Assembly: GCA_964194625.1 (NCBI GenBank)
Contig: CAXMNC010000202.1
Coordinates: 1,050-65,049, forward strand
DNA length: 64,000 nucleotides
DNA from: Acidiferrobacterales bacterium
GTDB taxonomy: Bacteria; Pseudomonadota; Gammaproteobacteria; Acidiferrobacterales; SPGG2
Direction of reading: 5' to 3'
Shown here: positions 1 through 64,000 of the stretch, piece by piece
Layout of the letters: each line of letters begins with the position of its first letter
Numbering within the stretch: the stretch's first letter is position 1
Notes under the pieces: model-generated
The model's database searches: none
Told to the model about the DNA's origin: nothing
What the model saw: only the letters and a program-made list of their open reading frames with translations
Translations under genes and position numbers: made by a program

Positions 1-669
1 TTTGCTGGCGTCAACTACTACGACGGCCAAGGCTTCATGGTGCGAAAGGACTTGGGCCTGAAGAGTGCGAAAGAGCTTGAAGGTTCTTCGGTTTGCGTGA
101 ACATCGGTACCACGACTGAGTTGAATATGGCCGATTTCTTCCGCGCCAACAGCATGAGCTACAAACCGGTGGTGTTTGAGAAGGCGGACGAAGTGATTGC
201 GGCCTACGACGCCGGTCGTTGCGATGTCTACACGACCGATCGTTCGGCTCTGGCAGCACAACGAATCAAACTGAAGAATCCGGACGCCCACATGGTACTG
301 CCAGAGACCATCTCGAAAGAGCCGCTGGGACCGGTGGTACGCCATGGCGATGACCAGTGGTTGGATATCGTCAAGTGGTCACTGTATGCCATGCTCGAGG
401 CTGAGGAATACGGTGTGACCTCCAAGAACGTCAAAAAGATGAGGAACTCCAAGAACCCGGTCATCAGGCGTCTACTCGGCAAAGAAGGCGACCTGGGCAA
501 AAACCTCGGTCTTGACGCTAAATGGGCGTATAACATCATTAAACAGGTTGGGAACTACGGCGAAACCTATGAGAAACACGTCGGTCCCAACACCCCGGTT
601 GGACTAGCACGTGGCGTAAACGCGCTGTGGACCCAGGGCGGTCTGCAGTATCCGATGCCGGTCCGATAA
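1..669 (+). CDS. aapJ: General L-amino-acid ABC transporter substrate-binding protein, C-terminal 222 codons (5' end outside window)
   Basis: Frame 1 is open from base 1 to TAA 667-669. The product (FAGVNYYDGQGFMVRKDLG...NALWTQGGLQYPMPVR) resembles AapJ/BztA family-3 solute-binding proteins and is followed by matching permease and ATPase genes. Confidence 0.85.
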   Translation, partial: FAGVNYYDGQGFMVRKDLGLKSAKELEGSSVCVNIGTTTELNMADFFRANSMSYKPVVFEKADEVIAAYDAGRCDVYTTDRSALAAQRIKLKNPDAHMVLPETISKEPLGPVVRHGDDQWLDIVKWSLYAMLEAEEYGVTSKNVKKMRNSKNPVIRRLLGKEGDLGKNLGLDAKWAYNIIKQVGNYGETYEKHVGPNTPVGLARGVNALWTQGGLQYPMPVR

Positions 670-705
670 TAAGACGACTGCATCTGTTTTATTTAGTGTG
701 ATCAA

Positions 706-735
706 GACGTGTGTCCGGCTCGCCGGGCACACGTC
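706..735 (+). terminator. Intercistronic GC-rich stem-loop between the binding-protein gene and the first permease gene (attenuator / mRNA-stabilising hairpin)
   Basis: gacgtgtgtccgg-ctcg-ccgggcacacgtc forms a 13-bp stem (one G-U pair) with a 4-nt loop. No U-tract follows, so it is probably partial rather than full termination. Confidence 0.4.
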
Positions 736-781
736 AGCTTGCTTCCCCAGGCTTCTAGGGCAATAACCAAAAAGAGCGACC

Positions 782-1984
782 GTGGCCGCCGAGAAAAAAG
801 AAGCGTCAGTGCTGGCAAAACCGCCAGCCAAACCACCGGTCTGGAATGACCCGCGCTACCGGGCAATGTTCTTCCAGGTGCTCGTGCTGGGCGGCATCAT
901 TATCGCTTGCGTCTTCCTGGTTAATAACACCATTGCCAATCTGGCCAGGCAAGGCATTGCATCCGGTTTCGATTTTCTAGGTAAGACGGCCGGGTTTAGC
1001 ATTTCCATGACGCTTATCGAATATTCGGAGGAAAACACCTACTTTCGCACGTTCTTAGTCAGTGTCATAAACACCCTATTGGTTTCCGTGATTGGTATCG
1101 TATTCGCGACCATCCTTGGCTTCATCGTCGGTGTGGCCCGGCTCTCGAGCAACTGGCTCATCGCCAAGCTGGCCGCCGTCTACATCGAAACACTGCGCAA
1201 TATTCCGTTACTTCTGCAACTGTTCTTCTGGTACTTCGCGGTGCTTCGGGTGTTGCCGGGCCCACGGGATAGCGCCTCAATATTCGATAGCTTCTTTCTC
1301 AACAATCGTGGCCTGTTTTCACCGAAACCGATACTCGAGCCCGGCTTCATGGCGATACCCATCGCCCTGGTGGTTGCCATTGTGGCGATAATTTTCATTG
1401 CACGGTGGGCCCACAAACGCCAAGCGCAGACGGGTCAGCAGTTTCATACCGTTTACGTCGCGCTTGGTATCCTCTTTGGCTTACCGTTGCTGGCGGCAGC
1501 GGTCACCGGCTTCCCGATAAGCTGGGAGATCCCGGTGCTCAAGGGCTTCAACTACCAAGGCGGCATGGAAATGATCCCGGAGTTTGTCGCATTGGTGCTG
1601 GCACTTTCCCTGTACACGGCGACATTTATCGCCGAGATCGTAAGGGCCGGCATCATGGGGGTCAGTCACGGCCAGACGGAAGCGGCCTACGCCGTTGGTC
1701 TCAGGCCGGGTCCAACGTTGCGGTTAATAATCATCCCCCAGGCCTTGCGGATTATTATTCCGCCGCTGACAAGTCAATATTTGAACCTCACCAAGAACTC
1801 GTCATTGGCGGCCGCCATCGCCTACCCCGACCTGGTGTTGGTGTTCGCAGGTACGGCGCTGATGCAGACGGGTCAAGCGGTGGAGATTATCGGTATGACC
1901 ATGGCGGTGTACCTCACCCTCAGTCTGCTGATTGCCGCATTCATGAACTGGTACAACAAGAAAATGGAGCTGGTGGAGCGATAA
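782..1984 (+). CDS. aapQ: General L-amino-acid ABC transporter permease
   Basis: 400-aa polytopic membrane protein with GTG start. It carries the EAA-loop type signature EAAYAVGLRPGPTLRLIIIPQALRIIIPPL typical of polar amino-acid permeases and sits between aapJ-like and aapM-like genes. Confidence 0.85.
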   Translation: MAAEKKEASVLAKPPAKPPVWNDPRYRAMFFQVLVLGGIIIACVFLVNNTIANLARQGIASGFDFLGKTAGFSISMTLIEYSEENTYFRTFLVSVINTLLVSVIGIVFATILGFIVGVARLSSNWLIAKLAAVYIETLRNIPLLLQLFFWYFAVLRVLPGPRDSASIFDSFFLNNRGLFSPKPILEPGFMAIPIALVVAIVAIIFIARWAHKRQAQTGQQFHTVYVALGILFGLPLLAAAVTGFPISWEIPVLKGFNYQGGMEMIPEFVALVLALSLYTATFIAEIVRAGIMGVSHGQTEAAYAVGLRPGPTLRLIIIPQALRIIIPPLTSQYLNLTKNSSLAAAIAYPDLVLVFAGTALMQTGQAVEIIGMTMAVYLTLSLLIAAFMNWYNKKMELVER

Positions 1985-1986
1985 CA

Positions 1987-3711
1987 ATGGAAGAACAAAC
2001 GCGCCATTACGAACCTGGCAAACACCCCGATCTAGCGCCACCGGCGACTACGGTTGGCGCCATCGGCTGGCTGCGCACCAATCTATTTTCGTCGTGGTGG
2101 AACGTCATCCTAAGCATCATCGCGCTTTACATCGTCTATCAGCTCATTCCTCCGGCTATCAAGTGGATATTCATCGATGCCGACTGGGCCGGTAGCACGC
2201 GCGAGGACTGTAGTCGAGAGGGCGCGTGTTGGGTGTTCATCAAGGTCTGGTTTAAGCAGCTCATGTTTGGACGTTATCCGGTTGAAGAGCTATGGCGGGT
2301 ATACACCGCCTACGTGTTGCTGGTGGCGGCGATGATCCCTTTGTTCATCCCACAGTTTCGCTGGAAACACTGGCTCACGTTATTCCTATTGATTATCTAC
2401 CCCGTGATTGCGCTCTATCTATTGAGCGGATTTTCCCGAGACGCCGTCGCGGCATGGCCGTACCGGCTGATGCAGTACTCGGCGTTGGCGTTAGGCATTC
2501 TGGCGTTGCTGCCACTGCTCGGCGTTTGGCGCCAACGAAGCGCCATCGTCGCCATCGTATTGCTGGTGCTGGTGCCCGTATGGGGCCTATCGGCGTCATC
2601 CACGTGGACGGCTGGCTTACTCTACGGTGCCCCCACCTGGGCCGCGGTCATCGGCGTGATACTTGCGATCACAGCGCCGCTTGCGCTGGTGGCCGGCCTG
2701 ATGTTTTCGCCATGGCGTAACATCATCGCCGAGAACTTTTGGAAGTTGTCTATCACCGCCGCCGTGGTCGCCTTTATCGGTTTCATGTTCCCGCTGTGGG
2801 CGTGGCCGGAAATCGCCGGTTCGTCGCCACCCTGGTCGGTACCACTGACCGCGGCCGCATTGGCGCTGGCAGCCGTGTGCCCATGGGCATATGGCGCGCA
2901 GTCGGGTCAAGCCGGGTGGCTGGCACGGTTGTTATTGCCGGTCTATGTGATCATTGCCTATTTCGTGTTTACCGGGCCGCCGGATTTTCTCAACTTCGGC
3001 GCTTTGGATTGGACCGCGAATGCCAAGCCCTTATTCGCCGGTATAAGGGAGGGCGCGTTACCCGAGGTGGAGACACCGTTATGGGGTGGCCTGTTCCTGA
3101 CCCTGGTTATTGCGATCGTAGGCATTGTCGCCTCGTTCCCCATCGGCATCGTGCTGGCGCTAGGCCGGCGTTCCAACATGCCGATTATGCGGGCGGTGTG
3201 TATCGGCTTCATCGAGTTCTGGCGCGGCATACCGTTGATCACGGTGTTGTTCATGTCATCGGTGATGTTTCCGCTGTTCATGCCCGAGGGCATGACGTTC
3301 GATAAATTGTTGCGCGCCTTGATCGGGGTGATGCTGTTCTCGGCCGCGTATATGGCGGAAGTGGTACGCGGCGGGCTACAGGCAATTCCCAGAGGCCAGT
3401 TCGAGGCGGCCGGTGCGCTCGGCTTGAGTTACCCCAAGGTGATGGGCTTCATTATCTTACCGCAGGCGCTCAAGATCGTCATTCCCGGCATCGTGAATAC
3501 GTTCATTGGTCTTTTTAAAGACACGACCTTGGTGCTCATCATCGGGTTGTTCGATTTTCTGGGGATGGCCCAATTGGCGGCTACCAATCCAAACTGGCTT
3601 GGTTTCTCGGTCGAAGGTTATGTCTTTACCGCCTTTGGCTTCTGGCTCTTCTGCTTTAGCATGTCGCGTTATAGCCAGTACCTAGAGAGAAAACTGCACA
3701 CCGGTCACTAG
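1987..3711 (+). CDS. aapM: General L-amino-acid ABC transporter permease, unusually long (574 aa)
   Basis: ATG 1987 lies 3 nt after the aapQ stop; the longer ORF from 1405 overlaps aapQ out of frame. N-terminal GACWVFIKVWFKQLMFGRYP and C-terminal FEAAGALGLSYPKVMGFIILPQALKIVIPGI are AapM/BztC-like. An extra hydrophobic block sits in between. Confidence 0.85.
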   Translation: MEEQTRHYEPGKHPDLAPPATTVGAIGWLRTNLFSSWWNVILSIIALYIVYQLIPPAIKWIFIDADWAGSTREDCSREGACWVFIKVWFKQLMFGRYPVEELWRVYTAYVLLVAAMIPLFIPQFRWKHWLTLFLLIIYPVIALYLLSGFSRDAVAAWPYRLMQYSALALGILALLPLLGVWRQRSAIVAIVLLVLVPVWGLSASSTWTAGLLYGAPTWAAVIGVILAITAPLALVAGLMFSPWRNIIAENFWKLSITAAVVAFIGFMFPLWAWPEIAGSSPPWSVPLTAAALALAAVCPWAYGAQSGQAGWLARLLLPVYVIIAYFVFTGPPDFLNFGALDWTANAKPLFAGIREGALPEVETPLWGGLFLTLVIAIVGIVASFPIGIVLALGRRSNMPIMRAVCIGFIEFWRGIPLITVLFMSSVMFPLFMPEGMTFDKLLRALIGVMLFSAAYMAEVVRGGLQAIPRGQFEAAGALGLSYPKVMGFIILPQALKIVIPGIVNTFIGLFKDTTLVLIIGLFDFLGMAQLAATNPNWLGFSVEGYVFTAFGFWLFCFSMSRYSQYLERKLHTGH

Positions 3712-3755
3712 GCCGACCACCTATAAGCGCCTGAGAAGATTGCGAGGAGGACAGT

Positions 3756-4538
3756 ATGGCCAAAGAGGCACGCAAACCAACCAAACGAATGACCGTCTCT
3801 GGAGAAGTCATGATCCAGATGATCGACGTGCACAAGTGGTATGGGTCTTTCCACGTGCTCAAAGATATCAACGTGACGGTCAACAAGGGCGAGCGTATTG
3901 TCATCTGCGGGCCCTCGGGCTCCGGCAAGTCGACCCTGATCCGCTGCATCAATCGACTCGAAGAACACCAGCGTGGGCAAATCATCATCGAAGGTACCGA
4001 GCTTACCGGTGACCTCAAGCACGTGGAACAAGTCCGGCGCGAAGTCGGCATGGTATTCCAGCAGTTCAATCTTTTTCCCCATCTCACCGCGCTCGAGAAT
4101 GTGTGTCTCGCGCCCATCTGGGTACGCAACATGCCGCGTCGCGAGGCCGAGGAAAGCGCCATGAAACACCTCACGCGCGTAAAAATCCCTGAGCAGGCCA
4201 AGAAGTATCCGGGTCAGCTATCCGGCGGCCAGCAGCAACGCGTCGCTATTGCCCGATCGCTGTGCATGAATCCCAAGTGCATGCTGTTCGACGAACCAAC
4301 ATCGGCGCTCGACCCTGAAATGATCAAGGAGGTGCTGGACGTGATGGTCGAGCTGGCGGAAGACGGCATGACCATGATCTGTGTTACCCATGAGATGGGC
4401 TTTACCAAAGCAGTTGCTAACCGTGTTATTTTCATGGACGAGGGCCAGATCATCGAAGAAAATAACCCGGAAGAGTTCTTTAACAACCCACAGTTCGACC
4501 GTACGAAACTATTCCTCAGTCAGATCCTATCTCACTAA
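3756..4538 (+). CDS. aapP: Amino-acid ABC transporter ATP-binding protein
   Basis: Walker [10 protein letters not shown], signature [13 protein letters not shown], Walker [20 protein letters not shown] Shine-Dalgarno (3744-3750) lies 5 nt upstream of the ATG. Confidence 0.9.
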
Positions 4539-4625
4539 CGCGTGACCTCGCGCACAACTTCCCATCACAAGTTAGATGGTGCTGGGAGTTTGCGCCTTGG
4601 CTGACAAACACGCCAAGGCGCTGAT

Positions 4626-5306
4626 GTGACGAAGACTGACGTCGACATCGGCAGCTGGTTTGCCACGCCGATAATCACAGTGAAGCTGCCGCAGCGCGAC
4701 GACTTACATCGTGAACTCACCGAACTTTTTCTTAGCAAAGAGAAACAGGGCGACCAGCACCGAAACCCGGATAAAATCGGCACCCAGGTTGGTGACTTGT
4801 TTGAGAGCACCTTTGATCTGTTTAGTTGGCCGGATCCGCCGGTGCAACGGCTGGCCGGTGAGTGCCATCGCGTGTTGCGCGATTTAGTGGGCACCCTAAA
4901 CGGCTATACCAAAGAGCAAATGGACGATTTGGGCTTCCACTATCACTCCTGGTTTCATATCACCCGCTACGGCGGCTATCAGTCTATCCATTACCATCCG
5001 AATGCGTCTTGGTCGGGGATTTATTGTGTTAGCGCCGGTGACAAGGTGGATGATCGCCCTGAAAGTGGCGCCGTCAAGTTCTACGATCCGCGCGCCGCCA
5101 CGTTTATGCACGTCGACCCAGGCAATGAGCGGGTCAACCCCGCCTTCGGAACAACGCCGATTTACCTAGAGCACAAGGAAGGTCAGTTGGTGATATTCCC
5201 CTCTTGGCTCATGCATGAGGTGCTACCGTACATGGGTAAGAGCGAGCGCATCGTTGTCGCGTTCAACGGTTGGATCACAAGAAAAAACAAACGCCAAGCC
5301 GACTAG
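4626..5306 (+). CDS. Hypothetical protein, putative 2OG-Fe(II) oxygenase-like (TIGR02466 / 2OG-FeII_Oxy_5-like)
   Basis: 226-aa ORF with GTG start. HYHPNASWSGIYCV and FPSWLMHEV segments resemble the His-x-Asp/Asn...His facial triad region of this uncharacterised family (recognised from memory only). Confidence 0.5.
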   Translation: MTKTDVDIGSWFATPIITVKLPQRDDLHRELTELFLSKEKQGDQHRNPDKIGTQVGDLFESTFDLFSWPDPPVQRLAGECHRVLRDLVGTLNGYTKEQMDDLGFHYHSWFHITRYGGYQSIHYHPNASWSGIYCVSAGDKVDDRPESGAVKFYDPRAATFMHVDPGNERVNPAFGTTPIYLEHKEGQLVIFPSWLMHEVLPYMGKSERIVVAFNGWITRKNKRQAD

Positions 5307-5443
5307 GCAAGCGTCGACCACCGGCTGCTATACGCGTTCGATGACACCCATTGCCGCAAGCTGAGCAAGCATATCCGTGAGCGTGCTTCGGAATGTTATT
5401 ATTCGATCGCGCGCTAGGTTTGATATTTTGGTGACTAGAAGGT

Positions 5444-7387
5444 TCAGGGTTGGGCTAATTGCGGCAAATCTTTAAACAGATCAAGCGCCTCTGGATTGGC
5501 CAATGCCCCCTTGTTCTTTACGGGTTCGCCATGTACGACGTCGCGCACCGCAAGTTCTACGATTTTACCGCTTTTAGTCCGCGGTATGTCATGTACTTGT
5601 ATCACCTTGGCTGGAACGTGACGGAGAGTTGTATTCCTTCTAATCTGCTCCTTAATCTTGGCAACCAGCGGATCATCGAGCTGTCGGCCATCCCGCAAGC
5701 GCACAAACAGAATGACTCGCACATCGCCCTGCCAGCGCTGACCGACAACTAGGCTCTCAACCACGTCTTCGATCTGTTCCGCCTGTCTGTAAATTTCAGC
5801 TGTACCGATCCGAACGCCGCCAGGATTCAGCACTGCGTCGGAGCGCCCATAGATCACAAGCCCGTCACGTTCGGTCAGCTCTACATAGTCACCGTGACAC
5901 CACACGCCTGGAAAGCGTTCGAAGTAAGCGGCGCGATATTTTTTATCATCGGGGTCATCCCAAAATCCAACCGGCATGGATGGGAACGGCGCTGTACATA
6001 CCAACTCTCCTTTGGCGCCTTTGATTGAGGCCCCCGATTCGTCGAAAACCTCTACTCGCATGCCTAAGCCTCGACATTGCAACTCACCACGCCATACCGG
6101 CAACGTTGGATTGCCGAGTGCGAAACAGGAAATAATGTCAGTGCCACCGGAAATGGAGGACAGGCACACGTCCTTCTTGATTTTCTCGTATACGAAATCA
6201 AAACTCTCGGGCACCAAAGGCGAACCAGTCGACAGTATAGTTTGAAGGGTCTTTAAACTGTGTGTACTGATCGGCTCCAGACCTGCCTTATTCACGCCAT
6301 CGATAAACTTCGCCGACGTCCCAAAAACGGCAATGTCTTCTTGATCGATATAGTCAAATAAAGCGTTTCCGTTTGGATAGAACGGCGCGCCATCATAAAG
6401 CATCAGCGTCGCACCTGATGCTAGTCCCGATACTAGCCAGTTCCACATCATCCAGCCACAGGTTGTAAAGTAGAACAATCGATCAGATGGTTTTATGTCG
6501 ACATGCAGCAAGTGTTCCTTCATATGCTGGATGAGCGTACCACCGGCACCATGTATAATACATTTCGGCACGCCGGTTGTACCCGATGAAAACATGATAT
6601 ACAACGGATGATTAAAAGGTAATTGTTCAAACTTGATCTCACCTGCGTCATAACCAGAAATAAACTCTTGCAGCGTCACGCTATCTGCTATTTCGGGTCG
6701 CGACGATACATAGGGCACCACTACGACTCTTTGCAATGATGGTAAGCGTGCAACGATTTCATTCAGTTTTTGTTGACAGCCGTGAACCTTACCGTTGTAG
6801 AAGTACCCGTCCGGGCTGAACAAAACCTTTGGTTCAATTTGGCCAAATCGGTCGATTACACCCTGTACACCAAAATCAGGTGAACACGAGGACCAAACAG
6901 CACCGATGGCGGCGGTTGCCAGCATTGCACTCACCGCCTCCGGCATGTTCGGCAGATAACCCGCCACTCGATCTCCAGGCCCAACCCCCAAGTCACGTAG
7001 CGCCTGCGTCAGTCGTGATACCTCATCGTAAAGCTCGTCACGACTAACGGATCGCTTTACTTGGTCTTCGCCGCGAAAAATGATTGCGGGCGCAGCATCC
7101 TTCCGTCGCAAAAGGTTCTCCGCAAAGTTCAGGCGGGCCTGTGGAAACCACTGCGCATCCGGCATTGCAGTCCCTTGAAGCACAACGTCGCCTTGACGTT
7201 CGGCGATAATATCGGCAAATGTCCACACGGAGCGCCAAAACCGCTCGGGCTCTTCGATGGACCAATTGTACAAAGCCGCGTAGTCAGAGACTTTCGTATC
7301 CCAATCACGGCTGACGGCGTGCGTGAATGCCGTCAGGTTAGCTTGCGCTACCCGCTCATCGGGAGGTGTCCAAAGTGGCGTGATCAC
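5444..7387 (-). CDS. Acetoacetyl-CoA synthetase (acetoacetate-CoA ligase)
   Basis: 647 aa. N-terminus [21 protein letters not shown]...[12 protein letters not shown] and the AMP-binding motif [16 protein letters not shown] are typical of acetoacetyl-CoA synthetases. Confidence 0.85.
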
Positions 7388-7720
7388 TGGTGCCTGTCCT
7401 CTTCCGTCAATGCGAGAATCTGCCGCGGCTCGGGGCCATTCGGGGTCGACTTAACACGGCGCGTGTAAGATTCTACCAAGGGTATCGATCATGACCAGGC
7501 CCATGGCCTCTCAGCGCCAACGCTAGACTCGGGGCCGTCATTGGCCGATACACATCCCGTATGGTCGGCCCACACACTCTACGAAGGTATCAGTCGTAGG
7601 CAAATGGCCCTATTTGCTGACGACTTCGCCTATGCGGTGGAAGTTTTTTTCGCCATTATCCATAATGATTTCCGCTAACAAGAACAGGGGGCATCAACCT
7701 GCCGGCAAACGGAGAAAGAA

Positions 7721-10700
7721 ATGTCGCTACAACCATCGGGCAGAACCGCCGAACTCATCGACAAGCTAGTTTCACATGCCCAGAAGAAACTACCCAAAGG
7801 ACAAACCAAACAGGTAGAAGCGTTTCTGCGCCAATACTACCTTTGGGTGTCGCCGGGCGATCTATTAAAGCAAGATATCCTCGATCTTAGCGGCGCCGCA
7901 TTGGCCCATTGGCAGTTGGCGCGCCAACGCTCACCGGGCGAAGCAAAGGTCCGGGTCTACAATCCACAATTCGAAAAACATGGTTGGCAATCCTCCCACA
8001 CGATCGTCGAGATCGTCACCGACGATATGCCCTTTCTCGTCGATTCTGCGTCCATGGCGCTGAATCGTTATGGACTCACTATACATCTAACCATCCACCC
8101 CGTCGTGTCCGTGCGCCGCAGCGCCCAAGGCAAGCTGCTCGACATATTACCAGTGGCCGAAAGCAAGGATGGGACAGCAGAGTCCTTTATGCACTTTCAA
8201 ATAGACAAACAGACCGAGACGCCGGTATTGGAGAAGCTGGCGACCGAAATTCGACTTGTACTCGACGATGTGAATCGGGCATGCACGGATTGGAAGGCCA
8301 TACGCGAGAAGGTGCTCGATATCATACGTGAACTGGATGAAAATCCCCCGCCGCTCGCCAAAGATGAAATCGAAGAAGCGCAGACATTCTGTCGATGGAT
8401 CGAGGGCGATCACTTTACGTTCTTGGGATATTGTGAATACGACCTCAAAAAGGCGAATGGTCAACTTCAACTTGCGTCTGGGTCCACATTGGGAATCCTA
8501 AGAGGCTCGCAGAAAGAAACATTCTCGGTACTACCGACAGAAACGCAAGAGTACGGTCGTTCGAAACAACTTCTTGTCGTCGCCAAGGCAAGCTCTCGCG
8601 CTACGGTGCATCGTCCGGTGTATATGGATTTCATCGGCGTTAAGCGTTTCGATGCCAAGGGTAAACCGAATGGTGAGCACTGCATTCTCGGACTCTTCAC
8701 CTCTGCGGCATATAGACGAAATCCACGTAAGATTCCGTTTTTGCGTCAAAAGACCAAGCGGATAATGGATCGCTCCAAATTGCTATCGAACAGCCACGCC
8801 GGTAAGGCGCTGCAGAACGTTATCGAAACCTATCCGCGTGATACCTTGTTCCAGATATCCGAGGACGAATTGTTTAGTAGCGCGATGGGAATCCTGGAGT
8901 TGCAGGAGCGCCAACGCATTCGCTTGTTCGTCAGCCGTGATGCCTACGCTCGCTTCTACTCATGCATGGTTTACGTGCCACGTGAACGCTACAACCGTGA
9001 GTTGCGCATGCGTATTCAGGGGATCTTGTTAGAAGCGTTCAGTGGGATAGGCGTCGAGTTCGATACGTTGTTCTCCGAATCTATTTTGGCGCGGATTCAC
9101 TACGTGGTCCATACGGATCCTACCAGCCGCATCGATTATGACGTCAACGAGGTTGAGGCGCGTATTATCGAGGCGGCACGATCATGGCAAGACAATCTAC
9201 GTGACACTTTGACCGAGCGCTATGGCGAAGAGAAAGGCAACGTGCTGTTGCGAAACTATGGCGATGCGTTTCCGGGTGGCTATCGTGAAGACTTTGCGGC
9301 GCGAACTGCTGCCATAGACATCGAACGTATGGAATCTATCCGTGATACCGACGAGTTGGGGATTTCGTTCTACAGACCGTTGGTCGAAACTGAAGGTGGT
9401 GTTCGCTTGAAGCTATTCTCTAGCGGCAAACCTATCCCGCCTTCGGACGCCTTACCGATGATTGAAAACATGGGGCTAAAGGTGGTCGGAGAGCGTCCTT
9501 ACGAGATTAGGCGTCGAGATGGGAGTCCCGTATGGATCCATGAGTTCAATATGGTCCACACCCAAGGCCTCGAGGTCGATCTCGATGAAGTTGGCGAGAC
9601 ATTCCAAGACGCATTCGCCCGTGTCTGGCGCGGTTTAATTGAAAATGACGGCTTCAATCGACTCGTGCTTAGCGCCGGGTTGAGTTGGCGTGGGACTGTG
9701 GTGTTACGAGCCTACTGTAAATATCTCTTACAAATTCGTGTGCCCTTTAGTCGCACCTACATGGTGGAAACACTTACTAACCATTCGAATATCGCTCGTT
9801 TGCTCGTTGATTTATTCCGCGCGCGATTTGATCCGGCGCGCGTTGACCAAGCCGAAGCCCGGGTGGCCGATCTGCTCTCTCAGATTGAACAACATATCGA
9901 CTCGGTCGCTAGTCTAGATGAGGATCGTATCCTCCGTAGCTTCTTAAACGTAATCCAGGCGACACTACGTACGAACTTTTTTCAAAAGCAAAGTGACGGC
10001 CAACCAAAACCATATTTGTCGTTCAAGCTCGATCCCGACCGTATTGACAACATGCCACTGCCAAAACCGATGTTCGAGATCTTCGTGTTTTCGCCGCGAA
10101 CCGAAGCACTACATCTTCGTGGTGGCAAAGTTGCCCGTGGTGGACTGCGCTGGTCGGATCGGCGTGAGGATTTCCGCACAGAGGTGTTGGGGCTCATGAA
10201 GGCCCAGATGGTTAAGAACGCAGTGATCGTGCCCGTTGGATCAAAGGGTGGCTTTGTCGTTAAACAACCACCGGTTGGTGGTGATCGTGAATCGCTCGCA
10301 AAAGAGGTTGTGGCCTGCTACACAACTTTCATCTCCGGCATGCTCGACATTACCGACAACCTGCAGGGCGGTGCAGTAGTTCCGCCCAAAGATGTGGTGC
10401 GGTACGACGAAGATGACCCCTACCTGGTGATCGCGGCTGACAAGGGTACTGCCACGTTTTCTGATATCGCCAATGGCGTGGCGAAGGACTACGGGCTCTG
10501 GCTCGGCGATGCCTTCGCCTCTGGTGGTTCCGCTGGCTACGACCATAAGAAGATGGGCATCACGGCGCGCGGGGGTTGGGAGTCGGTGAAGCGACACTTC
10601 CGAGAATTGGGTATCGACATCCAGAGTACAGACTTCACCGTGATGGGGATTGGCGACATGGCTGGCGACGTGTTCGGCAACGGCATGTTGTTGTCTAGAC

Positions 10701-12571
10701 ATATTAAGCTGGTCGGCGCGTTTAACCATGTGCATATATTTCTCGATCCCGATCCAGATCCGGAGGCTTCCTATCGCGAACGCGAACGTCTATTTAACCT
10801 GCCTCGATCCAACTGGCGTGCCTACAACCAAGAGCTTATCTCCAAAGGTGGTGGGATCTTTGAGCGCAGCGCCAAGTCGATACCGCTTTCTGCCGAGGTA
10901 CGGCAATTGCTGCGCGTTGACGTCAATCATATGGCGCCCAATGAATTGGTCAACGCGATGCTCAAGGCGCCGGTAGATCTGCTGTGGAATGGTGGTATCG
11001 GCACTTATGTGAAGGCTGAGTCTGAGACCCATATGGATGCAGCCGATCGCGCCAACGATGCCGTTCGCGTCAACGGTAGAGATCTTAGCTGCCGCGTCGT
11101 TGGCGAAGGCGGTAACCTTGGTTTGACACAGTTAGGCCGCACCGAATATGCACGTAAAGGCGGCAAAGTCTATACAGATTTCATCGACAATTCCGCTGGT
11201 GTCGATTGCTCGGACCATGAGGTCAATATCAAGATCTTGTTGAATCAAGTCGTCGCAAGCGGCGATATGACTCAAAAGCAGCGCAACAACCTACTCGCGA
11301 GTATGACCGACGAGGTCGCAGAATTGGTATTGGGGGACAACTACGGTCAGTCACAGGCGATAAGTATCGCCACAATGCAGGCACCGGCCTTGTTTGCAGA
11401 GCACACCCGTTTCATGCGCCACCTGGAGCGCCTTGGAAAACTGGACCGTGAAGGGGAATTTCTACCAAGCGACAAGATCATTGCCGATCGGCAGGCGGCG
11501 CAAGAAGGGTTCACCAAACCCGAGATTTCGGTGTTGTTTGCCTACAGCAAGATGACGCTGTACGAAGAACTGTTGTCCTCCGATGTGCCGGAGGATCCCT
11601 ATTTGTCTAACGCGTTGCCGCGCCATTTTCCCAAACGCCTGGGCGAGCGCTTTAGCTCGGAGATGTACAATCATCGGCTAAGAAGGGAAATAATCGCTAC
11701 GCACATTATCAATAGCATGGTCAATCGCGCTGGCCCCACATTTGCCTTTCGAATGCGCGAAGAGAGCGGGGCAGAGGCCCCCGATATCACGCGCGCCTAC
11801 GCCGCCGCCCACGAGATCTTTAACATCCACGACCTTTGGACGGAGATCGAGTCGTTAGATAACAAAGTAACGGCGCAGATGCAGATGGCCATGCTGTTTG
11901 CCGATACGGGAGGGCTTATCGAACGTGCGACCCTTTGGTTGTTACGAAATCGCCGGCCGCCGCTAGACATTGCCACCACTGTGTCGTACTTCAAAGAGGG
12001 TGTTCGTGAGCTGGCGGAGAGCCTGCCCAAACCGCTAGCCGCCGTGAACAGGCTCGACCTGAAGCAGCGATACAAGCACTTTTCTTCCGAAAACGTGCCC
12101 AGCGCATTGGCTGAACGTATCGCTGGGCTAATTGCCCTCTCATCTGCATTAGATATTGTCGAGGTGTCAAAGGCTAGCAGACGCAACGTGCCAACGGTTG
12201 CGGCGCTCTACTTCGCCCTTGGGGCACGACTGGAATTGCAGTGGTTACGCGAACAGATCGCGGATTTAAAGGTGAGAAATCATTGGCATACGCTGGCGAA
12301 ATCAGCGTTACGCAATGATCTACACGTCCAGCAACGTCACCTTACAACGGAAGTGTTGAATACCAGCAAGAGGACGGTTGGCGCCAAGGCGATGGTCGAT
12401 ACGTGGGTCTCGGACAATCAGTTCGTTGTTGATCGCTTCATGGAGCGCGTCTCGGATCTACAGGCGAGCGACACCGTGGATTTTGCGATGCTGTCCGTAG
12501 CGTTAAACGAGGTGCACAGTCTACGCCAAGCGGAGAGACCCACCACGCAGGCGTCGGTATCCGCGGCGTAG
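7721..12571 (+). CDS. gdhB: NAD-specific glutamate dehydrogenase, large (~180 kDa) class
   Basis: Single 1616-aa ORF. The central catalytic region (MKAQMVKNAVIVPVGSKGGFV, GITARGGWESV, GDMAGDVFGNGML) matches the bacterial giant NAD-GDH family. Confidence 0.9.
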   Translation: MSLQPSGRTAELIDKLVSHAQKKLPKGQTKQVEAFLRQYYLWVSPGDLLKQDILDLSGAALAHWQLARQRSPGEAKVRVYNPQFEKHGWQSSHTIVEIVTDDMPFLVDSASMALNRYGLTIHLTIHPVVSVRRSAQGKLLDILPVAESKDGTAESFMHFQIDKQTETPVLEKLATEIRLVLDDVNRACTDWKAIREKVLDIIRELDENPPPLAKDEIEEAQTFCRWIEGDHFTFLGYCEYDLKKANGQLQLASGSTLGILRGSQKETFSVLPTETQEYGRSKQLLVVAKASSRATVHRPVYMDFIGVKRFDAKGKPNGEHCILGLFTSAAYRRNPRKIPFLRQKTKRIMDRSKLLSNSHAGKALQNVIETYPRDTLFQISEDELFSSAMGILELQERQRIRLFVSRDAYARFYSCMVYVPRERYNRELRMRIQGILLEAFSGIGVEFDTLFSESILARIHYVVHTDPTSRIDYDVNEVEARIIEAARSWQDNLRDTLTERYGEEKGNVLLRNYGDAFPGGYREDFAARTAAIDIERMESIRDTDELGISFYRPLVETEGGVRLKLFSSGKPIPPSDALPMIENMGLKVVGERPYEIRRRDGSPVWIHEFNMVHTQGLEVDLDEVGETFQDAFARVWRGLIENDGFNRLVLSAGLSWRGTVVLRAYCKYLLQIRVPFSRTYMVETLTNHSNIARLLVDLFRARFDPARVDQAEARVADLLSQIEQHIDSVASLDEDRILRSFLNVIQATLRTNFFQKQSDGQPKPYLSFKLDPDRIDNMPLPKPMFEIFVFSPRTEALHLRGGKVARGGLRWSDRREDFRTEVLGLMKAQMVKNAVIVPVGSKGGFVVKQPPVGGDRESLAKEVVACYTTFISGMLDITDNLQGGAVVPPKDVVRYDEDDPYLVIAADKGTATFSDIANGVAKDYGLWLGDAFASGGSAGYDHKKMGITARGGWESVKRHFRELGIDIQSTDFTVMGIGDMAGDVFGNGMLLSRHIKLVGAFNHVHIFLDPDPDPEASYRERERLFNLPRSNWRAYNQELISKGGGIFERSAKSIPLSAEVRQLLRVDVNHMAPNELVNAMLKAPVDLLWNGGIGTYVKAESETHMDAADRANDAVRVNGRDLSCRVVGEGGNLGLTQLGRTEYARKGGKVYTDFIDNSAGVDCSDHEVNIKILLNQVVASGDMTQKQRNNLLASMTDEVAELVLGDNYGQSQAISIATMQAPALFAEHTRFMRHLERLGKLDREGEFLPSDKIIADRQAAQEGFTKPEISVLFAYSKMTLYEELLSSDVPEDPYLSNALPRHFPKRLGERFSSEMYNHRLRREIIATHIINSMVNRAGPTFAFRMREESGAEAPDITRAYAAAHEIFNIHDLWTEIESLDNKVTAQMQMAMLFADTGGLIERATLWLLRNRRPPLDIATTVSYFKEGVRELAESLPKPLAAVNRLDLKQRYKHFSSENVPSALAERIAGLIALSSALDIVEVSKASRRNVPTVAALYFALGARLELQWLREQIADLKVRNHWHTLAKSALRNDLHVQQRHLTTEVLNTSKRTVGAKAMVDTWVSDNQFVVDRFMERVSDLQASDTVDFAMLSVALNEVHSLRQAERPTTQASVSAA

Positions 12572-12774
12572 AAAAATCAGACACCGCTCACGGCCCCGCT
12601 GCTAGCAAGATCTTTTCCAATAGGCGGCACACTGCGCCAGGGTAACCTAGCGTTCTGTTGTGACGTCCAGCGCGGATACGACACCTCGCAGCCGTGACAA
12701 CGGTTCTGCCAACGGCAAAAACTGTGTAAGCTATCCCTTGCCAACAAGAACAATCCTCTGTCGTTTTCCAAACC

Positions 12775-13629
12775 ATGCAAACGAGTAGTTTCTTAAGTAT
12801 TAGTGCCCACGAATTTCACAAGATTGCCTACACCGAATGGGGGGACCCAGACAACGAGCGCGTATTGATTTGCGTGCACGGCCTCACCCGTAATGGACGA
12901 GACTTTGATTTCTTGGCCAAGGCGCTCGCGGAAGACTACCGAGTAGTGTGTCCTGATATCGTCGGACGTGGACACAGTGAGTGGCTTAAGGTCAAGGAGG
13001 ACTATATCTACGCGACCTATGACGTCGATGTGGCCGCACTCATCGCACGGTTGGATGTGGAGCGCGTGGACTGGCTGGGCACATCCATGGGCGGCCTCAT
13101 CGGCATGTTGCTCGCCGCCCTGCCAAATACACCAATCCGGCGGCTTATCATCAATGACATCGGTCCCTTCATTCCCAAGGCGGCCCTAGAGCGTATTGCG
13201 CAATACGTAGGCACTGACCCGCGCTTTGAGAGTCTTGCCGATGTCGAAGCTCACTTGCGTGAGGTCCACGCGGGATTTGGGCCGCTAACGGATAAACAAT
13301 GGGGGCACCTCACCCGTCATAGTGCGCACAAAACAGAAGACGGCCGTTACGCCCTTATGTATGACCCCGCCATTGCGTTGCGCTTCACGACTGAGCCCCT
13401 CGAAGACATGGACTTGTGGGCGGTGTGGGACCAGATCGGTTGCCCGGTCCTGCTACTTCGCGGAACGGAATCCGACATGCTGCTTGCGGAGATCGCCGAA
13501 GAAATGCAGACGCGAGGTCCGCGGACGCAGCTCGTGGAATTGGCCGGCGTCGGTCACGCGCCGGCACTAATGGCGAAAGACCAGATCGACGTCATCCGTG
13601 ACTGGTTACTAGACACTCGTGAATCGTGA
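12775..13629 (+). CDS. Alpha/beta-fold hydrolase
   Basis: 284 aa with an HG oxyanion motif (LICVHGLTRNGRDF), a nucleophile elbow GTSMGG, and a C-terminal GVGHAP histidine region. Confidence 0.75.
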   Translation: MQTSSFLSISAHEFHKIAYTEWGDPDNERVLICVHGLTRNGRDFDFLAKALAEDYRVVCPDIVGRGHSEWLKVKEDYIYATYDVDVAALIARLDVERVDWLGTSMGGLIGMLLAALPNTPIRRLIINDIGPFIPKAALERIAQYVGTDPRFESLADVEAHLREVHAGFGPLTDKQWGHLTRHSAHKTEDGRYALMYDPAIALRFTTEPLEDMDLWAVWDQIGCPVLLLRGTESDMLLAEIAEEMQTRGPRTQLVELAGVGHAPALMAKDQIDVIRDWLLDTRES

Positions 13630-13651
13630 ACCGTAAGCCGTGAGTCGAAAC

Positions 13652-13685
13652 TCGGCTCGCGATCGCTGGTGTCGGCGCGAGCCGA
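13652..13685. terminator. Stem-loop between convergent genes (possible bidirectional terminator)
   Basis: tcggctcgcg (13652-13661) pairs with cgcgagccga (13676-13685): a 10-bp perfect stem with a 14-nt loop. It lies in the 101-bp gap between the hydrolase and gabD stops. No strong U-tract. Confidence 0.3.
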
Positions 13686-13730
13686 CTGGTGAAACCCCGA
13701 TTGCGCAGTGACACTGGCGACACGATGTAT

Positions 13731-15209
13731 CTATTTGTCGATCCCCCCCATACACAGATACTTGATCTCCAGAAACTCGTCCATGCCGTACCTCGAACCT
13801 TCGCGTCCGATGCCTGACTCTTTCATACCGCCGAAGGGTGCCACTTCGTTAGAGATGATGCCCTCGTTAACGCCAACAATGCCGTACTCCAGCGCCTCCG
13901 ACACGCGCCAGATGCAGCCGATGTCGCGACTGTAAAAGTAGGCGGCGAGCCCGAACTCCGTGTCGTTCGCCATACGAATCGCTTCCTCTTCGTCGTGAAA
14001 GCGGAACAATGGCGCTACCGGGCCAAACGTTTCTTCGTTCGCGACCGCCATCTCCGGCGTCATCTGCGTCAACAGCGTGGGCTCGAAGAAAGTTCCGCCA
14101 AGGGCGTGGCGTGAACCGCCGGCGACGACTTGTGCGCCCTTTTGGGTAGCGTCCGCTATATGGAATTCCACCTTCTCGACCGCGCGCATGTCGATTAGCG
14201 GCCCTTGTTGCACGCCATCCTCGAGACCGTTGCCTACCTTGAGCTTGCCCACCGCATCCGCCATCTTTTCGGCAAACGCATCGTAGACGGCATCTTGCAC
14301 CAGAACCCGGTTCGCGCACACGCAGGTCTGACCGGCATTCCGATACTTCGATGCCATGGCGCCAGCGACGGCAGCGTCGAGGTCTGCATCGTCGAAGACA
14401 ATGAATGGTGCGTTGCCGCCGAGTTCCAACGACACCTTCTTGACCGTGTCTGCACACTGGGCCATGAGCGCCTTGCCTACTTCGGTCGAACCCGTGAAGC
14501 CGAGCTTTCGTACGGTCGGATTGCTCGTGAGTTCAGCCCCGATCACCGCCGACGGTCCGGTGATCACATTGAATACGCCCTTGGGCATTCCTGCGCGTTC
14601 TGCCAACTCTGCGAGCGCAAGTGCCGTATACGGTGTTTGTGATGCCGGCTTGCTCACAACGGTACAACCGGCGGCCAGTGCCGGTGCACACTTACGCGTA
14701 ATCATGGCCGCCGGAAAGTTCCACGGCGTGATCGCGGCGACCACACCAATCGGTTGTTTCAGCACGACGATACGCTTACCGCGCAGCGGATGCGGCATGG
14801 TATCGCCGTAGACTCGCTTGCCCTCTTCGGCGAACCATTCTATGAACGAGGCGGCATAGGCGATCTCGCCCCGGGATTCCGCGAGCGGCTTACCCTGCTC
14901 CGTAGTCATGAGGACCGCCAGATCCTCCTGGTTTTCCATCATGAGCTCGAACCATCTGCGCATGATGACCGCGCGTTCCTTACCGGTCATCGCCCGCCAC
15001 TCGGGCCAGGCCGCATCGGCGGCAGCGATAGCGCGACGCGTATCTTCAGTAGCCAACCCAGGCACCGTGCCTAGGACGCTGCCGGTGGCCGGATTGTTGA
15101 CTTCGATGACGGCACCATCTTGCGCATCCACCCACGCGCCATCGATGTAACAGCGTTCACGAAATAGCGAGGTGTTACTCAGGTTCACAGTCGCAGTGTT
15201 CAGGTTCAC
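13731..15209 (-). CDS. gabD: Succinate-semialdehyde dehydrogenase
   Basis: 492-aa aldehyde dehydrogenase. It has a GabD-like N-terminus (LFRERCYIDGAWVDA), the catalytic Cys region GQTCVCANR and the Glu region LELGGNAP. Confidence 0.85.
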   Translation of the reverse strand: MNLNTATVNLSNTSLFRERCYIDGAWVDAQDGAVIEVNNPATGSVLGTVPGLATEDTRRAIAAADAAWPEWRAMTGKERAVIMRRWFELMMENQEDLAVLMTTEQGKPLAESRGEIAYAASFIEWFAEEGKRVYGDTMPHPLRGKRIVVLKQPIGVVAAITPWNFPAAMITRKCAPALAAGCTVVSKPASQTPYTALALAELAERAGMPKGVFNVITGPSAVIGAELTSNPTVRKLGFTGSTEVGKALMAQCADTVKKVSLELGGNAPFIVFDDADLDAAVAGAMASKYRNAGQTCVCANRVLVQDAVYDAFAEKMADAVGKLKVGNGLEDGVQQGPLIDMRAVEKVEFHIADATQKGAQVVAGGSRHALGGTFFEPTLLTQMTPEMAVANEETFGPVAPLFRFHDEEEAIRMANDTEFGLAAYFYSRDIGCIWRVSEALEYGIVGVNEGIISNEVAPFGGMKESGIGREGSRYGMDEFLEIKYLCMGGIDK

Positions 15210-15376
15210 GTTAATTCCCTCCAGTTTGTTCGTTTTGTCCGATCCCGTGCCTCTAAGAGCGGCAAGACCTTAATCATAAGCGACATTATGCAGCGTCCGC
15301 GCGCCGTGCGCCAAAGGCCACCATAAGGCTGCTCCTGGGGGCGTGTGTAGATGTTGGCAAAGGCATTGGTTTTCCC

Positions 15377-16510
15377 CTAGCCGCCTGTGGGTATGAGGAT
15401 CTGGCGGACGGTGCGGCCCGACGCGAGGCGATCGAACGCCGCATTCAAATCATCAAAACCGAGATGGTCGCTCATTAGCCGGTTCACGGGCAATCGGCCT
15501 TGCCGGTACAGGGCGATAAACCGCGGTATATCCCTCGCAGGTACGCAACTGCCCACATAGCTGCCCTTAAGCGTGCGTTCCTCCGCCACCAGGCTCACTG
15601 CCTGTAAGGCCAGCGTATGCTCGGGATGGGCAAGCCCTGCCGTCACCGTGGTACCGCCGCGACGGGTAATTCTATAAGCCAAGTCAAGCGCCTTGACCGA
15701 ACCCGCCATCTCGAAGGCGTAGTCCACGCCGCCTTGAGTGGCCTCCTTCACAGCCGCTGCGCAGTCGCTGTCGCCAGCTCTGAAGGTATCGGTAGCGCCA
15801 AGTTGACGCGCGAGCGCCAGCTTCTCATCGATAACGTCGATCGCGACGATGCGTTGCGCACCGACAAGCACCGCTCCCAGCAAGGCGTTGAGGCCCACAC
15901 CGCCGAGGCCGACGACTGCTACCGTCGCCGCCGGCGGCACGCGTGCGGTATGCACCACGGCCCCTACCCCGGTTAACACCGCACAGCCAAACAGTGCCGC
16001 CTCATCGAGCGGCAACTCACTATCGACCTTGATCAGCGATTGGCGCGAGACCACTGCGTATTCGGCAAACGCCGATATCCCCATGTGATGATTGATGGCT
16101 TTGTCGTTGCGATGAAGCCGGCGTGCACCCGATAACAGTGCACCGGCGGAGTTGGCGTGAAAGCCCGGCTCGCATAAGGCGGGACGTCCTTCCATGCACG
16201 GCAGACAATGGCCGCAACTCGGGACAAAGACCATGACCACGTGATCATCGGTACGAATGTCTTTCACACCGGCACCCAGCTCACGCACAATCCCAGCCGC
16301 TTCATGACCGAGGGCCATCGGCGTGGGTCGGGGCCGGTCGCCGTTGATAACGGATAGGTCGGAATGACACAGTCCGGCCGCCTTCACTTCCACCAGCACC
16401 TCACCCTCACCGGGTGGGTCGAGTTCGACCTCCTCGATATGGAGCGGGCGGCTTTCCGCATAGGGTGGTGGCAACTCCATTTCGTGCAAGACGGCGGCTC
16501 TCGTTTTCAT
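15377..16510 (-). CDS. Zinc-dependent alcohol dehydrogenase (MDR family)
   Basis: Internal ATG at 16510 is preceded by GGAGGA; the annotated ORF extends to 16615 but that extension looks non-coding. It has the GLCHSD zinc motif, GHEAAGIV, structural-zinc cysteines CGHCLPCMEGRPALC and a GLGGVG Rossmann motif. Confidence 0.8.
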   Translation of the reverse strand: MKTRAAVLHEMELPPPYAESRPLHIEEVELDPPGEGEVLVEVKAAGLCHSDLSVINGDRPRPTPMALGHEAAGIVRELGAGVKDIRTDDHVVMVFVPSCGHCLPCMEGRPALCEPGFHANSAGALLSGARRLHRNDKAINHHMGISAFAEYAVVSRQSLIKVDSELPLDEAALFGCAVLTGVGAVVHTARVPPAATVAVVGLGGVGLNALLGAVLVGAQRIVAIDVIDEKLALARQLGATDTFRAGDSDCAAAVKEATQGGVDYAFEMAGSVKALDLAYRITRRGGTTVTAGLAHPEHTLALQAVSLVAEERTLKGSYVGSCVPARDIPRFIALYRQGRLPVNRLMSDHLGFDDLNAAFDRLASGRTVRQILIPTGG

Positions 16511-16603
16511 GCTCTGTCCTCCTGGTGGTATCGAGCGTTGTTGCCCGCCTATTATAACGTCACCGAATAGACAGGCGGGTCGTCCGTGTGGCAGCCTGAC
16601 CGC

Positions 16604-17470
16604 ATGGTTGTGCATCTACCTGATCCGGACAGCGCGCGCGGGTGGTGCGCAGAGCAGCGGGCAGCCGGTCGCTCGATTGGTTTCGTGCCCACCATGGGTG
16701 GGTTACACGAAGGACACCTGTCGCTCGTGCGCCGCGCCGTGGCCGAGAACGAAATCACTTGTGTCAGCATCTTTGTCAATCCGCTGCAATTCAACGACCC
16801 GGGGGATTTGGCGAGCTATCCGCGTAATCTAGACGACGATATACGGCAACTACAAGACATAGGGTGCGACATGGTCTTCACCGGTACCTTCGAGCAGTTT
16901 TTTCCCGACGTCGAATCCCCCGAGGACATCGTACAACGAGATCCTGGGCCGGGAGCGGATGGGGTCGAAGGAGCGGGCCGGCCCGGGCACTTCGCGGGGG
17001 TCGCTACCATTTGCGAGCGCCTGTTCAAAGTGGTTGGCTCAGCGCGCGCCTACTTTGGCGAAAAGGACTTTCAACAAACGTTGGTCGTAAAAGATCTTGC
17101 ACGGGCGCTAGGTTACCCCGAGATTGTCGTGTGTCCGACCGTGCGGGAGCCCTCAGGGTTGGCGTACTCCTCACGTAACGTCTTGCTCACAGACAGTGAG
17201 CGTGAGCGTGCGGCTTGTATATCTCGTGCACTGTTCAGTGCGCGCCACGCCTGGCATCAAGGCGAGTGCGAGGCTGGGAAATTACGCGAGGTGATGTTGC
17301 GTGAGCTCGACGTTGACGGCATAGACGTGGAATACGCCGAGCTAAGAGACCCGCACGATTGGCGACCCGAAGCGCCAGCAGGAAGCCTGGTACATGCACA
17401 AGCGCTGATCGCGGCACGGATCGGCAAGGCGCGCCTTATCGATAACCTGCGCTTGGATTGCGGCGCTTAG
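16604..17470 (+). CDS. panC: Pantoate--beta-alanine ligase
   Basis: GFVPTMGGLHEGHLSLV (HxGH-type motif) and overall PanC-like sequence. The ATG at 16604 is preferred over the GTG at 16586. Confidence 0.85.
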   Translation: MVVHLPDPDSARGWCAEQRAAGRSIGFVPTMGGLHEGHLSLVRRAVAENEITCVSIFVNPLQFNDPGDLASYPRNLDDDIRQLQDIGCDMVFTGTFEQFFPDVESPEDIVQRDPGPGADGVEGAGRPGHFAGVATICERLFKVVGSARAYFGEKDFQQTLVVKDLARALGYPEIVVCPTVREPSGLAYSSRNVLLTDSERERAACISRALFSARHAWHQGECEAGKLREVMLRELDVDGIDVEYAELRDPHDWRPEAPAGSLVHAQALIAARIGKARLIDNLRLDCGA

Positions 17471-17471
17471 T

Positions 17472-18989
17472 TCAATGCTCACCGCCCGCTTTGAAGTTAA
17501 ACTGGGCGCCAGATCGAATGCCTGACGGCCAACGCGCGGTGATGGTCTTCAGTTTGGTAAAGAACTTCACGCCCTCGGGGCCGTGCACGTAAAGATCGCC
17601 AAACAACGAGCGTTTCCAACCGCCAAAACTATGATAAGCAACCGGCACTGGGATCGGTACATTGACGCCCACCATACCGCTTTGCACTGCACTGGAGAAA
17701 TGACGGGCACAATCACCATCGCGTGTAAACACAGCAGCACCATTACCAAGTTCATGGGCATTGACAAGCCCTAAGGCCTCGTCATAGTTTTCAGCACGCA
17801 CAATGCTGAGCACAGGACCGAAGATTTCCTCGTTGTAGATGCGCATGTCGGCACGCACTTTGTCGAACAAGCAACCACCCAGGAACGAACCGTTCTCGTA
17901 ACCCTTGGGCTTTACATCGCGTCCATCAACAACGAGTTCGGCGCCCTCAGCGACACCAACTTCGACATAATTCTTAACCTTTTCGTAATGTTGTGGCGTC
18001 ACAAGTGGTCCCATCTCGGCCTCGGGATCGGTGTAGGGGCCAATCTTGAGGCCCTCGACGCGTGGTTTAAGTCGTTCTACGAGTTCGTCGGCCGTACGTT
18101 CGCCGACGGGCACCACTACTGAGATCGCCATGCAACGTTCGCCGGCAGAGCCATAGGCGGCGCCCATGATGGCATCGACCGCCTGATCCATATCCGCATC
18201 TGGCATAACCACCATATGATTCTTGGCGCCACACAGTGCCTGCACTCGCTTTCCGTGTGCGCAACCGGTGGTATAAACGTATTCACCGATACCAACCGAA
18301 CCGACAAAGCTTATAGAGGCAATGCCTGGATCGGTCAGCAAGGTATCCACCGCTTCCTTGTCACCATTGACAACATTTAACACGCCTTCAGGAAGCCCCG
18401 CTTCTGTCATTAGCTCGGCCAACTTTAGGGTAACCGACGGGTCTTTCTCCGATGGCTTTAATACAAAGGTGTTACCGCAAGCGAGCGCAATCGGAAACAT
18501 CCACATCGGTACCATGGCGGGGAAATTGAATGGCGTAATGCCGCCACATACACCCAGCGGTTGACGAACGGAGTAGCTGTCCACGCCCCGTGATACCCCT
18601 TCATTGAACTCGCCTTTCAACATCTGCGGAATGCCACAAGCAAACTCAACAACTTCGACGCCACGCGTCACAGAGCCCTTGGCATCCGCCAAAGTTTTAC
18701 CATGCTCAGATGACAACAGTTCGGCAAGCTCGTCTGTGCGTTGTTTCACCAAGTCACGAAATCGAAACAGTATTTGCACACGCTGCGCTGGCGGCGTTGC
18801 TGCCCATGCCGGAAACGCCTTTGCCGCGGTCGCAATCACCTGACGAACCTCATCGGCACTGGCGAATGGCACCTTGGTTGTGATCTCACCCGTCGCCGGG
18901 TTGTAGATATCGCCGAAGCGACCGCTGGTACCCTCTATCTTCTGCCCGCCGATATAATGGTGCAGCGTATTTGTTACTTTGACGTCCAT
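17472..18989 (-). CDS. mmsA: CoA-acylating methylmalonate/malonate-semialdehyde dehydrogenase
   Basis: Start ATG 18989 is preceded by GGAGGTGAGG. MDVKVTNTLHHYIGGQKIEGTSGRFGDIYNPATGE and GAKNHMVV (in place of the usual ELGG Glu) are characteristic of MmsA-type ALDHs. Confidence 0.85.
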   Translation of the reverse strand: MDVKVTNTLHHYIGGQKIEGTSGRFGDIYNPATGEITTKVPFASADEVRQVIATAAKAFPAWAATPPAQRVQILFRFRDLVKQRTDELAELLSSEHGKTLADAKGSVTRGVEVVEFACGIPQMLKGEFNEGVSRGVDSYSVRQPLGVCGGITPFNFPAMVPMWMFPIALACGNTFVLKPSEKDPSVTLKLAELMTEAGLPEGVLNVVNGDKEAVDTLLTDPGIASISFVGSVGIGEYVYTTGCAHGKRVQALCGAKNHMVVMPDADMDQAVDAIMGAAYGSAGERCMAISVVVPVGERTADELVERLKPRVEGLKIGPYTDPEAEMGPLVTPQHYEKVKNYVEVGVAEGAELVVDGRDVKPKGYENGSFLGGCLFDKVRADMRIYNEEIFGPVLSIVRAENYDEALGLVNAHELGNGAAVFTRDGDCARHFSSAVQSGMVGVNVPIPVPVAYHSFGGWKRSLFGDLYVHGPEGVKFFTKLKTITARWPSGIRSGAQFNFKAGGEH

Positions 18990-19230
18990 AACCTCACCTC
19001 CGCGCGGCACTCTTGCCGCTGCCTGCGCACGCGTTGTACCGTTCTCACGGGACAAGATACAGCGCGTCGACGTATCGAGCAAACCAACAGTTTGCTCGAT
19101 ACCGTGCTACCGATGCCAAATGATGTCCGACGAATGCTGGCCCTACGTCGTCCCCCATGGGCCAACTCCCCTTATCGCCAGTACCGCCTACTCCTTGTCT
19201 CCTGTAAACTCAGTCGCGGCGCCTTATCAG

Positions 19231-20580
19231 TTACGACGAGTGCGCTTTTCTTATGTCTGCGGTCTGGGCCGGGTAAGTCTTCAATACATCCCTCAGAATG
19301 GCGCACATTTCATCGATATGCGCTTTTTCCGCAATCAACGGTGGCGCCAAAATGCCGGCGTCACCGGTCATCTTGATATGCATGCCAGCCTCGAAAAGAC
19401 GTTTTTGCACTTCGTAACCACGCACGCCGGGCGTGCCCGCGGGCGCAACGTCGAAGCCTGCAATCAGTCCATAGCCGCGAATGTCGGTTATCACTGGCAA
19501 GTCGCTCAAGGCAAATACGGCCTCTAGAAAATACTCGGACATGTCGGCCGCACGCTCGAATAGCCCTTCCTTCTCGTAGATGTCGAGCACGGCGAGGCCG
19601 GCCGCACAAGCGGCCGGATGCGCCGAGTACGTATAGCCATGGAATAACTCGATGGCCTCCGCCGGCGCCGGACCACAAATGGTATCGTAGATATCCTTGC
19701 TTACGGCGACTGCACCCATAGGCTGGGCACCATTGGTCAATGCCTTGGCCATGGTCATCATATCCGGGGTTACGCCAAAGCTTTGTGCAGCGAATGCCTT
19801 GCCCGTACGCCCAAAACCACAGATGACCTCGTCAAACACCAGCAGAATCCCGTGTGCGTCACAGATCTCTCGCAAGCGTTCGAGATAGCCCTTTGGCGGC
19901 ACGAGAATCCCGGTCGAGCCGGCAATCGGCTCTACAAAGCAGGCGGCAATCGTATCCGCCCCATAGAGTCCCACCATCCGCTGCAGGTCTTCAGCGAGCT
20001 CGGCACCACTTTCTGGCTGTCCTTTCGTGAAGCGGTTTTCCGGTAGCCATGTATGGCGTAAGTGCGCGACACCGGTGAGTCCTACCCCAAAGGCTTCGCG
20101 GTTCTTCACCAGACCACTCAAGGAAGTACCGCCAATGTTCACGCCGTGATAGGCGCGCTCGCGCGATATAAAGCGCATGCGCTGTCCCTGGCCCCGGGCC
20201 CGGTGGTAGGCGAGCGCGATCTTTAGCGCTGTATCGACGGCCTCGGAACCAGAATTAGTGAAAAAGACATAGTCCAAATCACCAGGGGTGAGCGCCGCCA
20301 CTCTTTGCGCCAACTCGAAAGCTAAAGGATGGGCACTCTGGAAGGGGGCACAGTAATCCAACTCCATCAGTTGCTTGCCGACGGCATCGGCGACTTCACG
20401 GCGACCATGTCCAGCTGCCACACAAAAGAGCCCCGACGAACCGTCTAGAATGCGCTTCCCCTCGTGGCTCGTGTAGTACATACCCTCGCCGCTGACGAAA
20501 ATCCGTGGATTCGCCTTAAAGTCGCGATTGGCGGTAAAGGGCATCCAGTAATGTTCAAGTTTCTCGCTAGAAATGTTCAT
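19231..20580 (-). CDS. Omega-amino-acid (beta-alanine / taurine):pyruvate aminotransferase, class III
   Basis: 449 aa. HYWMPFTANRDFKANPRI, FTNSGSEAVDTALK, FDEVICGFGRTG and HGYTYSAHPAACAAG closely resemble BauA/Tpa-type omega-transaminases. Confidence 0.85.
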   Translation of the reverse strand: MNISSEKLEHYWMPFTANRDFKANPRIFVSGEGMYYTSHEGKRILDGSSGLFCVAAGHGRREVADAVGKQLMELDYCAPFQSAHPLAFELAQRVAALTPGDLDYVFFTNSGSEAVDTALKIALAYHRARGQGQRMRFISRERAYHGVNIGGTSLSGLVKNREAFGVGLTGVAHLRHTWLPENRFTKGQPESGAELAEDLQRMVGLYGADTIAACFVEPIAGSTGILVPPKGYLERLREICDAHGILLVFDEVICGFGRTGKAFAAQSFGVTPDMMTMAKALTNGAQPMGAVAVSKDIYDTICGPAPAEAIELFHGYTYSAHPAACAAGLAVLDIYEKEGLFERAADMSEYFLEAVFALSDLPVITDIRGYGLIAGFDVAPAGTPGVRGYEVQKRLFEAGMHIKMTGDAGILAPPLIAEKAHIDEMCAILRDVLKTYPAQTADIRKAHSS

Positions 20581-20598
20581 TTCGGTCTTCCTCAGATA

Positions 20599-20631
20599 TC
20601 TATTGTTGACCCGCGCCGGGGTTACAATAGA
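20599..20631. promoter_or_regulatory. Inverted repeat in the divergent aminotransferase / MocR-regulator promoter region (candidate operator)
   Basis: tctattgt (20599-20606) and acaataga (20624-20631) are perfect 8-bp inverted repeats separated by 17 nt. They lie inside the 107-bp intergenic region. Confidence 0.3.
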
Positions 20632-20687
20632 CTCGTTCCCCCATGGCCGAGTAGAGCCAGTTCCGAGACTCGGATTAGACCAGCTCC

Positions 20688-22154
20688 ATGCGTGACCAAC
20701 TGCTGCATCTGTCGCCCGACAGCAACGCCAGTCTACAAGCCCAGATTCGCGAGTTACTGGTCTCAGCCATCCTAGATGGCCATATTCCTAGCGGTAGCGC
20801 GCTGCCCTCGTGTCGCAAACTGGCGGTGCAATTGGGGGTGGCACGAAACACGGTTGTTCTTGCCTATCAACAGCTTGTCGATGAGGGTTATTTGATCTCA
20901 CGCGAGCGTAGTGGTTATTACGTTGACAAAGACATTCTCGCGGGGCGAGTGGCGCACACCCCGCGTGCACAGATGCATACCGCTACTGCACCCGATTGGT
21001 CAGCTCGGTTAAAGATGAGGCCCTCGAGTCAGCGAAACATCGTCAAACCCCACGACTGGCAGCGATACACCTATGCGTTCATCTACGGCCAACTGGACCC
21101 GGTGTTGTTCCCGATTTCCGACTGGCGCGAATGTGCGCGCGAGGCGTTGAGTGTGGTGGCGATCCGCGACTGGGCACGTGATCGCATCGACATTGATGAT
21201 TCACTGTTGATCGAACAAATACATACGCGCCTTTTGCCTCGACGCGGGGTGTGGGCGTCGCCCGATGAGATTCTCATCACGGTAGGCGCTCAACACGCCC
21301 TTTATCTATTGGCCACACTGTTGGTCACGAGTGGGAGTACGGTCGGCATCGAAGACCCCGGTTACCCGGATGCGCGCAATATCTTCGCTGTCAAGACATC
21401 GCGAATGGTAGGACTACCGGTTGATGAGGCCGGCCTGATCGTAAACAAGAATCTCGACCAATGTGACTACATCTATGTCACCCCAAGCCATCAGTCCCCC
21501 ACCACCGTGACGCAGTCGCTACAGCGTCGCCAATTACTTCTCCGTCACGCGGTAGACCGAGATTTTGTCGTTATCGAAGATGACTACGAGTGTGAAACTA
21601 ACTTTGTTGGTGATCCGACGCCGGCGTTGAAGAGTCTTGATGAAAACAACCGTGTCATCTATGTCGGCAGCGTCTCCAAGACCTTGGCGCCCGGGCTACG
21701 TCTCGGTTATATGGTCGCACCGCCTGAACTTATACGAGAAGCGCGCGCGCTTCGTCGACTGATGTTGCGCCACCCGCCGGCCAACAATCAGCGTGCGGTG
21801 GCGTTATTCCTGGCCCGAGGACATCATGATTCACTCGTACGCCGCTTGAGCCACGCATACAGAGACCGATGGCAAGTCATGGGAGGGGCGCTTGCCCGCT
21901 ATTTGCCAGACTCCACGCGGGTCCCAACATTCGGCGGTACCTCGTACTGGATCAGAGGCCCAGCTGAATTGAACGCGGATCATCTACAACAACAAGCGCT
22001 GGCCCACGGCATCCTCATCGAACCTGGACAGGTCCATTTCATGTCGGACAATCCGCCCGTAAACTACTTTCGCCTTGGTTTTTCTTCGATACCGGCCGAT
22101 CGCATCGAGCCCGGTATACGCAAGCTCTCGAACTTGATCCACCAGCTGATATAA
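20688..22154 (+). CDS. MocR-subfamily GntR regulator (wHTH + aminotransferase-like domain), TauR-like by context
   Basis: N-terminal GntR HTH (LPSCRKLAVQLGVARNTVVLAYQQLVDEGYL) plus a fold-type-I PLP domain with SVSKTLAPGLRLGY. It is divergent from the aminotransferase and upstream of ald-xsc. Confidence 0.85.
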   Translation: MRDQLLHLSPDSNASLQAQIRELLVSAILDGHIPSGSALPSCRKLAVQLGVARNTVVLAYQQLVDEGYLISRERSGYYVDKDILAGRVAHTPRAQMHTATAPDWSARLKMRPSSQRNIVKPHDWQRYTYAFIYGQLDPVLFPISDWRECAREALSVVAIRDWARDRIDIDDSLLIEQIHTRLLPRRGVWASPDEILITVGAQHALYLLATLLVTSGSTVGIEDPGYPDARNIFAVKTSRMVGLPVDEAGLIVNKNLDQCDYIYVTPSHQSPTTVTQSLQRRQLLLRHAVDRDFVVIEDDYECETNFVGDPTPALKSLDENNRVIYVGSVSKTLAPGLRLGYMVAPPELIREARALRRLMLRHPPANNQRAVALFLARGHHDSLVRRLSHAYRDRWQVMGGALARYLPDSTRVPTFGGTSYWIRGPAELNADHLQQQALAHGILIEPGQVHFMSDNPPVNYFRLGFSSIPADRIEPGIRKLSNLIHQLI

Positions 22155-22305
22155 GAGCGAGCGCTCATCGAACGGAACCAGCATGGGCGTCTTGGCGCTG
22201 CCCTAGCCTGGCATAGACGAAATATCACTACTGGTACTATACGCTCCGCCAAGCGGATCCTAGATTAGTCGGTTAAAAATCAGACGTGTCCCTAGGAGAG
22301 CCCAG

Positions 22306-23424
22306 ATGTTAATCGGCGTACCCAAAGAGATAAAAGTGCACGAGTATCGCGTGGGCCTGGTACCGAGCAGCGTGCTCGAGGTGGTTGCTCATGGTCATAG
22401 TGTAATCGTCGAGACTGCGGCCGGCGCCGGAATTGGCGTTAGCGATGCCGACTACGAGGCGGCCGGCGCTATCATCACGGTGAGGGCCGAGGAAGTTTTC
22501 CAAAAAGCGGAGATGATCGTTAAGGTCAAAGAGCCACTGGCCGAAGAACGGGCGCGTCTGCGAGATGGGCAGGTGCTGTTCACCTATCTGCACCTCGCGC
22601 CGGACCCAGATCAAACGGAGGATCTCGTAAAAAGTGGTGCCACTTGTATTGCCTACGAGACGGTGACCTCGCCGCACGGCGGGCTGCCGTTGCTGGCGCC
22701 GATGTCCGAAGTCGCTGGCCGCATGTCTATCCAGGCGGGTGCCTACTGCCTTGAAAAGGCCCACGGTGGCCTGGGCGTACTACTTGGCGGTGTGCCAGGC
22801 GTGGATCCAGCCAAGGTGGTGGTTTTGGGTGGCGGCGTTGTCGGCACCCACGCCATTCATATTGCGCTGGGTATGGGTGCCGATGTTTGGGTTCTCGACC
22901 GTTCGATGGATGCCTTACGGGCCTTGTGGCGCCAATTCGGCCGACCGCTAAATACCGTGTACTCCACCCGCGCCGCGGTCGCGCGTCACGTACTCGGGGC
23001 TGACCTCGTAATCGGTGGTGTCCTCATAGCAGGGGCAGAAACGCCGAAGTTGGTGACGGCAGAAATGGTCAAGCAGATGAAACCCGGCGCAGTCGTTGTT
23101 GACGTCGCCATTGACCAGGGAGGTTGCTTCGAGACGTCTCGTCCCACCACCCATGCCGAGCCGACTTACGCCGTCGACGAGGTAATTCACTATTGTGTTG
23201 CCAATATGCCGGGTGGTGTACCACGCACATCCACCTTCGCCCTAAACAACGTCACGCTACCGCACGTACTTGCTTTGGCGGACAAAGGATATAAGAAGGC
23301 CTTTCAGGATGATCCACATCTGCTAGCCGGGCTCAATGTACACAAGGGCGACGTTACCTACGAACAAGTAGCGAATGCGCTGGGGTATCCCTATCGTGAC
23401 CCGTTAGACGCGTTAGCTGCCTAA
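22306..23424 (+). CDS. ald: Alanine dehydrogenase
   Basis: MLIGVPKEIKVHEYRVGLVP..., NAD motif VVVLGGGVVGTHA, and typical length (372 aa). Confidence 0.9.
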   Translation: MLIGVPKEIKVHEYRVGLVPSSVLEVVAHGHSVIVETAAGAGIGVSDADYEAAGAIITVRAEEVFQKAEMIVKVKEPLAEERARLRDGQVLFTYLHLAPDPDQTEDLVKSGATCIAYETVTSPHGGLPLLAPMSEVAGRMSIQAGAYCLEKAHGGLGVLLGGVPGVDPAKVVVLGGGVVGTHAIHIALGMGADVWVLDRSMDALRALWRQFGRPLNTVYSTRAAVARHVLGADLVIGGVLIAGAETPKLVTAEMVKQMKPGAVVVDVAIDQGGCFETSRPTTHAEPTYAVDEVIHYCVANMPGGVPRTSTFALNNVTLPHVLALADKGYKKAFQDDPHLLAGLNVHKGDVTYEQVANALGYPYRDPLDALAA

Positions 23425-23481
23425 CACAGCAGCTATCTCGTACGCAAATAATTGTCAATTCGATTTTGTTGAGGAAAAATT

Positions 23482-25236
23482 ATGGCACGCATGACACCAA
23501 GCGAAGCGTTTGTTGAAACGCTAGTGGCCCACGGCGTTACCAATATGTTCGGTATCGTCGGATCGGCCTATATGGATGCGCTTGATGTTTTCCCGGCCGC
23601 GGGCATCCGCTTTATCCCCACCGTGCATGAGCAGGGAGCGGCCCACATGGCGGACGGTTATGCCCGCGTTAGCGGTCGACATGGCGTATGCATAGGTCAG
23701 AACGGACCAGGCATCACCAACTTCGTCACCGCCATCGCCGCTGCGTATTGGGCCCACACACCGGTGGTAGCGATTACGCCGGAAACGGGCTCCACCACTA
23801 TAGGGCTAGGCGGATTCCAGGAGACCAATCAACTTCCTATTTTTTCGCCTATCACCAAGTATCAAGGACATGTCACTGGGCCTGGCCGCTTGGCCGAGTT
23901 TACGGCGCGTTGTTTCGATATGGCGATGGCCGAACGCGGACCGACGCAGCTAAATATCCCGCGCGATTTCTTTTACGGAGATATCGACGTAGATATCCCG
24001 CAACCTCAGCGGCTTGAACTAGGCGCCGGTGGCGCGCAGAGCCTAGACGAAGCGGCGCAGCTTCTGGCAAGTGCCAAGTTTCCGGTTATCGTTTCTGGTG
24101 GTGGCGTCATCATGGCCGGTGGCGTAGACCAATGCGTGGCGCTGGCCGACTATCTAGGTGCCCCAGTGGTCAACAGTTATCTGCATAACGATTCTTTCCC
24201 GGCCAATCATCCGCTTTGGTGTGGGCCGCTCGGATATCAGGGTTCGAAAGCGGGCATGAAACTGATTCAACAAGCCGATGTGGTGTTGGCGTTGGGCACA
24301 CGCTTAGGGCCCTTCGGCACCCTGCCCCAGCACGGCCTCGATTATTGGCCAAAGAATGCCAAGATCGTTCAGGTCGATTCTGATCACAAAATGCTGGGCC
24401 TGGTGAAGCAAATTTCGGTTGGGGTCTGTGGTGACGCCAAGGCCGCCGCCGCGGCAATCCTCGACCGTTTACAGACCAAGAAGCTTGCCAGCGAAGACAA
24501 CAAGCAAGAGCGACTGGCTGAAATCAAGCGTCAAAAAGAGGCTTGGGAATCTGAACTCGATGCTTGGACGGAAGAGGTCGATGAGTGGAGCCAGCGAGTG
24601 GCGAAGGAAGATGCCGGTCTACTTCATCCGCGACAAGTGCTGAGGGAGCTGGAAAAGGCCATGCCCAATGACGCTATGGTGTCTACCGATATCGGCAATA
24701 TCTGTTCGGTGTCTAACAGTTACCTGCGATTCAATAAACCGAATAGCTTTTTCGCCGCAATGAGTTTTGGCAATTGTGGCTATGCGTTTCCGACAATTAT
24801 CGGTACCAAGGTGGCGGCACCAGACCGGCCGGCCATCGCCTATGTCGGTGACGGTGCCTGGGCCATGAGCATGGGTGAAATTCTCACTTGTGTGCGAGAA
24901 GAAATCCCAGTAACGCCAATCGTGTTTAACAATCGTCAGTGGGGCGCCGAAAAGAAGAATCAGGTGGACTTCTACGCCAGACGCTTCGAGGGTGTGAATC
25001 TCAAGAACCCAAGCTTCGCCGAGATTGCCATCGCCATGGGCGCTCAGGGAGTAACAGTGGAGAAGCTCGAAGAGGTTGGGCCCGCGTTACAGGAGGCTTG
25101 CGCAGATCAGAAGGCCGGCAAGACTACGATCGTCGAAGTAATGTGCACCCGTGAACTCGGTGATCCGTTCCGGCGCGATGCGTTGAAAAAACCAGTACGC
25201 TTACTCGACAAGTACAAGACCTACACGGTCAACTAA
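23482..25236 (+). CDS. xsc: Sulfoacetaldehyde acetyltransferase (ThDP-dependent)
   Basis: 584 aa with an Xsc-like N-terminus MARMTPSEAFVETLVAHGVTNMFGIVGSAYMDA and the ThDP motif GDGAWAMSMGEILTCVREEIPVTPIVFNN. Ald, an omega-transaminase and a short Pta lie nearby. Confidence 0.8.
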   Translation: MARMTPSEAFVETLVAHGVTNMFGIVGSAYMDALDVFPAAGIRFIPTVHEQGAAHMADGYARVSGRHGVCIGQNGPGITNFVTAIAAAYWAHTPVVAITPETGSTTIGLGGFQETNQLPIFSPITKYQGHVTGPGRLAEFTARCFDMAMAERGPTQLNIPRDFFYGDIDVDIPQPQRLELGAGGAQSLDEAAQLLASAKFPVIVSGGGVIMAGGVDQCVALADYLGAPVVNSYLHNDSFPANHPLWCGPLGYQGSKAGMKLIQQADVVLALGTRLGPFGTLPQHGLDYWPKNAKIVQVDSDHKMLGLVKQISVGVCGDAKAAAAAILDRLQTKKLASEDNKQERLAEIKRQKEAWESELDAWTEEVDEWSQRVAKEDAGLLHPRQVLRELEKAMPNDAMVSTDIGNICSVSNSYLRFNKPNSFFAAMSFGNCGYAFPTIIGTKVAAPDRPAIAYVGDGAWAMSMGEILTCVREEIPVTPIVFNNRQWGAEKKNQVDFYARRFEGVNLKNPSFAEIAIAMGAQGVTVEKLEEVGPALQEACADQKAGKTTIVEVMCTRELGDPFRRDALKKPVRLLDKYKTYTVN

Positions 25237-25316
25237 GTCCCGCTGCCGGCTTATACTCGGTCGCAGTCACCCTGGCTGCGGTCGGGTTAGCGCCTTCTTG
25301 CTTGCTCATGATCCAA

Positions 25317-26924
25317 CTAATGAGCACGAACATCCTGCAAGATCATGTCCGCGGCCTTCTCCGCAATCATTACTACCGGCGCGTGTGTATTGCCCGAAAC
25401 CAGTGTCGGCATAATCGAACAGTCGGCCACACGCAAGCCGCCCAATCCGTGAACACGTAATCTATCGTCGACAACCGCCGCCGGATCAAATCCCATTTTG
25501 CAGGTGCCGCTGGGGTGGAAAATCGTGACCCCGGTATTGCGTGCAAACTCAAGCAAGGCGTCATCCGATTGTGCGTCGTGGCCTGGCATATATTCGTTAA
25601 CAACATAAGACTGCAGTGCTGGTGAGGCAGCGATGTTCCGCGCGACCTTGAGCCCCGTCACCACGATTTTGCGATCGATCTCCGCCGACAAATAATTTGG
25701 CTGCATGGCCGGCGCATCAAACGGATTGCGCGATTTAATCATCACCGTGCCACGACTCTCCGGTCGCAGTTGAGACACGGACGATGTAAATCCTGAAAAA
25801 TCATGCAATGGCGCCCCCGGCATGTCGGCAGAAAGCGCCGCGAAATGAAATTGGATATCAGGGGTAGCAACATCAGGGTGTGTGCGCACGAACGCGCCTG
25901 CCTGATTAATGCCGATAGACAACGGACCGCGGCGGAATAATGCGTATTTCAGCCCCATCTTAAACTTACGAAATATGCTGCGCATATCGTCATTGGTGGT
26001 AATCGGCCTGGCACACCGGTGAATGACGCGTATTTGCAGGTGGTCCTGTAGATTCTGACCCACACCAGGCAGATGGTGTAGGACTGAAATGTCGTGACCC
26101 TCTAGGAACTGCGCCTGACCGATTCCTGAAAGTTGCAAAATCTGAGGACTCTGGATGGCGCCGGCACAGAGTATTACTTCGCCATGCGCTTGTGCCCGGT
26201 GTTCGCGGCCGTGTTGGCGGTAGGTGATACCGGTCGCGCGCTTACCGTCGAAAAGAATCTGCGTCGCCAGTGCGTCTGTCTCAACTCGCAGATTCGGCCG
26301 TTTGTATGCCGGCCTCAGGTAACCAACCGCCGTGCTCGACCGCCGCCCACGCCATGTCGTCAATTGATAGTAACCGACGCCTTCTTGGGTTTGGCCGTTG
26401 AAGTCGTAGTTGCGTGGAATGCCGGCCTGTTCGGCCGCGGCAATAAATGCCTCGGCCAGTTCATGCGGTTCGCCAACGTCTGACACACCGAGTTCACCGT
26501 TGGCGCCGTGGAACTCATCGGCACCACGCTGATTGCGTTCACTCTTAATGAAATACGGCAATACATCCTGCCAACCCCAACCGAGATTTCCGAGCTGTCG
26601 CCATCGCTCATAGTCTTGCGGCTGACCACGGATAAAGATCAGGCCATTGATTGCACTTGAGCCGCCGAGGACTTTGCCGCGCGGCCAGTAGACTTTGCGA
26701 TTATTCATACCTGGATCTGGCTCGGTGTAGAAACACCAGTTGTATTTGGGATTGAACATGGTCTTGCCATAACCAATGGGAATGTGAATCCACGGATACC
26801 TGTCGACGGGGCCTGCCTCGAGCAATAACACCCGGTGTTTACCGTTCGCACTCAGACGATTGGCGAGCACACAACCAGCGGAGCCGGCACCAACAATGAT
26901 GTAATCGAAATCAGTTGCGGTCAT
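25317..26924 (-). CDS. GMC-family FAD oxidoreductase (choline/alcohol dehydrogenase-like)
   Basis: FAD motif DYIIVGAGSAGCVLANRLS, GMC signature GGSSAINGLIFIRG, and C-terminal active-site region IFHPSGTCKMG. Confidence 0.85.
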   Translation of the reverse strand: MTATDFDYIIVGAGSAGCVLANRLSANGKHRVLLLEAGPVDRYPWIHIPIGYGKTMFNPKYNWCFYTEPDPGMNNRKVYWPRGKVLGGSSAINGLIFIRGQPQDYERWRQLGNLGWGWQDVLPYFIKSERNQRGADEFHGANGELGVSDVGEPHELAEAFIAAAEQAGIPRNYDFNGQTQEGVGYYQLTTWRGRRSSTAVGYLRPAYKRPNLRVETDALATQILFDGKRATGITYRQHGREHRAQAHGEVILCAGAIQSPQILQLSGIGQAQFLEGHDISVLHHLPGVGQNLQDHLQIRVIHRCARPITTNDDMRSIFRKFKMGLKYALFRRGPLSIGINQAGAFVRTHPDVATPDIQFHFAALSADMPGAPLHDFSGFTSSVSQLRPESRGTVMIKSRNPFDAPAMQPNYLSAEIDRKIVVTGLKVARNIAASPALQSYVVNEYMPGHDAQSDDALLEFARNTGVTIFHPSGTCKMGFDPAAVVDDRLRVHGLGGLRVADCSIMPTLVSGNTHAPVVMIAEKAADMILQDVRAH

Positions 26925-27050
26925 GAAAACTAAACGTGCAAGGTGGTGTGTCGATTATAGAAGGCGTTCGGGCAAGTTTGCCTAGCTGTAACCGCTTCTA
27001 TATGCTTCAACCACTATGAACTCTGCATCTCGCTATCTTCTTCGATTCCT

Positions 27051-27986
27051 TTGGCAACAACAAGCATGCTAAGCCAGAGACCGTTTGTGTGTCCGCCGGA
27101 GCTGTTGAAAAAAGCACAGACTTCACATCCCGTGGCGACCGCCATCGCCGGTGCTGCCAGCCCACTGCCAATGGAAAGCGCACGACGCTCAGCTGAAGCT
27201 GGATTGATTGAGCCCATCCTTGTAGGCAATCAAGAATCGATTGAGGCAATCGCCGAGGAAATGAGTTGGGATGTGTCGAACTTGCGCATCGTCTCTGCCG
27301 ATGGGGAAACAGTGGCGGCGGAAACGGCGGTGGCGCTGGCGCGTAGTGGCGAGGCGGCGGCGGTGATGAAAGGACAAGTACACACCGACGTGCTCATGCG
27401 TGCTGTGTTTAATCGTGACACCGGGTTGCGTGTAGGTCGACGTATTAGTCATGTATTCCACATGACTATCCCCGAGCGCACCGGTTCATTACTGATCACC
27501 GACGCGGCCGTGAATGTTAGTCCCGACGTGGCAACCAAGCTTGATATCATTCGAAACGCGGTCGATGTGCTACACGCGCTGGGCAATACCAAGCCCAAGG
27601 TTGCAATCCTCTCGGCGACGGAACAGGCAAACGAATCCGTGCCATCGAGTGTTGCAGCGGCGGAAGTCAGTCGGCTCGCGCGAGACCAAATTAGCGACGC
27701 GCTCATCGATGGGCCATTCGCATTTGACAATGCGATTTCACCAGAGGCTGCCGCCATTAAAGGGATCAATAGCCCGGTTGCTGGGCAAGCCGATATGTTG
27801 TTGGTTCCGAACATCGAGACCGGCAACACCCTGTATAAATCTATGGTCTTTTTGATGAGTGCCACCGCGGCTGGGATTGTGGTCGGCACACGCGTACCGG
27901 TTATCTTGACTTCACGCGCCGACCCGCCTGAGGCGCGCCTTGCTTCGGCGGCATTGGCCACGATTGTGTCACGATATCAGGGATAA
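27051..27986 (+). CDS. pta: Phosphate acetyltransferase (short PTA_PTB type)
   Basis: 311 aa. HVFHMTIP, DAAVNVSPD and LLVPNIETGNTLYKS are phosphate acetyl/butyryl transferase motifs. TTG 27051 or ATG 27066 are both possible starts. Confidence 0.8.
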   Translation: MATTSMLSQRPFVCPPELLKKAQTSHPVATAIAGAASPLPMESARRSAEAGLIEPILVGNQESIEAIAEEMSWDVSNLRIVSADGETVAAETAVALARSGEAAAVMKGQVHTDVLMRAVFNRDTGLRVGRRISHVFHMTIPERTGSLLITDAAVNVSPDVATKLDIIRNAVDVLHALGNTKPKVAILSATEQANESVPSSVAAAEVSRLARDQISDALIDGPFAFDNAISPEAAAIKGINSPVAGQADMLLVPNIETGNTLYKSMVFLMSATAAGIVVGTRVPVILTSRADPPEARLASAALATIVSRYQG

Positions 27987-28179
27987 TATCGTAAAGTCGC
28001 CTGTCTTATCGACGCAGTCGATGTGGCAGCCTACTTCGGGGTCGCTGTGCGGCGCCAAAAATAATTCTAAGGCCCTAATCTAGTTTCCTAGTGCAATGGT
28101 TACTCGGTGTCGCTAGGATACCTACAATTCCGTTTCAGGTATTGAAGTACCAAAGTATTAGAAACAGACCACGCCCCTT

Positions 28180-29457
28180 ATGTTTGGAACGATTGCCAGA
28201 TTACGCTTAGCTATTGCCGCGGTTGGATTGATAAAACGGGTCGCACCATCCGCTATATCGCATGCTTTCAGCAAATGCATCAAAGAACTAGAGATCCATC
28301 GTAAACATGTGGCTGCCGTTCGGCGCGGTCGTAAACTTGTCAACCGCAAGCCTCTAAAGCTAGAGCTAGGTGGCGGCATCAAACCGAAACCAGGCTGGAT
28401 CAATATCGACCTGAGATCTGCCGACGGGCTCACCCTGGATCTACGGCAGCCCCTACCTTTTCCCGACGAGAGTGTCGCCGAGATCTATAGCGAGCATGCA
28501 CTAGAGTGCCTTGCGTATCCCGGCGACCTCGCACAATTGCTTGTAGAATGTCATCGAGTACTGATGGTGGGCGGTAAATTCACCGCCGGCGTGCCAGACG
28601 CCGGCAACGCGTTTAAGGCCTACGCAGCAGGACCTGCTGCGTTCTACGCCAGTAAGGATTGGGCCAATGTTAGGCCCGGGTCTGTTCGCTGTCCCATGGA
28701 TGAGCTGAACTGGTTGATCTACCAGGGCGGCACCCATCACTACATGTTCGACGAACAAAACCTAAGGTTGCGACTCGAAGAAACAGGTTTTGTCGAGGTG
28801 AAAAAGCGAGACGCGACGGCGGCAGACAGCATTGGTCGCAGACACCAAACCCTGTATGTAGAGGCCCAGAAGTCCAACGACCTGATACCCGACATCGGCG
28901 CCATTCGCGCCAGACATACCCAAGCGTTGATTGATCAGATCTCGGCTGACGCAAGTATAGCGCCGGCCATCGTTGATCTCGCCACCGGCCAACGCTATGC
29001 CGTCCTGCGTTTGGCCATGTCGATATCGGGTGAATGGGGGGAGACTCTCCTGATTGGCCAAGAGATTGTGCCGATTCTGCCCCTGCTAGATTCATTCGAT
29101 ACACCAACAGGCAGGCAAACCTCGGTAATCGTTCGGCCAGACTCCAATCAACGTACACCGGCCACAGACACGGACGAAAGAATACGATATCAAGACTATC
29201 CGCCATTTCCTTACCAACGCGGGCAATTCAGGCGAATGCTAACCATCATCGACGACACTGCGGTAGATATTTTGACAAGTGCCAGCGAGTTACTAACTAG
29301 CGAAAAAGACGGTAGGATTTATGTCGTCGCTCCTGCCACAGGTGTTTTTGAAATTCCATCGGCATTCACCTGTCCTTATCAAGAGCTTCTTCCGGCCGAT
29401 GCCGGTGTGCTTTATGTCCTGAAACGTGCCATGCCGAGTTCTGGCAAAGTCGTGTAA
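28180..29457 (+). CDS. Two-part protein: N-terminal class I SAM-methyltransferase-like domain + ~200-aa C-terminal domain of unknown function
   Basis: KLELGGGIKPKPGWINIDL (motif I-like) and HRVLMVGGKFTAGVPD (Methyltransf_11/23-like). The C-terminal half has no motif I recognise. It ends 37 nt upstream of the carbamoyltransferase gene. Confidence 0.6.
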   Translation: MFGTIARLRLAIAAVGLIKRVAPSAISHAFSKCIKELEIHRKHVAAVRRGRKLVNRKPLKLELGGGIKPKPGWINIDLRSADGLTLDLRQPLPFPDESVAEIYSEHALECLAYPGDLAQLLVECHRVLMVGGKFTAGVPDAGNAFKAYAAGPAAFYASKDWANVRPGSVRCPMDELNWLIYQGGTHHYMFDEQNLRLRLEETGFVEVKKRDATAADSIGRRHQTLYVEAQKSNDLIPDIGAIRARHTQALIDQISADASIAPAIVDLATGQRYAVLRLAMSISGEWGETLLIGQEIVPILPLLDSFDTPTGRQTSVIVRPDSNQRTPATDTDERIRYQDYPPFPYQRGQFRRMLTIIDDTAVDILTSASELLTSEKDGRIYVVAPATGVFEIPSAFTCPYQELLPADAGVLYVLKRAMPSSGKVV

Positions 29458-29494
29458 CATCGTCGGTTCTCGACACTTCTCAAGTTCTGTGTAG

Positions 29495-31234
29495 ATGAAG
29501 ATTCTAGGGATTACGGGTCCAGCACTGCATGACAACTCGGCTGCGCTTGTCATCGATGGCGAGCTGGTCGCTGCCGCCGAAGAGGAGCGCTTTATCCGCA
29601 TCAAACATGCGAAAAGAAAACAACCCGTCAACGCACTAAAGTACTGTCTAGACTACGCAGGCATCTCGCCTTCCGAGATCGACATTGTTGCCTATCCCTA
29701 CGTAAAGATAGGTCTGGCGCACAAGGCGAGGTGGTACTTTGCGAAGCGTCACTGGTATGCCCCCGACAGGGTCTACAGGGCGCTGGTCGACGGCAACCGC
29801 CTCATTAACCGAAAATCTGCTTCTGTACTGAACTTGCTCGATGAACTCGGCATCGACCGTAGTCGTTTTATTCCCGTCGAACATCATCTGGCTCACGCCA
29901 GCAGCGCCTACCATCTCAGCGGTTTCAAGGAAAAAACCGCCATCGTCAGCATTGATGGCAAGGGTGAATACGCGACGACGTTCTTCGGTTATGGAGAAAA
30001 CGGTCGGATACACAAGATCAAAGAGTTTTATGATCCAGACTCACTTGGCTGGTTTTATGGCGCCATCACCGAGTATCTCGGCTTTGAGATGCAAGATGGC
30101 GAGTACAAGGTAATGGGGATGGCGCCGTATGGTGATCCAACTAAGTATGATCTATCAAAGTTGATTCGTTGCGACGGCCGTAGCTTTACGATCAACACCA
30201 AACTCATCAATGTAGTTGGGCAGCGGTGTTATCGGGCCAACGGACGGATTTATTCGGTTAGCCCGGAATTCGTCGACTGGCTTGGTCTTGCTCGTGATGG
30301 CGATGATATCGATGAGCCTTATATTGACTATGCTGCAGGTATTCAAAAACTCCTGGAAGATACTGCGCTTTCGCTCATCGATCACTACGTGGGCGACATC
30401 ATTCGCGAAACCGGACGAGTATGTTTCGCCGGCGGTGTAGCACTGAATGTCAAACTGAATCAACGTATTCTCGAGTGGCCACACGTCAAGGAGCTATTTG
30501 TGCAACCGGCCGCGGGCGATGCCGGCACCGCTGTGGGTGCCGCCGCCTATATAGCGATGAGTCACGGTGAACACATGCAGAAGTTGGAACACGTGTATCT
30601 CGGGCCGTCCTTTACCACTGAACAATGTATCGCCGCCTGCCAAACACATGAACACAGGCCGCAATGGCAACGACTGGACAACACGGTCGCGACGGCAGCT
30701 AAACTCGTTGCCGATGGAAACCCGCTTGCGTGGTTTCAAGGCCGCATGGAGTTCGGACCGCGAGCCTTAGGTAACCGCAGCATTTTGGGGGATCCAAGCC
30801 GGCCCGGCATGGCAGACCGTATTAACGCACAGATCAAGCACCGCGAGCGCTGGCGACCCTTTTGCCCCAGCATCCTAGACACCGTAGCAGCAGATATCAT
30901 TCAATCAGACCACCCGGCACAGTATATGACCATCACATTTGATGTCGCAGAAGATTGGGAATCACGGATCCCGGAAGTGGTTCATAAAGACGGGACGGCG
31001 CGCGTGCAAGTCGTTAACGAGAAGACGAATGCCCGGTTTTATCAACTGATAAAAGAGCTGGAAAAACACACCGGCAACGCCGTGGTGCTGAATACGTCGT
31101 TAAACCGTCGCGGCGAACCTATGGTCTGTACGCCCACCGACGCGTTGAATATGTTCTTCGGCTCTGATCTGCAGTATCTGATTATGGAAGATATTCTGGT
31201 CCGGCCCGCGTTCGCCAGACTCGCGCAGGCATAA
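29495..31234 (+). CDS. Carbamoyltransferase (NodU/CmcH family)
   Basis: 579 aa. MKILGITGPALHDNSAALVIDGELVAAAEEERFIRIKH, HHLAHASSAY, FAGGVALNVKLN, and C-terminal TARVQVV...NTSLNRRGEPMVCTP are family hallmarks. Confidence 0.85.
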   Translation: MKILGITGPALHDNSAALVIDGELVAAAEEERFIRIKHAKRKQPVNALKYCLDYAGISPSEIDIVAYPYVKIGLAHKARWYFAKRHWYAPDRVYRALVDGNRLINRKSASVLNLLDELGIDRSRFIPVEHHLAHASSAYHLSGFKEKTAIVSIDGKGEYATTFFGYGENGRIHKIKEFYDPDSLGWFYGAITEYLGFEMQDGEYKVMGMAPYGDPTKYDLSKLIRCDGRSFTINTKLINVVGQRCYRANGRIYSVSPEFVDWLGLARDGDDIDEPYIDYAAGIQKLLEDTALSLIDHYVGDIIRETGRVCFAGGVALNVKLNQRILEWPHVKELFVQPAAGDAGTAVGAAAYIAMSHGEHMQKLEHVYLGPSFTTEQCIAACQTHEHRPQWQRLDNTVATAAKLVADGNPLAWFQGRMEFGPRALGNRSILGDPSRPGMADRINAQIKHRERWRPFCPSILDTVAADIIQSDHPAQYMTITFDVAEDWESRIPEVVHKDGTARVQVVNEKTNARFYQLIKELEKHTGNAVVLNTSLNRRGEPMVCTPTDALNMFFGSDLQYLIMEDILVRPAFARLAQA

Positions 31235-31378
31235 CGAATACCGATAAACCTGAAGCTGCAGCTCAACGACCGTCGCGCCGAAACTTTCTAAGGCCGTCAA
31301 AGCACACACGAAGTCGGCCATCATCTAGCATGTCTCCGCATAGCGGCCAACGAACGACAACAAATAATAGACGATCTT

Positions 31379-31669
31379 TTGGCGCGGGCCGAGCAGGCGA
31401 AGAGAGGTGCTGCAAACAATCAGCCAAAGCCAAAAGCCGACAGCTTCTTGGATTATAGCAGCGCATTTCGCCGCGCGATGGTGGACGCCGGGCTCATCTG
31501 TGATGAGCTACCCATAGCCGACGGGCAGATCCATCGCTTTCACGTTGAGGGCGATAGACGAGGTTCTCGTAACGGCTGGCACATCTTTTTCCCGGACGAT
31601 CCGCCGGCTGGCGCCTTTGGTTCATGGAAGAACGGGGATTGGCAGTCACCACATAGTATCACGGCATGA
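31379..31669 (+). pseudogene. N-terminal fragment of a phage/plasmid-type DNA primase (zinc-binding/primase N-domain only)
   Basis: 96 aa. FRRAMVDAGLICDELPIADGQIHRFHVEGDRRGSRNGWHIFFPDDPPAGAFGSWKNGDW resembles the N-terminus of P4-alpha/TraC-like primases of integrative elements. The ORF stops where the convergent gene ends (11-nt overlap); the Toprim/helicase parts are absent. Confidence 0.5.
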
Positions 31670-33194
31670 TGGTCTTTTCTTTTTCGATTTCGGCCAACTT
31701 CTTTTTGACGGTTTCGTTATGGTCAGCGGGGAGGTTCAGTTCCGCGAGAAAGTCATCGCTATAAAATGCTAGCCGCCAGTTTGTCGCTCGCTTGATTTGA
31801 GATGCAGTGACGGCTTTGACCTCAATCAGGATGGCCCCCTGCAGGTTGGCGCCGCCGAGGTTGGTCTCCCGCAACTGGGCTTCGGTGAGGATGGCCCCCT
31901 GCAGATTGGCGAAACTTAGGTTGGCCCCCTGCAGCTGGGCAAAAATGAGGTCCGCCTCCTGCAGCTGGGCGAAACTGAGGTCCGCCTCCTGCAGCTGGGC
32001 GAAACTTAGGTTGGCCCCCTGCAGCTGGGCGCTTCTGAGGTCGGTCTGCTGCAGGTTGGCGCTCCTGAGGTCGGCTCCCTGCAGCTGGGCGGTGCCGAGG
32101 TCGGCGTGGGAGACGGTACTGGGTTGCCGAGCAAGCGCCGCTTTCTGTTTTGCTCCTAGCTCTGCCTCGCGCTTTGCCTCAGGCTTCGCTTTGCGTTTAG
32201 CTACTGCGTCCGCCTTCCGCTTTGCCTCTAGTTCCGCTTGGCGCTGAGCTTCCGCTTTTCGTTTCGCTTCGAGTTCTAGTTTTCGCTGGCTCTCGATCTT
32301 GGCCTTACGTTGGGTTTCCTCTAGCGCTCGCTGTTTAGCCTGCGCCTCGCTAGCTTGTTGCTCAGCCTCCTGCCGCAAGGCCTCTGCCTCGACCCGCTTT
32401 TGGTGTTGATTCCAGGCGTACCACATCCCGCCTGCCAGCAGTAGAAAGACCCCCGCCGCCGCAAGCCAAATCGTTGGCTTGCCCATGCGCGGCGGTGTAG
32501 GCTCCCGCGCAGCCATTGGCGGAGTTAAAGGCGCTGTCTGAGATCTTACCGGCTCACGTTCGGCTTTTTCTTTCGCCCCGTGCTCGCGTGCTTTGCGTTG
32601 TTTGCGTTCTTCTTTTTTAGAGGGCGCTCCAAGCAACTGCTCTGTGAGACGACCATAGCCTACGTCTAAGCTGAACCGAAGGGATCGAATACCGATTGCA
32701 GCCGCAGCCTCCACATTTTTTGCTCGGTCATCAACAAACAACAAATCCTCGGCGCGATAACCGCTCTGGTCAAGGAGAAACTGATAGATCCTCCGATCAG
32801 GCTTCCTTACATTTACCGCGCTACTAATGACCACTCCAGCCAGCAGGCCCTCAATGTCGAAGGCCGCCCTGAGTTTTCTAGACCACCGATCTATGTCGTT
32901 CGATAAGCACCATACGGGGATCTTCTGATGCTTTGCGTTGCGGAGAAATTCAGCAACGCCTGGCACAAGAGAATGCCTCGACAAGTAGTCATCCTCAACT
33001 GAGGGAGCCAGGCCAACACGATTCCAGAAGTCGTCAGCTTCAATGATGCCGAGACTGGCATCCAAGTAGACCGATTCGATCTCGTTAGCATTCATGTTTC
33101 CACCGGCTTCGCGGATAAACGGAATAAGCAGATCCGCAACATCATCCGCGGCACGAAAGATAACTCCCATTGCGTCCAGCACGATGCACTTCAT
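31659..33194 (-). CDS. Multidomain membrane protein: HAD-like hydrolase + K/E-rich linker + TM helix + coiled coil + pentapeptide repeats
   Basis: 511 aa. HAD motifs: VLDAMGVIF, WCLSND, FVDDRAKNVEAA. One hydrophobic helix: IWLAAAGVFLLLAGGMWYAW. Then ~90 aa of EAKRKAEAQRQAELEAKRKA-type heptads and ~18 A(D/N)LxG-type pentapeptides (ADLRSANLQQTDLRSAQLQGANLSFAQLQEADL...). Confidence 0.75.
   Translation of the reverse strand: MKCIVLDAMGVIFRAADDVADLLIPFIREAGGNMNANEIESVYLDASLGIIEADDFWNRVGLAPSVEDDYLSRHSLVPGVAEFLRNAKHQKIPVWCLSNDIDRWSRKLRAAFDIEGLLAGVVISSAVNVRKPDRRIYQFLLDQSGYRAEDLLFVDDRAKNVEAAAAIGIRSLRFSLDVGYGRLTEQLLGAPSKKEERKQRKAREHGAKEKAEREPVRSQTAPLTPPMAAREPTPPRMGKPTIWLAAAGVFLLLAGGMWYAWNQHQKRVEAEALRQEAEQQASEAQAKQRALEETQRKAKIESQRKLELEAKRKAEAQRQAELEAKRKADAVAKRKAKPEAKREAELGAKQKAALARQPSTVSHADLGTAQLQGADLRSANLQQTDLRSAQLQGANLSFAQLQEADLSFAQLQEADLIFAQLQGANLSFANLQGAILTEAQLRETNLGGANLQGAILIEVKAVTASQIKRATNWRLAFYSDDFLAELNLPADHNETVKKKLAEIEKEKTIMP
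31831..32100. repeat. Nine tandem 30-bp repeats (coding; two pentapeptide units each)
   Basis: The units are in register every 30 nt. 31951-31980 and 31981-32010 differ at 1/30 positions. Consensus (plus strand): t(t/c)ggccccctgcagctgggcgaaact(g/t)agg. Confidence 0.9.
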
Positions 33195-33218
33195 TAGTGA
33201 CCTCTAACGAATGAAAGG

Positions 33219-33293
33219 GGCTTCCCCTACTCGAGCCGGCATCGCAGTGCCAAGATTGAGGTCTGACATTCAATCTGAAAGAGAGGGGAAGCC
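33219..33293 (+). promoter_or_regulatory. Long-range inverted repeat in the IS110 leader that would sequester the transposase ribosome-binding site
   Basis: ggcttcccct (33219-33228) is the exact reverse complement of aggggaagcc (33284-33293). The latter contains the GAGGGG SD and abuts ATG 33294. Confidence 0.35.
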
Positions 33294-33460
33294 ATGAACA
33301 AGGTTACTACTGTTGGGATCGATCTAGCAAAGCGGGTGTTCGTGTTGCATGGGATAGATGCGGCTGGACAGGTAAGGCTGCGGCGTAGGTGTCGTTGCGA
33401 GGAGTTGGTGCGGATGGTGGCGCAGCTGCCACCTTGTCTCATCGGTATGGAGGCCTGCGA
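33294..33460 (+). mobile_element. IS110-family transposase, N-terminal ~56 codons only (truncated)
   Basis: MNKVTTVGIDLAKRVFVLHGIDAAGQVRLRR...LPPCLIGMEAC matches the DEDD N-terminal domain start of IS110-family transposases. Similarity ends at ~33460, where carbamoyltransferase-derived sequence begins. Confidence 0.7.
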
Positions 33461-33687
33461 CGGCGCGCGTGCAAGTCGTTAACGAGAAGACAAATGCCCG
33501 GTTTTATCAACTGATAAAAGAGCTGGAAAAACACACCGGCAACGCCGTGGTGCTGAATACGTCGTTAAACCGTCGCGGCGAACCTATGGTCTGCACACCC
33601 ACCGATGCCTTAAACATGTTCTTCGACTCTGATCTGCAGTATCTCATTATGGAAGACGTACTTGTTCTGCGGCGGAAAAGGCGGTAG
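33459..33687 (+). pseudogene. 3' fragment of a second carbamoyltransferase gene (last ~70 codons)
   Basis: 33459-33656 aligns without gaps to 30994-31191 with 9 mismatches in 198 nt (hand alignment). It encodes VQVVNEKTNARFYQLIKELEKHTGNAVVLNTSLNRRGEPMVCTPTDALNMFF(D)SDLQYLIMED. Confidence 0.8.
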
Positions 33688-33880
33688 AAAGACGTCGCAT
33701 CTCCTTTTTTGCTTCAAGAAAACGGTTTCTGACACGTTTTTCGCACTCCGCTATTGAGTAGCCAAGTGTTTGCGGTTCACCATTAGCAATAGGAGGGACA
33801 TGAAGGCGATGGTGGTGGTACTTGCGGATTGCATGGCGTGACCGCGCGCCCACATCTGCAAGGACACGAGGGACTCCGCA

Positions 33881-34744
33881 ATGGCTGCTGGTGAAAGCTT
33901 CTTTAAACGGGTTAAGAAGGCCCGGTTTGATCACGTCTATAACCTGCCTGATTGTCGCGCCTACTACCAGGCCGTTGCGCCGCTTGACTATCAAAACCCG
34001 GCACACGCGGTTCCGATTGCACGCGCCGCCCTCGCTGAGATCAGCCGATTAAGAAACTTGCAGGCGCCTTGGGTGCTAGATTTCGCTTGCGGCTATGGGA
34101 TCACCTCAGCACTGCTCCGCTATCACGTCGACATGCGCACCATCGTGGCACGATACTCCGGTAAAGAACTAACTAACTTGGACGCCGCACCGCTTATCGC
34201 CAAAGATCGGAAATGGTATGCAACGCGCAAGCGCCGTACCCTGCAACCGCAAATCGCGGGAATGGATATTAGTATGAACGCTTTGGACTACGGTCTGCGT
34301 GTCGGCCTTTACGATAAGACGTTCGCGGACAACTTAGAGGTGAATGACCCCAGTCCTGAACTTATTGACTTTTTGCCTAATGTCAGTCTTATCCTAGATA
34401 CAGGCGCATGCGGCTACATCGGAGAGAGAAGCTTCAGTCGCCTCTTGCGTGCGACAGGACCGCCGTTGCCATGGATCACAACCTCGCCAACCCGCGTCGC
34501 GGATTACGGCCCAAGCCTAGAAGTTATGAAGAAGGTGGGCCTCGTGGTAGAGCAAGTACCTATCGCCCCATTTCGTCATCGCCGCTTCGCCGACCAGAAG
34601 GAAAAAGAGCGTGCGATCGCCGAATTAAAGCGCAAAGGTGTTGATCCAACGGGCCTTGAAGACACCGGGTTTTTTTTCGCCGAAGCCTATGTCATCCGCC
34701 CGCCGGATGAGTGTGATATACCGCTCGCTGAACTAATCCGTTAG
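33881..34744 (+). CDS. Hypothetical protein, class I SAM-methyltransferase-like
   Basis: 287 aa. VLDFACGYGITSALL (motif I-like) and IAGMDIS (motif II-like). The start is uncertain. Confidence 0.5.
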   Translation: MAAGESFFKRVKKARFDHVYNLPDCRAYYQAVAPLDYQNPAHAVPIARAALAEISRLRNLQAPWVLDFACGYGITSALLRYHVDMRTIVARYSGKELTNLDAAPLIAKDRKWYATRKRRTLQPQIAGMDISMNALDYGLRVGLYDKTFADNLEVNDPSPELIDFLPNVSLILDTGACGYIGERSFSRLLRATGPPLPWITTSPTRVADYGPSLEVMKKVGLVVEQVPIAPFRHRRFADQKEKERAIAELKRKGVDPTGLEDTGFFFAEAYVIRPPDECDIPLAELIR

Positions 34745-34818
34745 CTATAGCAGTGCATCTCATCAGATGAAGGAGTGAAACGATATGAGCGACTATTCAG
34801 GCCTAGAAAAAGCAGCCG

Positions 34819-35739
34819 TTAGTTTTTGCCGTTGTGACAAACACCGACCAGCATGTGGCCCCAGTCAGCGCTTGTTGGAAAGCGACGCAAGAAGCGCTCA
34901 AGTCCAGTCGATAATGCGCCAAACGGGTTTCTATAAGGCAAGGGTAACCCCGCGCCCCCAACTCGATCGACGACAAGTGAGGTAGCCAAGAGGTCTCTAA
35001 ACTCGTGGCTCTCTAACCTGTAGATGTATTGCGGTTTTCCGCGCCGGTTGCCGGGACGTTTTCTTTCCTTAGGCCAGCCGGCGTGTCTTTTCGGTTTTGA
35101 GAAATTATGTGTCGTCACGACGATTCTGGCAGCTGGCCGAGCCACTCGTGCGATCTCCCCGATACAATGCTGTCTTAAGGCCTCTGTTGGAAGCTGTGAC
35201 ACCGCATTGGCACACAAGACTTTATCAAAGCTTTCTTTGCGAAATGGCAGTGCATTGAGATCACCTCTGACGTAGTCAATGGCTATATCGTGATCTTGCA
35301 TATGCTGCCTGAGGTAGTGCAGCGATCGCACAGAAAGATCAAAAGCGATGACACGGGGTCTGGCGGCGTAGTATTGCTTGATGGTCAAGCCGGTGCCACA
35401 AGCGGCGTCGAGAACGACGTCGTGTGGTTGGGGACGCAACTGCTCCACGGCCGCTTCGACACAGGCCATATATATAGGATCGCTGATTCTTATTTCATCG
35501 TAAGTCGACGAAAAGCGGTCCCACTGTGCAGACTCCGCCTTCAGGAAAGATTCATGATCGACATTGGCGACGAACATGTCCGGGATACCATCGGTAATGG
35601 GATACACGTGCCCGCAACGCTGACAGTTCAGGCTGCCATTTGGTCGACTCGCTGGCGTGTCGACAGCGCTGATTTTCAGTGGGCCGGAGTTAGGATGAAG
35701 CGGGCACCGTAAGATCGCCATTAGCGCACGACTAATCAT
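34819..35739 (-). CDS. SAM-dependent methyltransferase with N-terminal Trm112-like zinc-ribbon
   Basis: LRCPLHPNSGPL...LNCQRCGHVYPITDGIPDMF (Trm112p-like), then VVLDAACGTGLT (motif I) and FDKVLCANAV (Methyltransf_11-like). Confidence 0.75.
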   Translation of the reverse strand: MISRALMAILRCPLHPNSGPLKISAVDTPASRPNGSLNCQRCGHVYPITDGIPDMFVANVDHESFLKAESAQWDRFSSTYDEIRISDPIYMACVEAAVEQLRPQPHDVVLDAACGTGLTIKQYYAARPRVIAFDLSVRSLHYLRQHMQDHDIAIDYVRGDLNALPFRKESFDKVLCANAVSQLPTEALRQHCIGEIARVARPAARIVVTTHNFSKPKRHAGWPKERKRPGNRRGKPQYIYRLESHEFRDLLATSLVVDRVGGAGLPLPYRNPFGALSTGLERFLRRFPTSADWGHMLVGVCHNGKN

Positions 35740-35841
35740 TGTTTGCTCCGTCCCAGTTGAAAGAAAAACAGGGTCAAATTGAACCTACCCTAATTTAGCG
35801 GACACTCGGAGGGGTTATTCTAACCTTTCAAGGAGTGTTCG

Positions 35842-36003
35842 ATGACAAGAAGATACCAGCGATACAGCAAAGAATTTAAGGGGGAGATCAGTCAGAACCA
35901 GGGCACCGAGCTTTTCATTCATGGGCGCGACGGGCGTATCCCAGAAAAAAGGGTGGAAGTTCGCTATTCACCCGGTCTTATAGGGATCCGCCGCGTCTCG
36001 TAA
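35842..36003 (+). other. 53-codon ORF with good RBS; C-terminal half resembles a DUF2188 fragment (possible gene remnant)
   Basis: AAGGAG at 35830-35835 lies 6 nt before the ATG. NQGTELFIHGRDGRIPEK resembles the conserved DUF2188 core. The last 36 nt overlap the 3' end of the convergent permease gene. Confidence 0.3.
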
Positions 36004-37143
36004 GCCGTCACCCAGAAAGTTAAACGCCAGTACCACGACAATCACGGGCACCACCGGTAACATCAGCCAAGGATAAAGCGCGACGACGTTTATATTCTGT
36101 GCTTCGGCGAGTAGCACGCCCCAGCTCGTGATCGGTGGGCGCAACCCCAGCCCTAAGAAACTGAGTGCAGTTTCCCCCAGAATCATGGCCGGAATAGACA
36201 GTGTCGCCGAGGCGATGAGATGGCTCATGAAGTTTGGCAACAGATGACGCGCGATCACGCGCGATGGCCGTGCCCCCATCAACACCGCGGCAGTGCAAAA
36301 ATCTTCTTCGCGCAACGCCAGAAGTTTGGAGCGCACCGCCCGCCCCAGTCCGGTCCAGTCGATGAGACCAAGGATCACGGTGATACCCAGGAATACACCG
36401 ATCGGGCTCCACGTCACCGGCAGTGCCGCCGACAGTGCCATCCATAGCGGTAACTCCGGAAAAGAGCGGATGATCTCGATTAGGCGCTGAATAACGCTAT
36501 CCACCCACCCGCCATAGTAGCCCGCCAGGCCGCCTAGCGTAAGACCAAGTACGAAACTGATGGTGATGCCAAGCAATCCCACGATGAGTGAAATGCGCGC
36601 ACCGTAGATCATTCGTGAAAGCACATCTCGACCCAAGCGATCGGTGCCGAGAATGAACGCGGTGCCGCCAGCCGCCGGACACACCAAATGGAGGCGCCCG
36701 GCGAAGACACCCCAGAACATGTACTTATCCCCCTGACAGAAAAACCGAAGCGGATATACAGTATTTTTATCTTCGTCATACTCCCGCCTGAGTGTTTCCA
36801 TATTCAACCGATAGTTGAATCTGTAGACGAACGGGCCGATAAACTCTCCGTCATGAAACAAGCGAACCTTTTGCGGTGGGGCGAAAATAAAATCAGTGTG
36901 TCGCGTGTGCAGTTCGTAGGGGGCCAGTACCTCGCTTATAAGTATGGAGCCGTACATGACGATAAGGATCACACCGAATACCACCGCTAGCCGATGTCGC
37001 TTCAGACGCCACCACATCATGCGCCACTGCGATGCGGCATAGTAACGCTCCTGTTCTGGTGTAAGCTCCTCGATGCTATAGGGGTTGAACGGCGCAGTAG
37101 AGACGAAATGCTCTATCCCATCGCCGGTGCGTTGCTCAGTCAT
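35968..37143 (-). CDS. ABC transporter permease (DppC/OppC/YejE-like)
   Basis: 391 aa and polytopic, with an extended N-terminal periplasmic loop. The EAA-like region is CTAAVLMGARPSRVIARHLLPN. Its start overlaps the upstream permease stop by 4 nt. Confidence 0.85.
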   Translation of the reverse strand: MTEQRTGDGIEHFVSTAPFNPYSIEELTPEQERYYAASQWRMMWWRLKRHRLAVVFGVILIVMYGSILISEVLAPYELHTRHTDFIFAPPQKVRLFHDGEFIGPFVYRFNYRLNMETLRREYDEDKNTVYPLRFFCQGDKYMFWGVFAGRLHLVCPAAGGTAFILGTDRLGRDVLSRMIYGARISLIVGLLGITISFVLGLTLGGLAGYYGGWVDSVIQRLIEIIRSFPELPLWMALSAALPVTWSPIGVFLGITVILGLIDWTGLGRAVRSKLLALREEDFCTAAVLMGARPSRVIARHLLPNFMSHLIASATLSIPAMILGETALSFLGLGLRPPITSWGVLLAEAQNINVVALYPWLMLPVVPVIVVVLAFNFLGDGLRDAADPYKTG

Positions 37144-38138
37144 CGTCGCAATCCCCCATGCAGACGAATCCTTGGGTCGAGCGTCGCCAAGGCCAAGTCC
37201 GAAAGAAACATACCAACAACGGTCAATAGCGATAGGAACATCAGGAATGAGCCGGCAAGATACATGTCCTGACTACGGAGCGCGTTCAATAGCATCGGCC
37301 CTGTCGTCGGCAGGGACAACACAATAGACACGATGGCAGCGCCGGAGACGACTTGCGGTAGCAAGTTTCCAATGTCGGCGATAAAGGGATTTAGCGCCAT
37401 GCGCAGTGGATATTTCATCAATAGCCGAAATGGAGGCAGACCTTTGGCGCGTCCCGTAATGACATATTGCTTTTGCAATTCATCGAGCAGGTTCGCCCGC
37501 AATCGTCGGATCATGCCCGCCGTACCCGATGTCCCGATGACAACAACGGGAATCCACAAGTGTTCGAGCACAGACAAAAACTTATCCCAGCTCATCGGCT
37601 GGCCGACATAGGCTTGGTCCATGAGTCCGCCAATAGAAGTGCCGAATACGGCATTGGCAACATAGAGCAATACCAACGCCAGCAGAAAGTTGGGTGTCGC
37701 CAGCCCTAGAAAGCCTAAGAATGTAAGCCCGTGATCAGTCCAGCTGTACTGATGTGTGGCTGAGTAGATCCCGATTGGAAATGCCACCACCCAAGTAAAT
37801 AAAATCGTAGAAAACGAGAGCAGAAACGACAGAAATAATCGATCACCGACGACCTCGGATACTGGCAAGTCGTATTCAAATGAATATCCGAAGTCGCCTT
37901 GCAGCATCCCAGTAAACCAAGTGAAGTACTGCACAATGAACGGCTTATCGAGACCGTATTGTTTACGGAGGAAGGCGACCTTTTCCTTGCTGGCGGTCTC
38001 TCCTTGGCTTTCGAGCTCGGCGATATAGCTAGTTAGATAATCGCCTTCTGGAAGTTGGATGATCCCAAAAATCAGAATGCTGATTACCAGCAGGGTGGGA
38101 ATCATTACCAACACTCGGCGGACCAAAAAATCGAACAT
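37140..38138 (-). CDS. ABC transporter permease (DppB/OppB/YejB-like)
   Basis: 332 aa. MFDFLVRRVLVMIPTLLVISILIFGIIQL is a typical OppB/DppB N-terminus, and YVITGRAKGLPPFRLLMKYPLR is the EAA loop. Confidence 0.85.
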   Translation of the reverse strand: MFDFLVRRVLVMIPTLLVISILIFGIIQLPEGDYLTSYIAELESQGETASKEKVAFLRKQYGLDKPFIVQYFTWFTGMLQGDFGYSFEYDLPVSEVVGDRLFLSFLLSFSTILFTWVVAFPIGIYSATHQYSWTDHGLTFLGFLGLATPNFLLALVLLYVANAVFGTSIGGLMDQAYVGQPMSWDKFLSVLEHLWIPVVVIGTSGTAGMIRRLRANLLDELQKQYVITGRAKGLPPFRLLMKYPLRMALNPFIADIGNLLPQVVSGAAIVSIVLSLPTTGPMLLNALRSQDMYLAGSFLMFLSLLTVVGMFLSDLALATLDPRIRLHGGLRR

Positions 38139-38195
38139 TCAACACCACCGCTGGCGGCACTCGTGCCGCGCCGTTATTGCCATTTGGAGATGGCC

Positions 38196-40124
38196 CTAGT
38201 TCTTGGCTTCCATTTGGGCGCCCGCAAACCAGAAGGTGTCGGGTTTGTAGATGCCAAAATATGCGCCGGGTTCCCAATTATAGACACCCTTTTGGGGCAC
38301 ATTATGTAGTCGCCGGCTAACCACCACTGGTTGCGGTACAGCGGCAACCAGGCCAATAGAGAACATCTGCTCGGTGTTAATCTCAAGCATCTGCCGCCAG
38401 ATTTCCTCGCGGGTGCGAAAATCGGATGCCTTTATCCAGGCTGCGTTAAGCTGTAGAAGTTTCTTCGCGGCTGGTAGGTCCACCGGCTCACCGGCAACGC
38501 CGCCAGTTTCGTAGAACTGGCCCCACTTTGGCCACTGTAGTTGTTGCTGGCTCGTCGGCGCTAGCGCTTGCGGACTGGTATTGGCCGTTGGTAGGGCATT
38601 CTCCAAGCCACCCCATACGGACATCAGAGTTTCGCCGGTGAAGACGCGATTGCGAAATACCTCTCGTTGTATGGGTTTGGAAAACAACTTTATACCTGCC
38701 TTCAACCAGCTATCGTGAATCAACTCCAGCACATCAGTCTGCTCGGTGTCCTCGCCCGCCGTTTCAATCACGATCACCATTGACCTTCCATCCGGGAGTA
38801 GCCGGATACCGCGGTTGTCACGCTTCGTTAGGCCCATCTCATCCAGCAATGCATTAGCAGTAGCAAGGTCAAATTGCGCCCAAGACGTGCGATATTCTGG
38901 ACGATAAAGTGGACCGCTGCCATGGACAGAATTATTGCCTTCGGTGGCGAGACCGTAATAGAGCACCTGATTGAGCTCGTGCCGATTGGTTGCCAGAGAC
39001 AAAGCGCGTCGGAAACGCACATCGCGAAAGAGTTTGCGCCACACCGTGTCATTGGCGTTCAGGTTAGGAAACAGGGCCACGTGTGCACCCTTTGTCGTTA
39101 CCCACAATCTTACTTCACTATTCGTGCGCTTCGCGCTTTTCTTCAGAAAGGTGTAGTCACCGAATTTTAGGTACCGTGCCTGTAGATCGCTTTCGCCAGC
39201 CCCTGTCTTAGCGGCAATCAGTTTGCCATCAGCAATATGCATAATTACACGATCGATATAGGGCAGTTGCTGTCCCTGAGAATCAATACGGTAGTAATAG
39301 GGGTTGCGCACAAATATAAAGCGTTCGGATGGCCCTCGCGTGGTATTTATCCATGGCTGCAGGGTCGGATAGTCGGGATTATTGTTTTTGTATGGCGCAT
39401 CCATGCGTGTGTGTAGTGCCGACCAAGCATGTTGGCCGGCGGCACGGACCTTCTTCGCTAACTCGGTTGCATCGGCATAGCGCACATGGAATTGCTTCAG
39501 ATAATGCGAAGGACAATAGATAAAAAACGGCCGCGAGCCCGCAAGCGCCGGCAAGAAAAACGGATTGGGCTTCTTCCAACTGTAACGTACAGTCAAGCTA
39601 TCGATCACTTCGAACTTAGGGGGTTCGCCGTCTACCAATAGCTCTTTGGATACGCCGAAGGGCGATAGGTCTGGATTGTTGGTAATGTCCTCCCAGTGAT
39701 AACGAAAGTTCTCGGTCGTAAATGGATGCCCGTCGGACCACTTGTGTCCCTTGCGAATATGAAATGTAAATACACGTCCAGCCTCGACATCAACGCGTTC
39801 GAGAATATCAGGGACGATCTCAAACTCTTCGTTATAGCCCACGAGCCGCGCGTAACCGTAGACAACCGCCATACGTACATCTTTGGTTCGCGCCATGAGC
39901 ATACGCAACTCACCGCCGTGCTGGCCTGTCGATTTATCGGCACTATCTAGCGCCACCACCATCGGGTTTTCAGGTAACCGCTGCTCAATGGGCGGTAGTT
40001 CACCGCGGGCAACCTGGTCCGCCAACGCTGGCGAATCGACGAAGCCCCCCGCCCCAACCCTTACCGGGTTTATGGCGAGCACCGTGGCAATGCAAAGTGC
40101 TAGCGATTGAGTTGACCTTATCAC
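38196..40124 (-). CDS. ABC transporter substrate-binding protein, family 5 (large, YejA/OppA-like)
   Basis: GTG 40124 overlaps the upstream TGA (GTGA), giving a 642-aa protein with a signal-peptide-like start [25 protein letters not shown]. The ORF extension to 40232 overlaps the ATPase gene. Confidence 0.85.
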   Translation of the reverse strand: MIRSTQSLALCIATVLAINPVRVGAGGFVDSPALADQVARGELPPIEQRLPENPMVVALDSADKSTGQHGGELRMLMARTKDVRMAVVYGYARLVGYNEEFEIVPDILERVDVEAGRVFTFHIRKGHKWSDGHPFTTENFRYHWEDITNNPDLSPFGVSKELLVDGEPPKFEVIDSLTVRYSWKKPNPFFLPALAGSRPFFIYCPSHYLKQFHVRYADATELAKKVRAAGQHAWSALHTRMDAPYKNNNPDYPTLQPWINTTRGPSERFIFVRNPYYYRIDSQGQQLPYIDRVIMHIADGKLIAAKTGAGESDLQARYLKFGDYTFLKKSAKRTNSEVRLWVTTKGAHVALFPNLNANDTVWRKLFRDVRFRRALSLATNRHELNQVLYYGLATEGNNSVHGSGPLYRPEYRTSWAQFDLATANALLDEMGLTKRDNRGIRLLPDGRSMVIVIETAGEDTEQTDVLELIHDSWLKAGIKLFSKPIQREVFRNRVFTGETLMSVWGGLENALPTANTSPQALAPTSQQQLQWPKWGQFYETGGVAGEPVDLPAAKKLLQLNAAWIKASDFRTREEIWRQMLEINTEQMFSIGLVAAVPQPVVVSRRLHNVPQKGVYNWEPGAYFGIYKPDTFWFAGAQMEAKN

Positions 40125-42046
40125 TGTTTCAATTCTGAAAGTAACGATCGGCGTGCGCGCACAAAATGCCCCTCTCCTAGATCGACAAACTCTGGTGGTG
40201 CAGTTCTCTCTACGCCAAATGGCGTCGGCCATGCGGCGGGATCAGATACCCGACCTTCCATCAAGGCAGCGAGATCGAGCTTTTGGCTTAGATCAGTGCG
40301 TGGAACGGCCGCCAGCAATCCACGGGTATAAGGATGTACTGGGTCGCGAAACAGAATCTCACGCGGCGCGACCTCCACCAAATACCCGGCGCACATCACG
40401 GCAATGCGGTCTGCCATATAGTCTACGACGGCTAAATTGTGCGAAATAAAGAGATAGGTCAACCCCAACTCTGCCTGCAGGTCTTTCAGTAGGTTTAGGA
40501 TCTGCGCCTGCACCGATACATCCAGCGCCGACACCGGTTCATCACAGATTAACAAGTCTGGGTTTAGCGCAAGCGCCCGCGCTATCCCAATGCGTTGCCT
40601 CTGGCCTCCCGAAAAGCTATGTGGATAGCGCGACAGAAAGCGTGGATCAAGGCCAACCTGGCACATCAACTCTTTGACAATACCCACTCGGCGTTCGCGA
40701 CTACAGACATCATGTATGGTGAGGGGCTCACTAACGATGTCATACACAGTCATACGTGGATTTAGCGAGCCAAAGGGATCTTGGAATATAAACTGAATCT
40801 TTCGTCGAAACGCGATAAGTTCCGAATCACGCAGGGACGTCAGGCATTCAACCTTGCCGCGATTGTTATAAAGGACTTCACCTGCATCAGGTTCAATTGC
40901 GCACATAATAATCTTACTCAAAGTGGTCTTACCGCAGCCACTTTCTCCTACGAGTCCCAGGCATTCCCCGCGCTTTATCGAAAAACTGACGTCGCTAAGC
41001 GCCTGCACGTAAAACGTGGGCGCCCTAGCGAAAAGCGCACCCTTTCGAATTCCGAAGCATTTGCTGACGTTCTTCACTTGCAGCAATGGACCGGCAGCAT
41101 CCGCATCCGCATCCGCCGGCCACGATTCTCGATCCGTTAGGTACCCACCAGCCTCATGTTTCACCTCCCGGATAGGGGTCAAGCGCTCGTTGGCCTTCAT
41201 ACCGATCCGCGGGACGGCGCGCATGAGTGACTTTAGGTAGGGATGTTGGGGATCAGAAAAAACACTTGTCAGGCTACCGCGCTCCATCACTTTACCGTGA
41301 TAGATAACGACTACCTCCTCGGCCATATTGGCGACCACGCCAAGATCATGCGTGATGAGCAACACGGTCATGCCGAGTTTAGCCTGTAGGTTTTTTATAA
41401 GGCTGAGTATTTGTGCTTGCACTGTAACGTCGAGCGCGGTGGTGGGTTCATCTGCGATCAGCAACGCCGGGTGACATACAAGCGCCATTGCGATCATGGC
41501 CCGTTGGCGCAGTCCGCCAGAAAGCTCAAACGAGTATGTATCTAGTCCGCGCTGCGGATCAGGAAAACCGACCATGCCCAACATCTCAACCACGAGTCGG
41601 CGTGCTTCTACGCGATCGACATCACGGTGTAGTAACAATGCCTCCGTAACCTGATCTCCAATCGTGTGCAATGGCGACAACGAAGTCATGGGTTCTTGAA
41701 ATATCATGGAAATCCGACCACCGCGGATCGCTCGCATCTGCGCACCGCTGGGATTCATACCCGCTATGTCACAAGTGCCATTCCCGTTTGTCGTCGAGTA
41801 ACCTTTGCCCTGGCGCTGGGGATCATTGAATAGAATTTCACCGGTGGTAATACGCGCAGATTTCGGCAATATGCCCATGATGGTCTGTGCTATCACCGAC
41901 TTACCCGAGCCGGACTCGCCGACTAGGGCCACGGCAGCACCCTCACGAATGTCGAAAGAGACACCGTCAACAGCACGAATGACATCGCGACTGTGTAGCA
42001 CAAACTCAATTTTGAGGTCGCAAACTTGTAGCAACGGATTAGTCAT
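40121..42046 (-). CDS. Fused double ABC ATPase (DppD-DppF / YejF-like)
   Basis: Two complete cassettes: GESGSGKS...[15 protein letters not shown]...[12 protein letters not shown] and GESGCGKT...[15 protein letters not shown]...[12 protein letters not shown]. Start ATG 42046 ([15 protein letters not shown]). Confidence 0.9.
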
Positions 42047-42548
42047 TCGAATGCACCGGTGGCTGCTTGATGGTGCCATCTACATCAATACCAAGGGCGG
42101 CAAGATTGCTTGCCGTGGTTCGGCTCAATAATAGGTCGTTAGCATGGGCGCTAGTAGCGGCAAGACGGGCGATGTCTTGGAACCCTTCGAGTCGGGAATC
42201 CAACTTGAGCCGTTTGTTGTCGCTCCTGAGGGCCATTTGCATCCACCCCGATGATGATTCCTTGCGCGTCGAGTAGTACTCCAGCTTCAGCTCCGTTAGC
42301 TCCTCCCAATTTAAGCGAGTTGCACCGGGTTTGGCTGAGATCTCATTGTGGTCCACGGTGATACGCCGTCGATGACAAAGTATGGTGTGCATCCCATAAC
42401 CGAAAAACAATGCGGCCAGCAGTAACAGAATGATCAATGGTACAAGCGTCAGCGAGACCAGTAACACTGGCACGACCGTAAGAATCAACCCCGCTCCCGC
42501 CCGGACATAGTCGCCGGCGAGGCGATTCGGCGGGTAACGATAGGTCAT
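42039..42548 (-). CDS. Small membrane protein: two TM helices + PH-like soluble domain (hypothetical)
   Basis: 169 aa from ATG 42548 (ATGA overlap with the upstream stop). AGLILTVVPVLLVSLTLVPLIILLLLAALFFGYGM forms a hairpin of two helices. This is followed by RRRITVDHNEISAKPG...LKLEYY...MALRSDNKRLKL, reminiscent of bacterial PH (YdbS/T-like) domains. Confidence 0.55.
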   Translation of the reverse strand: MTYRYPPNRLAGDYVRAGAGLILTVVPVLLVSLTLVPLIILLLLAALFFGYGMHTILCHRRRITVDHNEISAKPGATRLNWEELTELKLEYYSTRKESSSGWMQMALRSDNKRLKLDSRLEGFQDIARLAATSAHANDLLLSRTTASNLAALGIDVDGTIKQPPVHSND

Positions 42549-43309
42549 TCTGTCCACATAGCCTCCCGGGCGTTTAGCCAACGTACAGCCGGGTGCATCT
42601 GTGTTCGTTCCAGGAATCGTTCCAGAAATTCCCAGCACCCTGGATCATGGTCCAGATGGTGGGTCAATAATCCCGTAGGTTCAGTTTCGTCGGCGCCACG
42701 CTCACGTCGCGCGTTGAGATGCGCCACCGTTTCGGCCAGTGCCTTATCCAGCCCGACAAAACGGCAGGTGCGACGCCAGTTGATAAGATCAATGTGACAA
42801 TTCACCTGGCGCAGGCCCGGCACGGCTTCCGCCGCCGCGCGCGGCCGAAAGGTAGACAGGCCTATTAAACCAAGATTTGGTAACTCCGACAAAAGTGCTG
42901 TATCTATTCGGTTCCACGGCGGCACCAGGATAGGTAAGGCTCGGTCCGAGAAAAGCTTTGATAGCCGGTCGCGGCCGCCAGTTAGTTCGGCGATGACACG
43001 ATCATGCGCACGGTATCGATCAAATTCGGTCGCTTTCGCACCGGCCGGGGCATGGTTACGGTGCGCATAGCCATGTTGCAACACGCTGACGTCCGGACAA
43101 CCCTCAAGTGTTTGCGGCAGCGCCGGGCTCGCTTTCGTTGGAACCACGGCAAGCGCCACTGGGACGTCCATATCTACGCTAAGGCCCAGTAGACGATCGA
43201 GCGACGGCGTACTATCCACCGCGTCGTCGTCGCGCCACCAGAAGGTGGCCATTCGGCTCGATTCGGCCCAACGGTCTAATTCGTTATCGAGTGCGGCCCA
43301 GCTGCACAT
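42545..43309 (-). CDS. Polysaccharide deacetylase-like protein (NodB/DUF2334-like)
   Basis: 254 aa. FWWRDDDAV (TFDDG-like metal/catalytic Asp motif) and LQHGYAHRNH (HxxxH-like). The alternative start at 43252 would remove the 34-nt overlap with the upstream gene. Confidence 0.55.
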   Translation of the reverse strand: MCSWAALDNELDRWAESSRMATFWWRDDDAVDSTPSLDRLLGLSVDMDVPVALAVVPTKASPALPQTLEGCPDVSVLQHGYAHRNHAPAGAKATEFDRYRAHDRVIAELTGGRDRLSKLFSDRALPILVPPWNRIDTALLSELPNLGLIGLSTFRPRAAAEAVPGLRQVNCHIDLINWRRTCRFVGLDKALAETVAHLNARRERGADETEPTGLLTHHLDHDPGCWEFLERFLERTQMHPAVRWLNAREAMWTE

Positions 43310-44457
43310 AACAAAACATCTCCGAAAAAATGGTTTTTCACAAGCCGTGCCGTAGTTAACGCCCCGCTCATATCGATTGTCGACAATTGGCGGGCAGGGG
43401 CGCTGTTGGCAGCATCGATCGCTTGCGCGAGTCGTGCGGGTGTTAGCGCATCGTCGGTCACGACCTCGATTAGACCATGCAATGCCAACATACGTGCGCG
43501 CACGGCTTGTTCTTGTTCTCGTTCGTCTGCATAGGGCACGATGACCGCGCGTGCGCCGGCAGCAAGAACCTCTAGCATCGTATTGTAACCACCTTGGGAA
43601 ACAGAAACTGCGCAGTTTCTAAGCAGTACGGGGAAGTCAGTACGATTCCGTTCAACCACCAGGCCGGTATCGGCCTGTGCCTTTAAATTTGCAAATCGTT
43701 GCGGCGAAAGATTGGGACCGACCAAGATGCGCCAAGGTGCCTTTGCTAACACGGAAAGTGGCCGGGCCTCGATCGCAGTACGCAAGACATGCTCGCCGAA
43801 GGCACCGCCGCCTGCCGACACAATGACCTCAGCGCTACCAAGGTCGCTTGTTGGTTTTGGAGCATCACGCGCCTTGACGTATCCCGTGTAACGTAGTTTG
43901 TGCTCGATTTGATGTGCGAGCGGAAAGGTGGTGTCGAATGGCACAAACTTTGGGTCACTGTGCACAAGCACAAGATCAAAATAGCGATCGACTAAATCGA
44001 CAATCTCCTCATTGCGACCAGGCCTACGCTTTGCCTCCAGTACGTCTCGTACCGAGCAGACGACGCGCGGGCGTGGCCGCCGCTCATAAGCCGCCTCCAG
44101 CAAAGGCAACAACTCAAACCGCAATAGGCCTCGACCAAATGGAAATGTCTCGATCAGTAACACATCCGGCTGGCATCGTGCGAATGCTGTAAGCAGCACA
44201 TCTCGCCGCCTGCTTTTCCAACCATCATCCACCGGCCACCCTTCTTCATCGACTAATGTCTGGTAGTGCATATCATCCGCGCGTACAGCCGGAAGTTGTA
44301 CGAACGTCTCACAGCCGGGATCCAAGCCCGGAATGGGTAGCCCACCAGATACGTAAATCACATCAACACCAAGCTTGCGCAGCGCACGGCTAATAGCTGC
44401 AACTCGCCACTGGTGGCCGGTACCCATCAGGTGCTGCACGTAACACATGACCTTCAT
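43276..44457 (-). CDS. GT-B glycosyltransferase, MurG/GT28-C-terminal-like (COG4671-like), paralog 2
   Basis: 393 aa. N-terminal VQHLMGTGHQWRVAAISRAL and C-terminal VSQGGYNTMLEVLAAGARAVIVP parallel the motifs of the 47431-48654 product. Confidence 0.7.
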   Translation of the reverse strand: MKVMCYVQHLMGTGHQWRVAAISRALRKLGVDVIYVSGGLPIPGLDPGCETFVQLPAVRADDMHYQTLVDEEGWPVDDGWKSRRRDVLLTAFARCQPDVLLIETFPFGRGLLRFELLPLLEAAYERRPRPRVVCSVRDVLEAKRRPGRNEEIVDLVDRYFDLVLVHSDPKFVPFDTTFPLAHQIEHKLRYTGYVKARDAPKPTSDLGSAEVIVSAGGGAFGEHVLRTAIEARPLSVLAKAPWRILVGPNLSPQRFANLKAQADTGLVVERNRTDFPVLLRNCAVSVSQGGYNTMLEVLAAGARAVIVPYADEREQEQAVRARMLALHGLIEVVTDDALTPARLAQAIDAANSAPARQLSTIDMSGALTTARLVKNHFFGDVLLCAAGPHSITN

Positions 44458-45044
44458 TGCTGCACCAACCGGATGTTATATCGCTCCAGACTAAGTTTTC
44501 CGTTGCCGGACAGCCCAAACAGGTGAGCCCTGTCCCACTTCAAACGATGTATGGACTTTTCAGCCATGTCCCAACCGGTCGCAAGTGCCAGGGCAGCGCG
44601 TATCACTCCCTTGTGGGTTACCGCGATAACCGCGTGTCCAGTTTCCCGGACATCACCGACCCAATCTTGCAAACGTAGCTGCACCATTCTCGGGCTTTCC
44701 CCCTGGGGCGGCCGAAAATCCAGACCGCGAGCCTCATTCTCGGCCATATCAGCCCCATTCGCCGATCGCAACTCGGCTAATGTATGGCCCTCCCATGTAC
44801 CCCAATTCATTTCGGTCAATCGCGGCTCTGCCTGCACACTCGACGCGCCCAGTAGTTTTGCCGTTCCCATAGCCCGAGACAACGGACTAGCTGTCCATTG
44901 ATAGTCACGGAATTCTGCCGGTAGCGACCAAGTCGATACTTCCGCGCGCCCAGCGTCGCTCAATTCGATATCGGCCTGACCTTGAATCCGACCCTCCGCA
45001 TTCCAAACCGTCGGGCCATGGCGAATAAACAGCAACGGAATCAT
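44454..45044 (-). CDS. Histidine phosphatase family protein (phosphoglycerate-mutase-like)
   Basis: 196 aa. It has the LFIRHGPTVWNAEGRIQG (RHG) motif and a second catalytic His in AVTHKGVIRA. There are 4-nt overlaps with both neighbours. Confidence 0.8.
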   Translation of the reverse strand: MIPLLFIRHGPTVWNAEGRIQGQADIELSDAGRAEVSTWSLPAEFRDYQWTASPLSRAMGTAKLLGASSVQAEPRLTEMNWGTWEGHTLAELRSANGADMAENEARGLDFRPPQGESPRMVQLRLQDWVGDVRETGHAVIAVTHKGVIRAALALATGWDMAEKSIHRLKWDRAHLFGLSGNGKLSLERYNIRLVQQ

Positions 45045-46180
45045 GGTCTACACAGGCTTTGGATGACTCGATTTATGGTCTCGGTCGCGCTCGTCAAACC
45101 ATGCGCGCGCGCGGCGAGATCCCGTGCCGCTAGACCCATCTGTCGAATCCTTGCTGGATCTTGCAAAAGCGAACCCAAGGCGCTGGCAAATGCCCGTACA
45201 TCACTCGGCGGGACAATCACACCGCTTTGATCATGACGGACAATATCGGCAACCCCCACCGTATGCCCCACCACCGCCGCCATCCCGGCCGCCTGTGATT
45301 CCAACAGCGCCATGCCAAACGCCTCGTTGACGGCTGGCCAAACAAAAATGTCAGCCGCAGCATAAAATGGCAACAACGACTCCGGCGACTGCAACCCGGC
45401 AAATACGACACGATCCCCGGATTCCCTGAAGGCGGCTTCTACCGCTAGGCGCGCATCGCCGTCCCCTACAATGAGTAAGCGCCACGGTCGATCGGCAAGC
45501 TCCCTTAGTGCCACGCCAAGCATTTGATAGGAGGCTAGCTTGTCACCTTCGCGCATCATCGCTACTGCCAACAACCACGGGACCTCAGAATCCAAATCGA
45601 ACCTTTGTGCTAGCGCGCGTCGGCACTCGCCACGATCACCGTTGACGGCATAACGTGACGTGTCTACGAAAGGGCCGAGATGCACTAATTGCTTAGGATC
45701 CTTGAGTAGTGGACGTACACAGTCAATATCTTTGGAATTAAGAGCAAGCACGGCATCGGCATGAGCAATGGCATGGCCCACCGCATCATGACCTATGCGC
45801 CACGGCCCGCCGGATTGTTTCGGTGCATAACAAGTCTCCGCCACAACATAAGGGATACCGAGCCCCTGGCTCACCCTTGGACCCAGCCAATCGGGCGCCT
45901 TATGGTAAAGATGGTAGGTAAACCACATGGCAGGACGATGTGTCGGCGGCTCCATTCTGTAACGCCGCAATAGCCGATCAGCGAGGCGTGTGCCGATACG
46001 ACATAAGCGCTGCTGCCGGCAGCTATCACCCTTCCCCTCCCAAGTACGAAAGCGGGAAGCTAGGTGCACATCGTGACCGGCTTCGACCAAGACCCGCTTG
46101 AATAGACGCGCTATCTCCCGGTCGCCGGAAGGCACCGAATCCATCGGTGGTTTCATCGGCGCATAATAGGCGATCTTCAC
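45041..46180 (-). CDS. Glycosyltransferase family 4/1 (GT-B)
   Basis: 379 aa. MKIAYYAPMKPP...PSGDREIAR N-terminus and the C-terminal donor-binding signature EAFGMALLESQAAGMAAVVGHTVGVADIV. Confidence 0.8.
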   Translation of the reverse strand: MKIAYYAPMKPPMDSVPSGDREIARLFKRVLVEAGHDVHLASRFRTWEGKGDSCRQQRLCRIGTRLADRLLRRYRMEPPTHRPAMWFTYHLYHKAPDWLGPRVSQGLGIPYVVAETCYAPKQSGGPWRIGHDAVGHAIAHADAVLALNSKDIDCVRPLLKDPKQLVHLGPFVDTSRYAVNGDRGECRRALAQRFDLDSEVPWLLAVAMMREGDKLASYQMLGVALRELADRPWRLLIVGDGDARLAVEAAFRESGDRVVFAGLQSPESLLPFYAAADIFVWPAVNEAFGMALLESQAAGMAAVVGHTVGVADIVRHDQSGVIVPPSDVRAFASALGSLLQDPARIRQMGLAARDLAARAHGLTSATETINRVIQSLCRP

Positions 46181-47421
46181 GACTCTGAGCCTTGTAGCGA
46201 AAGTTGAAACTTGGCTACCAATCGACCCGCGTTACCTTCAAAGGAAAAATGTTCGCGCACGCGTCGATATCCGGCAGCGCCCAGTTGCACACGCGTACTA
46301 GGTTCTACGATCAACCGCTCCAGCGCGTCACACAGTGCCCTCGAATCCCCCTCCGAAACAAGTAGACCGGTTTGACCATGGTCGATAAGTTCCGGTATGG
46401 CGGAAACCCGGGTAGCAACACAAGCCAAGCCTTGGCTCTGCGCCTCCACGAGTACGTTTGGCAGTCCGTCTCGATCACCATCACGCGCAACCCGGCACGC
46501 CAAGGCAAATATGTCAGCCTTGCCATATTGCCGTAGTACTTCATCGTGGGGTTGTGGTCCCAACCACGAGATCCTGTCTTCAAGACCACTGGCTTTGGCT
46601 TGTGCCATTAGCCGTGGCAGCAACGGCCCGCCGCCGACATGCACAAAACGCCAGTTCAGTTCGGCCGGCAGCGCCGCCAACGCCGCGAGTAAATCAGCAT
46701 AACCCTTTTTTTCGACGGTGCGACCGACTGACAAAATCGTCACCGACTTGCCGTTAGTAAGGCCGTCGTACCGGGAACATTGTCGATCGGGCGTTGGAAA
46801 GCGTTTGAAATCTACACCGTGATAAAGGAGTTCCACCTGTTCTGCCGCCGGTGCTAACTTACAAAGATGGTCACGATTGACAGACGTACAAGTCACCACC
46901 CAATGACACTCTGCTAGTTTCTCGCGCTTCTCCCAATCTGGGCTTGTCCAAATATCTCGTGCATGGGCAGAGCAACTCCAACGCAGGCCGCTTATTAGAC
47001 TTGCGTAACGCACCACCGATGCGGGCGTATGTAGAAAATGAGCATGAAGATGTCCTACCTCACCCGGCAGTTCTCGCGCCAGCACCAGCGCTTGTCCGAA
47101 TCGCCGCACCCGATTAGGCGTTGGATCACGCCGCAGGTCGCGCAACCAAGCCCGCAACGCTCTGCGATATCCGGGGTAGCATCTGGCCGCGCGCCAACCC
47201 CGCCAAACACGGCGCGGTTGTCGATAGAGATACTCAGGCAAGTAGTTGACCGGCGCCCTAATCTCGCGATGCAGCGGGTGCACCGACCGGTCTGTCGGGT
47301 TACGAAGGGAAATGATGCGAATATCTAACGCATGCGCCTCCAGAGCGCGAATCTCCTGCGCAATGAAGGCCTCGGATAATCGCGGATAACCCTTAACTAC
47401 GAAAGCGACAGCACGACGCAC
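46177..47421 (-). CDS. Glycosyltransferase family 4/1 (GT-B)
   Basis: 414 aa. DGLPNVLVEAQSQGLACVATRVSAIPELIDHGQTGLLV is a classic GT4 EX7E region. Confidence 0.8.
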   Translation of the reverse strand: MRRAVAFVVKGYPRLSEAFIAQEIRALEAHALDIRIISLRNPTDRSVHPLHREIRAPVNYLPEYLYRQPRRVWRGWRAARCYPGYRRALRAWLRDLRRDPTPNRVRRFGQALVLARELPGEVGHLHAHFLHTPASVVRYASLISGLRWSCSAHARDIWTSPDWEKREKLAECHWVVTCTSVNRDHLCKLAPAAEQVELLYHGVDFKRFPTPDRQCSRYDGLTNGKSVTILSVGRTVEKKGYADLLAALAALPAELNWRFVHVGGGPLLPRLMAQAKASGLEDRISWLGPQPHDEVLRQYGKADIFALACRVARDGDRDGLPNVLVEAQSQGLACVATRVSAIPELIDHGQTGLLVSEGDSRALCDALERLIVEPSTRVQLGAAGYRRVREHFSFEGNAGRLVAKFQLSLQGSES

Positions 47422-47430
47422 AGCTGCACA

Positions 47431-48654
47431 CTAAAGCCCCTGGGTGGCGACGCTGACCTCGTTTGCGAACATATCGGGCGCCCACACGTCTACCATCCGG
47501 TAAATGTTATCAAGCCCATCGAGCAGTCCCGGCACGACGACGGTTGATGGGCGGTTTTGATGTGGCAACTCACGTAGCGCACGGGCCATGCGACGAGCAT
47601 TGCGACCATACTCATCGCTAAGCATCGTCACCAATCCCAGCTGCTGCGCTCGGCTCGCACGAATGTATTGTTCCATCCGCGGCTTTCGTCGGGGGACAAT
47701 CAGCGCTGGTTTGTCCAACGAAAGAATCTCACAGAAGGTATTGTACCCACCCATGGCCACGACACCGGCCGCGTCTCTCATCAGATCTTCTACGTGCGTA
47801 TCAAAAGTTATCGCTTTGACACGTTCGAGGCGCTCGACGCGTTTTTGGAAATTCTCACGCCGCCGCGGCGCCATAAAGGGCCCGAACACAAGCAAGGCCG
47901 AGTGCGGAATCTCGGGGTCTGCCTCGTACGCGCGCAATACCCAGTCAATAAGTGACTCACCATCACCCCCACCGCCGGTGGTCACCAACACATAGGGTTC
48001 ATCGAACTGTGGCTTGGACATGGCGTCGGTGCCGTTCTCCGAGGGATTGCGTCTCAGATAACCGGTATAGGTGATTTTTGCGCGCACTGTCTCCGGCAAA
48101 TCAATGCCCGCGAGGGGATTACAGATTTGCGGCAATCCGTATACCCAAATCTCATCGTACAGATCGCGCAGGGCTGGTATGGGCTGCTTACGTTCCCACT
48201 CACGAGCCAGCAACACAGGATCGTCCATAACATCACGCAGCCCTAAGACGCACTGAGTACCGTTTTGCTTCAGCATTCGCAGGGTCTCGTGGATCTCACC
48301 GCGCAGACCAAGGGGTTCCTTATCCACCAGAAACAAGTCGGGATTAAACACCTTGGCAGTGTGCTGGATGATGGACGCGCGCATCTCCAAGACCTCGCCA
48401 ATGTCGATATGGAGGCTCAAGGAGGAATATTCACCGTTGCGCAGCTTGATCACCCCGGGGATGCGAACAAAATCCACCCGGCTCCCGAAATCGAAGCTAC
48501 CGATGATGGGCGATCCGGAGAGGATTAGTACGGACAGCCCTTTACGTCGCGCCGCCAGCGATTGAGCGATAGCATGACACCGCCGTAAGTGCCCCAACCC
48601 AAACGTATCGTGGCTATAGATCAAAATCCGGGCATTTTTAGTGTTATTTCGCAT
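47431..48654 (-). CDS. GT-B glycosyltransferase, MurG/GT28-C-terminal-like (COG4671-like), paralog 1; first gene of the operon
   Basis: 407 aa. ILIYSHDTFGLGHLRRCHAIAQSL and VAMGGYNTFCEILSLDKPALIVPR. Confidence 0.75.
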   Translation of the reverse strand: MRNNTKNARILIYSHDTFGLGHLRRCHAIAQSLAARRKGLSVLILSGSPIIGSFDFGSRVDFVRIPGVIKLRNGEYSSLSLHIDIGEVLEMRASIIQHTAKVFNPDLFLVDKEPLGLRGEIHETLRMLKQNGTQCVLGLRDVMDDPVLLAREWERKQPIPALRDLYDEIWVYGLPQICNPLAGIDLPETVRAKITYTGYLRRNPSENGTDAMSKPQFDEPYVLVTTGGGGDGESLIDWVLRAYEADPEIPHSALLVFGPFMAPRRRENFQKRVERLERVKAITFDTHVEDLMRDAAGVVAMGGYNTFCEILSLDKPALIVPRRKPRMEQYIRASRAQQLGLVTMLSDEYGRNARRMARALRELPHQNRPSTVVVPGLLDGLDNIYRMVDVWAPDMFANEVSVATQGL

Positions 48655-48979
48655 ATCCCGGTATCCTCCTGTGGGGACAGACGATCAAATATACCCGACG
48701 GTTGCAAAAAAGTCTCCGACAGATCACGATTGCTCCGCGCTAAGCCCATGCTTCTAGGGCCTCGTTCAAACCCGGAACGGTCTGCGCCCGATGGGGATAC
48801 ATCCTCCATGCTGTCGATCGAGGTGTGCTGCCTGGCCACGTGGTTGTCGCAGGCTACGTTCGCTCGGCCACTACTAAATGGTGTGGCCAAATTCAGGTTG
48901 ATAGCGGTCAAAACGTGGAAATAGCGTAGCCAGCGATTAGAATCTCAGGTTTTCAATCTATTCAGACACAGAAATCACA

Positions 48980-49942
48980 ATGAAGGCCGCTCAAATTGTT
49001 GCGCCGCGTCGGTTCGAGATCGTCGACGTGGACCATCCTGATATCAAACGGGAAAAGGCAGGAAGCGTTCTAATTAAGACATACCGCAGTGCGCTGTGCG
49101 GCAGCGACATGCCACCGTTTGTGCAAGATCGGCCCGCGGCCGACTATCCCTTATTGGCAGGCCTGTCGATACATGAATGCATAGGCACCGTCGCCGAAAC
49201 GAATTCGGGGCGTTTCAAAGAAGGTGATGAGGTCCTGTCTATCCCGCGCGACCGAAATGGGCTTGCCGAGTATTTCATTTCTAGCGAAGACCTGACGGTT
49301 GCCTTACCGGACGTGGAAAGCAAGGATCAAATGGTGATGGCACAGCCGCTCGGTACCGTTATCTGGGCCTGTCGCAAACTGGGCAATCTGATCAACCGCG
49401 ATGTTGTGTTAGTTGGACAGGGGCCGATGGGGCTGTTAATGGCAAGCATGCTAAGCAATCTCGGCGCAAAGACGATTGTCGCCGCTGATCTTGTAGAGTA
49501 TCGGTTGCAGGTAGCGAACAAAATGGGAGCGACGCATACCGTGAACGTGGCCAGCACAGATTTGACGGCTGCGGTGGAAGAGATCACTGATGGGCGCATG
49601 GCCGATCTTGTTGTGGAGATCGTTGGGCACCAGACGGAAACGATCAATACCTGTCTACGCCTGGTTAAGCGCCACGGTACTGTGCTTGCCTTTGGTGTAC
49701 CGGACCACAAGATCTATGACTTTCGGTACAGTGATTTCTTTCGCAAGAACGCAACTTTCATCGGATCAGTGGGGCTAGATATGCAAAACGACGTACCGCT
49801 GGCTATGGATATGCTCAGACAAGGCCGAATAGATGTTTCGCCTATGATCACTCACCATCTACCGTTCACAGACGCACAGCTCGGGTTTGAATTATCACTC
49901 CACAAAAAGGATGGAGCGATTAAGGTTATTTTTGACTATTAG
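48980..49942 (+). CDS. Zinc-type MDR dehydrogenase (threonine/sorbitol dehydrogenase-like)
   Basis: 320 aa. It has the ALCGSD and HECIGTV zinc-ligand motifs and the Rossmann motif LVGQGPMGLL. Confidence 0.8.
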   Translation: MKAAQIVAPRRFEIVDVDHPDIKREKAGSVLIKTYRSALCGSDMPPFVQDRPAADYPLLAGLSIHECIGTVAETNSGRFKEGDEVLSIPRDRNGLAEYFISSEDLTVALPDVESKDQMVMAQPLGTVIWACRKLGNLINRDVVLVGQGPMGLLMASMLSNLGAKTIVAADLVEYRLQVANKMGATHTVNVASTDLTAAVEEITDGRMADLVVEIVGHQTETINTCLRLVKRHGTVLAFGVPDHKIYDFRYSDFFRKNATFIGSVGLDMQNDVPLAMDMLRQGRIDVSPMITHHLPFTDAQLGFELSLHKKDGAIKVIFDY

Positions 49943-49990
49943 TGGGAACTATTTTCCTAACCTGATGACTATTAACCTAGAATACTCACA

Positions 49991-51133
49991 ATGAAACCAC
50001 GTTTATTCACGCCGGGTCCTACAGAAATTCCACAACGCGTCATCACGGCTATGACTGCGCGCATGCCGCATCTAAGAAGCGCCGGATTCAGGACCATATT
50101 CCGGGATGTATCAGAAAAACTTAAGGCGTTTTTTAAGACCAAGCATGAGGTGCTGATCCTCACTGCATCCGGTACCGGCTCGATGGAAGCGGCGCTCATA
50201 AACTTTATGCGTCAAGGTGATAAGGTTATCAGTATCGAGGGTGGAAAATTCGGCAGGATATGGACCGACATCGCGCGCACCTACGGGCTGAACATCGTTA
50301 GGCTTGAGGTGCCGTGGGGTGACACGCCTACCACAGATCAGGTCAGACAGATCGTCGCCCAACACTCGGATGCGGCTGCCGTCTTGGTTACCCATAGCGA
50401 AACTTCCACCGGCACGGCGTTTGATGTGAAAGGCATTGCCGAGGTAGTCCACCAACAAAGTGATGCGCTTGTGATTGTGGACGGTATAAGCTCGATCGGA
50501 GTTCTGCCGTTTTACAAAGATGATTGGAATATCGACGTTTGCGTAGCTGGTTCACAGAAAGGTGCCATGATCCCTCCCGGCCTCTCGTTTATGGCGGTTA
50601 ATGAGCGTAGCTGGCAGAGGGCGGAGGCTAGTGACTTCCCGAAATATTACTTTAGTTGTCTCAAGGCAAGGGAATCCCTTGAAAACGACGACACGCCATT
50701 CACGTCGGCGATCTCTCTGATCATAGGATTACGCGAATCATTGGGCCTGATGTTAGAGCGGGGCATGGAATATCACTGGGAAGAATATGCGCGATTGGCG
50801 CACTCAATGCGCGCTGGCGCGCAGGCGATTGGACTGGAACTATTCTCAAAACGACCAGCGGATTCAGTGACGGCCATCAAGGTTCCACCAGAAATCGACG
50901 GGCGACGGCTCATAGACTGTATGCGCGACAAATATGGCGTTGACGTGGCCGGCGGACAGGATCATTTGAAAGGAAAGATCTTTCGTGTTGCACAGATGGG
51001 TTACTGTGATCATCTAGATATGGTTGGCTTTGCTTCGGCCATGGAGTTCGCGTTACGAGACTGTGGTTGGCAGTTCGAACTGGGAATGGCGGTTGCAGCC
51101 ATGCAAGGTGCTTACACCTCACAGCACGCGTAG
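49991..51133 (+). CDS. Class V aminotransferase (serine-pyruvate / alanine-glyoxylate type)
   Basis: 380 aa. MKPRLFTPGPTEIPQRV, TASGTGSMEAAL, and the PLP-lysine context VAGSQKGAMIPPGLSF. Confidence 0.85.
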   Translation: MKPRLFTPGPTEIPQRVITAMTARMPHLRSAGFRTIFRDVSEKLKAFFKTKHEVLILTASGTGSMEAALINFMRQGDKVISIEGGKFGRIWTDIARTYGLNIVRLEVPWGDTPTTDQVRQIVAQHSDAAAVLVTHSETSTGTAFDVKGIAEVVHQQSDALVIVDGISSIGVLPFYKDDWNIDVCVAGSQKGAMIPPGLSFMAVNERSWQRAEASDFPKYYFSCLKARESLENDDTPFTSAISLIIGLRESLGLMLERGMEYHWEEYARLAHSMRAGAQAIGLELFSKRPADSVTAIKVPPEIDGRRLIDCMRDKYGVDVAGGQDHLKGKIFRVAQMGYCDHLDMVGFASAMEFALRDCGWQFELGMAVAAMQGAYTSQHA

Positions 51134-51150
51134 CGAAAAGCGCACCGAGC

Positions 51151-51810
51151 ATGGGTAAGCCCACGTGCAACATATGTGACGGACACAGTTTCGAACTGGG
51201 ACCGAATGAGCGGAAAGCGAGCACTGGGGAACTGCCCCGATGTAGCAATTGTCGATCCCTGGAGAGGCACCGACAACTTCGTCAAGTCTATGCTCAATTA
51301 CCGGCCAATTATCTGGCCAGCCTAGAAGTTCTACAGTTGAGCCCCGACATCGGCGTAGACCCGAGCTGGTTCAAGTCCTATGAGGTATCAGTGTTTGGCG
51401 GTGAAAACTCGCTAGATCTGGAAGCTATCAATCGTCCGGACGCTCGTTATGATCTTGTGATCTGCAACCACGTTCTCGAACATGTGGCGGATGACCGCCA
51501 AGGTTTGCGAGAATTGATGCGGGTTGTTCGCCCACAAGGACTCTTGCAGATCACGGTACCCTCACCCTATACACGAGCAAAGACCGTAGATTGGGGTTAT
51601 GCCAAACCAGAAGCCCACGGTCATTACCGCGGCTATGGCAAGGACTTCATCCATCTCTTTCGAGAGGCCCGCCCAGACGTTGCGCCGATTCAAATCGAAG
51701 CTATCGATGAGGTCACGGGCGCAGGCGGCTATGTTTACTTCTGGGCACCGGACCAAGGATTGAACGATAGAATTCAAGCTTGGATTTCGAACCCCACTGT
51801 CACCGGTTAG
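51151..51810 (+). CDS. SAM-dependent methyltransferase with N-terminal CxxC...CxxC zinc-ribbon
   Basis: The ATG at 51151 is preferred over TTG 51067, which overlaps the aminotransferase. CNICDGHSF...CSNCRSLERH, then YDLVICNHVLEHVADDRQGLRELMRVVRPQGLL (Methyltransf_11-like). Confidence 0.7.
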   Translation: MGKPTCNICDGHSFELGPNERKASTGELPRCSNCRSLERHRQLRQVYAQLPANYLASLEVLQLSPDIGVDPSWFKSYEVSVFGGENSLDLEAINRPDARYDLVICNHVLEHVADDRQGLRELMRVVRPQGLLQITVPSPYTRAKTVDWGYAKPEAHGHYRGYGKDFIHLFREARPDVAPIQIEAIDEVTGAGGYVYFWAPDQGLNDRIQAWISNPTVTG

Positions 51811-51827
51811 CGGGGCCGGGCAAGAGA

Positions 51828-53183
51828 ATGTTAACCATATTTGCACGTTATCGGGACTGGCTACAAAATAGACCAGACGCTACGCGTTTGCCTCCGCGAG
51901 TACACGCCGCCATTCAGCGTCAACAAGAATCCAGCGAAATCTTGATCGGTTGGATTCAGCTCGGTGTTGTCGTCTCTTTTACCATTCTATACACACTGTC
52001 ACCAAAGACCTTCACTGAAGACGCCGACTTCGCGCCTGTACCGTGGGTGTTGGCTGCCTACTTTGTGTTCACAGTGTTGAGATTGATACTTGCTCACTAC
52101 GACCGCTTGCCTCACTGGATGCTCTACCTTTCTGTAGTGATCGACATGTTTCTGCTGCTCGGTCTTATCTGGAGCTTTCATCTCCAATATGAACAACCCG
52201 CATCCTTTTATCTTAAGGTACCCACGTTGCTTTATGTGTTCATATTCATCGCATTGCGGGCGCTGCGCTTCCAAGCGCGCTTCGTGATCACCGCAGGGAT
52301 AGTGGCAGCCCTAGGGTGGCTAGCACTGGTGGGATATGTTGTCACCGTCGACCCGGAAAACACGATGATCACGCGGGACTATGTGGAGTATATGACCTCT
52401 AATAGTGTGCTGCTCGGCGCCGAGTTCGACAAGATAATTTCAATCCTTATGGTCACCGCGATAATCGCAATCGCTCTCGCACGCGCACGCCGCCTGCTGA
52501 TCCAGTCAGTCGTGGATAGTAGCACGGCGCAGGACCTGTCTCGATTTGTACCGTCAGAAGTAGTCAGACGGGTCAAGTCTTCCGAGGAACGGGTTGAAGC
52601 GGGGCAAGGTGAAGTTGGGCAGGCCACAATCCTTTTTACAGATATAGAAAGCTTCACAACCATCAGTGAAGCGCTGTCGCCGGAGCAACTCATCGCGACC
52701 CTCAACGAATATTTCTCCGTAGTGGTAGAACCGATTGAGCGCTGCGGCGGTGTTATCAATCAGTTTCAGGGCGATGCTATTCTGGCCACCTTCAATCTTC
52801 CGGAAAAGAATCCCGATCACGCAGCGAATGCGGTACAGGCCGCCTTGGAAATTCAAGATGTGCTTAAGGCACGTACGTTTGGTGAGAACATCACATTAAA
52901 CTGCCGAGTTGGCATCAACACGGGTACGTGTGTCGGCGGGTTGGTTGGTACGGGTAACCGGCTTAGCTATACCGTGCATGGAGACGACGTAAACCTGGCG
53001 GCGCGACTGGAACAACTCAACAAAGAATACGGCACCCGCATCATTGTATCGGAGACTACGGCGGAACTCGCAGGGTGGGAACGTTTCGCGTTCGAGCGGA
53101 TTGGGGAGGTACAAGTCCGGGGTAGGAAGATCGCGACGGTCGTCTACACCGTATCACCGCTACAACTCAAATCGGCGCCCTAG
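51828..53183 (+). CDS. Membrane-anchored class III nucleotidyl (adenylate/guanylate) cyclase
   Basis: 451 aa from ATG 51828. About six N-terminal hydrophobic helices are followed by a CHD domain with metal Asp residues (ILFTDIESFT, QGDAIL) and the transition-state Asn/Arg (VNLAARLE). Confidence 0.85.
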   Translation: MLTIFARYRDWLQNRPDATRLPPRVHAAIQRQQESSEILIGWIQLGVVVSFTILYTLSPKTFTEDADFAPVPWVLAAYFVFTVLRLILAHYDRLPHWMLYLSVVIDMFLLLGLIWSFHLQYEQPASFYLKVPTLLYVFIFIALRALRFQARFVITAGIVAALGWLALVGYVVTVDPENTMITRDYVEYMTSNSVLLGAEFDKIISILMVTAIIAIALARARRLLIQSVVDSSTAQDLSRFVPSEVVRRVKSSEERVEAGQGEVGQATILFTDIESFTTISEALSPEQLIATLNEYFSVVVEPIERCGGVINQFQGDAILATFNLPEKNPDHAANAVQAALEIQDVLKARTFGENITLNCRVGINTGTCVGGLVGTGNRLSYTVHGDDVNLAARLEQLNKEYGTRIIVSETTAELAGWERFAFERIGEVQVRGRKIATVVYTVSPLQLKSAP

Positions 53184-53216
53184 TAGAGTGCTGAAAACAA
53201 ATTCCTTAGCAGTCTG

Positions 53217-53849
53217 CTAACTATACCCTTTGGCGTGTAAATCCTTCATGTAGCGGGCAATGTTCTCCCTTGCGATCGTCTCGTAGCGTGTTTGGAAAAA
53301 ATCCGTAAAGAAGAAAGTCGGTCGCCCTACCAGCGAGTTTAGAAACTTGCGGTGGCCTGCAAAAAAACTCTCGTCAGACACGTGGGCAAATTCTTCCCGT
53401 ACCGCTTGGCTATCCTGGATGAACGCTCCCCAGGGCAAAGCGAAACTCGAAAGATCGATATCGACCATAAATTTCTCATCCAAACACTTTGGATGTTCGG
53501 GATGTTTGGTGACCATGATCAAATCATAAACACTTTGTTTAAGCGATGACTGTTGATCATTGGTGATCTCTTCGAAGAGCTGGACGCTCTTTAGTTCATT
53601 GTCGGCAGCGCCGGGCTCGTAGATGGCATCGTGAAACCAAAGCCCCATCTCGACTGCGTCGCAATTGTCCATAAGGCCCGCCGCAAGGTCGAATTGCTTT
53701 AGGCAATGAGTAATATGGTCACAAGTATGATAGCGCCGATGCGGCTCGGAATAACGTCGAACCAAGTCCGCATAGACCGTAGCCGGCCCTTCGCCTTCAG
53801 TATCGGCAAAACACCTGTTCCACAGTGCTACAAAGCGACTCTCAACCAT
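53217..53849 (-). CDS. HD-superfamily metal-dependent phosphohydrolase-like protein (COG4339-like)
   Basis: Start ATG 53849 (MVESRFVALWNRC). YSEPHRRYHTCDHITHCL and LWFHDAIYEP give the H...HD pattern. Confidence 0.6.
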   Translation of the reverse strand: MVESRFVALWNRCFADTEGEGPATVYADLVRRYSEPHRRYHTCDHITHCLKQFDLAAGLMDNCDAVEMGLWFHDAIYEPGAADNELKSVQLFEEITNDQQSSLKQSVYDLIMVTKHPEHPKCLDEKFMVDIDLSSFALPWGAFIQDSQAVREEFAHVSDESFFAGHRKFLNSLVGRPTFFFTDFFQTRYETIARENIARYMKDLHAKGYS

Positions 53850-53996
53850 GGATTGTCCACGAACTTGCCGCAGAGTGGGGTCTGATTGGGTGGGTAACAC
53901 CGCCCGACATTCCCGGGCGCGGCTGTCGTATTTGGCCATACTCAAAGTATAGATCAGGTTTCCGGCCGTGAGAGGGCCGATCCTTACAGTCCATTG

Positions 53997-54461
53997 TCAG
54001 GATCCGTTTCGGTGCAATTCGCTCTGCAGCGCCTCGACTTGTTGGTGGGATAGGGCTAGTTTGTCGCTGAGTTGATGCATAAGATCAAGGGCGACTTCCG
54101 GATTCTCGGTGATAAGCTTGAGAAATACTTCGTCGGTGATGCGCAACGCTTGCAAGCGGTTCTTCGCCCTTAGGGTTGCCGATCGCGGAGCGTTATTGAG
54201 CAACGCGAGCTCGCCGAAGATCTGATTGTCGCGAAGAACCCCTACCACCACATCCCCGGCATCGGTCTTAGCCAAGATTTCGACTTCACCACTAATAATG
54301 ACAAAAGCGCAGTCAGCGGGATCGCCTGCGTGGAACAGGATCTCGCCATCTTCAAAGGTCTGGTACTCACTGGTAAACGCCAACAGCTTGAGTTTTGAGG
54401 GCTCAAGCTTGGCAAACATCGGTACTTTACGAAGAACCTCAGCTTCCTTGAGCAGATCCAC
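53997..54461 (-). CDS. Stand-alone cyclic-nucleotide-binding domain protein
   Basis: 154 aa with GTG start and a GAGG RBS. The phosphate-binding cassette is FGELALLNNAPRSATLRA. The gene starts 19 nt after the ABC exporter stop. Confidence 0.85.
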   Translation of the reverse strand: MDLLKEAEVLRKVPMFAKLEPSKLKLLAFTSEYQTFEDGEILFHAGDPADCAFVIISGEVEILAKTDAGDVVVGVLRDNQIFGELALLNNAPRSATLRAKNRLQALRITDEVFLKLITENPEVALDLMHQLSDKLALSHQQVEALQSELHRNGS

Positions 54462-54480
54462 GATAACCTCTAACCTGCGC

Positions 54481-57129
54481 TCAACCAGCCATCACCAGTT
54501 CTTTGAGAACTGTATTTGGCTTGTCCAGATCGGTAAACCGGCCCTGCTCGACGACCTTACCACCGTCGAGTACCAGAGTATGATCGAATTCACGACCTAG
54601 ACTGGCACGGTGTAGGACCCAGATCAAGCCACGGTCTCTGAACTCGCGAAACAGCGCCTCCATTATCTTGGTCTGGGTTGCGCCATCCATCGCCGCCGTG
54701 GCCTCGTCTATGACCAGCAGATCCGGGCGTTTCAGTACCGCACGTGCGATGGCGATTTTCTGCCGCTGTACCGGGCTCAAGCGACTTCCGGCGATACCAA
54801 CTTGATGATCGAGTCCCACTTGCATCACGGTACGACGGAGCCCAAGTTTTTCTGCGATCTCGCCAATAAGCGTCCCCACGGTTGAGGCCGCCCTTGGCTT
54901 ACCGTAGGCCAGCCGACCGAACAGGATATTGTCTTGGATAGAGATGGCCGGGTTATATCGTTCTGGATCGAAGAACTCAATCGCTCCCTTATGTTCTCCG
55001 AGGCCTTCGGCAAACGCATGGCGGGCTTCCAACAGTCGTACTTGCATGCGTGCATCAACAAGCCCAAGTCGGTGCCGGGTGGGGATCAGCTTGAACGGCA
55101 AGGACAACAACATGCTTCTATCTTCGGGTGTCAACTGCGCCGACGCCACGCCCTCGATACGGGTCAGCATGCTTTGGAAGGCCGGCAGATCATCGGCCCG
55201 AATGAAACTGTATTGTTCGAACAACTCACTGCCCGGTTCCACGTCGGCGAACAAATCAACCATGACCGCCGCCAACTTACGACCAATTTCGATGAACTGT
55301 GGCGTCAAATCCATGTCCCCCAACACTTTTCGCATATAGTCGTTGGCGGACAGATTTTCTATTTGAAAACGGTCATCACATGGGGTACCAAATAACAGAT
55401 TCTCAGCAATCGTCATGTTACTGTTAAATCGATTTCGATCGAACAAGTCCACTAGCGGTGCTACGTCCGGATCGCTAATTCGATCTCGCAGTGCGTTGCG
55501 CGCTTGCAAAATCTGAGCCGCAAGCTCAGGTTGCTCGTCCGGATCGATAGTGCCCTTTAGGCCAAGCTGATAAGCATCTTCGTCCATGTCAACCATATTT
55601 AATACGTCGACTGCTCTATCGTTCAATTCATTCGGCCCCGCGACACCAGCGGCAGCGTAATCAACCCAGTCCGCATTGATGTCATGCTCGGAGTCACCAG
55701 CGGCAGCTGCCTCCGCCATGCGCGCTACAAACTGTTGCTTGGCTTCACCGTCATATTCGGCCGCGAGTAGTGGACGATGCTTTAATGTGTAAAACAGGTT
55801 GTCACGCAAACTGCCGGAACGCAGCTTTGGTTCTTGACCAACATAAGCGATCCGACGACCAATCACTGTTTCGGGAGACTCGGTGAGTGCGACGTCGCCG
55901 ATATGCACACTGCCACCCAGGGGTTTTGCGACACCAGCGAGCAGCGACGCAAGTCGTTTCTTTCCGCTGTCGCCTTTGCCAATTAGCGCGACACGTTGCC
56001 CTGTATCAAATCTGAAGGTCACCCCACTCGCAAACCCAGTATCAGCTTCTTCTTCGTCTCGTAGGTCTACGTTAGTGGCAACAAGCTCACCAGCAAGGGT
56101 TGGCATAGGCTCAGGTTCATCAGTCTGCATACTCTCATCGAGCATGCCCTGCGGCCCAAAGGTCTCGATCAACAACTCGTATTTAATCCGCGCGTCTTCC
56201 CTAATTTGATAATACCTAAGCAGTTCCTTCCATGGTGCAGAGATATCCTTGTAGGCGGCCAGCACTGCAACCAGCGCGCCAAAGGTCAACTGCCCTTTGA
56301 TAACCAGATAACCGCCGATAGAGAAGAAAAAGAAGGGTGTCAACTTGTCAATAAAATTATTTAAAAACTTAATAAAGAACTTCAGTCGAAAAATCTTCAG
56401 TCGCACACCGTATATCCTATCCATTCGATCGGAGAAATCGGCTAGCTCCAGTCTGGACGTATCGTGGGCATGCACTTCCTGGATGCCAGTAACCACTCCA
56501 CTGATACCCTCGGACAATTTCCTCACTTGAACTACACGCTGTTTACCAAGCGCATTGACCTTGCGCTGTAATTTTGGAATCAGATATACCTGCATTGGGT
56601 ACAGTGCGATGGCAGCAGTACCAAGCACCCAGTCTTGAACGAACATGAACACAAGTATCGTCAACAGTGTCCCGCCCTGAAAAGCGGGTAAAGCAACCGA
56701 ATCGCCAACAAAGCCGCCAAGCGGTTCGGCCTCGGCTGTGATCATAGAGACGATCTCGCCTTCAGACTGCCGGCGAAAGTGGTGTAGCGGAAATCGCAGT
56801 ACGCGACTAAATAGCTGGTTTCGCAGTCGACGCAACATTCGTTCAGCCACCACACCACGATACACGTTAACAAAGTACTTAAAACCGCCATTGATAAAGA
56901 CTAAGGCTAGGAAAAATGCGCACAGAACCATCAGATAAGGAATCTGATTGAGCTCATAGCCGAAAAGCACCTGTGGAAAATCACTAGCACCGATGGCTTC
57001 ATTGATGATGGTCTTGGGTAAATCGAGCGAGACGTACAGAAATGGGAAGGACGCCGCAGTTACCAGTAGCAGTAGTATTTGTTCCCTGCGACTGTACTTG
57101 AAAATAAACTTGAATATGCTCGGTTCCAT
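54481..57129 (-). CDS. ABC exporter half-transporter (TMD-NBD) with greatly expanded NBD
   Basis: 882 aa. A type-I exporter TMD covers ~aa 1-330. Walker A-like GKGDSGKK (aa 384-391), Q-loop YVGQEP (aa 432), signature-like LSPVQ (aa 784), Walker B LLVIDEA, H-loop VLHR. Confidence 0.8.
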   Translation of the reverse strand: MEPSIFKFIFKYSRREQILLLLVTAASFPFLYVSLDLPKTIINEAIGASDFPQVLFGYELNQIPYLMVLCAFFLALVFINGGFKYFVNVYRGVVAERMLRRLRNQLFSRVLRFPLHHFRRQSEGEIVSMITAEAEPLGGFVGDSVALPAFQGGTLLTILVFMFVQDWVLGTAAIALYPMQVYLIPKLQRKVNALGKQRVVQVRKLSEGISGVVTGIQEVHAHDTSRLELADFSDRMDRIYGVRLKIFRLKFFIKFLNNFIDKLTPFFFFSIGGYLVIKGQLTFGALVAVLAAYKDISAPWKELLRYYQIREDARIKYELLIETFGPQGMLDESMQTDEPEPMPTLAGELVATNVDLRDEEEADTGFASGVTFRFDTGQRVALIGKGDSGKKRLASLLAGVAKPLGGSVHIGDVALTESPETVIGRRIAYVGQEPKLRSGSLRDNLFYTLKHRPLLAAEYDGEAKQQFVARMAEAAAAGDSEHDINADWVDYAAAGVAGPNELNDRAVDVLNMVDMDEDAYQLGLKGTIDPDEQPELAAQILQARNALRDRISDPDVAPLVDLFDRNRFNSNMTIAENLLFGTPCDDRFQIENLSANDYMRKVLGDMDLTPQFIEIGRKLAAVMVDLFADVEPGSELFEQYSFIRADDLPAFQSMLTRIEGVASAQLTPEDRSMLLSLPFKLIPTRHRLGLVDARMQVRLLEARHAFAEGLGEHKGAIEFFDPERYNPAISIQDNILFGRLAYGKPRAASTVGTLIGEIAEKLGLRRTVMQVGLDHQVGIAGSRLSPVQRQKIAIARAVLKRPDLLVIDEATAAMDGATQTKIMEALFREFRDRGLIWVLHRASLGREFDHTLVLDGGKVVEQGRFTDLDKPNTVLKELVMAG

Positions 57130-57244
57130 GGTCTTCGCCTTTCTTTCGGAGCCGGGAGACGGCTCACTCTAGCCAAAAGACTTTGACGGCCAAAGTAAGT
57201 ATGAATTCCGCCAAGCCTTGCTCGGTTGGCTGATAGCGCCAGCG

Positions 57245-59692
57245 CTACATGCGAACGCGTTCACTCTTCGGGTCATAGAAAGGCCGAAGCGAAGCGCGGG
57301 CTGGAATGCGTTCGCACGCAACCTCGATCTCATAAGATCCTGCATTAACAAAGTTCGCATTCACACCATCTTCGTGCTCAACATGGCCCATGCCGATCGC
57401 ACATCCAATGGTATAGCCAAACATACCGGAGGTAATACGCCCGACGATCTTGCCGTCTCGCCAGATGGGCTCATCGTGATATAGCAACGGCTCCGGATCT
57501 TCCAACGAAAATTGTACAAGCCTACGCTTAAGACCAGTCTCTTTCTGACGTAGAAGCGCGTCGCGGCCGATAAAATCAGCGTCCTTATCAAACGCCACGG
57601 CAAAACCCAACCCGGCCTCGAGCGGCGTGTCTTCCTCGGTGATGTCGTCACCCCAATGTCGATAGCCTTTCTCCATGCGCAGCGAGTTCATGGCATGCAT
57701 ACCTACATGTTTCAGCCCCAAAGCATCGCCCGCGGCGACGATGGCATCGTAAACCCCGAGCGAGAACTCGGTCGGTATATAGAGTTCCCAACCAAGCTCG
57801 CCAACATAGCTGATGCGCGAGGCTCTGACTTTAGCGTAAGCCAGGTCTATCTCCTGCGACGTTGCGAAAGGAAAGGCGTCGTTCGACAGGTCAGCATCGG
57901 TTACGCGCGTAAGTAGATCACGCGCGCGTGGACCCATTACTCCCAGCACGGCATGTCCCGACGTAACATCCGTTAACACCGCGTGGGCGCCGTCGGGGAT
58001 GTGTCGCTGCAGCCAAACAAAATCTCTAACCTGCGTACCGGCTGCTGTGACCACGAGGTAGCTGTCCTCGGTGAGCCGAGTCACTGTCAGGTCCGCTTCG
58101 ATGCCACCGCGCTCATTAAGCCATTGAGTGTAGACGATCTTACCCGGTGGCACGGCCACGTTATTGGCGCATACGCGACTCAGTATTTTTTCCGCATCGC
58201 GCCCTTGTAGCAGGAATTTCGCGAATGACGTCTGGTCCAGTATGCCTACGGTTTCGCGTATGGCTCTGTGTTCGGCACCGGAATACTCGAACCAGTTCTG
58301 ACGCCCATAGGAATATTCGTACTTCGGCTCGACCCCAGGGGGGGCAAACCAATTGGCGCGTTCCCACCCAGCCAATTCGCCGAAGCAGGCGCCACGTGCA
58401 GCCAAACGGTCATGCAGCGGTGTGGTACGGATCGGGCGCGCGGTTTCCACCTGCCGAAATGGCCAGTGCATAGCATATAGCAACCCCAACCCCTCAATCG
58501 TGCGATCGCGCAGATAGCGGCGGTTTCCCTGAAATGGCGCCCAGCGGCGGATATCCACATCCCAAAGATCCATGGGTGGTCGACCCTTAACAATCCACTC
58601 GGCCAACACCATGCCGACACCACCCGATGATTGAATACCGATGGAATTAAAGCCGGCCGCCACGAAAAAATTCTTTAGTTCAGGCGCTTCACCCAAGATA
58701 TAGCGATTGTCAGGCGTAAAACTCTCAGGCCCACAGAAAAACAACTGAATCCCGGCGTCCTTCAACATCGGAATGCGATGCAAGGCGTTATTTAAGATAG
58801 GCTCGAAATGGTCCCAGTCTTCTGGCAACTGGTCGAATTCGAAATCTTCTGGAATGCCGTCCATACCCCAAGGTTTGGCAGTCGGCTCAAATGCACCCAC
58901 CAGCAACTTACCGGCATCTTCCTTGTAGTAGGTGTAACCATCGGGATCCCGTAACACGGCCAGATCCGGGGTTAGCGCTTTTATCGGCTCAGTGACGATA
59001 TAAAAATGCTCAGCCGCGTGCAGTGGCACGTTGACCCCACACATGTTGCCGATCTCCCGCCCCCACATGCCACCACAATTGACGACGTACTCGGCCACAA
59101 TGTCACCCTGATCAGTCGCCACACCGGTGACGCGGCCGCCCTCACGATGAATGGCGGTGACCTTCGTATGCTCATAGATCGATGCCCCACCCATTTTCGC
59201 CCCGCGCGCGATCGCCTGGGCAACGTCCATGGGGTTGAGTTGGCCGTCCTTGGGCAAAAATACCGCGCCCACCAGATCATCGGTATTCAACAGTGGCCAT
59301 ATGCTACGTGCATCGCCAGGGGTGATAACCTCTACTTCAAGGCCAAAACAACGCGCCATCGAGGCGCCGCGTTTTAGCTCTTCAAACCGTCCATTATTGG
59401 TGGCAAGCGACAGCGAGCCATTCTGCTTGAAACCCGTTGCCTGACCAGTCTCCTGCTCCAAGGTTCCAAAGAGATCGCAAGTGTATTGCGCGAGCCGGGT
59501 GAGGTTATGTGACGCGCGCAACTGACCGACAAGCCCGGCTGCATGCCAAGTCGTACCACAAGCAAGAGCCTTGCGTTCGAGTAGGACAACGTCCTTCCAC
59601 CCCAACTTGGTCAAATGGTAGGCGACGCTACAGCCAACAATGCCGCCGCCGATAATGACAACCTGTGCCTGCGCAGGAAGATTCTTAGCCAT
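57245..59692 (-). CDS. Dimethylglycine/sarcosine dehydrogenase-family protein (FAD oxidoreductase + GcvT folate-binding domain)
   Basis: 815 aa from ATG 59692 ([27 protein letters not shown]). The C-terminal half is aminomethyltransferase-like ([12 protein letters not shown]). Confidence 0.85.
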
Positions 59693-59744
59693 CGCGTGCT
59701 CTCCTAGTTGGCTCTTGCTAACTACTCTTGGGCACCCCATTAAA

Positions 59745-60296
59745 TCAGAGTGCAGCCATAACCTCATCCCATGAGCGGCACAGCGTTACACCGGCCGGTA
59801 TCACAAATTCTCCATCGACTCCCGGCTTGAATAATATGGCGCGAGCGCCCCGTTCTGATAAGTGGACAAGATGACGTACGTCATCATCTACAAGTACGCT
59901 GACGCCGTGCTCCCTACAAAGCGTCTGTTTATCGCTAGTTGCAGAAGAAAAGATGTTACTAATAGTATCAATAGCTCCGTGCTGCTCCAGCCATGTCTTA
60001 GCAAACGTAATACGGTATGGCGGACGTGCGGTGATAATATAGACCCTACTATGCAGGCTCAAGGTCCGAAGCGCGTCGAGAGCGCCAACAATAGGCGGGG
60101 CGACGAGTGTGTAGTCACGCTCATAGACCACCGATGACATGGCTTCATAGTTCTCTAGGCCGATCATGGGGACACAGGTCGTCCGATCACACTGCCAAGG
60201 TGATACCTCGAGTCCTAAGTTGTCCCGAATCCACGTCGCCTTAACAAAATTAGTGTCGGCGATGGTAGCATCGTAGTCGATACCAAGACACGGCAT
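59745..60296 (-). CDS. HAD-superfamily hydrolase (5'(3')-nucleotidase-like)
   Basis: 183 aa. Motif I GIDYDATI, motif II YIITAR, motif IV VLVDDD. Confidence 0.55.
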
Positions 60297-60341
60297 TCGA
60301 GTTACTCGTTCACCAGCATTAGCAGAAATCTCACCCGCCGT

Positions 60342-61826
60342 TTACTCATTAACGCTGAAGGTGCGATATACATAATCGAGTTTTCTGTTGATGTTCTTGT
60401 TGTAGACCTTATTGACTTTGGAGTTTTCTTTCAGTCGCCACTCGCTGGTTCTATTAGCGAGGGCCTCAGCCAAGGTCCACCTATAGCTGAACGTCCTTCC
60501 AGACAGATTGTGGATGGCTTCAATCTGTGCCGCTGTGAACCAACTTTCATCGAGCAAATCTATTTTTTCAGATTCGACTACGAACTTGCCGGTCTGCGCG
60601 TAGTACAGGGCGGCTCTGTCTTGACCATCTGTGAGTGCGCGTTTTGCGTGTAACGCATCAAGGAATTGAACGCCGGAACTGAAGCTTTTACCGCGCAGCT
60701 CTTGGAGAGCCTTGATCGGGATCTTGTGCTCTGAAAGTTTCTTCAACACCGGCGCCGACAATTCATAACGGACCTCACGGTAGACTTGTTGATTGAAAAC
60801 GTTCTGCAGGAAAAACAATGCGATAAAACAAACAACGGCTGAAATTACGGGCGTGGTGATCCAACCACCACCGATGTTGGCCAACACTTGCCAACGTATC
60901 TCCCGGCCACCCCGCATAAGCCCAATACCCACCACGGCTCCGATCACCGCCTGCGAACTAGAAACCGGAACCAGGGGAATCGTCGGTAATCCATTGTTTG
61001 CAAGCAAATATTCAAGTCCCTCGGAAGCGAATAGAAAAAGAACGATCGAATGCGAAATAACGACCACCCAAGCTGCCACCGGGGACATTGGCAACAGATC
61101 TTGACCCACCGTCAACATCACTTTCTTCGAATACGTGAATACGCCGACGGCAATGGCGATCGCACCAAGCAAGAAAAGTTGTTGTACAGATGTAAGCGTA
61201 AAAAAATCAGCGACTTTGAAATCGGTAAACGATGAAACTGGCACAAAGACGCCCATAACATTAGCAATGTTATTGGCGCCCAAGCTGTACGCTCCGAAGG
61301 CGCCGGCGCATATCAAGGCCAAGCGTGTGTACGCATCCAACCGGAGCAGATGAAATTTTCCCCAACGCAGGAACTGCTCCACCAACTTGAATATGGGCAC
61401 AGCGATGAGGCCGGCCAGTAGGGGGCATGCCACCCAGGTGGCAAAGATCTTGATCAAAGCACTGGTATCGGTGACAGAGCCACTAAACAGATTCCAACCT
61501 ATGATGGCGCCGACAACTGCTTGGCTTGTAGACACCGGTAGCCCCCATTTGGTCATCATGTAGACGGTACCGGCGGCGGACAATGCCACCATAAATGCGC
61601 CAGCAAGCGCATTAATCGAACCGAGTTCTCCCAGCGTGTGGGTAGTGCCGGCACCACTTATGACCGCACCAAGAATGACGAAAACGCTGCAGACGATGGC
61701 GGCCGTCGTGAATTTGACCATTCGTGTGCCAACCGCAGTGCCGAATACATTGGCCGCATCATTAGCCCCCAAAGACCAACCGAGAAACAGTCCACTGGTG
61801 AGAAAGAAAAGTACGGTGAGATCCAT
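60342..61826 (-). CDS. Inorganic phosphate transporter, PiT family, with ~150-aa soluble C-terminal extension
   Basis: 494 aa. Duplicated GANDAANVFGTAVG / GANNIANVMGVFV PiT signatures sit within ~345 aa of TM-rich sequence, followed by a hydrophilic tail. Confidence 0.85.
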   Translation of the reverse strand: MDLTVLFFLTSGLFLGWSLGANDAANVFGTAVGTRMVKFTTAAIVCSVFVILGAVISGAGTTHTLGELGSINALAGAFMVALSAAGTVYMMTKWGLPVSTSQAVVGAIIGWNLFSGSVTDTSALIKIFATWVACPLLAGLIAVPIFKLVEQFLRWGKFHLLRLDAYTRLALICAGAFGAYSLGANNIANVMGVFVPVSSFTDFKVADFFTLTSVQQLFLLGAIAIAVGVFTYSKKVMLTVGQDLLPMSPVAAWVVVISHSIVLFLFASEGLEYLLANNGLPTIPLVPVSSSQAVIGAVVGIGLMRGGREIRWQVLANIGGGWITTPVISAVVCFIALFFLQNVFNQQVYREVRYELSAPVLKKLSEHKIPIKALQELRGKSFSSGVQFLDALHAKRALTDGQDRAALYYAQTGKFVVESEKIDLLDESWFTAAQIEAIHNLSGRTFSYRWTLAEALANRTSEWRLKENSKVNKVYNKNINRKLDYVYRTFSVNE

Positions 61827-61918
61827 AGTCCTTTGTTCGCTAGCCAGTCTGAATGCGGGAGGTTGGTCCGGCTAACGTGATCTTTAACCCGAACGCGGAA
61901 TGATATCGTCCAACACCA

Positions 61919-62569
61919 CTAGATCTTGCGCTTAATGGCATAAATCGCTAGTGCATCAGCAATATCTTCAGCCTCATTGGCGAGTTCATCCACGCGTTCG
62001 GCGAAATAGCGGAGTTGGGTCTTGTGCGCAAGCTCGAGATCGGAGGCAAAAACGGCCCTTTTCAGCTTGGTACTGATCTTGTCAGCTTCGGTTTCAAGAA
62101 ACATCACCTTACTGTTGTGATCACGCACTGCCTCGATATCTCTAAAGAATGCTCGTGCCGCTAACACCACCGCCTCGACGCATGTGACCACGGTTTCCGT
62201 AAGTTCCTTAAAGCCCCTGCGAAAACTGGCCGGAATCTCGGGCGCTTCGATGGAAAAGCGGTAGAGATCGGCTTCATAGATGTTAAGCAGGTAGTCCATG
62301 TTTTCGAGCAGGCTCAGCACGTCGCCCCGCAAGTCGGGAATAAGCGTCTGTGCGTATAAGTCAGTTTCGATGGCGCGGCGTAATTCGTCGCCGCGATGCT
62401 CGATGCCCTTACACTGCTCCAGCAACGCGTCGAATTCTTTACCCTGGCCTTTCTTCAGGTAGAGCTTAATAGCACGTTTGAAGACCAGGCCGGCCTCTGA
62501 GATCTTATCCAGAAACTCGTCGATCTGATTTTCGAGCACCCGTGTTCTTCCGAATAAATGCAAAGCCAT
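61919..62569 (-). CDS. DUF47 / TIGR00153 PhoU-like phosphate-transport regulator
   Basis: 216 aa from ATG 62569 (MALHLFGRTRVLENQIDEFLDKI). All-helical PhoU-like sequence immediately upstream of the PiT gene, which is the usual pairing. Confidence 0.8.
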   Translation of the reverse strand: MALHLFGRTRVLENQIDEFLDKISEAGLVFKRAIKLYLKKGQGKEFDALLEQCKGIEHRGDELRRAIETDLYAQTLIPDLRGDVLSLLENMDYLLNIYEADLYRFSIEAPEIPASFRRGFKELTETVVTCVEAVVLAARAFFRDIEAVRDHNSKVMFLETEADKISTKLKRAVFASDLELAHKTQLRYFAERVDELANEAEDIADALAIYAIKRKI

Positions 62570-62828
62570 TATTATTAGTCCTCGATCTCCGGGGCGCACC
62601 CCACCGTTATTTTCCCTGGATTCAGCCAGTCCCTACCGTACCATGCTTGATCGAAATCGCTACACCCTGGGGCGGACTTCGGCCGTCAGCAACTTGTCGT
62701 TGTTTAAAGCGACCTGCTTTGGGGCGTAACCCACTCGAACGCAGCACAGCAGTGGCAGAAAATTGCTACGAGCGGTGTTCCCCGCAATGCTGCTGGCCCC
62801 TCTCTTTTGGTTATATTTTTTAGTATGT

Positions 62829-62851
62829 TACTGTCACAGTCCGTACTGTCA
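62829..62851 (+). promoter_or_regulatory. Direct repeat TACTGTCA-N7-TACTGTCA in the long intergenic region (candidate regulator site; Pho-box-like half-sites but atypical spacing)
   Basis: tactgtca occurs at 62829-62836 and again at 62844-62851, next to an AT-rich stretch (tatattttttagtatg). Confidence 0.2.
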
Positions 62852-62996
62852 ATCGCGGTCAGATCCGCAGTTGGCCCCAATACTGGCGCAGAATTGGCTA
62901 CTTGCGAAAACAGAGTGCATGGGTTGAAATTCCGTCTACCGGCGGTACTGGGCACGCCGCAAACGCTAGCTGATCTTTTGGGACCGGCTCGGTATC

Positions 62997-63191
62997 ATGT
63001 TTGGTGCCGAATATGACTCGTTCTTCTACGATGGCATCTTCTTGACGATCATTGGCCAATTTACGCTTATTGCCACTTACGCCATGCTCGTTTTTATTTC
63101 ACGTCTGCGACGTTTGGATCCTGCGCTTGATCGGAACATCTTCGACCCGGGCGATCTCGAAGATCAGGTCGACTCTTCGGAACAGCAATAG
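62997..63191 (+). CDS. Possible small membrane protein (64 aa), hypothetical
   Basis: The ORF has one hydrophobic helix (IFLTIIGQFTLIATYAMLVFI) and an acidic tail. I saw no clear RBS and no recognisable family. Confidence 0.2.
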   Translation: MFGAEYDSFFYDGIFLTIIGQFTLIATYAMLVFISRLRRLDPALDRNIFDPGDLEDQVDSSEQQ

Positions 63192-63244
63192 ACCCGAGTT
63201 TTTCTGACCGACCCCCTTACCAGCACTAAACACGGCGAAATCAC

Positions 63245-64000
63245 TATGCGTCTCCTGACTACCTGCATCGGCGCCTACCCGAAACCTGACTACGTCACCA
63301 TTCCGGACTGGTTCAAGAGTACGGAAGGCCCGGATACGCGCACACCCACCAAGGACTGGGCATCAGCCGTCGAAAAACTCGGCGATCAGGCGGAAGAAAT
63401 CTTTGCCCGCGGCACCCGCGATGCGATCGAAGATCAGATCAACGCCGGCATTGACACCCCCACCGATGGTGAGATCCGCCGGGAAGATTATATCCATTAC
63501 CACTGCCGACATATCGATGGTATCGATTTCACAAAGCTAACTGAAAAGGTACTTCGCGATGGGGCTTATAGTGCGGAGTTGCCGACGGTCACCGGTCCTG
63601 TCCGGGCACGCGACCATTTTCTGCCGCATGATTGGCGGGTGGCACAGTCATTCACAGATAAACCAGTAAAGATGACCATACCCGGACCAATGACGATTTC
63701 CGATACCATCGTCGATCATTACTATGATGACCCGGCACGGTTCGGTGCTGAACTCGCCAGCGCACTCAACTTTGAGGTACTGGCTTTAGCGGACGCCGGT
63801 TGCAAAAACATCCAGATCGACGAGCCCCTATTTGCACGGCGGCGACAAGAGGCGCTCGAGTTCGGTATTGAGAACTTAGAACGCGCCTTCCATGGCTGTC
63901 CCGCCGGTGTGGTACGCACCATGCATATGTGTTGTGGTTACCCAAACCGACTCGACAACCCTAACTATCCTAAAGCGCCTCCGGAATCTTATTCGCAGCT
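63245..64000 (+). CDS. Cobalamin-independent methionine synthase family protein (MetE C-terminal-domain-like), 3' end outside window
   Basis: The frame is open from ATG 63245 to the window end (252 codons). MRLLTTCIGAYPKPDY..., TDGEIRREDY, IQIDEPLF and HMCCGY are motifs of the MetE-like/UROD-fold family. Confidence 0.8.

Follow-up and report, generated by a model that had tools for sequence, protein, structure and literature searches.

A conserved proteobacterial neighbourhood of glycosyltransferases, an Opp/Dpp-type importer and an MsbA-like exporter, and its possible role in the export and recapture of a small glycoside

In the 64,000-nucleotide stretch of DNA analysed here (the window), an operon of glycosyltransferases and an ABC importer belongs to a neighbourhood that recurs in the best-matching loci of other proteobacteria. 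The core, which all variants share, consists of the glycosyltransferases GT28a, GT4a and GT28b, an Opp/Dpp-type importer, an MsbA-like exporter and a cyclic-nucleotide-binding (cNMP-binding) protein, often together with a cyclase. An accessory module of a further glycosyltransferase (GT4b), a histidine phosphatase, a CE4 deacetylase and a small membrane protein is gained and lost as a unit. The reading that we prefer, with a confidence a little short of even, is that a small amino-sugar glycoside is made in the cytoplasm, sent out of the cell and then taken up again.

Results and Discussion

Operon layout

The minus-strand block 35968-48654 consists of eleven ORFs which, read from the sequence, have the anatomy of one tightly packed operon:

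47431-48654, minus strand: GT28a, GT-B glycosyltransferase of GT1/GT28 type (PF04101, 32.4 bits against a cut-off of 22)
46177-47421, minus strand: GT4a, retaining GT4 glycosyltransferase (PF00534, 104.7 bits; PF13692, 102.3 bits)
45041-46180, minus strand: GT4b, second GT4 glycosyltransferase, accessory module (PF13692, 88.9 bits; PF00534, 86.3 bits)
44454-45044, minus strand: histidine phosphatase (branch 1), accessory module (PF00300, 133 bits)
43276-44457, minus strand: GT28b, second GT1/GT28-type GT-B glycosyltransferase (PF04101, 43.1 bits)
42545-43309, minus strand: CE4/NodB-fold deacetylase (p254), accessory module (AF2 model and Foldseek)
42039-42548, minus strand: 169-aa membrane protein of an unannotated family (two predicted N-terminal TM helices)
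40121-42046, minus strand: fused double ABC ATPase, an OppD-OppF fusion, GsiA/YejF-like (PF00005 twice, PF08352 twice)
38196-40124, minus strand: family-5 periplasmic substrate-binding protein, 642 aa (PF00496, 190 bits)
37140-38138, minus strand: DppB/OppB-type permease (PF00528, PF19300)
35968-37143, minus strand: DppC/OppC-type permease with a long N-terminal extension (PF00528, PF12911 OppC_N)
48655-48979, no strand: divergent intergenic region upstream of GT28a (sequence reading)

If each gene is given the start codon closest to the stop of the gene before it, the junctions are as follows:

47422-47430: GT28a/GT4a, 9-nt gap
46177-46180: GT4a/GT4b, GTGA
45041-45044: GT4b/histidine phosphatase, ATGA
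44454-44457: histidine phosphatase/GT28b, ATGA
43276-43309: GT28b/deacetylase, overlap (an alternative ATG at 43252 gives a 23-nt gap)
42545-42548: deacetylase/169-aa membrane protein, ATGA
42039-42046: 169-aa membrane protein/ATPase, 8-nt overlap, ATPase ATG at 42046
40121-40124: ATPase/binding protein, GTGA, the GTG start of the binding protein at 40124 overlapping the ATPase stop
38139-38195: binding protein/DppB-type permease, 57-nt gap
37140-37143: DppB-type/DppC-type permease, ATGA

The original prediction had described eleven minus-strand ORFs with these overlaps and gaps, and every junction agrees once the nearest starts are chosen. Its claim of a co-transcribed operon is in keeping with the packing and the overlapping junctions, which were also seen in other genomes; the membrane protein and ATPase genes, for instance, overlap by 4 nt in locus L003 and by 20 nt in locus L006. 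The gene assignments stood as well. The four proposed glycosyltransferases are two GT1/GT28-like and two GT4 enzymes by Pfam HMM assignment, the phosphatase has the RHG motif (residues 8-10) in addition to its PF00300 match, the deacetylase was recognised by its fold and catalytic signature (see below), and the last four genes, encoding a double ATPase, a binding protein and two permeases, make up the complete importer. All eleven ORFs are real genes, since each of them has many homologues, including the 169-aa ORF that lacks a Pfam match.

The sequence AGGAGG lies about 10 nt upstream of the first ATG (48654, GT28a), and the operon promoter must be located in the divergent intergenic region, where the minus strand gave no sigma-70 match in a consensus scan. 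Inside the block such a scan found no minus-strand promoter-like site, and the 18 terminator-like matches were not above expectation (13.7 +/- 4.0 in shuffled sequence), both of which are weak evidence.

Enzymes and the small membrane protein

GT28a is the most conserved enzyme of the block as well as its first gene, with a median identity of 65% across 55 loci. A PDB relative was not found by sequence, and the best Foldseek matches of its AF2 model (pLDDT 80.5) are small-molecule GT1 UGTs (OleD, CalG and plant UGTs), with MurG lower. The model resembles small-molecule GT1 enzymes more closely than polymer synthases. GT28b is 23-27% identical to GT28a, and its profile matches in the PDB are YjiC, MurG and CalG. 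GT4a was found in 63 of the 80 loci compared and scores under all NCBIfam equivalog cut-offs. GT4b was considered as BshA or MshA and rejected, its 72 and 63 bits being far under the cut-offs of 274 and 462. The same applies to the phosphatase as CobC (102 bits against 163), which is under all equivalog cut-offs.

Searches of Pfam and NCBIfam gave no match for the deacetylase, and no NodB or PF01522 model fits it by sequence. Its AF2 model (pLDDT 95.7, pTM 0.92) has CE4 deacetylases/esterases and ArnD as top Foldseek matches (E values 2e-8 to 1e-4), and the Asp-His-His signature, D27-D29, H79 and H83, is invariant among 34 homologues. This enzyme and the others of the operon are predicted to be cytoplasmic because they have no signal peptides. 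The 169-aa membrane protein carries the conserved motif YYSTRRDxxxGWMQ in the homologue alignment, and a Pfam match is absent both in the window protein and in 58 homologues.

The importer

The fused ATPase carries two oligo_HPY tails and is orthologous to neither GsiA nor YejF, because it scores 588 against a cut-off of 1077 and 506 against 834 bits, respectively. Median identity of the DppB/OppB-type permease is 73% across 58 loci, and the DppC/OppC-type permease is under all equivalog cut-offs. The binding protein has a signal-peptide-like N-terminus. Its nearest solved structures are 5IPW, the pectin-oligosaccharide binder SPH1118, the alpha-galactoside binder AgpA and chitin-oligosaccharide binders. 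Of those with a defined ligand, SPH1118 and AgpA come closest. The likeness to sugar binders does not go beyond the family level, and 5IPW, the top match, has no known ligand. Since the closest solved relatives bind sugars, the importer is probably a non-peptide system. Family-5 importers of the SPH1118 and YejBEF-YepA systems carry sugars and glycopeptides (PMC9314435, PMC9790009); the ligands of SPH1118 are pectin oligosaccharides and not peptides (PMC9314435), and the related YejBEF-YepA transporter imports muropeptides, also a glyco-cargo (PMC9790009).

An importer that shares one operon and overlapping junctions with the enzymes could also bring in their acceptor. An exogenous compound, for instance an oligosaccharide from the environment, a muropeptide-like glycopeptide or a xenobiotic, would then be elaborated or detoxified by the cytoplasmic glycosyltransferases, phosphatase and deacetylase, and the ABC exporter may expel the product. 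The fold neighbours of GT28a are GT1 enzymes that act on imported or endogenous small molecules, among them the macrolide-inactivating OleD, and muropeptides and antimicrobial peptides do enter through Yej-type importers (PMC9790009, PMC10128002). We nevertheless regard this as rather unlikely. Four glycosyltransferases, a phosphatase and a deacetylase look like de novo assembly and not like tagging in one step, the reaction of the phosphatase implies that the cytoplasmic acceptor is phosphorylated, and the high conservation in sulfur oxidisers as well as in rhizobia and marine bacteria speaks against an exogenous substrate tied to one niche.

The exporter and cyclic-nucleotide genes

The operon forms a larger conserved neighbourhood together with a second half (51780-57129), which was absent from the original prediction and contains the following genes:

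54481-57129, minus strand: ABCB/MsbA-like exporter, 882 aa (PF00664, PF00005)
53997-54461, minus strand: stand-alone cyclic-nucleotide-binding protein, 154 aa (PF00027, 79.9 bits)
53217-53945, minus strand: conserved 242-aa protein with no known domain (no Pfam match)
51780-53183, plus strand: class III adenylate/guanylate cyclase (PF00211, 105 bits, residues 279-452)

In the window the exporter lies outside the operon, 5.8 kb away with four plus-strand genes between. An insertion of about 300 aa without a Pfam match interrupts its nucleotide-binding domain; in PDB alignments a single such domain is matched by the stretch ending at about residue 463 together with the one beginning at about 771. 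The gene adjoins that of the cNMP-binding protein, which lacks a DNA-binding domain, in the window, in rhizobia and in other loci. In loci L001-L006 and elsewhere, an orthologue of the 242-aa protein separates the cNMP-binding gene from the cyclase. The N-terminal 270 aa or so of the cyclase are unannotated, and in R. leguminosarum a cyclase is directly upstream of the importer.

MsbA lipid flippases are the best bacterial matches of the exporter in the PDB alignments, and ABCB4 is also among its top matches, which would suit a pathway in which the GT1/GT28 and GT4 enzymes add sugars to a membrane lipid, in the manner of MGDG/MurG-type and GT4 glycolipid synthases, and the exporter flips the glycolipid. 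The importer would in that case retrieve the released head group or serve envelope turnover. The C-terminal domain of MurG and MGDG synthase (PF04101) in two of the enzymes, the lipid-linked sugar deformylase ArnD among the fold matches of the deacetylase, and the small membrane protein point the same way. On the other hand, a membrane anchor is predicted for none of the glycosyltransferases, the fold matches of GT28a favour soluble small-molecule UGTs and not MurG, the neighbourhood has no conserved acyltransferase or lipid-synthesis gene, and a binding-protein-dependent importer has no obvious use for a membrane lipid. An envelope glycolipid thus seems quite unlikely as the product.

Conservation of the neighbourhood

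Matches to the GT28b family occur in at least several hundred proteobacterial species. With GT28b as anchor, synteny was scored by tblastn of the window proteins against 80 loci in species-representative genomes, the best-scoring of 582 tblastn-confirmed matches, and in these 80 the neighbourhood recurs. Orthologous importer genes are within 10 kb of GT28b in 33 of the 34 genomes with full flanks, covering alpha-, beta- and gammaproteobacteria, which contradicts the possibility, raised with the original prediction, that the glycosyltransferase and ABC blocks are unlinked in relatives. In at least one genome (L001/L002), GT28a, GT4a and GT4b occur with the exporter, and the importer is missing nearby. 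Colinearity with the window was found in 23 of these 34 loci, and linkage is kept despite a rearranged order in R. leguminosarum and on S. meliloti pSymB (importer, GT28a, GT4a, GT28b, exporter, cNMP-binding gene). Of the full-flank loci, 25 have the exporter no more than 10 kb from the anchor and about a quarter lack it there; either it or the cNMP-binding gene is present in 26, and the cyclase in 16. GT4b, the phosphatase and the deacetylase occur together in 31 loci, and 7 loci are without all four accessory genes. Identity is about 72% for the permeases and about 65% for GT28a, in a set that includes sulfur oxidisers with a free-living habit, rhizobia and marine bacteria.

Opp/Dpp importers are abundant, replicons of the pSymB type are crowded with them, and another one follows the unrelated msbA2 operon, so an ordinary peptide or nutrient importer could simply ride on the transcript of an unrelated glycan pathway. 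This is highly improbable. Because 33 of 34 genomes keep both within 10 kb, the link is not due to local chance; the importer genes are orthologous and not merely paralogous, in three classes and including rearranged loci, and several genomes show an overlap where the two halves meet.

Proposed pathway

For the export and recapture that we prefer, the enzymes, predicted to be cytoplasmic, would first use nucleotide sugars to assemble a small glycoside or a short oligosaccharide. In an extended form, a phosphorylated acceptor would be glycosylated by GT4b, the phosphate removed by the phosphatase, and a GlcNAc-type residue de-N-acetylated by the NodB-type enzyme, with the same logic as in MshA/MshA2/MshB or NodC/NodB. 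The product would then cross the inner membrane through the neighbouring ABCB exporter, possibly under control of cNMP through the small binding protein. Finally, the importer, with its binding protein in the sugar-binding branch of family 5, would take up again either the product itself or a form that has been loaded or processed. A periplasmic solute, a signal or a carrier are conceivable roles. Both the direction of transport and what exporter and importer carry are assumed.

The original prediction had offered import-then-glycosylate or salvage of a secreted glycoconjugate, and the presence of an exporter in the neighbourhood favours the latter. Wzx/Wzy, a polyprenyl-phosphate glycosyltransferase and an outer-membrane export component are missing among the homology-assigned neighbourhood genes, in agreement with a small product that ABC systems can handle. 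The original prediction had also proposed that glycosyl transfer is stoichiometrically tied to uptake, which, like both of its mechanisms, is an inference.

Comparison with known systems

The layout had been suggested to be unlike any characterised system, and no characterised counterpart was found in NCBIfam or in a literature search of incomplete coverage. It seems very unlikely that the cluster has been characterised under another name, for example as the S. meliloti 'redA' locus or in other published work. One UniProt entry of the S. meliloti GT28a orthologue, RedA (Q9X6W3), implies an older genetic study, but the full-text part of that search found nothing on the cluster, the NCBI and UniProt names are all generic ('glycosyltransferase family protein', 'putative membrane-anchored protein', 'hypothetical protein'), and none of the eleven proteins has an NCBIfam equivalog.

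The S. meliloti msbA2 operon (SMb21188-SMb21191), a precedent for part of the proposed pathway, has cytoplasmic glycosyltransferases co-transcribed with an MsbA-like exporter, and its exported glycan is harmful if retained (PMC3687685, PMC12239276). It is similar to the window in this combination, in the absence of Wzx/Wzy and in making a glycan whose export matters, and an Opp-type importer lies just downstream on pSymB. It is, however, a different locus, at 938 kb as compared to about 831-845 kb for the orthologues of the window. The window glycosyltransferases had no tblastn match in the 20-kb msbA2 region at E <= 1e-3, and the msbA2 exporter matched over the ATPase domain only and is no orthologue of the 882-aa exporter. 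The msbA2 operon also starts with an acyltransferase and is without a cNMP-binding partner, phosphatase or deacetylase.

In the Nod-factor system (NodC-NodB-NodA with NodIJ), a cytoplasmic glycosyltransferase and then a cytoplasmic CE4 de-N-acetylase make a small glycoconjugate that is exported by an ABC system, but NodC is a GT2 chitin-oligomer synthase, NodIJ is an ABC-2 exporter, an importer is absent, and the acylation by NodA has no counterpart in the window. Mycothiol and bacillithiol synthesis (MshA-MshA2-MshB; BshA-BshB) is like the accessory module, with a GT4 enzyme acting on a (phospho)acceptor, dephosphorylation and GlcNAc de-N-acetylation. MshB and BshB belong to the LmbE family whereas the window enzyme is CE4, and the cluster lacks a Cys ligase and has three further glycosyltransferases. 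Staphylopine (Cnt) and similar metallophore operons combine biosynthesis, an exporter and a re-uptake importer of the Opp/Nik family in one locus, as proposed here, but with opine synthesis instead of glycosyl transfer, and the window has no evident link to metals; window proteins tried as CntA, CntC, CntD and CntF were under the cut-offs of the models.

SPH1118, AgpA, the chitin-oligosaccharide binding protein and YejBEF-YepA belong to the same transporter family, with a large binding protein of about 600-680 aa, but these are catabolic or recycling importers and are not embedded in a glycosyltransferase operon. The rhizobia S. meliloti and R. leguminosarum are tractable carriers of the neighbourhood, and the binding-protein orthologue on S. 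meliloti pSymB is distinct from the YejA (Q92T30) and YepA (Q92PT7) of PMC9790009.

Organization of the operon

To judge from the organisms named for near-identical proteins, the window derives from a gammaproteobacterial MAG of the Acidiferrobacterales type. Eleven open reading frames occupy positions 35968–48654 of the window, every one of them on the minus strand, as the original prediction had described. The junctions that it reported were scored by listing the in-frame start codons that adjoin each upstream stop, and each of them was reproduced. Six are GTGA or ATGA overlaps of 4 nt (at 46177, 45041, 44454, 42545, 40121 and 37140), and the others are one 9-nt gap, one 57-nt gap, an 8-nt overlap at 42039–42046, and a 34-nt overlap at 43276–43309 which becomes a 23-nt gap with an alternative start at 43252. 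An AGGAGG ribosome-binding site lies ahead of the first gene. As read from the sequence, the predicted anatomy is that of an operon of eleven genes. A simple consensus scan found no minus-strand promoter inside the operon, there was no excess of terminator-like hairpins in it, and the hairpin in the 57-nt gap that separates the binding-protein gene from the permease genes was not unusually stable (z = -0.6); as support for the operon these three observations are weak evidence. Rfam and tRNA scans of the window gave nothing. Pfam and NCBIfam assign the genes, in the order of transcription, as follows.

Genes 1–5, minus strand: the glycosyltransferases GT28a, GT4a and GT4b, a branch-1 histidine phosphatase, and the glycosyltransferase GT28b
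Genes 6–7, minus strand: two proteins without any family match
Genes 8–11, minus strand: a fused double ABC ATPase, a family-5 binding protein, an OppB-type and an OppC-type permease

Linkage across genomes

GT28b was aligned with four orthologues and used to scan one genome per GTDB species, which gave 582 confirmed hits; the loci that we studied are the best 80 of these. They span alpha-, beta- and gammaproteobacteria, with carriers such as Sneathiella, Dongia, Inquilinus, Rhizobium grahamii, Rhodoferax, Comamonadaceae, Ectothiorhodospiraceae, Competibacterales and Arenicellales. All window proteins were searched by tblastn against the 80 loci, 34 of which have full 10-kb flanks. Orthologous importer genes are present in 33 of these 34, and 23 of the 34 are colinear with the window over nine or more genes. 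The order on R. leguminosarum pRle248d and S. meliloti pSymB is importer, GT28a, GT4a, GT28b, exporter, cNMP-binding gene. Where loci are reordered the glycosyltransferase and importer halves are still adjacent, and the overlap between the genes of the 169-aa membrane protein and the ATPase recurs in other genomes. The proposed linkage of glycosyltransferases to importer therefore stands, as the two halves are not unlinked in relatives. This conservation counts against the rival explanation that the genes are co-located without a shared function. One exception to the linkage is a pair of loci, L001/L002, where GT28a, GT4a and GT4b are found with the exporter and the importer is absent within 10 kb.

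Identities to the window are about 72–73% for the permeases, 63% for the ATPase, 57% for the binding protein and 65% for GT28a. To judge from the permeases (about 72%) and the lead glycosyltransferase (about 65%), the cluster is under strong purifying selection. To our knowledge, clusters of unknown function that are conserved over three proteobacterial classes under such selection are rare.

Among the best 80 of the 582 loci, the genes for GT4b, phosphatase and deacetylase co-occur in 31, and seven loci of the rhizobial type are without all four accessory genes (these three and that of the 169-aa protein). Since the accessory genes co-occur or are all missing, the core can be delimited as three glycosyltransferases with both transporters (importer and exporter) and the cNMP-binding protein. 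In its extended form the cluster also has a module with the predicted composition of a GT4 enzyme, a phosphatase and a de-N-acetylase. The closest relatives L007, L009 and L031 (Acidiferrobacterales, Nitrospiraceae-labelled and Muproteobacteria MAGs) keep the 169-aa protein, with the deacetylase gene undetected, so the accessory module is not strictly all-or-none. A nucleotide-sugar dehydrogenase gene lies divergently upstream of the cluster in R. leguminosarum (L087, 1968–3305, minus strand) and S. meliloti (L088, 1062–2495, minus strand). In NCBIfam it matches UDP-ManNAc and UDP-GlcNAc dehydrogenases best, which hints at an N-acetyl-hexosaminuronic acid donor. In S. meliloti an FkbM methyltransferase follows right after the cNMP-binding gene (L088, 19460–20209).

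Enzymes of the operon

The four predicted glycosyltransferases all have domain matches above the gathering score. GT4a (104.7 and 102.3 bits) and GT4b (86.3 and 88.9 bits) match Glycos_transf_1 and Glyco_trans_1_4 and belong to the retaining family GT4, and GT28a (32.4 bits) and GT28b (43.1 bits) match Glyco_tran_28_C (PF04101, cut-off 22), which places them in the inverting GT28/GT1 clan; these two are 23–27% identical to each other. GT28a has no significant match in the PDB by sequence. Its model (pLDDT 80.5) has a GT-B fold, and the closest structural neighbours found by Foldseek are GT1 small-molecule enzymes (OleD, CalG1–4 and plant UGTs), with MurG lower. This ranking speaks against the rival explanation of a membrane glycolipid pathway, and the MsbA-like character of the neighbouring exporter speaks for it. 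MurG, the lipid II synthase, was rejected as an identity (TIGR01133: GT28b 28 bits against a cut-off of 250, GT28a no match). The predicted phosphatase belongs to branch 1 of the histidine phosphatase superfamily, with PF00300 at 133 bits and the RHG motif within FIRHGPT at residues 6–12. No operon protein reaches the cut-off of the named equivalogs MurG, MshA, BshA, CobC, GsiA, YejF, OppA/D/F, DppA, NikA or Cnt.

The 254-aa protein called a deacetylase has no Pfam (Polysacc_deac_1) or NCBIfam match at E ≤ 0.001, and the sole match of a PDB profile search, 3qbu, was insignificant. As support was absent at the sequence level, the protein was modelled with AF2 from 34 homologues (pLDDT 95.7, pTM 0.92). 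The model shows the distorted (beta/alpha) barrel of the CE4 NodB fold, and the top Foldseek matches (3rxz, 7fbw, 2c71, 2c1g, 2y8u and 8t0j) have probability 1.00 and TM-scores of 0.5–0.67. These neighbours are the mycobacterial polysaccharide deacetylase 3rxz, acetylxylan esterases, peptidoglycan and chitin deacetylases, and ArnD (8t0j). D27–D29 (WWRDDD), H79 and H83 (QHGYAH) are invariant in the 34 homologues and appear to correspond to the Asp-His-His metal motifs of CE4, DD and HxxxH. The fold and these residues back the call of a probable deacetylase, and because significant Pfam, NCBIfam and PDB-profile matches are missing, it represents a divergent CE4 branch. It is without a signal peptide, and the chemistry of the operon enzymes is probably located in the cytoplasm.

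The 169-aa protein has two predicted N-terminal transmembrane helices and a conserved YYSTRRDxxxGWMQ motif; it has no Pfam match, and its family is without annotation anywhere.

The importer and its possible cargo

The importer is complete and of the Opp/Dpp type, as originally proposed. The binding protein matches PF00496 with 190 bits and has a signal-peptide-like N-terminus after the GTG at 40124, the permeases match PF00528 together with PF19300 (OppB type) or PF12911 (OppC type), and PF00005 and PF08352 (oligo_HPY) each occur twice within the single 641-aa ATPase polypeptide. Named importers were tested with NCBIfam equivalog cut-offs and all were rejected: GsiABCD and YejABEF (GsiA 588 vs 1077 bits, YejF 506 vs 834), OppABCDF (OppA 37 vs 947, OppC 170 vs 433), and DppABCDF, NikABCDE and CntABCDF (DppA 27.5 vs 1005, NikA 60 vs 393, CntA 37 vs 800).

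The closest solved relatives of the binding protein are, in ranked order, Thermotoga 5IPW, whose ligand is not known, SPH1118, AgpA and chitin-oligosaccharide binders. SPH1118 of Sphingomonas binds pectin oligosaccharides and not peptide mixtures (PMC9314435), and AgpA is an alpha-galactoside binder. Classical OppA, DppA and MppA match solely over short N-terminal stretches, and the related YejBEF-YepA system imports muropeptides (PMC9790009). Because of the sugar-binding relatives, the short OppA, DppA and MppA matches and the muropeptide import by YejBEF-YepA, a carbohydrate or glycoconjugate cargo seems at least as likely as a peptide. An import-then-modify scheme, in which the cargo would enter the cell first and be modified there, is a less likely rival to retrieval of the cell's own product.

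Exporter, cNMP module and neighbouring genes

An exporter or cNMP-binding gene is found in 26 of the 34 full-flank loci. In the window the associated genes lie at 51780–57129, with three further genes between them and the operon.

54481–57129, minus strand: ABCB/MsbA-like exporter, 882 aa (about 880 aa generally)
53997–54461, minus strand: cNMP-binding protein, 154 aa, the cNMP-binding domain alone, without HTH
53217–53945, minus strand: conserved protein of about 210–240 aa (242 aa here), no detectable domain, adjoining the cNMP-binding gene
51780–53183, plus strand: class III nucleotide cyclase, divergent, its N-terminal 270 aa or so unannotated
48980–51810, plus strand: zinc-type alcohol dehydrogenase, class V aminotransferase and methyltransferase, between operon and cyclase

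Two stretches of the exporter, one ending near residue 463 and the other beginning near residue 771, align with one and the same NBD of P-glycoprotein or MsbA. An insertion of about 300 aa (residues about 465–770, no Pfam match) interrupts the exporter's NBD, with the Walker A/Q-loop part before it and the signature/Walker B part after it. This greater length is conserved, at 866–904 aa in other loci and R. leguminosarum. The window, the rhizobial loci and many others have the gene of the 154-aa cNMP-binding protein next to the exporter. Pfam at E ≤ 5 gave nothing usable in the exporter insertion, the 242-aa and 169-aa proteins or the cyclase N-terminus. The trio of dehydrogenase, aminotransferase and methyltransferase recurs only in L007, L009 and L031; it may have been added to the pathway in this lineage, or have no connection with it.

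Upstream of the exporter, L003–L006 encode an ABC-2 membrane protein and a small ABC ATPase, together with a pair of proteins about 235 aa long, one of which matches N_methyl weakly; this conserved set of several gammaproteobacterial loci is absent from the window. Three other window genes look unrelated to the cluster, a DAO and GCV_T fusion similar to dimethylglycine/sarcosine oxidase (57245–59767, minus strand), a carbamoyltransferase (29495–31234, plus strand) and a HAD hydrolase fused to pentapeptide repeats (31659–33194, minus strand). A 1616-aa ORF is found at 7721–12571.

A cluster for Wzx/Wzy- or synthase-dependent exopolysaccharide would be expected to have a flippase, a polymerase or GT2 synthase, an outer-membrane export component and a priming polyprenyl-phosphate glycosyltransferase. 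We found none of these among the homology-assigned genes around the cluster in the window (all except a few small flanking ORFs), the annotated rhizobial locus and the families recurrent in the best 80 loci.

Comparison with known systems and a possible function

Mycothiol and bacillithiol biosynthesis were rejected (MshA 69 and 63 bits vs 462, BshA 60 and 72 vs 274). Their deacetylase is of the LmbE type, whereas that of the window operon is CE4, and no Cys ligase is present in the conserved neighbourhood. The chemistry of MshA/MshA2/MshB and of NodC/NodB parallels the accessory module, a resemblance without membership. In architecture, the nearest pattern is the staphylopine-type metallophore locus, which also combines biosynthesis, exporter and Opp-type importer, but its enzymes are unrelated; staphylopine and glutathione-importer memberships both fell below curated cut-offs. 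Genes listed for the Clr/cAMP regulon are at other loci.

In function, the S. meliloti msbA2 operon comes closest, with its glycosyltransferases and MsbA-like exporter for a glycan yet to be identified (PMC3687685, PMC12239276). The rhizobial homologue of our cluster is not this operon: it lies at about 831–845 kb on pSymB, a ChvI-bound fragment inside SMb21188, the first msbA2-operon gene, is at about 938.3 kb, and no relationship between the glycosyltransferases was detected. After the msbA2 operon region (L089, pSymB 930000–950000, at about 15.2–20.0 kb) there is an Opp-type importer with binding protein, two permeases and fused ATPase, distantly similar paralogues of about 24–39% identity. 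This could be chance, on a replicon that carries many transporters, or a design that recurs.

In line with the original prediction, which had recognized no characterized system, we found no study of the cluster in the literature. Database names for its members are generic, except "RedA" in UniProt for the S. meliloti GT28a orthologue (Q9X6W3), and a literature text search found no "redA" study. That name is what speaks for the rival explanation of a cluster already characterized and missed here. We rate the cluster as of a known kind, glycoconjugate biosynthesis and export, distinguished by the embedded conserved importer and the cNMP module.

The operon anatomy, the domain identities, the CE4 fold, the conserved linkage and the modularity are shown by the analysis; we infer in which order the steps occur, what each transporter carries and in which direction, and the role of the cNMP module. 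The best-supported reading is make, export and recapture. In it the cytoplasmic pathway would build a small amino-sugar glycoside or oligosaccharide, the ABC exporter would move it out under cNMP control, and the operon-encoded importer would retrieve it. The more specific proposal of a cNMP-gated shuttle, in which a cytoplasmic amino-sugar glycoside, a split-NBD exporter and a dedicated Opp-type importer make up an unrecognized class of exported and recaptured glycans, is tentative and in our view rather doubtful. Such a shuttled glycan might serve as a signal, as a periplasmic osmolyte that can be tuned, or as a carrier that comes back with a load.

The cluster is widespread, conserved and uncharacterized; its parts are all of familiar types and its function is conjectural. 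It joins cytoplasmic glycosyl transfer, an exporter-importer pair and cyclic-nucleotide signalling, which are usually separate research topics. If make-export-recapture is true, the Gram-negative envelope would have a new economy of small glycans, and four protein families that lack annotation would gain functions: those of the 169-aa membrane protein and the 242-aa protein, the divergent CE4 enzyme and the 300-aa insertion of the exporter. It is directly testable, since the core version is present on well-studied replicons of S. meliloti, R. leguminosarum and R. etli.

In the 5.99-Mb genome of L001/L002, GT28a, GT4a and GT4b lie beside the exporter, cNMP-binding and cyclase genes (10001–13905), and next come aceK and genes unrelated to the cluster. 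Either that genome lacks GT28b and the importer or it carries them at another place, and this natural split could reveal the dependence of one gene on another.
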